Assembly: GCA_044352465.1 (NCBI GenBank)
Contig: JBILDU010000028.1
Coordinates: 1 to 32,062, forward strand
DNA from: Bdellovibrionota bacterium
GTDB lineage: Bacteria > Bdellovibrionota_C > UBA2361
Length of the DNA stretch: 32,062 nt
Direction: 5' to 3'
Part shown: positions 1 to 32,062 of the stretch, one piece after another
Numbering within the stretch: the stretch's first letter is position 1
Layout: every line of letters starts with the position of its first letter
Translations under genes and position numbers: made by a program
Notes under the pieces: generated by a model
Told to the model about the DNA's origin: nothing
The model's database searches: none
What the model saw: only the letters and a program-made list of their open reading frames with translations

Positions 1-1
1 C

Positions 2-169
2 CACCCTGTGATGGTGCTCGCCATCTTAACTATCAGCGAGCACTTCTTTGGTATTTGGGGATTACTCCTCGGTTGCCCCATCATGGTGTACATCATCCGC
101 TTCGTGATCTTCGACGATGGTATACCGGGAGTGATCGAACCAATTCGGAGGAAACCTGCGCATGCGTAG
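2..169 (+). CDS. AI-2E family transporter, C-terminal fragment (5' end outside window)
   Basis: Translated by hand and not in the ORF track: HPVMVLAILTISEHFFGIWGLLLGCPIMVYIIRFVIFD...AHA*. Matches the HP-hydrophobic...FG.WG.L...P C-terminal signature of AI-2E/PerM proteins. Its end overlaps the start of the next gene. Confidence 0.75.
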   Translation, partial: HPVMVLAILTISEHFFGIWGLLLGCPIMVYIIRFVIFDDGIPGVIEPIRRKPAHA

Positions 170-731
170 CTCGAGACGACGGAGGCTGGTCGAAGCGTTA
201 TTTCTCTTCACCGTGGGGATGAATATGTCGGGTTGTATCGGCGCAGGAGCTAATTCACCGATGATTCCCCAAGGTTCAGGCAGTTTTCCGGTCGTTGAGG
301 GGATAAACCTGCACGGTCGGACGATCGCTATCCCCCGTGAGCTCGAAGGCGAGCGCCGCATCGTGGTCGTGGCGTTCGAGCAACGTCAGCAACCGGACGT
401 CGACACCTGGATTCGCGGGCTTGAAGAGGATCTTAAAAATGACTCAGGATTGAAGCTCTACGAACTCCCCGTGATTTACGAGGGCAGTGCGACGTTCCGA
501 TTCTGGGTGAATAACGGCATGCGCTCCGGGATTACCGACGCTACGGCGAGGGGTCGCACCATTACGGTCTATACCGATCGCGATAAATTCTACGCGACCC
601 TCGGGGTTAAACAGGATTCGATTACCACCTTCATTCTCGATCGTGAAGGTCGAATCACGTGGCGCGCCGATGGCCCCGTAACCTCCGACCTGCTCGCGGG
701 ACTACGCGCAGCGCTACGAGCAGGTGCGTGA
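162..731 (+). CDS. Putative lipoprotein, ATP10-like / thioredoxin-fold protein without CxxC
   Basis: Basic N-terminus and hydrophobic stretch ending in a lipobox-like MSGC. Motifs IVVVAF..QQ..VDTW, LYELPVI, GMRSGI and FILDREGRITWRADG resemble bacterial ATP10-like proteins. Confidence 0.6.
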   Translation: MRSSRRRRLVEALFLFTVGMNMSGCIGAGANSPMIPQGSGSFPVVEGINLHGRTIAIPRELEGERRIVVVAFEQRQQPDVDTWIRGLEEDLKNDSGLKLYELPVIYEGSATFRFWVNNGMRSGITDATARGRTITVYTDRDKFYATLGVKQDSITTFILDREGRITWRADGPVTSDLLAGLRAALRAGA

Positions 732-735
732 GACT

Positions 736-1470
736 CTACGCGGCCTCGAGCTCATCAAGTTGTTGCGCACAATGCTCGTGATAGCCGGCGCGTCGCAGGA
801 TCGAACTCGCTGGTGATATATGAGCGAGGGACTCAGCGGTAAACTCAGGATAAAACTCATCCATACGGCTCGAGACCAACGTACAAAGAGCGGCGAGTGG
901 CACCCCCCCCTCTCGAAAAGCCTGGGCATGGCGAACGAATTCTGTGAGGAGGAGCTCAAGTAACTCTTCAATAAAGCCGGGCTCACCGAGACGGTTCACG
1001 ACTCCGGGGGCAGCCATGACGGCCCGCAGCGCTTCGATGATACGCCGCAGCTCCGGCGATGCCCGCAGGAGCCGCTTCAGCAGGTGATGATTACGCCACA
1101 CCTCCCGCTCAAGCGCCCTATCAGCCACCGCTCCCGACGCCGCCTGCGCGACTTGAATCCGGCTTGCCTCGATCTTTTGGGCAGCTGTGCGCATCGCTCG
1201 GGCGATAAAACGCCACGCTGATGAATCGTGTTGCGGGTCCTCGAACGCTTCAAACACCGCCGCAGCGCACGCCGGGGTCTCAGGAAATATTGAGATAAGA
1301 TTTGTGGCGCGCGTGCGATGAGCCTGACGAAGATGGGCGAGGAGGGTGGCTTCTTCGACCGAGCGGGGCGTGCCGGTATTGGCCCCCTCAAGCGTCTCTC
1401 CGACCGCAACGGTGGATGAATGCGGCGGAGCTTTCACCGACTGCGTCTCAAGCTGATTTTTTTCTTTCAT
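736..1470 (-). CDS. Hypothetical protein, probably all-helical
   Basis: Long ORF filling the gap between two + strand genes. The start at MKEKNQLE (1470) is preferred over 1506, but this is uncertain. Confidence 0.6.
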   Translation of the reverse strand: MKEKNQLETQSVKAPPHSSTVAVGETLEGANTGTPRSVEEATLLAHLRQAHRTRATNLISIFPETPACAAAVFEAFEDPQHDSSAWRFIARAMRTAAQKIEASRIQVAQAASGAVADRALEREVWRNHHLLKRLLRASPELRRIIEALRAVMAAPGVVNRLGEPGFIEELLELLLTEFVRHAQAFREGGVPLAALCTLVSSRMDEFYPEFTAESLAHISPASSILRRAGYHEHCAQQLDELEAA

Positions 1471-1645
1471 GGGGCAACCACCGAGAGCAAACCTCTTTCC
1501 TCTCATGGTAGCGCTTCTTCAAACCTTACCCAAATCGATTTTCACTTGCAAAACCACACACTTACACCAAGAGCGGCGATCATACCAGCGCGCGCGACCG
1601 TCCGCGACACTGACTCGCACAACCGTATCCTTGAGGGCCCCGGGT

Positions 1646-2683
1646 ATGTCGGTATCGATCGTTGTTCCGCTGTTTAACAAAGAGCGCACCGTGGAGCGAG
1701 CACTCCGTTCAATCGTGGCGCAGAGCTACAACGACTTCGAGGTGATCGTCGTCGATGATGGATCGACCGATCGAAGTGTGGAGTTCGCCCAGCGGGTGAA
1801 GGATCAGCGGATTCGGATAATCTCCACGCCGAATCGCGGGCCCGGAGCGGCAAGAAATCGCGGGGTCGCGGAGTCGCGCGGGGAGATCGTGGCGTTCCTC
1901 GACAGCGACGATGAGTGGCTTCCCCACTACCTTACCCACGCCCTCACCACGCTCGAGCGCCACGGTTCCGCCACCGGGGCAGCCGTGGTGGGGTACGAAC
2001 TTTTTCCTCAAGCTTCATCAACCGAGATGATGTGGCGGCGACGTGGGTTGCAGAACGGCGCCTTCGTCGTTAGCCCCACGACCCCGCCTGAAGTCGTCAT
2101 CGCGCTTGTTGCCTTCATGTCCCCATGGAATACGGTGGTACGGCGCGCCGTGTTTGAACGGTGGGGGGGCTTTTGCGCCACACCCGGAGTTCGGTACGCC
2201 GAGGACTCGCACCTTTGGTTCAAGCTCGTCATGAATACGACTATCGGGGTGAGCCTCACTCCCCCATGTACCCGGTACCACACCGAGGACTCCGAACTGG
2301 TGCCCCAACGGAACGGTCCCCGTCCGATCGAACCGTACCTTCTCGATCCCAGACCACTCTTCGCCGTGTGTCCCCCCGATCGCAGCCCTCTCTTGCAAGA
2401 AGTTCTGGCGCGACGCGCCCTCAAAACGGCTTGCATGTTGGGCTACTGGGGGCGGTGGCGCGAGGCCCGCCACCTCATGCGCTCGTTTCGTGCTCCACAG
2501 CGACACCGCTCCAGACTCTATCTCCCCGCGCATCTCGCGGCGACTCCACTCGCGCTCCCCGCTGGCGCTACTATACGCGCGGCGCGGCGCCTCATCACAC
2601 GACCTCTTCCGCCGCAACGCGCAGGGCTCTCTCGAGCGCCTCGAAGAAGCGGCGATACGGCTCCGGGTCAACAATCGGGGTGA
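1646..2683 (+). CDS. Glycosyltransferase family 2
   Basis: MSVSIVVPLFNK, EVIVVDDGSTD, NRGPGAARNRG, AFLDSDDEW (DxD) and AED motifs. Start moved to ATG 1646, where the GT2 domain begins. Confidence 0.93.
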   Translation: MSVSIVVPLFNKERTVERALRSIVAQSYNDFEVIVVDDGSTDRSVEFAQRVKDQRIRIISTPNRGPGAARNRGVAESRGEIVAFLDSDDEWLPHYLTHALTTLERHGSATGAAVVGYELFPQASSTEMMWRRRGLQNGAFVVSPTTPPEVVIALVAFMSPWNTVVRRAVFERWGGFCATPGVRYAEDSHLWFKLVMNTTIGVSLTPPCTRYHTEDSELVPQRNGPRPIEPYLLDPRPLFAVCPPDRSPLLQEVLARRALKTACMLGYWGRWREARHLMRSFRAPQRHRSRLYLPAHLAATPLALPAGATIRAARRLITRPLPPQRAGLSRAPRRSGDTAPGQQSG

Positions 2684-3023
2684 TGTTGTGCTGGGCGTTG
2701 GCACGGACGAGCATCTGCGCCGTCCCCTTCGGGAAAACCGTCACCGTCATCCGAATGACATACCCATCGAGGTTAAGCCCGCTGATAGAGCCGAGCGCCT
2801 CATCAGCCTTATCGACTGCGAAGCCCAGATCCTGCATCGTCTGAATCACGGTCCGCATCGTTCGATTCTTGTCAGGTGTGTCGAAGGTACGTGACTGGAT
2901 CTGACGTAAAGTATGTTGCACTTGCGGCCCGTCAAACACCTCCGCGTTTCTCGGGGCACACCCGCCCACCAACATAACAAGGAGAAGGCCACCAAACAGT
3001 CGTTGCAACATCGGATGCTCCAT
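2595..3023 (-). CDS. Putative lipoprotein (paralog of 3027..3563)
   Basis: Signal peptide with lipobox LVGGC. The core RQIQSRTFDT...QTMQDLGF.VD.AD..LG.I is shared with the upstream gene. Confidence 0.75.
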   Translation of the reverse strand: MEHPMLQRLFGGLLLVMLVGGCAPRNAEVFDGPQVQHTLRQIQSRTFDTPDKNRTMRTVIQTMQDLGFAVDKADEALGSISGLNLDGYVIRMTVTVFPKGTAQMLVRANAQHNITPIVDPEPYRRFFEALERALRVAAEEVV

Positions 3024-3026
3024 CGA

Positions 3027-3563
3027 TCAAAGCTCGTGTGCCCGCAGAAAGACAGCTTTCTGGAGCTTCGTAAAGTAGGCGGAATAAATGGCCGGGTCAT
3101 CGAGCGCCTCAACGTGGGAGACCTGATTTTGATCGTCGTAGACGACTCTTTGAAACATCACCCGGACGAGGATATTGCCTTTCAAGCTTGGGCGGGTCAC
3201 CAACGAGGCGGTGATATTTTGGATGCGATCAACCGACATATCCACTCCCGTGATAGCTCCGAGCACAAACGCACCGATCCGCTGGGCATTATCGGTCGCA
3301 TCGCGGGTTTTCGATGCCGCCACAAGGCCGAGGTTCGTCTCGCTCGTGTCGATGTTAAAACCCAAATCTTGGAGGACACCAGCACCAGCTTGTAACAGCC
3401 TCAATTCGTCGGTCGTCTCGAACCGGCGTGTCTGTCGAGCACGCACGCCGGCCGACTGGCGCTCGATACGCACAGCCTCCTCCGGAATACGGGGGGTTGC
3501 GAACGCCTGGTCGAGTGCGCAGAGGCATAAAAGAAGAATCGCCCTGAAAAGTGTTCGCCGCAT
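3027..3563 (-). CDS. Secreted hypothetical protein (paralog of 2595..3023)
   Basis: GAGAGAGG RBS before MRRTLFRAILLL...AFA signal peptide. Core RARQTRRFET...VLQDLGFNID.SE..LGLV. Ends 3 nt before the start of the next gene. Confidence 0.75.
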   Translation of the reverse strand: MRRTLFRAILLLCLCALDQAFATPRIPEEAVRIERQSAGVRARQTRRFETTDELRLLQAGAGVLQDLGFNIDTSETNLGLVAASKTRDATDNAQRIGAFVLGAITGVDMSVDRIQNITASLVTRPSLKGNILVRVMFQRVVYDDQNQVSHVEALDDPAIYSAYFTKLQKAVFLRAHEL

Positions 3564-3672
3564 GGTACCCTCTCTCATTTTCGGTAACCGTTCACGTATC
3601 TGCCTTACCCTCATCTATAGCCTGTGAGGAAAATAACGCCACAGTTTGGTGTCGCCGTATCATCCTTATCGG

Positions 3673-4524
3673 CTATGGGTTTAGGCCGACGAGCTTCTCG
3701 GAGGTGGCCGCAGGTCGCACGCCGCTATACACGACTACCCCCATAGGAATCTCAAGCCCACCAACGTGCTGCCACGGGTCAAGCCGGCGATCGACAGCCG
3801 CGCGAATCGCTTGGAGCTGCGCCTCACTCTGCGCTCGAAGTATCGCTCCGGTGCGCGCCGTGCCGTGCACGAAGGTATCAAAAAAAGCAGCCTTACTCGG
3901 CAGACTCCAGGTGAGCTCGTGGCTCTCAGACCGTACGTTCGTAAATCCTGCGGCTCTGAGACCTGCCTCCCCTACCGCAGGCTCCCCATATTTGAAAAAC
4001 GGTGGACCAGCGGGAAGTGCGACGTTTGGATCACCCGCCTCTTTAATCGATGCTAAGATAACCTCGAATCCACGCGATCGCTCTGGGGATTGCCATGCCG
4101 TAAAGACATACCGACCACCAGGGCGCAGAACCCGATAGGCTTCTCGAAATGCCCGCTCGGGATCGGACAGGTGCAGCACCCCAAGATTCATCGCGACGGC
4201 ATCGAAGCTCCCCTCAGGGAACGGTAGCGCGAGCGCATCGCCCGAGCGAAAATCGATCAGCGGAGATAACTGCCGGGCGACCACGAGCATCGATTCAGCA
4301 AAATCGAGACCAACAGGATGAGCGCCCCGGTGAGCGGCACCGGCAGCGAGCGCACCGGGGCCACACGCCACATCGAGGAGGCGTGTCCCGCGCTCAACTC
4401 GTAAAAGGTTCAAAAGCTGTGGAATAAGTACATCAGTCAGGGGGGCGAAACCACGTCGATACGCGTCCGCCGCGCCCTCCCATGCGGCATGTTCAAAACG
4501 ATCAAATTCAGCGGAGGACTTCAT
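3673..4524 (-). CDS. Class I SAM-dependent methyltransferase (UbiE-like / Methyltransf_11)
   Basis: LLDVACGPG motif I, GLDFAESML, GDALALPFPEGSFDAV and RVLRPGGRY. Likely start MKSSAEFDRFE at 4524. Confidence 0.9.
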   Translation of the reverse strand: MKSSAEFDRFEHAAWEGAADAYRRGFAPLTDVLIPQLLNLLRVERGTRLLDVACGPGALAAGAAHRGAHPVGLDFAESMLVVARQLSPLIDFRSGDALALPFPEGSFDAVAMNLGVLHLSDPERAFREAYRVLRPGGRYVFTAWQSPERSRGFEVILASIKEAGDPNVALPAGPPFFKYGEPAVGEAGLRAAGFTNVRSESHELTWSLPSKAAFFDTFVHGTARTGAILRAQSEAQLQAIRAAVDRRLDPWQHVGGLEIPMGVVVYSGVRPAATSEKLVGLNP

Positions 4525-4673
4525 ATCTCTCAGAAGGGGATACGCCATCCCGGCGCTCACCGCAACATGCCTCACAATCACCGCGCTTAAAGGCTCTTTT
4601 CTGAGCCTCTTCCATCAGACCTTTTCGTCGCCTGCCCATCTGTTAAGGGCTGAGGCTGTGATATACACCCTCT

Positions 4674-6209
4674 ATGAGCGGCGGAACCTCACCTGAATCA
4701 CCCTTCCCGAATGAACGCGTATCGTCCATCGAAGGACTCGACCTTTCCCTGCCCCGGCACCACCGTACCACCACCCAATTGGCCGTCACGCTTCTGTCAA
4801 AAGTGGAGGCGATCATCGGTCTGGTTGAACGAGCCGAGATCGAATACGGCCGGGAGCTGCGCGCTGTCCATCCCTCATTTCAGGCGAGCGCGCGGAACCT
4901 CATTCACTTTGATGCCCTCGCAAAACTCGACCTCACCGAGCTCAAACACGAGCTCAGGACCATCGGGCTTAATGGAGATATCACCGCACCTTTTGCTGTT
5001 TTGCCGACTTTACGATCAGTCCGCGATGTCCTTCAGATTATCTCGGGTCAGGAGATCGATCCGTCTCGTCTCGGTATCGAGCGAGAGGATATCGGCCGAC
5101 TTGAGAATCTCGCCGTTAAACACGCCGAACTGGGGCTCGGCCCAGCCCCGCAACTTCACCCAACTCGGGTGATGGTGAGTTCACACGGCGAGCTCGCGCG
5201 CGACTTCACCAAAGTGAAAGCGCTCGTCGAGGCGGGGATGAATATTCTAAGAATTAACTGCGCCCATGGAAACGCCGACGAATGGCGCCAAACCGCGCAA
5301 CTGGCGCGCCGAGCTGCGAACGAATGTGGCAAGCACCTGCGCATCATCTGCGATCTCGCCGGTCCCAAAGTTCGCACAGGGCCGCTCGAACACGACGAGC
5401 CGATCATTCTCCGGGTTGACGACACAATTCATGTGAAGGCCGCTGCGATATTAGGTCGAAATAAGGCGTGCCTCCCCGACGGAACGCCTCATTCTCCTGC
5501 GCAGGTGAGCTGCACCCTTCCCGAGGCCTTGAAGGTGGTGTCCGTTGGTGACCGAGTTCTGTTCGATGATGGCAACATCTCCGGTGTCGTTGAGGCGTGC
5601 GACGGAACAAGCGCCGCGGTACGGATCACCTATGTCCTGAACGACCACCACCCCCTCCTCGCAAAGAAAGGGATTAATTTCCCCGATACGGTGCTCAAAG
5701 TTCCCGCCCTTTCGGCTACGGACCGGGCCGCGCTCGCAACGGTGGTTGAAATCGCGGATATGGTAGCGCTCTCGTTCACCCGTTCAGCAGAGGATATCGC
5801 AGATCTTGAGACGGAGCTTACTCGCCTTCATGGACAACATCTCACGGTGGTCCTCAAGCCTGAAACTCCTCAGGCGATCGCGGATCTTCCCCGGCTTATT
5901 CTCGCCGCGATGCAGAGCCCGCCGATAGCTATTATGATTCCCCGCGGCGATCTGGCGGTGGAGCTCGGCTACGACAAGCTATCTCCAGCCCAAGAGAGGA
6001 TCTTAACCTACGGCGAGGCGGCACATATCGGGGTCATCTGGGCGACGCAGGTCTTGGAGAAACTCACCACGCTGGGAGTGCCTGCGCGCGCCGAAGTCAC
6101 TGACGTTATCGCAGGCTCACGCGCTGATTGCATCATGCTGCCGTACGGCCCCCACGTCGTGAAGACCGTAAAATTTATCGATAAGATCCTCCCCCACACG
6201 AACCGGTGA
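4674..6209 (+). CDS. pyk: Pyruvate kinase family protein (N-terminal extension, no C-terminal alpha/beta domain)
   Basis: GMNILRINCAHG, DLAGPKVRTG, VLFDDG, KGINFPD, LSF, RGDLAVE, WATQVLE and RAEVTD motifs. Confidence 0.85.
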   Translation: MSGGTSPESPFPNERVSSIEGLDLSLPRHHRTTTQLAVTLLSKVEAIIGLVERAEIEYGRELRAVHPSFQASARNLIHFDALAKLDLTELKHELRTIGLNGDITAPFAVLPTLRSVRDVLQIISGQEIDPSRLGIEREDIGRLENLAVKHAELGLGPAPQLHPTRVMVSSHGELARDFTKVKALVEAGMNILRINCAHGNADEWRQTAQLARRAANECGKHLRIICDLAGPKVRTGPLEHDEPIILRVDDTIHVKAAAILGRNKACLPDGTPHSPAQVSCTLPEALKVVSVGDRVLFDDGNISGVVEACDGTSAAVRITYVLNDHHPLLAKKGINFPDTVLKVPALSATDRAALATVVEIADMVALSFTRSAEDIADLETELTRLHGQHLTVVLKPETPQAIADLPRLILAAMQSPPIAIMIPRGDLAVELGYDKLSPAQERILTYGEAAHIGVIWATQVLEKLTTLGVPARAEVTDVIAGSRADCIMLPYGPHVVKTVKFIDKILPHTNR

Positions 6210-6302
6210 GCGGACGAGGGACGGCTGAATCACGTGCGCCGGAATGCGCGACCGCGAAATCATCACCTGCGTCATTAAAACCCGCCGCGTCAAGGACAGC
6301 GG

Positions 6303-6797
6303 TCAATTCATCGAGACGAGGTACTTGAGCACTGGTCGGTCAAACACCGTCGAGAAAACAACGCTCTGCATGAAAACCGACTCCCCAAACCCAGCATCTT
6401 TGATATTTTTGGAGATGAGGCTGGAGACCTCCTGCATGATCGCGTCGAACTCTTTCTTGTCCTTCACCGCGATGTCGTCGGTCTGAGTTTCGTAGGTTGC
6501 GTTGAAGCGATCAGCGTACTTTTCAACGATCTGATTTGAAAGATTCATCACCATCTCGCTGTGGGCGTAGCTCCCGATAGCGATCAGATGGGAGTCGAAA
6601 CCGGGACGTTTCTTCTCGATGTAGTTATGCACCCGGGCCTCATCTTTTCCGAGCATCACCTCACGGAGGTCCTTCACGAAACGCTCCGCTGGGTCGCCTC
6701 GTCGCACCTCACGCTTTAAAAAATTCTTGAGCGCAGCATTGATATTCCCTGCCCGCTTTAACGAACCAACTACATCCTCTGTCGTAAATGAAAACAC
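6303..6797 (-). CDS. Hypothetical protein
   Basis: ORF with normal protein-like composition. A strong GAGGAG RBS lies 5 nt before GTG 6797 (the ORF track start at 6803 overlaps the RBS). Confidence 0.7.
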   Translation of the reverse strand: MFSFTTEDVVGSLKRAGNINAALKNFLKREVRRGDPAERFVKDLREVMLGKDEARVHNYIEKKRPGFDSHLIAIGSYAHSEMVMNLSNQIVEKYADRFNATYETQTDDIAVKDKKEFDAIMQEVSSLISKNIKDAGFGESVFMQSVVFSTVFDRPVLKYLVSMN

Positions 6798-6876
6798 AGG
6801 CACTCCTCTCGTTCAGTCGATAACCGCCACTATCACCCGGTCGGCGCCCCGAATTTATACCGTAAAGAGCGGGTTC

Positions 6877-6957
6877 GGGGAAGGTTTTCACCTCGGGTTG
6901 ATTGCCCCCTCGACCTGGAAAACGGTATAGTGCGCGGCTCGGGTGAAGGTTTTAACC
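6877..6957 (+). promoter_or_regulatory. Candidate sigma70 promoter flanked by two near-palindromic operators (GGTGAA-N4-TTCACC)
   Basis: GGGGAAggttTTCACC at 6877-6892 and GGTGAAggttTTAACC at 6942-6957. TTGCCC (6902-6907)-N18-TATAGT (6926-6931) lies between them. Confidence 0.5.
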
Positions 6958-6980
6958 CCCTTCCCCTGGATAGTGTTTGT

Positions 6981-8456
6981 ATGTCCAACCTGATCCCCCC
7001 TACCCTGACCACGGCGGAGCCGAGCGACGACCAGTCGAGTGAGGAGTTCGGAAAGCCTTCGGCTGGCTTCTCCATCACGGTGCGACTCCGCATCGAGAAT
7101 CAACCGGGCAATTTCGCGCGGGTAACCGAAGCGCTCGCTCGGGAAAAGGCATCGCTCGGCGAGATGGCGCTCCTCTCAAGCGACTTTCGCTATACCTTCC
7201 GCGAAATCACGATCCTCTGTCGCAACGAGGGCCATGCGACGAGCTGCATCGAGGCGATGGGTGAGATCCCCGGAGTGGGGCTTCTCGAGGCCTTCGACGA
7301 CACCTTTGAGGTTCACCGCGCGGGGAAGATCACCGTCGAGAGTCGCTCACCGATTCGGAAACGCGATGACCTCTCCCGGGCCTATACGCCCGGAGTAGCC
7401 CGGGTGTGTTTGGCGATCGCTCAGCGACCGGAACTGGCTTTCGACTATACTATTCGCGGCAACACGGTAGCCGTTGTCACCGACGGCAGCGCGGTCCTAG
7501 GGCTCGGAAATATCGGTCCCAAAGGGGCGCTTCCCGTCATGGAGGGGAAGGCGATGCTGTTTCGGGAGTTCTCTGGACTCAACGCATTTCCGATCTGTCT
7601 CGATACCCAAGACCCCGCCGAGATAATCAAAGCGGTTAAAAATATAGCTCCCGGGTTCGGTGGAATCAACCTTGAGGATATCAGTGCTCCGCGCTGTTTC
7701 GAGATCGAGGAGCGGCTTCGGCGCGAACTCGACATCCCGGTATTCCACGACGATCAGCATGGGACAGCGGTCGTCGTGCTGGCGGGGCTGATGAACGCAG
7801 TGAAGATCGTGGGAAAACAGCTCGAGAGTTTAAAGGTTGTGGTCAATGGCTTCGGTGCGGGGGGAGTCGCCTGCACCAAGATCCTGCTCAGTGCGGGAGT
7901 AAAGCACATCATCGCCTGCGACACCGCCGGTACGGTTTACCAAGGGCGTACCGAACGGATGAATCCGGTCAAAGAGTCGCTCGTCGGTATCACCAACCCT
8001 GAAAATCTCAAGGGGACGGTCGCCGATGCTCTGCGGGGAGCGGATGTGTTTATTGGGGTATCCTCGCCCGGTGCCATCACCCGCGAGATGGTGCAATCGA
8101 TGGCGCAGGATCCGATCGTCTTTGCGCTCGCGAACCCAACCCCCGAGATTATGCCGGACCAGATAAAAGGAATCGCGCGAGTTATCGCCACGGGACGCTC
8201 GGATTACGCCAACCAAGTCAACAACGCCCTGTGTTTTCCGGGGATTTTTAAGGGTGCGCTCCAATGCCGCGCCCGCGACATCTCGGATGGAATGAAGGTC
8301 GCCGCCGCACATGCTATCGCTGAATTCGTACCGGCTGAGAAGCTCTGTGAGGATTTCATCATCCCGGGCATATTTGAGCGCTCAGTCGTTGACCGAGTCG
8401 CTGCTCGGGTGCAGGAGCAAGCGATAAAAGAGGGCCTCGCTCGCATCACGCCGTAG
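6981..8456 (+). CDS. NAD(P)-dependent malic enzyme with N-terminal ACT domain
   Basis: AYTPGVA, VTDGSAVLGLGNIG, PVMEGKA, GGINLEDI, FHDDQHGTA, NGFGAGG, FALANP and NQVNNALCFPGIFKG. N-terminal ENQPGNFARV is ACT-like. Confidence 0.95.
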   Translation: MSNLIPPTLTTAEPSDDQSSEEFGKPSAGFSITVRLRIENQPGNFARVTEALAREKASLGEMALLSSDFRYTFREITILCRNEGHATSCIEAMGEIPGVGLLEAFDDTFEVHRAGKITVESRSPIRKRDDLSRAYTPGVARVCLAIAQRPELAFDYTIRGNTVAVVTDGSAVLGLGNIGPKGALPVMEGKAMLFREFSGLNAFPICLDTQDPAEIIKAVKNIAPGFGGINLEDISAPRCFEIEERLRRELDIPVFHDDQHGTAVVVLAGLMNAVKIVGKQLESLKVVVNGFGAGGVACTKILLSAGVKHIIACDTAGTVYQGRTERMNPVKESLVGITNPENLKGTVADALRGADVFIGVSSPGAITREMVQSMAQDPIVFALANPTPEIMPDQIKGIARVIATGRSDYANQVNNALCFPGIFKGALQCRARDISDGMKVAAAHAIAEFVPAEKLCEDFIIPGIFERSVVDRVAARVQEQAIKEGLARITP

Positions 8457-8511
8457 GAACGTGCGCTTTTTCCTTCCCCCTGAGCGCGGCTACTCGTAGA
8501 ATTGGGGATCG

Positions 8512-11301
8512 ATGGCCATTTCTCGTATTTTCCTCGGCTGGAATCACCAGCTCCTTCACGGAGCGCGGGACTATTTCGCCAAAAGATTTACGCACGGCCA
8601 AAAACTTGATCTGCAAGGAGTGACCGTCGTTTTCCCCGGTGCCCGCGCGGGACGACGGCTCACCGAACTCTTCGTCGAGTACGCGGAGCAGCACGAATTG
8701 ATGTTTTACCCCCCCCGCTCGATCACGGTGGGTGCCCTCCCCGAACTCCTCTATACCCCGACCGCCCCGCTTGCTGGAGATCTCGCCAGGATGATAGCGT
8801 GGTTCCAGGCACTCCAAGACTCCGACGATGTGCTTCAGGAGCTCATGCCAACGATCCCCTCGAAGGAGGACCTCGGTGCATGGCTCGGGCTTGTGCAACA
8901 AATGCTATCGCTCAGCGACGAACTAGGAGCCGCCGGACTCTCCTGCGCCGAGGTTGCTGCGCGTGCTCCGGAGCTCGATCTATTTCACGATGAACGGTGG
9001 GGAGCCCTCGCCGCGATCGAGGCGCGGTACGAGGCGAAGCTTCTACAGCACGGCACCATCGATCGGAACTCAGAGCGCTGTCGCGCCCTCGCTGAGGGAC
9101 GAATCACCGCTCCAGGGCCGCTCTTTCTGATCGGGGTCGCTGACATGAATCCCCTACTGCACGCGCTCCTCCGGACGGTGACGGGAGAGATCACGGCGTT
9201 AATATACGCTGATAAAGCGATCGCCGACCGCTTCGATGACCTCGGCTCGATCGCGGTCTCGAAATGGCTGGACGCACCGCTCCCGATTGCTCAGCTCACG
9301 CTCGAGGTCGCGCATGGCCCCCGGGATGCAGCCCAGGCAGTGCTTGATGTCATCGACCGTACGACCCCGCAGCCAAGCCCCGAAGAGGTCACGGTGGGGA
9401 TAGCTGATCCGACCCTGGGCCCCGTGATAGCGGAGACACTTGCCGCTGAAGGGCTGCCGACGTTTCGCGCTGAAGGAAGTTCGCTGACATCGACTGCGCC
9501 CCTTACTTTTCTCGATATCGCGGGGCGGTATGCCGCGAGTGGCTCCGCGCACGATCTGCGCTCACTCGTTCGCCACCCCGATGTACAGCAGTGGCTGCGT
9601 GAAGCGCCCGGAGTCGCGGCTCAGGAGCGGTGGATTTTGCTCGACTCAATCGGTGTGCTTGACCGCTATCACGAGCGACACCTGCAAGATCAGATCCGGG
9701 GCTCTGCGTATGGCGATTCATCGGTTGCCGAGTACGCTCGCCGCATCACCGGGCTTATCGATGAGCTCGTCGCCGAGCTTTTCGGTGCGAAGCGAGCGCT
9801 CTCTCAATGGGCAGAGGAGATCGCTGCAGTCGTGGCGCGTCTCTATGGCGAGCGCAAACTGAATCGTTTCGCCGAAAAGGATGCGCTCGTGCTCCACGGT
9901 ATCGAGGCGCTCCAAGGTGCACTCACTGAGATATTTCGATTCGATGCTCCCGAACTCCCACCGGTATCGGCGGCCGAAGCGATGCGACTTATCGTCAAGC
10001 TGCTCGGCTCTCGCACCGCTGAGTTGACCAAGAGCGGAGCTGCGATTGAGATCCTCGGGTGGCTTGAACTTCCTTTCGATGACGCCCGAGAGATCATCGT
10101 GACGGGCTTTAATGAGGGCTTTGTGCCGGAGTCTTTAAATAGCGACCCCTTTCTGCCGGAAAGCTTGCGACGCAACCTCGGCATTCTGCACAACGAACGG
10201 CGGTATGCTCGCGACGCATTTGCCCTCACCGCTCTCGCTGAGGGGCCAGCGCGGGTGACCCTCATTCAATCACGCCGCACCAGTTCAGGGGACCCGCTGA
10301 AGCCCAGCCGACTCCTTCTCGCGGGCGCGCCGACCGATGCTGCCCAAACCATCAAGTCATTTTATCGCCCTCTCGCCGACCGCGGGGAACCGGCCCACTC
10401 AACTGGACCAAGCGAATTTGTCGTTCCACCGCCACCAAAACGGCTCGATACACCGGTCACCGAGATGACGGTTTCCCAATTCAAAAGTTACCTCCAATGT
10501 CCGTATCGATTCTACCTCCGTCACCTTTTAGGGCTACAAAAGCACGACGATTCGGGATACGAGCTCTCGCCCCTCGATTTCGGAGTGCTCGCTCATACGG
10601 TCCTCAAACATTTTGCCGAGTCCGATGTGGTGGGTAGCACCGACGAACAGCGCATCGCGCGCTTTTTGGAGGAGGAGCTACGCCGCCAAGCGGAGCGAGC
10701 TTTCGGTCGTAGCGTCCTTCCCGTTGTGTTTATCCAGACCCGCCAGCTTCTGACCCGACTTCGTCATTTCGCCACCTGGCAGGCCGGCTGGAGCGCTGCG
10801 GGGTGGCGAATCGAAAAGACAGAGCTGGCAGTGACCGCCGGGGAAGTCCAGCTCGATCTCGGCGCGGGGCAGCCGATGACGGTCGTTGGACGACTTGACC
10901 GTCTTGATCGCAATTCGCGGACCGGCGACTGGGCGATCTTCGATTATAAGGTCTCCGACGGGGAACTCGATGCGCGACGGGCCCATCTGCATCCTTCAAA
11001 GGGATGGCTCGATCTCCAACTCCCGCTCTACCACCTCGCTTTTGAGAAGAAGGGCCTCGGGGAGTCGGCTCAGCTTGGGTATATCCTCCTGAGCGCCACG
11101 GGGAAGGAGCTTGTGTCGTTCGCGGACTTCACCCGGGCCGAGCTCGATGAGGCGGTTACCCGGGCGACCGATATCGCGCGGGCGGTGCGAGCGGAGATAT
11201 TCTTTCCCCCGACGAAGGAGCTGCTGCCCGGCGATGATTTCTCCGCATTATGTGGCATCGCCCAATTTCACCTCGGAGGAACTGACGGGGGGGCATCGTG
11301 A
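8512..11301 (+). CDS. addB: ATP-dependent helicase/nuclease subunit B-like (AddB; C-terminal PD-(D/E)XK nuclease)
   Basis: Helicase-like N-terminal scaffold, SQFKSYLQCPYRFYL, GRLDRLDR, IFDYK and LQLPLY. Overlaps the following helicase gene by 4 nt (GTGA). Confidence 0.85.
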   Translation: MAISRIFLGWNHQLLHGARDYFAKRFTHGQKLDLQGVTVVFPGARAGRRLTELFVEYAEQHELMFYPPRSITVGALPELLYTPTAPLAGDLARMIAWFQALQDSDDVLQELMPTIPSKEDLGAWLGLVQQMLSLSDELGAAGLSCAEVAARAPELDLFHDERWGALAAIEARYEAKLLQHGTIDRNSERCRALAEGRITAPGPLFLIGVADMNPLLHALLRTVTGEITALIYADKAIADRFDDLGSIAVSKWLDAPLPIAQLTLEVAHGPRDAAQAVLDVIDRTTPQPSPEEVTVGIADPTLGPVIAETLAAEGLPTFRAEGSSLTSTAPLTFLDIAGRYAASGSAHDLRSLVRHPDVQQWLREAPGVAAQERWILLDSIGVLDRYHERHLQDQIRGSAYGDSSVAEYARRITGLIDELVAELFGAKRALSQWAEEIAAVVARLYGERKLNRFAEKDALVLHGIEALQGALTEIFRFDAPELPPVSAAEAMRLIVKLLGSRTAELTKSGAAIEILGWLELPFDDAREIIVTGFNEGFVPESLNSDPFLPESLRRNLGILHNERRYARDAFALTALAEGPARVTLIQSRRTSSGDPLKPSRLLLAGAPTDAAQTIKSFYRPLADRGEPAHSTGPSEFVVPPPPKRLDTPVTEMTVSQFKSYLQCPYRFYLRHLLGLQKHDDSGYELSPLDFGVLAHTVLKHFAESDVVGSTDEQRIARFLEEELRRQAERAFGRSVLPVVFIQTRQLLTRLRHFATWQAGWSAAGWRIEKTELAVTAGEVQLDLGAGQPMTVVGRLDRLDRNSRTGDWAIFDYKVSDGELDARRAHLHPSKGWLDLQLPLYHLAFEKKGLGESAQLGYILLSATGKELVSFADFTRAELDEAVTRATDIARAVRAEIFFPPTKELLPGDDFSALCGIAQFHLGGTDGGAS

Positions 11302-14300
11302 CCGAACTCAACTCCCTTGCCCCTATCGTCATTCGCGCGAGTGCAGGTTCAGGCAAGACGTTCCAGCTCACCAATCGATTTTTAAGGTTACTCCTGCTAG
11401 GAGAATCGCCCGATCGAATTCTCGCGACGACTTTCACGCGCAAGGCTGCGGGAGAGATCGCCGAGCGTATCTTTACTCGGCTCAGCAACGCGACACTCGA
11501 TCCACGCAAAGCCCGCCAACTTGGTCACGAGCTTGGGTTACCCAAGCTCACCGAGCACGATGCGGGAGCGGCGCTGCGCAAACTGGTGCTGCACGAACAT
11601 CGGCTTAATATCTCGACCCTCGACAGCTTCTTTCACGGGATCGCCGCGGCTTTCGGCCTTGAGATCGGCCTTCAACCGGGGTGGAGCGTCGCCGATACCT
11701 TTGGTATCGAGCGACTTCTCGAGGACGGGGTGAAGCGCTTCTGTAGCGATGCGGAGTCCGACCGACTCTCCCTGCTTCTCCAACTCATGCGGGGTGGCAA
11801 GTCAGGGCGACGAGTGACCGACGATTTAAAAGCGCTGATCGGGGCGCTACTCGACCTCTATCGCACCACCGATCGCTCGACCTGGGAATGGCTCGATGGA
11901 CGAATCCCTCAACCGGCGCGACCACTCGCCGAACTTATCGAGACGATCGCGCTCTGCCCTCCGCCGCTCACCAAAGAAGGGACCCCGCGGAAGAGCTGGG
12001 CGGCGGCTCTGACGAAACTCGCGGCCGGAGCGCGGGAACGTGATTGGACAGCCCTCTTCGAAAATGGGCTGGTAAAAAAAATACTCGAGGGCGCGACCTC
12101 CTTCGATCGGGTGGCGATAGCGCCGACCCTGAGCACGGCGGTGGCGGGTCTCGTGGAACACGCGGCCGCTGAGCTCCTCCCGATACTCGCTGAGCAGAAT
12201 CGAGCCACCTACACCCTCATCGGCGAACTCGATACGATCATCGAGGAACTGAAGCGCGGGGCACGGGTGCTCGATTTCAGCGATGTAAAGTACCGCTTAA
12301 GCCGCTCGGCTACCCTTGGCGCCCTGGATGAGGTGTATTATCGGCTTGATACTCGCATCGCCCATATCCTCTTCGATGAGTTCCAAGACACCTCGCGCGC
12401 CGAGTGGTCCATCGTGGAGCCGATGGCAGCCGAGATCTTATCGAAGGCTTCGGGGGATCACTCGTTCCTTTGTGTCGGCGATACGAAGCAGGCGATCTAC
12501 GGCTGGCGGGGCGGGGTCGCTGAGATATTTAATCAACTAAAGCGGCGGTGGAATTTCATCGCCGAAGTGCCGCTGGTAGAAACGAGACGGTGCGCGGTCG
12601 CGGTCGTGGAGGCGGTCAACGTCGTATTCTCAGCGATCAGTTCGAACCCAGCGCTCAGCCGATATGCCGATGCGGCGGCAGCGTGGGGAGGTCGCTTCGC
12701 ACGGCACCAAACGACGCAGAGCGACCGTGCGGGATACGCGGCGCTCGAAGCTATCGACGGCGACTCAGCCGAGGAAACACGGAGCCACATCGAACTGCGG
12801 GCGATCGACATCGTCCGGGATCTCCTCCAGAAACCGGGGGAGTTTTCAATCGGCATTCTTACCCGCGGGAACGCCGCAGTTGGGCGGTTGATGTTTGCAC
12901 TCCAAGAGGCGGGGATTCGCGCGAGTGACGAGAGTAAGAGTTCGCTTCTCGACTCGCCCGCAGTCGAGGCGATGCGAGCGCTTCTGACGGTCGCCGATCA
13001 TCCTGCCAACACGATGGCGCGATTTCATTTGGCGACGTCACCGCTCGGTGGCGCACTTCAGTACACCGACTGGCAAAGCGATGTGGCGACCGAGGCGCTG
13101 GGACGACGGGTACGCGAATCGGTTGTGGCCAGGGGATTTGGCGCGACCATCCGTGCATTCGCTGATCTGCTGATGCCAGCCTGTAGCGCTCGGGACCGGC
13201 TCCGTCTATCGCAGTGCGTTGAGCAAAGCCACCTTTTCCGGGCGACGGAGCCGACTCGGCTCAGCGAATTTAATCGGTGGCTCGAACACGTGGAGCTCGA
13301 AGGCGGCAAGAGCGAGCAAGTTCGGGTGATGACTGTCCATCAATCGAAGGGGCTTGAGTTCGATGTCGTTCTTTTAATCGATCTCGACGGGGCGATGATT
13401 AAGCGGGGGAGCTTCGATGCGGTCCCGATTCTCACCGCTTCCGATGACCCGACCGAGCCACCCACGCGGGTATCGCGGCGCCCCCGAGCGGAGATCATCG
13501 CGCTGAATAACGAGCTTCGTGGGATGGTTGAATTCGGTGAGGCCGAGGCGGTGAAGGATAATTTAAGTGTCCTCTATGTGGCGATGACTCGCGCACGCTA
13601 CGCGCTCTATATGCTTGTGGGCACGAACGATCGCGAAACCTCCCTCGGCAAGGTCCTCAGAAACGTCCTGGGAGGTGGAGACGCACCGGGACTACGATAT
13701 TCAACAGGATCGGCCAAATGGTTCGAACGCTACGAGCCTGAAAAGGGGGAGGTCGCCGAGCCGCGCACGCCACGCAGCGGGTCCGTGACCCTTGCCCCCT
13801 CCCCCACTCGGCGGCGACGGGGGTTGTTACGCGAGACACCGTCGGGGCGGGAAGGTGGTCACGAGGTCGCGGTCAAAGAGCTCCTCCGCATCACCGGAGG
13901 TGGGGCGGCGGATTATGGGCGACTGATCCACCGACTCTTTCAACAGGTTGAATGGGTCGAGGAGCTTCCGAGTGAGGCTGAGTTGCTGACGCTCCTGGAG
14001 CGGGATTTCGTCGGAGTCGAGAAGCCAGGGGACACGGTGCGGGAGTTCCTGGGGTTGCTGGAGGCGAAAGCGGTCACGGCGGAACTCAGTCGGACACGTT
14101 ACGCGATATGGGGTGCGGACTCCCTTGAGGTACTTCGAGAGCAGTCGTTCGCGGTTCGAGAGGGCGACGCCGTCATGACCGGTACCTTCGACCGGCTCGT
14201 CATCGGTCGACGCAACGGTGTGGTCGTAGCCGCTCATATTATCGACTACAAGACCGATCGGGTGAGGGACGAGGTCGGCATGACGACGCGAGTGCGGTAT

Positions 14301-14453
14301 TATACCCCTCAGATCGAGGCCTATATCGACGCGGCGATACAATTTACTCGCTTGCCGCGGGAAGCGATCGAAGCCACGCTGCTGTTTGTCACCCCAGGGA
14401 TGACCCATTATTTTAGCCCATCGATGACTCGCAACCGGCAGAGAAAGGAGTAG
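11298..14453 (+). CDS. addA: ATP-dependent helicase/nuclease subunit A (AddA; UvrD-type helicase plus RecB-like nuclease)
   Basis: Walker A ASAGSGKT, TFTRKAAGE, STLDSF, DEFQDTS, VGDTKQAIYGWRG, MTVHQSKGLEF, LYVAMTRA, and C-terminal GTFDRL...IIDYKT...Q..AY. Confidence 0.92.
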   Translation: MTELNSLAPIVIRASAGSGKTFQLTNRFLRLLLLGESPDRILATTFTRKAAGEIAERIFTRLSNATLDPRKARQLGHELGLPKLTEHDAGAALRKLVLHEHRLNISTLDSFFHGIAAAFGLEIGLQPGWSVADTFGIERLLEDGVKRFCSDAESDRLSLLLQLMRGGKSGRRVTDDLKALIGALLDLYRTTDRSTWEWLDGRIPQPARPLAELIETIALCPPPLTKEGTPRKSWAAALTKLAAGARERDWTALFENGLVKKILEGATSFDRVAIAPTLSTAVAGLVEHAAAELLPILAEQNRATYTLIGELDTIIEELKRGARVLDFSDVKYRLSRSATLGALDEVYYRLDTRIAHILFDEFQDTSRAEWSIVEPMAAEILSKASGDHSFLCVGDTKQAIYGWRGGVAEIFNQLKRRWNFIAEVPLVETRRCAVAVVEAVNVVFSAISSNPALSRYADAAAAWGGRFARHQTTQSDRAGYAALEAIDGDSAEETRSHIELRAIDIVRDLLQKPGEFSIGILTRGNAAVGRLMFALQEAGIRASDESKSSLLDSPAVEAMRALLTVADHPANTMARFHLATSPLGGALQYTDWQSDVATEALGRRVRESVVARGFGATIRAFADLLMPACSARDRLRLSQCVEQSHLFRATEPTRLSEFNRWLEHVELEGGKSEQVRVMTVHQSKGLEFDVVLLIDLDGAMIKRGSFDAVPILTASDDPTEPPTRVSRRPRAEIIALNNELRGMVEFGEAEAVKDNLSVLYVAMTRARYALYMLVGTNDRETSLGKVLRNVLGGGDAPGLRYSTGSAKWFERYEPEKGEVAEPRTPRSGSVTLAPSPTRRRRGLLRETPSGREGGHEVAVKELLRITGGGAADYGRLIHRLFQQVEWVEELPSEAELLTLLERDFVGVEKPGDTVREFLGLLEAKAVTAELSRTRYAIWGADSLEVLREQSFAVREGDAVMTGTFDRLVIGRRNGVVVAAHIIDYKTDRVRDEVGMTTRVRYYTPQIEAYIDAAIQFTRLPREAIEATLLFVTPGMTHYFSPSMTRNRQRKE

Positions 14454-14455
14454 TG

Positions 14456-14674
14456 ATGGAGATTCCGTACGAGCGATTGAGCGCCGAGGTGCTGCACAGC
14501 CTGATCGAGCATTTCGTTTTGCGTGAAGGAACCGATTACGGACACGGAGAGTACTCGCTTGAAGAGAAGGTCGCGACGGTAAAGCGACAGCTCGAGCGGG
14601 GTGAGGCGATCATCGTCTTTAATGCCGAGGATGAGAGCTGCGATATCAAGATGCGGCGAGGCTTTGGAGGCTAA
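14456..14674 (+). CDS. yheU: YheU (UPF0270) family protein
   Basis: IPYERLSAEVL.SLIEHFVLREGTDYG..E.SLEEKV..V..QL.RGEA.IVF is the YheU signature. AGGAG RBS upstream. Confidence 0.9.
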   Translation: MEIPYERLSAEVLHSLIEHFVLREGTDYGHGEYSLEEKVATVKRQLERGEAIIVFNAEDESCDIKMRRGFGG

Positions 14675-14755
14675 GGTTTAGCTCCCCCCACAAAAAATCA
14701 GTCTCCCCGGACTAAACGCTCGCAACGGCGGTCGCGAAATCGCGATTACCGAGGC

Positions 14756-15433
14756 ATGAATACTGAAATTATAGCGATTGAAGATGAGCGCCCCCGCGAA
14801 AAGCTATGCCGACGGGGTGCGCATGCCCTCACCGACACCGAACTTGTTACTATCGCCCTCGGGACCGGAATTCCCGGGACCAGTGCCCGCGAGATCGCGA
14901 CCGAAATCATCGCGGTCCTTGATAGCCAACGGGGAGCGGTCGAAATCGCAGCACTTGAAGCGATCAAAGGGGTGGGGCAAGCAAAGGCAACGCTCATCGC
15001 TGCGATGATCGAATTTTCGCGGCGCCGCATCCGACCAGAGGGGGTAAAGATACGCAGCGCTGGGGATGTGCTGCCACTCCTTCATCACTTCGGTGACAGG
15101 AAGCAGGAGCATTTTATCTGTATTACTTTAAACGGTGCGCACGAGGTAATCGCTACCCGGGTCATTACGGTGGGACTTCTTAATACCGCGCAGGTCCATC
15201 CCCGCGAAGTGTTTAGCGATGTGCTCATCGATCGAGCGGCGGCGGTAATCTTCGCCCACAACCACCCCTCAGGTGACGTGACCCCGAGCACTGAGGATCT
15301 CCGAGCGACCGAACTTCTGTGTACCGCCGGGGACACGCTTGGCATAGCGGTACTTGACCACATCATCTTTAGCCGGCGTGGATTTACGAGTTTAGAGGAG
15401 AAAGGGCTCATACGCAGAAAGGGGCGTGGCTGA
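14756..15433 (+). CDS. radC: RadC family protein (JAB/MPN domain)
   Basis: ERPREKL...AL.D.EL, HhH-like KGVGQAKA, VHPREVF, HNHPSG..TPS.ED and LDHII. Confidence 0.95.
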   Translation: MNTEIIAIEDERPREKLCRRGAHALTDTELVTIALGTGIPGTSAREIATEIIAVLDSQRGAVEIAALEAIKGVGQAKATLIAAMIEFSRRRIRPEGVKIRSAGDVLPLLHHFGDRKQEHFICITLNGAHEVIATRVITVGLLNTAQVHPREVFSDVLIDRAAAVIFAHNHPSGDVTPSTEDLRATELLCTAGDTLGIAVLDHIIFSRRGFTSLEEKGLIRRKGRG

Positions 15434-15453
15434 GCGTACGCAGAGAGGGCGAA

Positions 15454-15606
15454 TTAGGCGGCTTTGGCGTATCTTTGTTTACAGATATTGAACGCCTGTC
15501 CCCGGGTGAGCCCGGCGCTCCGGAGAAACCGGTAATCGGTCACAAAGAGACGCCGAAGCGAACCGTTCAGTAAACGACAGATTCGACGCGACTCTCGATT
15601 GTTCAT
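15454..15606 (-). CDS. Small basic hypothetical protein (50 aa), not in ORF track
   Basis: ATG..TAA frame MNNRESRRICRLLNGSLRRLFVTDYRFLRSAGLTRGQAFNICKQRYAKAA. AGAGAA purine tract 4 nt upstream with an AT-rich leader. Occupies an otherwise empty gap. Confidence 0.5.
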   Translation of the reverse strand: MNNRESRRICRLLNGSLRRLFVTDYRFLRSAGLTRGQAFNICKQRYAKAA

Positions 15607-15820
15607 AACGTTCTCTATAAAAAACCTGCCTGTTTTCGAGGCCTGCCGAACACGATCTCTGCCCCCTTATCCGCTCCGGGCCCCCGGATGATTCCAAATC
15701 GGCCGCAAGTCGTTGAAAAGACCGTCGGTCCCCATCGCGATGAGCTTAATAATTCGATGCTTTTTTGGCCCACTTTGAAGCGGACCGGGAACGATCTTTC
15801 GGCGACCGGTCAACCGTCGG

Positions 15821-17722
15821 TTACACCGCGATCTTCCTCAGCAATCCAACTGCGGCATCCACTGGCCGACGTAAGGTATCGAAGTGAGCGAGGTCGAGAT
15901 CGCCCGGGTTTATGGTCTGAGCCGCCACCATCGCCTGTAGCTGACGAATGGTCGGGTCGTAAAACGGTTGGTGACCGGGCGCACCGGGAACGTTTAAGAC
16001 CTCGATAATCGGCCGCTCTTCCTTGGAGGCATAAATGCCGTGAATCGAACCGGCGAGCTGACTATCAAGTAAGATTTGGTCGAACGCGAATGCCTCCGCA
16101 TGACCACCGGGGGCGAGGACGAACACACGCTTACTACCGATACTCGCGGCAACCGCGGTCTTCGTTTCAACGTTCAGCAATGAGGGGAGGACGGTCTCAG
16201 TGTACCCACCGGCGAGCTTGCGCGCTGGGATCTCCTCGCCGGTATAGGCAAGCTGAACCCGCACAAGCTCACTCGCAGAACGGGTGTTGGTGCGCTGTTC
16301 GTACGCGAGCATCTTCTCGGCCCAGAGCTCACTCCACCGCCCCGCCATGCCATCGGTACCTTTTCCGTCGATAACGATGGTGTAGCCTTTCTGGATCGCC
16401 CCCTCGATGAGCGCCTCGGAGTAGGCTTGCAGTTGCTCGTTCCAAATCGATTTCGCCGAACCACACAGGTAGATCGCCGGTTTCGTTGAAAGCCGCTTGA
16501 TCGTCGCCATGGTCTCGTAGCGCTCCGCGGCACCGTTCGCTGCAAGATCCTTCAAATATACCTCCGCAGCATCAACCCCCTCACGCCCCCACCGCGCCAT
16601 GGTCTCTCTGAGGTGATACACCGTACGGTGGGTCGCAACGATATTGTCGAGCAGAGCTAAAAACTTGTTGTCGACATCGCCCACGATATCACGCGGCCCC
16701 ATGCCACTGTCCATCATCGCATTGACAGCTTTGTTAGCAAAAACTCGGTACTCTGGAGTAATAACCCGGGAGCGAACATGCACGAGGTTCTCGGCATAGA
16801 CGCTTCCAATATACTCGACCGCTTCATCGAGACGCTCCTCGCCGAAGTGGTGGACCTGCGAGTCTACGGTCTTAATCGCACCACATCGCTCCATCTCGCG
16901 GATCTGCTCCAGTGTTCCCTCCCAGAAATTCCCACCGTCTGGCAGCCGCGAGGAAACCATCACGATTTGGGACGGGGGACGGTTTGCATCGAAGACTCCG
17001 ATCGGGCCCTTGTCCCTCAGTTGACGATTCACGAACTGGAAGCGGGCCTCAAACATGGTGCCGAGTCCGCCCGGCTCCATGAGTTGCACCAACTGCCGCC
17101 CCACCGCATGGAGGGCGAGGGTTCGATTCAGCCACGAATCTTGCGGCTCTGAGGCTCTGCCGTGTCTACTCAGGTCAGCGGGAGGCTCATAGTTCGCATG
17201 CTCCCCCATCAGCTTCAAAGTGACAGTCGCGATTTTAGCCGGCGCTTCGATACCGTGGATATTTTTGTAGGTATCTCGCGCGAGACGGAACGCCCGGATC
17301 GACTCTCCCATCGCGCCGGTCTCAGCTCCACCACACGTCAGACCGACGTCCATACCAACAAGCACCCGCCCCAGTTTCGCATTGAATCCCTTCATGGGGC
17401 CGGTGACCGCCTTATCGCGAGCGGTGCCGTTTACACAGATCATCGGCTTATCTTTGTATTCGTCGAGAAGATGGTAGATATCTTGGGTGTTAAAGTGGTG
17501 GTGGAGGGATTTCAGCATGCTCGCATCGAGCACCTTCATCGCATTGTTTCCCCCTAAGAGGAGGAGCGCGTACTCCGAGAAAACTTCAGCCACATTGAGG
17601 CGCCGATCCCCCATCGAGCTACCGCCGAATTCATTGGTAGCGGGAGAATCACCACGATCTGTCTTCATCGGATTTTGGAAATCACCTGACATTTCGATAC
17701 GCCTCTCTTTCACACGGGCCAC
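15821..17722 (-). CDS. Tandem LOG-family (SLOG superfamily) protein with two LOG-like domains
   Basis: Domain 1: ICVNGTAR...LGRVL...LTCGGAETGAMG...WLNRT...PGGLGTMFE...FWEGTL. Domain 2: IYLCGSAK...KGYTIVIDG...GMAG...FVLAPGGHAEAFA...PII.VLN...FYDP. Start is either GTG 17722 or ATG 17692. Confidence 0.75.
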   Translation of the reverse strand: MARVKERRIEMSGDFQNPMKTDRGDSPATNEFGGSSMGDRRLNVAEVFSEYALLLLGGNNAMKVLDASMLKSLHHHFNTQDIYHLLDEYKDKPMICVNGTARDKAVTGPMKGFNAKLGRVLVGMDVGLTCGGAETGAMGESIRAFRLARDTYKNIHGIEAPAKIATVTLKLMGEHANYEPPADLSRHGRASEPQDSWLNRTLALHAVGRQLVQLMEPGGLGTMFEARFQFVNRQLRDKGPIGVFDANRPPSQIVMVSSRLPDGGNFWEGTLEQIREMERCGAIKTVDSQVHHFGEERLDEAVEYIGSVYAENLVHVRSRVITPEYRVFANKAVNAMMDSGMGPRDIVGDVDNKFLALLDNIVATHRTVYHLRETMARWGREGVDAAEVYLKDLAANGAAERYETMATIKRLSTKPAIYLCGSAKSIWNEQLQAYSEALIEGAIQKGYTIVIDGKGTDGMAGRWSELWAEKMLAYEQRTNTRSASELVRVQLAYTGEEIPARKLAGGYTETVLPSLLNVETKTAVAASIGSKRVFVLAPGGHAEAFAFDQILLDSQLAGSIHGIYASKEERPIIEVLNVPGAPGHQPFYDPTIRQLQAMVAAQTINPGDLDLAHFDTLRRPVDAAVGLLRKIAV

Positions 17723-17787
17723 GATTGCAGGCCCCCTTCTCTTATATAGATCTCTGCATCCTTAACATACTGTTTGGGGCGAAATTC

Positions 17788-17814
17788 TTTTCGACGAGAC
17801 TCGCTAATGCCTTA
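17788..17814 (-). promoter_or_regulatory. Candidate sigma28-type promoter for the tandem LOG gene
   Basis: Minus strand reads TAAG-N15-GTCGAAAA (consensus TAAA-N15-GCCGATAA), about 65 nt upstream of GTG 17722. Confidence 0.35.
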
Positions 17815-17913
17815 TAAATACAGCTTTTTTACTCATGATCCGCTCTTCAAGCCCATTTTGACTTACTCTTTTCAACGCGTTACGAAGGAAGGAAAGTTTT
17901 CAAGGAAGGCGCG

Positions 17914-18921
17914 ATGTATACCCTCACCAAACTCTCCCCCAGCTCGACCGATGCGGTCTGTTACCGGGCGAACCGTCAATTTCCCCTCGAGGGCGTGTCT
18001 GAGGTGATTATCTCAACCCCGGAATCGCGGGCCATCTGTAACGATCCGTGCGTCATGGGGATCGACTACACCCGCAAGCTCGCCGGAGCCTCGTCAAAGG
18101 CATTGAGAGCGCTGCAGGAGATCGGCCTTTTCTCCGGTCGAGAGCGATCGACCACGGTGCTGACGATTTTGCGAGGAGGGCTCAATTTCGGACTCCGCGA
18201 GGCGCTCGCCGATGCTTTTCAGTGGAACAACCACGGCACGTGGTATATCAGCGCGCAACGTCAGCTCTCCGATCCGAAAAGCGGTGCTTGGGAGATCGTC
18301 GAGGATTCGTACACAAAGATGTCGCCACACGGTGAGATGGATATCGTCTTCGGCGATGTCGTTGCCACCGGAACGAGCTTAAAGCACGGCCTTATGAAGC
18401 TCGCCGAAACCCTCACCCGTTCGTGCCGCTATAACTCGATCACTTTTTTCACCATCGGTGGTGCGGTCTCGGGAGAGATCCTGGCTGAATGGCGAAAGCT
18501 TATCGAATCCCGCCAAGGCTCACCCCTGAAAGCGACGGTGGTGTATTTCGAGGGGATCTTCGGAGTTGCGGGCCCCCGTACGCCGGTCACGATAAAGCTC
18601 GATGGCACCGATCTTCTCCGGCGCGATGGAGCGATGGCACCCGAATTCGTTGAATCGCAATACGAGAATCCATCGTATCCACTTGAGCGGTGCACCATCT
18701 ACGATGCTGGTTCACGCGCTTTTCACGTGCCGGAATATATCGAAGACGTCGTTGATTACTGGCGGCAGGTCAAAACTCATGCGGAGAACGGCACGACGTT
18801 TGAAGCGCTTCTCCACGAGCGGTGCCCCGATGTGGATGTCACCCGATTCGGCCCGCGCGATTTAAAAAATCTCGCGGATACCCACCTGAGCAATCTTGAG
18901 AAAAAGCTCGGGGGGAACTAA
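17914..18921 (+). CDS. Phosphoribosyltransferase-fold protein, uracil PRTase-like
   Basis: TVLTILRGGLNF resembles the UPRTase ILRAG loop. IVFGDVVATGTSL resembles the PRPP-binding loop. AAGGAAGG RBS upstream. Longer than a canonical Upp (about 210 aa). Confidence 0.65.
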   Translation: MYTLTKLSPSSTDAVCYRANRQFPLEGVSEVIISTPESRAICNDPCVMGIDYTRKLAGASSKALRALQEIGLFSGRERSTTVLTILRGGLNFGLREALADAFQWNNHGTWYISAQRQLSDPKSGAWEIVEDSYTKMSPHGEMDIVFGDVVATGTSLKHGLMKLAETLTRSCRYNSITFFTIGGAVSGEILAEWRKLIESRQGSPLKATVVYFEGIFGVAGPRTPVTIKLDGTDLLRRDGAMAPEFVESQYENPSYPLERCTIYDAGSRAFHVPEYIEDVVDYWRQVKTHAENGTTFEALLHERCPDVDVTRFGPRDLKNLADTHLSNLEKKLGGN

Positions 18922-18993
18922 CGAGCTCTCCCAATCAAAGTGACCCCGCCCTCTGCGGGAGTGGCGCGGGGAGCAGCGATATCGGGTCAGTAC

Positions 18994-19025
18994 AAAAGCG
19001 CCCCCCAATGAGTTCCGAGGGGCGC
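18994..19025 (-). terminator. Probable intrinsic terminator for 19048..19569
   Basis: GCGCCCC (18998-19004) / GGGGCGC (19019-19025) stem. The AAAA at 18994-18997 gives a short U tract on the minus strand. Confidence 0.5.
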
Positions 19026-19047
19026 CCCAAAGAGCGTGAGCGCGCCT

Positions 19048-19569
19048 CTACTGACCGAGCGACCCCGCTAAAGCTTTCGCTTTTGCGATATCAGCTCGAG
19101 ATGGGATCCTCTTCTGAATAAGATCATCTGAGCCCCGGATCGTTCGCTTTGTCGGAGCAACGTAGTTTACGGCGCAATTGGTTCCCCAGTCGTTGAGAAG
19201 CGCAACCATACCGCTTCCTGAGACACCACCACCAGCAAGAAGGACCGCCAAGTCAGCACCACCAACCGTTCCGTCGTTGTTATAATCGTGCGGACAGGTC
19301 TTACAAGATTCGCCGAGACGGGATTGGACGATCGCCAGATCCGCACCGTTTATCAGACCATCGACGTAGAGGTCGGAATGGATGTTCGCCCTGTACGCGG
19401 CGCCACGGGACCCGAATGCGTTTAGAACCGAGACCATATCGTGGATATCGACGACTCCGTCCCCGTTAACGTCGCCGAGACATTTCGGAGCGGACTGCGC
19501 CGCCGCTGAGCTAACCGACACCAACGTACAGAGTCCGAGCATGAGTACCGTTTTTATACACAACCGCAT
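19048..19569 (-). CDS. Secreted dockerin-like (EF-hand-type Ca2+-binding) repeat protein
   Basis: Signal peptide ending AAA-Q. Three repeats DVNGDGVVDIHD, DLYVDGLINGAD and DYNNDGTVGGAD with L..FG/WG endings and flanking Cys. GAGG RBS upstream. Confidence 0.8.
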   Translation of the reverse strand: MRLCIKTVLMLGLCTLVSVSSAAAQSAPKCLGDVNGDGVVDIHDMVSVLNAFGSRGAAYRANIHSDLYVDGLINGADLAIVQSRLGESCKTCPHDYNNDGTVGGADLAVLLAGGGVSGSGMVALLNDWGTNCAVNYVAPTKRTIRGSDDLIQKRIPSRADIAKAKALAGSLGQ

Positions 19570-19690
19570 CGTAACCTCACCAAAAGGTTTAAATAATCAG
19601 GTTTATGGTTCTTGATGGCGGCGTGTCGACGCCCCCCACTATCGGCGTCGCCCCAGTCCCCGTATAAGGGGTTATGAGGCACCGCGACAA

Positions 19691-19710
19691 AATGTGTCCT
19701 AAAAACTCGT
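19691..19710 (-). promoter_or_regulatory. Conserved upstream motif, copy 1 (AATGTGTCCTAAAAACTCGT)
   Basis: 18/20 identical to 20665..20684 and 122 nt from the start codon at 19569. Confidence 0.6.
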
Positions 19711-19836
19711 ATGAATTTTTAGCAAATAGATACTCTGCTCCTCTTGAAATCCAGACTTCTTCATCTCCTCATCCGCTCCTCATCTCCCCTACGAGCCAGA
19801 GATCTTTTTAACTCCGAAGTTAAATTCATATAACGA

Positions 19837-20010
19837 GGGATGCCGCTCCCCCAACGGGATGAAAAAACCTACTGGTCGGAGCCCGAGAACGGGAAAGCGG
19901 ATCTCCGCGCGCTGGCATCTCGGGGGCCCCGTCGGGAGGGCTCCTCGGACTAATCAGTGAGACGGCGGAGATCCCCAACGAAAAAAGCACCGGCGGAAGC
20001 CGGTGCTTTT
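19837..20010 (+). ncRNA. Candidate structured small RNA (family unassigned)
   Basis: Several complementary segments (see findings). G-U pairs favour the + strand. A TATAAC -10-like hexamer sits at 19829-19834 and the region ends in a strong terminator. Confidence 0.35.
19981..20010. terminator. Bidirectional intrinsic terminator
   Basis: AAAAAAGCACCGGC-GGAA-GCCGGTGCTTTT: perfect stem with GGAA tetraloop and A/T tracts on both sides, just past the stop of 20029..20544. Confidence 0.9.
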
Positions 20011-20028
20011 GATATTTCATGAGTGCTA

Positions 20029-20544
20029 CTACGGCGCTTTCAGGATATTCGCAATCTCCTGAGCCGCTTTCTTCGCTTTTGAATTAGGATTGGTTGTGCT
20101 TAGTAATGCGGGAGATGCCCCCGATGTTTTCTTGCAGTCACGACCCCACTCATTTAGCAACGAAGCCATGTTGGCGCTATCAGCCACCCCGGAGCTAAGA
20201 AGGATGCCAAGATCCGCTGAGTTAACGGTGTTATCGCCGTTGAGGTCAAATGAACACAAATCGACAATGGGGGGGCATGGTCCCCAGTTCTGCAAAACGT
20301 AATTGGTATCCAACGCGTTGACTACGAGGTCGGGGACAACATCGACAGAAGCACCAGTGAGTTTGAAATGCCTATTGATCGCCCTTCCCTTCAAACCGAA
20401 TGCGGCCAGAACGTTCCCTAAGTCCTCGCTATCGACGGTGCCACTTGCGTCCGTATCTCCTGGACAAGCCTGCGCCTGCGCCGTCCCCGCCACTAAAAGG
20501 CTACAAAGCCCCAACATCAAACTCGCGCACTTAAAAACCCCCAT
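20029..20544 (-). CDS. Secreted dockerin-like repeat protein (paralog of 19048..19569)
   Basis: Signal peptide ending AQA-Q. Repeats CPGDTDASGTVDSEDL..VL.AFG, DVVPDLVVNALD...NWG and DLNGDNTVNSADL.ILL...LLNEWG. GGGAGG RBS upstream. Confidence 0.8.
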   Translation of the reverse strand: MGVFKCASLMLGLCSLLVAGTAQAQACPGDTDASGTVDSEDLGNVLAAFGLKGRAINRHFKLTGASVDVVPDLVVNALDTNYVLQNWGPCPPIVDLCSFDLNGDNTVNSADLGILLSSGVADSANMASLLNEWGRDCKKTSGASPALLSTTNPNSKAKKAAQEIANILKAP

Positions 20545-20664
20545 AAGAACCTCCCAAAAACGTCAAACATTTTCAAACAATTAGGTCTCTCGTGGTGGCG
20601 CAAGAACAACCCAAACCCTGCATCACCCGATCCCCTATTCAGGGTTTATGGTCATTTGCCTCAG

Positions 20665-20684
20665 AATGTGACCTAAAAATTCGT
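20665..20684 (-). promoter_or_regulatory. Conserved upstream motif, copy 2 (AATGTGACCTAAAAATTCGT)
   Basis: 18/20 identical to 19691..19710 and 121 nt from the start codon at 20544. Confidence 0.6.
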
Positions 20685-20821
20685 GAAAAAAGTAAGGAAC
20701 GCTCTGAAGCGCCGCCATGGGTTAGCGCAACTCGAGTCTGACCGAGGCACAGCCACCCTCGCGGCGAAACGAGGGTGGCCGAAACCATTAAGCTACCTCT
20801 CCCATCATCACGGGACTCCGC

Positions 20822-22852
20822 CTACCGCACCCGAAACTGCGCATACGGACTCTTCCCGGCGACACCGGACACGGAGTACCTCACCCGATACGTAGCCACG
20901 CTCAGATTTCGCATGACCACCGTCCGTCGCGCCGTTTTCACGGTCTTGACGATCTTTCCCCGTCTCGAAAACTCAACCGCGTATCTTTGGCTCGCGGAGA
21001 TGAAGGGGAGCGTAACCGTTACGGTGCGCTTCTTCACCAAAACCTTGGGCTTCGTGAGCACCGGCTTCCCGCTAGCACCCGGCGTCGGGGTCGCCGATGG
21101 AACAGCAGCGACAGCACCGATAGTCTTGCCATCGTGCCCAGCGTTCGCGAGGCGTGGATTTTGGGGTCGAAATCCCTCCCGCACGTAAAGACGCAGACTC
21201 TCCAGGGTGTAGCTCGGATTAAAACCACTCGGATCGTTACGCTTTGCAAGCTCCACCACCGCATTCGCCACCGTCCCGGGGCCGCCGAGAGACTTATCCC
21301 AGCTGGCTATATCCCGGGTCGGATCAACGAACTGGGGATCGACGTTTTGGTCGTGTACCCCCGGTGTGCCGACACTGAACTCGAGATCGGCGTAGTTGGC
21401 AATAAGTTTGAAACCGGTGTTGTAGTCAAGCGCGGTGGCCCCAACCAGATCAACCACAGCTTCGTTCGGGCCGGAGTCGTACATGAGGAAACCGCGCGGC
21501 GTCGTGTCCCAAGCTATGTTGCTCCGGAAACTCTTCACCATCCCGGTGTGTCCCGGGTAGGTCTCCCCAACCGAGGTTCCTTGGATACCAGCGATGTAGG
21601 TGTTGTGGTCGGCCGCAATAAAAGCGTTCGGGCCACCTAGCGCTGAAAAGAGCGTTCCACTGGTCGAGCCCCCTTTATTGGGTAAGACGATGCAGTTTAG
21701 GACGGTCAATGTCTGGGGTGTCGCTGGATTCGCCACCCCAATGCAGTCGCCGTTATCATCGGTGCCGGTGTACTCGAAGATATCTCCGTCGATAACACTC
21801 GAACGCCAGGTCAAGGCCTGCAGAAAATGGGGGTTATAATCAGGAATTCCGGGCGCTGGATCGATCAGCCAATAATTATTGGTCGAATCGGCAGCGACAA
21901 TCTTCTCAAGGGTCGTGCGGTTATAGATAAAATTCCGATCAAAGATATCCCACCCTTCATTCACGTCGTCGGGAGAGACCGCATACGCATTGAGAAAGAT
22001 GTTGTCGTTAATAATCGCTCGACGCGACGCAAAAAAGTTAATCGGCTTATCAAAGACGTTTCCCTCAATTATCCGCGCTTTGCCAGCGGCTGGCGCAGTG
22101 TAGAAATTCACCTCCGCGCTCACCGGACTCACGGTGTTTCGAAAAGTGGAGTTTTTAAGGGTAAACGAAGCATCGGGGCCCACGGTGTAGCGCGTACGCA
22201 ACTCGCCACCACCATTAAAGACGACGTTCGTGAGCGCGAACTCCCCCGTCCCCGTCACCGAAGTCAACACCGCCGGTATCGTCGCATCGCCCAGGCGCGA
22301 GAGTTCACAGAAACCACCGCGCACAAGCCCGGCACCGAGAAAATCTCCACCGGTGATCGCCGCGGGGGCCGCGCCGTTCGTTGAAACCGAGCGGATAGCG
22401 CAGCGAGCCTGGGAGGTACCTTGAAGAAGAAGTACCGCAGCTTGGTCGTGGGCCGTGCCGATTCGCAGTGCGTAACGGGTGGTCGTCGGAGCTGGTGCCT
22501 GAGAGGCGTCGAACTCCACGATCGAGTTGCCCACAAGGGTCATCGGAGCGTCGTTCAGGGCGATATCTCCCCGAACGGTAAGCTTCGCTCCAGGATTCAC
22601 GGTGAGGGCTCCCGTCGGGCTCACCGCGATCGCCGGAAGTGCATTAGTCGCCGGACTGCTCCCGATAGTCGTGTCACGATCAATATTCACAGGATGGCTG
22701 ATCTGAGCCCGCGCTCCAGCTGCGGGTACTATCCCCCCCGCCCACGTCGCGGGGGACGACCAGTTGCCAGGTTGCACCGTCACCACCTGCGCGAAGGAGA
22801 GCGCGGGGGCAAAAAGAGCAAGAAGGGGAAGCTTACGCACGAATTCAAACAT
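20822..22852 (-). CDS. Large secreted protein: G8-like N-terminus, probable parallel beta-helix, Pro/Thr linker and basic C-terminal beta domain
   Basis: Signal peptide (..ALSFA-Q). GNWSSPATWAGGIVP G8-like start, N/D-rich beta-helix-like repeats, VDPQFVDP, PSATPTPG linker and a K/R-rich final ~80 aa. Confidence 0.8.
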   Translation of the reverse strand: MFEFVRKLPLLALFAPALSFAQVVTVQPGNWSSPATWAGGIVPAAGARAQISHPVNIDRDTTIGSSPATNALPAIAVSPTGALTVNPGAKLTVRGDIALNDAPMTLVGNSIVEFDASQAPAPTTTRYALRIGTAHDQAAVLLLQGTSQARCAIRSVSTNGAAPAAITGGDFLGAGLVRGGFCELSRLGDATIPAVLTSVTGTGEFALTNVVFNGGGELRTRYTVGPDASFTLKNSTFRNTVSPVSAEVNFYTAPAAGKARIIEGNVFDKPINFFASRRAIINDNIFLNAYAVSPDDVNEGWDIFDRNFIYNRTTLEKIVAADSTNNYWLIDPAPGIPDYNPHFLQALTWRSSVIDGDIFEYTGTDDNGDCIGVANPATPQTLTVLNCIVLPNKGGSTSGTLFSALGGPNAFIAADHNTYIAGIQGTSVGETYPGHTGMVKSFRSNIAWDTTPRGFLMYDSGPNEAVVDLVGATALDYNTGFKLIANYADLEFSVGTPGVHDQNVDPQFVDPTRDIASWDKSLGGPGTVANAVVELAKRNDPSGFNPSYTLESLRLYVREGFRPQNPRLANAGHDGKTIGAVAAVPSATPTPGASGKPVLTKPKVLVKKRTVTVTLPFISASQRYAVEFSRRGKIVKTVKTARRTVVMRNLSVATYRVRYSVSGVAGKSPYAQFRVR

Positions 22853-22988
22853 AGTGAGCCTTTGAAAGAGGTACGAACGAGTTCGTTTTCGTAACAGGCT
22901 CAGTGGTAGTCAGAAATGAGGGTAATCAGGGTTAGAGGAGAAAGACGCGGGGCGGACTGCGAATGGAGGTAAAGGACCCCGCTGCGAT

Positions 22989-23041
22989 GTAGCCTATCCG
23001 CAATGTTTTTTCACCCACCAGAGGTTAGGCGGGTGGGCTAC
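22989..23041. repeat. Imperfect 13-bp inverted repeat with GTAG...CTAC ends
   Basis: GTAGCCTATCCGC (22989-23001) / GCGGGTGGGCTAC (23029-23041). Fully paired on the + strand with two G-U pairs. Confidence 0.55.
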
Positions 23042-23095
23042 GAGCGTATTCAAAAAAAACTATGAAGCGCTGCTGCTCAACCAACACCAAGGCAG

Positions 23096-23137
23096 CGAGC
23101 CCGCATCGCCCAACTGATGATGAGCGATGCGGGCTCG
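23096..23137. repeat. Perfect 14-bp inverted repeat (possible terminator or mRNA-stabilising hairpin downstream of the SDR gene)
   Basis: CGAGCCCGCATCGC (23096-23109) / GCGATGCGGGCTCG (23124-23137). No clear U tract. Confidence 0.65.
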
Positions 23138-23217
23138 TGTTCCGAATCCCGAACGTATTCTCGAGCGAAAAAAGTTCCGGTCAGAGTACGCACAGGGTTG
23201 ACGCAAAAGGAGCAGCT

Positions 23218-24360
23218 TTACGGACGCGATGCCCCCGCAGCCATCCGCTCAGATTCCTCCATCTCGCCTTTGCGACTCGCGGCTTCAGCTTTCATCCGCT
23301 TTTCGAAACGGCGTAGCCGCTGACGGAGCGGCCGCTCCTCCGGGGGAGTGGTAAGAAACCGATTCCAATCGAAGCTCTGCCGGAGCGCCATAACCGCGCC
23401 GGCAACGAGGGCACCGGCGAGTACCGGATGGAGTCGCGCGCGAGTATAGATACTTCGCTCCCGCGCGTAACGCTCCTCCCCACCTCGCTCCGCCAGGTCA
23501 GTCCCCGGCCGATAGAGCGCATCAGCACCGTTCAATTGGGCCGCTCGTTCACTCTGTTGCGCCTTGAAGAAGGTGCGTTCTTGGAGCTTGTCGGTCAGCC
23601 GCGGTGCCCACGCTCCCATCGAGCTCAGTACCTTACCTGCACCACCAACGATGACGTCCCGCTCGACATGCTCGGTGGCATAGAGGATTGCGCGGGCCAC
23701 AGTTTCCGGTGCGTAAAGTGGTGCGGGGCTTCGTGGGGCGCTCGCGAGGTAGTTACGGGCGTGCTGTGCATACGGGGTATCGACCGCCGACGGTTTAATC
23801 AGAGTAACTGAGATCGGGACGCCCGCCTCCTCAAGCTCCATCCGTAACGCATCGGTAAACCCTTTGACCGCATGCTTTGAGGCGCTAAACATCCCTTGAA
23901 GTGGCATCGCTCGATCGGAGGCGATAGCTCCAAGATTAATGATCGCGCCCCCCTCCTCGCGCATGTACCGCACCGCCTCGAGAGAGCCGTAGACAATCCC
24001 CCAAAAATTGGTCTCAAAGAGCCGCCGATGATCCTCAATTGGTACATCCTCGAGACGACCGTAGATCGAGACACCGGCATCGTTGATCCAACTGTCGATG
24101 CGACCGAACTGTTCTCGAGCGGTCTGCCCGATCTTCGCCACCGCTTGCTGGTCCCCGACATCGGCGACGACGTAGGTCGCCCGCCCACCACCTGAATTGA
24201 GCTCCTCAGTCAGCGCTCGAAGCGCCTCCTCGTTACGGGCGACCAGCACGAGTCGCGCTCCCATCCCCGCAGCCATCCGAGCAGTGACGAGCCCGATTCC
24301 GCTCGTTGCCCCGGTAATGACCACCACCTGATCGCTTAATTTTTTTAAATGAATAGCCAT
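23218..24360 (-). CDS. SDR family oxidoreductase-like protein (catalytic Tyr replaced by Phe)
   Basis: TGATSGIG Rossmann motif, ADV, WINDAG and TNFWG. The active-site region reads INLGAIAS...GMFSASKHAVKGF. GAGGAG RBS upstream. Confidence 0.9.
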   Translation of the reverse strand: MAIHLKKLSDQVVVITGATSGIGLVTARMAAGMGARLVLVARNEEALRALTEELNSGGGRATYVVADVGDQQAVAKIGQTAREQFGRIDSWINDAGVSIYGRLEDVPIEDHRRLFETNFWGIVYGSLEAVRYMREEGGAIINLGAIASDRAMPLQGMFSASKHAVKGFTDALRMELEEAGVPISVTLIKPSAVDTPYAQHARNYLASAPRSPAPLYAPETVARAILYATEHVERDVIVGGAGKVLSSMGAWAPRLTDKLQERTFFKAQQSERAAQLNGADALYRPGTDLAERGGEERYARERSIYTRARLHPVLAGALVAGAVMALRQSFDWNRFLTTPPEERPLRQRLRRFEKRMKAEAASRKGEMEESERMAAGASRP

Positions 24361-24624
24361 GCAGACTCCTCTGTCCAGTTATAGTAGCGGAGGCACGGTA
24401 GCCCCTTACTCAAAGAGGTGCCGTGATACGGAACAGGGAGCTGTCGTACTCCGACCCCAGGACCAGCTCTCAGGTGAAAAAAATCTCTCGTCGGAGTATT
24501 CATTGTTCCCACCTTTGGCTCCACAGCCGCGGGGGGAGCCGGTGGCACCGGCCCCAACTCGTCCCATTATTCCAGCCCCTTACCCTTCTGAGGTGACATT
24601 TTCTTCGATCAGCCGGGTATAGAG

Positions 24625-24912
24625 GTGACTTTCATGCGAGGAATGCGCATAACTATCTATGAATTATTCGGAGGGTCTGCGGTGTCGAACGCTGCTTTTA
24701 AAGTTCCCGAGGGGACCGGCTATATGCCGTGGCGAGTAGTCGTCTCGAACCCGGTTGGCCCGACCCCACTGCCACCACCGTTTCATGCTTCACGGGTTGC
24801 AGAGCCCGCCGATCCTAACGGGGTTGAGCCCTTAGCCCCGGCTCATACCCGCGAGGTGCTTGAGTATGGCCCCGATCGAACGAAACCGGCGATCGTGGTT
24901 CCTATCCGTTGA
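24625..24912 (+). CDS. Hypothetical proline-rich protein (start uncertain: 24625, 24634 or 24643)
   Basis: The only sizeable ORF in the gap. GAGGTG lies upstream of ATG 24634. No recognisable motif. Confidence 0.4.
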   Translation: MTFMRGMRITIYELFGGSAVSNAAFKVPEGTGYMPWRVVVSNPVGPTPLPPPFHASRVAEPADPNGVEPLAPAHTREVLEYGPDRTKPAIVVPIR

Positions 24913-24923
24913 GCGAGCGAAGC

Positions 24924-24950
24924 TCAAGAATCTCCATATCTGACCGATCA
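24924..24950 (+). promoter_or_regulatory. Candidate sigma28 (FliA-type) promoter upstream of the FlgM-like gene
   Basis: TCAA (24924-24927)-N15-ACCGATCA (24943-24950) versus consensus TAAA-N15-GCCGATAA. flgM genes are typically sigma28-transcribed. Confidence 0.5.
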
Positions 24951-25079
24951 TATTTCTGGACTATATAGAAAAGGGTGTCGAGCGATCGACTCACCTTACT
25001 GGGCGAGCAAGTGCTGTGTGGCGTCTGAAGCTGCTCACCTTGATAACTTGGTCTTCAGACGAAGTAACGTGGTAGTTGT

Positions 25080-25259
25080 ATGACCGATCTAAATAATCCT
25101 GAGAAACCCCGTAAGCGGAGTCTCACCTCGGTAACGCTCCAGTGGCTCGCTGAGCGCATGCGTCGCTCAGAGCGTATCAAAACGGCGATCAGTGACGGCA
25201 CCTACCAGATAGACTCAGCCAAGATCGCTGCCTCCATCGTGAACGAGGAACGCAAATAG
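25080..25259 (+). CDS. flgM: FlgM-like anti-sigma-28 factor, C-terminal domain only (59 aa), not in ORF track
   Basis: MTDLNNPEKPRKRSLTSVTLQWLAERMRRSERIKTAISDGTYQIDSAKIAASIVNEERK. R.ERIK.AI.DGTYQID..KIA..I matches the FlgM C-terminal signature. Confidence 0.75.
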   Translation: MTDLNNPEKPRKRSLTSVTLQWLAERMRRSERIKTAISDGTYQIDSAKIAASIVNEERK

Positions 25260-25305
25260 CCCGCCAGCAAGACCCAAGAGTACCAACTGAAATGGATTCT
25301 TGGCC

Positions 25306-26922
25306 CTACGCCAAGAATTCCTGGAGCTTGTGGTTCGGATTCTGCTCAAGAACAAAGCGGCGCTCCCATTCACTCGCGAAGAGGAGGACGACCCGACCCT
25401 TGGTATCGACCGCGAAGAACGAGTCTTGTGGTTTACGCAAGGTCCGCGGGTCTCCGATCAGATAAACGCTGTACCGATACGGTAACATCTCGAGCGCTGT
25501 CTTCACGCCGTACTCGTCCTCGAGCCGGTATTGAAGCACCTCGAACTGAAGCTTTCCCACCGCCGCGACAAGAGGCTGTCCTTGGGGATTTTCGTACGAG
25601 CGGAGGAGCTGCACCGCCCCCTCACTGGTCAATTGGTCCATCCCCTTCTCGAATGCTTTACGGCGCATCACGTCGAGGGGACGCACCTGAGCCACTACCT
25701 CCGGAGGAAACTGCGGCATCGGCTTGAAATTAAAATCACTGGCGAGCGAAACAGTATCACCGATGGCGAACTGCCCCGGATTAATCATTCCAACCACATC
25801 GCCGGGGTAGGCTTTCTCGACGGTATTTCGATCTTGCGCCACCATACTGTACGAACGCGCGAGACGAACCTCTTTATTGGTGCGGTGATGCCGCACCACC
25901 ATGTCACGCTCAAATTCACCCGAGCACACCCGCATGAACGCCATGCTATCCCGGTGTCGGGGATTCATATTCGCTTGAATCTTGAAGACAAAACCGGAAA
26001 AAGGGGTGCGGGCTGGATCGACTGGGACATCTGATCCATCGAGCGCGGTGGCGACGTAGGCATGCGGCGCCGGGGCGAGATCGATAAACGCATCGAAAAA
26101 CGGTTCGACGCCGAAGTTAGTCAACGCCGAGCCGAAAAACACCGGCGTCAATTCACCAGCGAGAAAACGGGTGTGCTCGTATGGATTACCTGCCGCCTCC
26201 AAAAGCTCAAGGTCCTCCTCAAGGGTCTTGACCACGTCGGCGTCGATCGTGCCACGCGCTTTAACCTCATCGAGCGGAACAACTTCGATCCCCGACTTCT
26301 CAGCACCCCCCGCGGCAGAGCGAGTAAAGAGACTGACCATGCGGGTCTTGCAATCAGCGACGCCGGCGAACGAGCGACCCCCACCAAGTGGCCAGTTCAT
26401 CGGCGCGGAGCGTATGCCCAAAACCTCCTCCACCTCCTGAATGAGATCGAGGGGGGGACGACCGGGAAGGTCCATTTTATTGATAAAGGTCAAAATCGGA
26501 ATGCGGCGCATCCGACAAACGGCGAAGAGCTTGCGGGTCTGCGCCTCGACACCTTTCACCCCGTCGATGACCATGATGGCGCTGTCGGCGGCAGTGAGGG
26601 TCCGGTAGGTGTCTTCACTAAAATCCTGGTGACCCGGCGTGTCGAGGACGTTGACCACCGCACCCTTGTAGCGGAACTGCATCGCCGAAGCGGTGATAGA
26701 GATCCCCCGCTCTTGCTCCATCGCCATCCAGTCTGAACTGGCGGACTTGGCACCCTTACGCGCGCGCACCATGCCAGCGGTCCGCACCATGCCCGAATAG
26801 AGGAGCAGCTTCTCGGTAAGGGTCGTCTTGCCCGCGTCGGGGTGGCTAATGATCGCAAACGTTCGCCGCAGCGCAACCGCAGCGGCTACAACACCGGCAT
26901 TTTCAGGGGGGAGAGACGACAT
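25306..26922 (-). CDS. prfC: Peptide chain release factor 3
   Basis: RRTFAIISHPDAGKTTLTEKLLL, SDWM.MEQERGIS, LDTPGHQDFSEDTYRTL, NKMD, FKIQANM.P.HRD and G.LQFEV..YRL..EY. Confidence 0.97.
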   Translation of the reverse strand: MSSLPPENAGVVAAAVALRRTFAIISHPDAGKTTLTEKLLLYSGMVRTAGMVRARKGAKSASSDWMAMEQERGISITASAMQFRYKGAVVNVLDTPGHQDFSEDTYRTLTAADSAIMVIDGVKGVEAQTRKLFAVCRMRRIPILTFINKMDLPGRPPLDLIQEVEEVLGIRSAPMNWPLGGGRSFAGVADCKTRMVSLFTRSAAGGAEKSGIEVVPLDEVKARGTIDADVVKTLEEDLELLEAAGNPYEHTRFLAGELTPVFFGSALTNFGVEPFFDAFIDLAPAPHAYVATALDGSDVPVDPARTPFSGFVFKIQANMNPRHRDSMAFMRVCSGEFERDMVVRHHRTNKEVRLARSYSMVAQDRNTVEKAYPGDVVGMINPGQFAIGDTVSLASDFNFKPMPQFPPEVVAQVRPLDVMRRKAFEKGMDQLTSEGAVQLLRSYENPQGQPLVAAVGKLQFEVLQYRLEDEYGVKTALEMLPYRYSVYLIGDPRTLRKPQDSFFAVDTKGRVVLLFASEWERRFVLEQNPNHKLQEFLA

Positions 26923-27076
26923 ACACGCACTTTCCAGAGGCAAGCCCACACGGCCCGCCCGAGGAGCTCACGATATCGTAAGTCTGCAGAAAACTACAGA
27001 GCCCCCCAAAAGGACTGAGACGGTTGGTGAAACCTTTCGTCTCGCCCGCCTCCAAATAGAGCGCACGGCGGGGCGA

Positions 27077-27715
27077 CTACAACGCTGGGGGCGTGAATAG
27101 TGAGACGAACGGGGCGGTAACTATACCCGCCACAAGGAAGACCGCGACCCAGGCGGCTAGCGTGGCAGCAAAGAACCCCACGACCCGCTCCTGGGCTACG
27201 CCCGCCATCACGGGGATGCCGGTGTAGAGGATATAGAGCGAATAGAGAGAGAGGATGCCCCCGATTATCGAGACCAGCATAAACGGAAAGAGCCCCAAAA
27301 ATCCCACCAAGAAAGCTGCGGAGTAACTATACGCCACCAACCGAACGCAATCTAATCGGGTACCGGTGCCGCCAAAGAGCCCGACGAGTTTATGCACGAC
27401 TAACCCCATTAGGTAGACCAGCCCGAGCCCAAAGACATACATGAAGACCCCAAGTCCAAGCGAATCGAGGAAACCATCGTTACCGAAAATAACCTGCCCC
27501 ACGACCTGACACACCGGGGAGATGGCCATCATCAAAAAGAGGAAGTCGCGGTAGAGGGCACGCTCGTCACCTGCCTCGGCTTTGATAACGGGCCACATCC
27601 CAACCGGATCAACCACAACGGCTTTAGCTCTCTTGAGCGCTGAGGCGAAACGCTCACCGACTGAACGTGTTGATGAACTTGGGGAGGGTGATGCCGCTGC
27701 CGTGTCATTGAGCAT
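27077..27715 (-). CDS. Yip1 family membrane protein
   Basis: RAK.V...P...W..IK.E, about five TM helices, LVAYS and LYSLYILYTGIP.M pattern. GAGAGAG RBS upstream. Confidence 0.85.
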   Translation of the reverse strand: MLNDTAAASPSPSSSTRSVGERFASALKRAKAVVVDPVGMWPVIKAEAGDERALYRDFLFLMMAISPVCQVVGQVIFGNDGFLDSLGLGVFMYVFGLGLVYLMGLVVHKLVGLFGGTGTRLDCVRLVAYSYSAAFLVGFLGLFPFMLVSIIGGILSLYSLYILYTGIPVMAGVAQERVVGFFAATLAAWVAVFLVAGIVTAPFVSLFTPPAL

Positions 27716-28043
27716 GTTGTCTCTCTCGTTATTACCTGAACAATTCCCGTCTTGCGGAGTTACTCAAACGCCAACAGCTACGGTGAGCGCGAGGCGGCGC
27801 AACGCCTCTCTTTGCTTCACCGCCGGTGGGCTAACCGCGCCGATACGGGACTCTTGCTTGTCTCCGTTAGGGAAGTACCCCTGTCGGTGAGGAAGATCAA
27901 GTACACGGCTCCTCCCCTCGCCTAGTCTCACCGAGCATACCCCGCGGAATCGTTTAACTTATCGAAATATTGATTCTTCTTTGCCTAAAAAAAAGTAGCT
28001 CTGACGCCAAGAAGGGCCATAACAAACTAAAAGGAGCAAGAAT

Positions 28044-28466
28044 ATGGATATTGGGGTTCTCACATCAAAGATCGAACCTCTGCTTGGTCGATTAGACATG
28101 GTGGAGAGATACGGTAGTTGGCTCTGGATCGGTGGGGGGTTACTCGCCCTCAGTGTCATAGCGCCTGTTTTAGGCGCTATCGCCCGCTTCGCCGTATCGC
28201 TCGGTGTTCAGACCATCCGAGCCCCGCTGCGGTGGACCCGCGGGATATCGAACGAACTCGCCTACGTCATTCACCGCCACGGACCGGGGTTCACCCGGGT
28301 TATCGCCAGACCACTCGCCGTTGCAATCCTTATCGGTGCTGGCTATGCCGTCTCAACACAACTTGAGTTCAAATCAAAACCACCCACTCCACACCCCCAA
28401 CAGCCGAAGATTGAACTCAACTGCTCAGGCGACGTGGTGCCGTTAAGCTGTCCACCGCGACGGTAA
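28044..28466 (+). CDS. Hypothetical membrane protein
   Basis: AAGGAG RBS, two hydrophobic segments and a Pro-rich C-terminus with two Cys. Confidence 0.65.
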   Translation: MDIGVLTSKIEPLLGRLDMVERYGSWLWIGGGLLALSVIAPVLGAIARFAVSLGVQTIRAPLRWTRGISNELAYVIHRHGPGFTRVIARPLAVAILIGAGYAVSTQLEFKSKPPTPHPQQPKIELNCSGDVVPLSCPPRR

Positions 28467-28484
28467 CGAGCGCAGCGTTAGGAT

Positions 28485-28754
28485 CTACCGAGGAAAGGCC
28501 CCGTGTCTCTCAACCTGGAACGGAATAGCACCCCGGTTCAAGTTCTCACCTCCAACGAAAAAGAGGCACCAACTCCGTGGACTACGCGCGCACGGCGGCA
28601 CAAGGTCCGTCCCACCCGGCAGCGCGGGAATATTCTCGGTCCCCGACTCAGCTAATCCCTCGACGTAAAGAGGCGCTAAAGTTCGCGCTCCACATCCTGC
28701 TGTGGAGACAATGAATAGCAAAATCGAAACCCCAACGGCACAAACGCGACCCAT
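28485..28754 (-). CDS. Putative small lipoprotein
   Basis: GGAGGGG RBS before MGRVCAVGVSILLFIVSTAGC (lipobox TAGC). Start moved from 28871 to 28754. Confidence 0.5.
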   Translation of the reverse strand: MGRVCAVGVSILLFIVSTAGCGARTLAPLYVEGLAESGTENIPALPGGTDLVPPCARSPRSWCLFFVGGENLNRGAIPFQVERHGAFPR

Positions 28755-28899
28755 CGCCCCCTCCGATGCGACAATTTTTATCGCGCGCGGATCGCAATCC
28801 GTATGAGACGGATCGAGCGGGCCAAGATCATAACGAGATACTGATTTCCCCCGTACAGTCCTCCATCTCAATGCAGAAACAAATTACGACGGAGTCTTT

Positions 28900-29346
28900 A
28901 TGAAATATGTTGCCCTTGTGTGCACTGCTCTCTTCCTCTTCGGCTGTAAACCCTCAGAGAGAAGTGCCGAATCTCCAAAGGCCCGATTCGAGCCGAAGGC
29001 GGCAACAACACCGAAAAGCAGTGCGCCCGCGCAAACGGGCGAGAAGATGACGAGCCGCTCCGTGGAGTTTGGGGCGATCGAGAGCGATCTGACTAACCTT
29101 GAACGGGAGGTGACGGGCCTTCAAGCCCGCTTCCAAGCTCGTACATCACCCGATGCTGCGAGGCTGAATGAAGAGATCACGGCTCTCAACGCGAAAGTAG
29201 CGGTGCTCCGTAGTGAGCTCACCACGGCCCAGCAGAGCGATGACGCAACCTGGAAAACCCGGCGAGAGAAACTCAAGAGCGAACTCGCCAGCTATCGGAG
29301 CGAACTTGAAAGCCTCTCTAGGAGCGGTGGGGAGATGGCCTCGTAG
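28900..29346 (+). CDS. Lipoprotein with coiled-coil domain
   Basis: MKYVALVCTALFLFGC lipobox, GGAG RBS and a heptad-like helical C-terminal two-thirds. Confidence 0.8.
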   Translation: MKYVALVCTALFLFGCKPSERSAESPKARFEPKAATTPKSSAPAQTGEKMTSRSVEFGAIESDLTNLEREVTGLQARFQARTSPDAARLNEEITALNAKVAVLRSELTTAQQSDDATWKTRREKLKSELASYRSELESLSRSGGEMAS

Positions 29347-29408
29347 AGACCGGCATGGGGTTCATCCCTCAGCGAGCGCGCGCAGGGGGAGCAAACTACT
29401 GAATGAAG

Positions 29409-31349
29409 TCAGCGCCGCATCCCGGAAACAGCCGGGCGTGCGGCGCCCGGCATAGCCGCCTCAGGAGCGAGCAACAACCGCTTCACTAGTGGGGTCTCTT
29501 CAACATCCCAGAGCGAGAGGGCCACGTTCTGAGCATGACAGAGCTCGACTAGTTTAGCGAGCTCTTGTTGCGGCAACGTACACAGCAAAACAACCCCGGA
29601 AACCTCCAATTCACTGAGAAGGCGCGCCAGCTCACTCCCCACACCGACCACACGATGCCCCAACACAAGCCGTTTACGTAAATTCGGGTCGTCATCGACG
29701 ATCCCGACGATCTGCCGGGCATACTCTCGCTCAAAAAGCTCACTCAAGCGGCGGCGCATATAGAGCTGGCACCGCGAACCGGCACCGTAGAGAAGAATCC
29801 GATCGTGGGGCGCACCACTGTGGCCTCCCCGCACAAACGAGACGATATCGTGGAAAGCCCGGGGAAAGGAGCGGAGCCCCAGGATAAAGAAACAACTCAC
29901 CCCTGAATAAATAAGACCGTGGACAAACGCCGATCGTACCGAGCTCACCCCCTGAAGGTTGGCGATTCCGAACGCTACCGCACACCCCCCCAAAAAAGCT
30001 CCGGCGAGAAGTACGAACTCGGAGATCCGTGCCCGACTCCACACCCGGGAGTACGCTTGCGAGACGACAAGGCATAGAAAAGGTATGCCTACCCACACCG
30101 GGAACTGACTAAAGAGAATTAGCTTAAACTCACCGAACGGGAGGCTAGGATAGAGAAGAAAATCCGCGAACGCCAGCGCTACAGTCATCACGACGACATC
30201 AAGAACCGGTAATACAACGGTAGCGACCACGGCACCTTTCGGCCGCGCGAATCCCGCGGCCACCAAAGCACCACTATCCCATAACTCAGTGTGACAAATG
30301 TGGCGCACCACCACATACGTTCCGGCGATAAACGCTAGGAAAATAATCGCTCCGGCACGCTCCTGAAAAACGAGGCTGAGGGCTCCCACGATCACGAGCG
30401 CAAGGCTTGCCAGATAAAGCACAACGGCCACACGTCGTTGACTAAACCCGAGCCGAACGAGACGGTGATGGAGATGCTCCATATCGGCTTGGGATAGCTT
30501 TACCCGCTCAGTTTGGCCAGCAATTCGACCGAGGAGCGCCCGCGCGGAGCGACGCCATACGGCCAGAATGGCGTCGAAAAACGGCACCCCGACCGCAACG
30601 ATCGGTGCGATCAGGGACGCCACCGCAGTAGTCTTCCCTCCGATCGCCAAACCAAAGGTCGCCAAGGTGAATCCCAAAAACATACTGCCTGAATCACCGA
30701 GAAAGATGCGGGCTGGGTGAAAATTGAAATATAAAAAGGCACCACACGCGCCGATGAATCCGACAAGCATCACCGCGTCCCCGGGCGTCCTTAAGAAGAG
30801 CGCGAGAAGAACAAGCCCCAAGGCTCCCGAGATCGCTAAGCCAGTGGCGAGTCCATCGAGACCGTCGATCAGGTTCATCGCATTGACGAACACAAGGTAC
30901 CACCCGATCGTTACCACCAAATTGATCGGCTCGGGCAGCGCAACACCACCGATCGAATCAACGCTAATACCACCGAGATACATCACCGCGGCAGCGGCGA
31001 CCTGCGCGAGGAGCTTTAAGTACCACGGCAACCCACGTGCATCGTCCAGAAGGCCTACGAGCAGGAGCCACCCACCAACCTGTAGCGATAAGAACCAAAG
31101 CTCATCAGTCAGTTGGCGGTTCATCGTTCCAAACAGAGGTGCCTGAGAGAGAACGATAGCTGCGCCGATGACACCGAGAAAAACGCCGATCCCACCACAC
31201 CGCGCCACCGGTCGACGATGGAGCCGACGCTCATCGGGGTGATCGAGAAAAATCTCGAACCGCTTGGTTGCACCGAGGAGAAAGCGGGTACAGGTAATAC
31301 ACGCCAAAAAAGCGGTGCTAAAAGACAACATGTACAACCAAAAACTCAT
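29409..31349 (-). CDS. WecA/MraY-family polyprenyl-phosphate N-acetylhexosamine-1-phosphate transferase fused to extra TM helices and a CoA-binding-like Rossmann domain
   Basis: GGIG, GLLDD, NAMNLIDGLDGLA, NFHPARIFLGDSGS and HLHHRL. C-terminal RILLYGAG...IVGIVDDDP...LGHRVVG as in CapD/WbpM N-terminal regions. Confidence 0.88.
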   Translation of the reverse strand: MSFWLYMLSFSTAFLACITCTRFLLGATKRFEIFLDHPDERRLHRRPVARCGGIGVFLGVIGAAIVLSQAPLFGTMNRQLTDELWFLSLQVGGWLLLVGLLDDARGLPWYLKLLAQVAAAAVMYLGGISVDSIGGVALPEPINLVVTIGWYLVFVNAMNLIDGLDGLATGLAISGALGLVLLALFLRTPGDAVMLVGFIGACGAFLYFNFHPARIFLGDSGSMFLGFTLATFGLAIGGKTTAVASLIAPIVAVGVPFFDAILAVWRRSARALLGRIAGQTERVKLSQADMEHLHHRLVRLGFSQRRVAVVLYLASLALVIVGALSLVFQERAGAIIFLAFIAGTYVVVRHICHTELWDSGALVAAGFARPKGAVVATVVLPVLDVVVMTVALAFADFLLYPSLPFGEFKLILFSQFPVWVGIPFLCLVVSQAYSRVWSRARISEFVLLAGAFLGGCAVAFGIANLQGVSSVRSAFVHGLIYSGVSCFFILGLRSFPRAFHDIVSFVRGGHSGAPHDRILLYGAGSRCQLYMRRRLSELFEREYARQIVGIVDDDPNLRKRLVLGHRVVGVGSELARLLSELEVSGVVLLCTLPQQELAKLVELCHAQNVALSLWDVEETPLVKRLLLAPEAAMPGAARPAVSGMRR

Positions 31350-31726
31350 CGTCGAGACGAAGACCTTTTTTAGAGCGCGGCACGCACCCCTCGCAAGCCG
31401 GACGAAGGAAGCGTGCGCATACGGGGGGCGAGGACTCAGACGCTCACTTTGACGCCGTAATCGCGCTTATATTTTGCGGCGCGGGCGGGGCTGCTTACTC
31501 CGCACTGCTTGACTGTACCAAATCGAGCCCCGCTGAGTACACACCGAACATACCCGTTTCAAAGCCGGGCCAAGGGTAAAGAGGCTCGCCACTGCGCCGC
31601 ACCACTTCACCCGCTCGACCTGACCGGCTATCCCGAGTAAACTGGTCCGTACGTGGCGGAATCGGTGCGACGAGCGGAGGCAGCCCTGGATCGATCGGAC
31701 CCCACTAAAAGTGATTTTGAGGGGTT

Positions 31727-32062
31727 ATGGGTGTATCCCAGCGGGTTTTTAGCGGTGCAGGATACCTTTTTCTTGGGCAAGGCGGAGCCCGCCTTCTCTC
31801 GATCCTCACGGTACCGATACTGTCCCACCTCATCGCCCCCGCCGGATACGGGGTCGCAGCGCTCATTACAACCGCGCTCTCGCTCGGCTCGGTCTTTACC
31901 TTGGTCGGTATCGAGATGTCGTACGCTCGACTCTACGGGGCCAAGGAGCCACCGAACGGCCCTCGAATCGAAGCGTTTTGTTGGCGCTTTGCCCTAATCA
32001 ACGGACTTATTGGTGGACTACTCGGGGCGATAGTCTGGCATCGGTTATTACCCTTATTTTTC
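31727..32062 (+). CDS. Wzx-type oligosaccharide flippase / polysaccharide biosynthesis protein, N-terminal part (runs off window)
   Basis: Open frame not in the ORF track: MGVSQRVFSGAGYLFLGQGGARLLSILTVPILSHLIAPAGYGVAALITT...G.E.SY.R, the typical Wzx N-terminus (PIL..L..P..YG). GAGGGG RBS upstream. Confidence 0.85.
   Translation, partial: MGVSQRVFSGAGYLFLGQGGARLLSILTVPILSHLIAPAGYGVAALITTALSLGSVFTLVGIEMSYARLYGAKEPPNGPRIEAFCWRFALINGLIGGLLGAIVWHRLLPLFF

Follow-up and report, generated by a model that had tools for sequence, protein, structure and literature searches.

A fused LOG/pseudo-LOG protein encoded divergently with a UPRTase-like phosphoribosyltransferase in Bdellovibrionota: a candidate pyrimidine salvage pair

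Two divergently transcribed genes of a Bdellovibrionota genome encode LOG2, a predicted fusion of a LOG domain with a pseudo-LOG domain, and PRT, a protein predicted to have the fold of uracil phosphoribosyltransferases (UPRTases). The head-to-head arrangement is conserved in relatives, and on balance the two products probably form a pair for the salvage and recycling of pyrimidine bases and nucleotides, with cytosine or a close analogue as the favoured base. In the window, the whole stretch of 32,062 nucleotides that was analyzed, LOG2 occupies positions 15821..17722 of the minus strand (633 aa, GTG start) and PRT positions 17914..18921 of the plus strand (335 aa, ATG start). The preliminary description had presented them as head-to-head genes of 633 and 335 aa with an AT-rich spacer of about 190 bp; the ORF list gives exactly these coordinates in divergent orientation, and the label of the spacer (17723..17913) is correct since it is 191 bp long and has a GC content of 42.9% versus 58.0% window-wide.

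The surroundings of the pair in the window are housekeeping. RadC (14756-15433; PF04002, E 1.3e-37) is encoded upstream, and two small dockerin/EF-hand-like proteins are encoded downstream (19048-19569 and 20029-20544). Other genes of the window code for pyruvate kinase, malic enzyme, an AddAB-like helicase-nuclease, RF3, an SDR protein, and glycosyltransferases, and no integrase, transposase, restriction, or toxin genes were found within these 32 kb.

The AlphaFold model of LOG2 (pLDDT 83.6, pTM 0.86) contains two LOG-like halves. The N-terminal LOG domain (16784..17452, minus strand; residues ~91-313) carries the motifs GGAETGAMG (131-139) and PGGLGTMFE (217-225) together with E179 and R200. 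VIA comparison of this domain with LOG, YgdH, and PpnN structures gave Z scores of 17-19.4, with rmsd of 2.3-4.2 Å and 176-206 residues aligned to 1wek, 9us2, 5wq3, 5zbl, and 3qua; Foldseek matched the model to LOG/YgdH/PpnN entries at E-values of 2.8e-6 to 1e-4. The residues of the catalytic triad, E179, R200, and E225, are each invariant in all 17 collected homologues; the roles of such a Glu/Arg/Glu triad in LOG-type enzymes are described in PMC4979012 and bioRxiv 10.1101/2025.04.13.648610. A helical linker follows (16493..16783, minus strand; residues ~314-410), in which DSSP assigned helices 323-341, 353-381, and 383-410 of the model. The C-terminal domain (15824..16492, minus strand; residues ~411-633) contains DGKGTDGM (452-459), E497, K521, and PGGHAEAFA (538-546). 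The two halves align with each other over 200 columns (hhalign probability 97.5%, E 6.6e-12), but the PGGxGTxxE-type motif with its terminal Glu is present in the N-terminal half only: in the C-terminal half Ala546 replaces the catalytic, water-activating Glu in 17/17 homologues, with E497 kept in all of them. Because the C-terminal half has no catalytic Glu, LOG2 is regarded as a fusion of LOG and pseudo-LOG, with one competent active site predicted, in the N-terminal half, and with the predicted activity of a nucleoside 5'-monophosphate (NMP) N-ribohydrolase. The tandem LOG proposed earlier is a genuine duplication, with a second copy of the pseudo-LOG kind. Residues 403-633 resemble the SLOG-like domains of TRPM proteins (VIA Z 12-14), and Atlas features pointed to LSDAT/SLOG clusters at 0.76-0.83, leads only, which indicate the SLOG superfamily and nothing finer.

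Translation of LOG2 may start at Met11 (ATG at 17692), which would give a protein of 623 aa. The four closest homologues (P0001-P0004) are 623-626 aa long, P0002-P0004 have an MSGE or MSGD N-terminus, and residues 1-47 of LOG2 are disordered in the predicted model. Pfam LOG (PF03641) scored 15.9 bits against LOG2, under its cut-off of 27, and TIGR00730 scored 15.6 bits, under its cut-off of 96.35; a precomputed PF03641 match was available for 4 of the 17 homologues. Both LOG2 and PRT fall under every curated family threshold, and their folds are not obvious from sequence libraries.

PRT was modelled with higher scores (pLDDT 92.1, pTM 0.91) and appears to be a UPRTase variant of the type I PRTase fold. 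Structure comparison with fourteen UPRTase entries yielded Z scores of 12.3-15.4 (rmsd 2.4-3.6 Å, 181-199 residues aligned), versus Z of at most 8.7 for APRT, OPRT, HGXPRT, and PyrR, the last scoring 7.3-8.0. At E<=1 PRT matched neither PF14681 nor PF00156 nor any other Pfam PRTase family, a PRT profile had no significant match to solved PRTases among PDB sequences (best E 0.26), and the protein atlas returned no functional name. The predicted folds of both proteins, tandem LOG and UPRTase-like PRTase, were nevertheless borne out by the structural models and hhalign, as the preliminary description had called them. PRT contains the motifs ILRGGLNFGLRE (85-96), SAQR (113-116), VFGDVVATGTSL (145-156), and IYDAGSRAF (262-270), followed by a C-terminal helical extension (~275-335). 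The segment 145-156 has the acidic residue and xxxTGxT/S pattern of a PRPP-binding loop, and R87-G88-G89, R116, D148, A151, T152-G153-T154, S155, and D264-A265-G266 are invariant in 41 of 41 sequences. The family comprises 1020 homologues found in Bdellovibrionota, Bacteroidota, Thermodesulfobacteriota, Verrucomicrobiota, and other phyla. Two longer proteins were found: P0199, in which PRT is fused to a domain of the nucleoside-phosphorylase superfamily (PF01048), and a second one whose N-terminus is uninformative and probably mis-called.

LOG2, on the other hand, is very rare: out of 1.84 billion representatives, its family profile matched 66 at E<=0.001. Within the phylum LOG2 was present in 6 and PRT in 45 of 124 genomes, and all six LOG2-bearing genomes also contained PRT. 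The coupling is one-sided, with LOG2 always accompanied by PRT and most PRT genes lacking LOG2. LOG2 is dispensable and unevenly distributed even within a genus: three PRT loci of the same clade (L004, L007, and L009) are devoid of it, and another congeneric genome, G096, contains PRT but gave no match to LOG2. At L007 its slot is filled by a HAD hydrolase, assignable at best, and below threshold, to the HAD-IA superfamily. Where both genes occur, they stand head-to-head in all eight assessable loci (the window, L095, L096-L099, L002, and L003), and this adjacency is maintained at LOG2 identities to the window protein of 37-73% across seven relatives. Coincidental adjacency, which had been left as an option, is contradicted by this conserved divergent unit. 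All seven LOG2-linked PRTs fall into one clade of the PRT tree (SH-aLRT 100), which has a long stem of 0.87 changes per site (SH-aLRT 100); the active-site motifs are alike inside and outside this clade.

Neighbourhoods of PRT were examined in the genomes of the best 80 of 245 matches, among which related genomes are not independent samples. In 40 of the 82 loci, PRT is followed on its own strand by a gene for CodB, a "cytosine permease" by computed equivalog assignment (NF008241, 567-572 bits, cut-off 326), with matching orientation in 40/40 of them; about half of the loci lack both codB and LOG2 in the vicinity of PRT. Uridine kinase (udk; 210-223 bits, cut-off 180) adjoins LOG2 in L003, L005, L006, and L008 and takes the corresponding place in L007. 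A gene similar to that of cytidylate kinase (cmk) is located downstream of PRT in L003 and L005-L009, and in 4 of 5 genomes tested it is an extra paralogue (98-108 bits, below the cmk cut-off) beside a canonical cmk (176-190 bits). Canonical upp coexists with PRT in 6/6 genomes tested, namely the source genome (258.7 bits) and all five codB-PRT genomes. E. coli-type CodA was found neither in these five codB-PRT genomes nor in the source genome, and a repeat search, in which the E. coli positive control scored 978.9 bits, matched 0/4 codB-PRT genomes; these negatives cover the E. coli-type cytosine deaminase, as distinct from the yeast-type (CDA-fold) one. The source genome itself contains upp, pyrG, pyrF, cmk, and two ordinary LOG proteins, and no udk or cmk-like paralogue was found in it; its sole NCS1 permease is 30% identical and encoded on another contig. 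Pyrimidine auxotrophy as an explanation was rejected because the genome has pyrG, pyrF, and upp.

The spacer contains a conserved element on the plus strand (17860..17888), GACTTAC-N9-CAACGCGTTACGA(A/G)G with the palindrome AACGCGTT, ~30-55 nt 5' of the PRT start. It is common to the window, L095, L005/L097, and L006/L096, has one mismatch in L008/L099 and L003, and is missing from L002, L011, and the PRT-only loci. Copies of the motif were found at 5 of 76 PRT loci, the one at L030 (two mismatches, position -189) probably by chance. A role as a regulon marker was rejected: the element is locus-specific, the exact 13-mer occurring once in the source genome, with four single-mismatch copies that follow no pattern. 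Rfam gave no matches at E<=1 over 15300-19300, so that a regulatory RNA in the spacer found no support, and a sigma-70 consensus scan detected no promoter-like sites in the spacer. Two terminator-like sites, both inside genes and fewer than in shuffled sequences, were uninformative.

Taken as a salvage pair, LOG2 and PRT could work as follows. The N-terminal half of LOG2, with Glu179, Arg200, and Glu225, would cleave the N-glycosidic bond of a pyrimidine NMP to base and ribose 5-phosphate, as PpnN and LOG do. The dead C-terminal half, which retains the ribose-binding Glu and a Lys/Arg, may complete a pocket that would otherwise need a second subunit, or alternatively may bind a regulatory nucleotide. 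PRT, with its PRPP loop and loop Arg kept, would convert a pyrimidine base and PRPP to the NMP. Cytosine or a close analogue is favoured because of the coupling with codB, the coexistence with upp, the failure to find E. coli-type CodA, and the cmk paralogue in close relatives; the route would then run from cytosine and PRPP to CMP and on to CDP. Divergent transcription from a common spacer with a palindromic element would set breakdown against re-synthesis. Other partners that release the base may exist as well, as suggested by the P0199 fusion with its nucleoside-phosphorylase-superfamily domain and by the HAD hydrolase in the LOG2 slot of L007. Several points count against a salvage pair: both reactions running together would constitute a futile cycle burning PRPP, the source genome has no supporting salvage neighbours and is already equipped with upp, pyrG, pyrF, cmk, and ordinary LOG proteins, LOG2 is dispensable, and codB and LOG2 are both missing near about half of the PRT genes.

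A more specific proposal, which we advance tentatively and do not expect to hold in full, is that the PRT family represents cytosine phosphoribosyltransferases. Cytosine, imported by CodB or released by LOG2 from CMP or dCMP, could be converted directly to CMP, and the dedicated cmk paralogue could produce CDP; LOG2 might be the matching cytidylate nucleosidase and the first single-chain LOG/pseudo-LOG heterodimer. According to two papers of 2021, no cytosine phosphoribosyltransferase has yet been identified; pyrimidine salvage maps lead from cytosine to CMP by no direct route, and a minor activity of this kind in Giardia extracts is the sole one on record (PMC2187579).

A rather unlikely alternative is ordinary redundancy, with PRT as a second UPRTase, the CodB-like permease carrying uracil, LOG2 acting as a general PpnN-like NMP nucleosidase for pool homeostasis, and cytosine not special. 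It agrees with the UPRTases being the nearest fold to PRT by a clear margin and with the presumed likeness of IYDAGSRAF to the UPRTase base-binding loop. PpnN-type enzymes, moreover, act on several NMPs, assays with IMP and GMP being described in bioRxiv 10.1101/2025.04.13.648610. However, canonical upp is already there in every genome tested, PRT lies beyond the reach of PF14681 in a family of its own, which is deeply conserved and exceeds 1000 members, and the genes that accompany it encode a cytosine-permease equivalog and a paralogue of cytidylate kinase. Still less likely is a second, parallel route dedicated to a pyrimidine that is unusual or modified, e.g., cytosine or uracil from foreign nucleic acid that is methylated or modified in another way. 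In this route LOG2 would strip the base from the modified NMP, and PRT and dedicated kinase paralogues would handle the non-standard base and nucleotide. The module of the relatives does duplicate existing functions (the extra sub-threshold cmk-like paralogue and udk), the long stem of the LOG2-linked PRT clade fits a functional shift, and LOG2 is extremely rare; on the contrary, no modification enzyme is conserved nearby, a TylF-type methyltransferase in L011 being a single case, and PRT motifs are the same within and beyond the clade.

That the adjacency is synteny inherited in one lineage, with functionally unlinked products, seems very improbable. Every LOG2-linked locus comes from one clade of one phylum, and other salvage neighbours are missing in the source genome, but the head-to-head order is kept in 8/8 loci while LOG2 identity drops to 37-47%, the flanking genes change completely (the window and L001 versus L002, L011, and L003-L008), and a conserved element is retained in the common spacer. 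Two further readings are the least credible. One sees the pair as a module for defence against phages or for nucleotide signalling: a signal nucleotide would be sensed or degraded by the SLOG-like domain, with the PRTase-like protein as effector or as producer of the signal. SLOG and PRTase domains do occur in conflict systems, LOG2 is patchily distributed, its C-terminal half is similar to the ligand-sensing TRPM domains, and the LSDAT/SLOG leads point the same way. Nonetheless, the defence reading was rejected, since neither LOG2 nor PRT matched PADLOC at E<=1 (0/2) and mobile, restriction, and toxin genes were absent from the window; moreover, the genes nearby are those for udk, cmk, and a permease, and the vertical conservation of PRT extends over many phyla. 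Of the signal, salvage, and defence options raised at the outset, salvage thus gained from the udk, cmk-paralogue, and cytosine-permease neighbours, and the other two gained nothing, given the PADLOC result and the housekeeping context. The other reading takes PRT for a non-enzymatic, PyrR-like protein that would respond to a pyrimidine nucleotide by regulating the divergent LOG2 or the downstream permease. PRTase-fold regulators exist, PyrR is among the weaker structure matches, and PRT adjoins the conserved palindrome; but all 41 sequences compared keep the PRPP loop, the loop Arg, and the UPRTase-type motifs unchanged, UPRTases score nearly double PyrR, Rfam revealed no RNA element, and the palindrome is missing from most PRT loci.

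If the cytosine proposal is true, PRT would open a route into cytidine nucleotides without deamination, bypassing CTP synthase. PRT gives the search for a cytosine phosphoribosyltransferase a specific candidate that is widespread and easy to express, with the clear operon logic permease-PRTase-kinase. Even if the base is uracil, a large unannotated UPRTase-like family missed by Pfam stands, as does a new single-chain LOG/pseudo-LOG architecture, apparently a homodimer fused with one site silenced. Recognition of both would improve the annotation of many genomes.

Among known systems, Thoeris ThsA-type modules have the SLOG superfamily in common with LOG2, whose C-terminal half looks ligand-binding and non-catalytic. 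Unlike ThsA and the conflict SLOG-PRTase modules, the pair has no Sir2, TIR, or transmembrane effector domain and no defence-island context, and it is accompanied by salvage enzymes. LOG2 shares with PpnN and LOG the Rossmann-like LOG fold, the GGxxxGxMG and PGGxGTxxE motifs and triad of the N-terminal half, and the predicted chemistry from NMP to base and ribose 5-phosphate. It differs in having two LOG-like halves per chain, a linker of ~100 residues, and a catalytically dead second half, whereas in known LOGs the active pocket is made by homodimerisation, according to PMC4979012; PpnN has additional, unrelated flanking domains. The fold of Upp (PF14681) is much the closest to that of PRT. 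The ILRGG motif, the single-Asp PRPP loop (GDVVATGTS), and the DAGxR-type loop presumably correspond to Upp motifs, and IYDAGSRAF resembles what we take to be the C-terminal base-binding loop of UPRTases. PRT is, however, ~125 residues longer than Upp and has a beta-strand extension at its N-terminus, an insertion at ~215-258, and the C-terminal helical extension; it has no PF14681 match, as opposed to the real upp of the source genome, and its partner is a cytosine rather than a uracil permease. Like E. coli codBA, codB-PRT is a two-gene operon of a CodB-equivalog permease and a candidate for cytosine metabolism, but its enzyme is a PRTase-fold protein encoded upstream of codB, in place of the amidohydrolase CodA encoded downstream of it, and no CodA homologue was found in the five genomes tested.

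The gene for the tandem LOG/pseudo-LOG protein (LOG2; 633 aa, GTG start) was located on the minus strand at positions 15821..17722, and the gene for the UPRTase-fold phosphoribosyltransferase-like protein (PRT; 335 aa, ATG start) was located on the plus strand at 17914..18921. The spacer between them was 191 bp long with a GC content of 42.9%, compared to 58.0% for the whole window, which agrees with the two divergent genes and the AT-rich spacer of about 190 bp reported in the preliminary description. LOG2 might instead begin at Met11 (ATG at 17692) and would then comprise 623 aa; its closest homologues are 623–626 aa long, three of them start with MSGE or MSGD, and residues 1–47 are disordered in the predicted model. 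The spacer contained a conserved element GACTTAC-N9-CAACGCGTTACGA(A/G)G (17860–17888), which includes an 8-bp palindrome, AACGCGTT, and precedes the PRTase start by about 30–55 nt. The element was common to six LOG2-linked loci and absent from the loci with PRT only, and the exact 13-mer was unique in the genome of origin (GCA_044352465.1). It may serve as promoter or operator.

Upstream of the pair, a gene for RadC (14756–15433; PF04002, E = 1.3e-37) was found, preceded at 8512–14674 by genes for an AddB-like PD-(D/E)XK nuclease (929 aa), a UvrD/PD-(D/E)XK helicase-nuclease (1051 aa), and a UPF0270 protein (73 aa). The UvrD-UPF0270-RadC-LOG2 order was also kept in the related locus L001. Downstream, the minus strand encoded two paralogous proteins of about 170 aa (19048–19569 and 20029–20544) whose N-termini are hydrophobic and which contain calcium-binding repeats of dockerin/EF-hand-like type; in L010 (3258–4686), two comparable proteins separated by an 813-aa ORF were encoded downstream of the PRTase. 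The following 676-aa ORF (20822–22852, minus strand) had a signal-peptide-like N-terminus, had no Pfam match at E ≤ 1e-4, and was unique in the neighbour clustering.

LOG2 scored 15.9 bits against the Pfam LOG model (cut-off 27) and 15.6 bits against TIGR00730. In structural superposition of the predicted model (17 sequences; pLDDT 83.6, pTM 0.86), residues ~91–313 matched LOG, YgdH, and type-II LOG structures with Z scores of 17–19.4, while the comparison with PpnN aligned 294–307 residues (Z 16.6–19.4). Residues ~403–633 matched the SLOG-like domains of TRPM channels (Z 12–14). Since hhalign matched the N-terminal and C-terminal halves to each other (97.5% probability, E = 6.6e-12, 200 aligned columns), LOG2 represents an internal duplication, and the tandem-LOG assignment made earlier was thus borne out. 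A passage of PMC4979012 states that the LOG pocket arises from dimerisation and names Arg99 and Glu122 as the catalytic residues, and a preprint (bioRxiv 10.1101/2025.04.13.648610) describes an essential Glu/Arg/Glu triad, E223/R241/E264 in PpnN and E74/R92/E115 in PaLOG. The N-terminal half of LOG2 retained this triad as E179, R200, and E225, unchanged throughout the 17 sequences. The C-terminal half had an invariant E497 and either Lys or Arg at position 521, and the position of the water-activating Glu was occupied by Ala546 in all 17 sequences. The fold was as anticipated in the preliminary description, but only the N-terminal half keeps the triad. Because of the invariant triad in one half and Ala546 in the other, LOG2 is read from its sequence as a predicted single-chain LOG "dimer" with one live and one dead site.

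None of the PRTase Pfam models matched PRT at E ≤ 1; among NCBIfam PRTase models the best match was the HGPRTase model TIGR01203 (E = 0.026), and a profile of the PRT family found nothing significant among sequences of solved structures (best E 0.26). The predicted model, built from 41 sequences (pLDDT 92.1, pTM 0.91), matched fourteen UPRTase entries with Z scores of 12.3–15.4 over 181–199 aligned residues (rmsd 2.4–3.6 Å), whereas every other PRTase class gave Z ≤ 8.7, which upholds the initial assignment of PRT as UPRTase-like. The UPRTase core spans approximately residues 15–275; the helices at the C-terminus are extra. The motif ILRGGLNF, the loop SAQR, the PRPP loop VFGDVVATGTS, and the motif IYDAGSRAF were invariant or nearly so in the 41 sequences; they presumably resemble motifs in Upp.

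LOG2 was represented by 17 proteins among 5.8 billion clusters, and its family profile had 66 matches at E ≤ 0.001 (22 at E ≤ 1e-30) among 1.84 billion representatives. PRT had 1020 protein matches and 245 genome loci; the top 80 loci, which were the ones examined, spanned Bdellovibrionota, Thermodesulfobacteriota, Bacteroidota, Verrucomicrobiota, Lentisphaerota, Riflebacteria, and others. Within the phylum of the window, PRT was found in 45 of 124 genomes and LOG2 orthologues in six; five further genomes contained only remote LOG2 relatives (22%–33% identity), none of which adjoins PRT. The conservation of the pair across genomes was confirmed: LOG2 orthologues were head-to-head with PRT in 8 of 8 loci with visible flank (the window, L095, L096–L099, L002, and L003; L096–L099 are the same places as L006, L005, L011, and L008, respectively, and L001 ends at the gene and was excluded). 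The linkage is one-way. L004, L007, and L009 carry PRT without LOG2, with an upstream flank of at least 3.1 kb, and LOG2 was absent from 72 of 72 PRT loci from L012 to L083. A sister family, also from this phylum, of tandem LOG-like proteins of about 680–710 aa, 22%–28% identical to LOG2 and not located beside the PRTase, was encoded at L100, L101, and L102 (genomes G050, G049, and G114), and proteins P0145–P0152 from the deep search look like members of this group.

A quick IQ-TREE phylogeny of PRT comprised 76 rows, with incomplete rows (<280 aa), six loci with split ORF calls, and L001, which has no PRT, omitted. Seven LOG2-linked PRTs and three congeners without LOG2 formed one clade (SH-aLRT 100, stem 0.87), which fits a single recruitment of LOG2 followed by its loss in some members.

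To characterize the neighbourhoods, ORFs of 83 loci and the window were clustered, and the clusters were named by Pfam and NCBIfam. The commonest PRT neighbour was an NCS1 permease that matched NF008241, the CodB cytosine-permease equivalog, with 567–572 bits (cut-off 326). Of 82 PRT loci, 40 had it downstream of PRT on the same strand (orientation kept in 40/40), as did 38 of the 75 loci with a downstream flank of at least 1300 bp. The LOG2-linked clade had the core order udk (uridine kinase), LOG2, divergent PRT, and a cmk-like gene. The udk gene was present in L003 and L005–L008 (210–223 bits, cut-off 180), and the cmk-like gene in L003 and L005–L009. The latter is an extra copy, scoring 98–108 bits (cut-off 135.55), with canonical cmk (cytidylate kinase; 176–190 bits) also present in four of five genomes tested. 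This paralogue (L003:2350–3234, L005:5544–6428, and relatives; scored on TIGR00017) is about 294 aa long with an N-terminal extension of about 44 residues, and genes for DUF4286 and an MFS transporter follow it in the clade. Genes for a DUF520 protein (nucleotide-binding, YajQ-type) and for an unannotated protein of about 304 aa were kept beside udk (L005:1–1132, L006:825–2451, L007:1697–3120, L008:1463–2877, and L003:7207–8654). A 496-aa HAD-superfamily hydrolase (4193–5683, plus strand; sub-threshold HAD-IA match), encoded on the PRTase strand, took the place of LOG2 upstream of the PRTase in L007 and may be a nucleotidase standing in for the nucleosidase. One metagenomic protein, P0199 (871 aa), contained a PRT-like domain (127–374, 38% identical to PRT) fused to a C-terminal PF01048 domain of the nucleoside-phosphorylase/AMP-nucleosidase superfamily, the sole example of this other base-releasing partner.

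The genome of origin, 94.9% complete, encoded a canonical UPRTase of full length (258.7 bits), together with pyrG, pyrF, canonical cmk, and two LOG proteins of the ordinary type; it lacked udk and the cmk-like paralogue. Its only related permease was an NCS1 protein (30% identity) on a different contig. Canonical UPRTase was also present in five of five codB-PRT genomes. A search with E. coli cytosine deaminase CodA revealed no homologue in these five genomes or the genome of origin; in a repeat search with E. coli as the positive control (978.9 bits), none of four codB-PRT genomes had a match at E ≤ 0.001.

The best-supported reading is that LOG2 and PRT form a pyrimidine salvage and recycling pair, whose enzymatic activities, substrate, and regulation we infer. 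LOG2 would hydrolyze a pyrimidine NMP to the base and ribose 5-phosphate, PRT would rebuild the NMP from the base and PRPP, and the shared spacer may balance breakdown against re-synthesis. Of the roles suggested earlier for such a make/break pair, salvage was supported by the udk, cmk-like, and CodB neighbours, but defence and signalling were not. Titles among the references of PMC7529429 refer to Bdellovibrio taking up nucleoside monophosphates in intact form. Several points stand against a salvage pair: the two reactions combined would be a futile cycle, neither udk nor the cmk-like gene nor codB is present at the window locus, congeners can dispense with LOG2, about half of the PRT loci have no informative neighbour, and every label is computational.

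Cytosine as the candidate base is indicated by the permease and the kinase paralogue, by the coexistence of upp (canonical uracil phosphoribosyltransferase gene), and by the failure to find CodA. According to passages of PMC8842674 and PMC8497467, cytosine phosphoribosyltransferase is known from no organism, and the abstract of PMC2187579 mentions a minor activity of this kind in Giardia. In the literature on cytosine phosphoribosyltransferase and codB or cytosine permease, we found neither the PRT family nor an operon of codB and the PRTase described. The identification of PRT with the missing cytosine PRTase is a tentative proposal, which we consider rather doubtful.

PRT shares the fold of Upp but fails the UPRTase profile and sits in a different gene context. 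LOG2 probably works in the same way as PpnN and LOG, but it falls below the family thresholds, and its predicted fused architecture of a live and a dead LOG is new.
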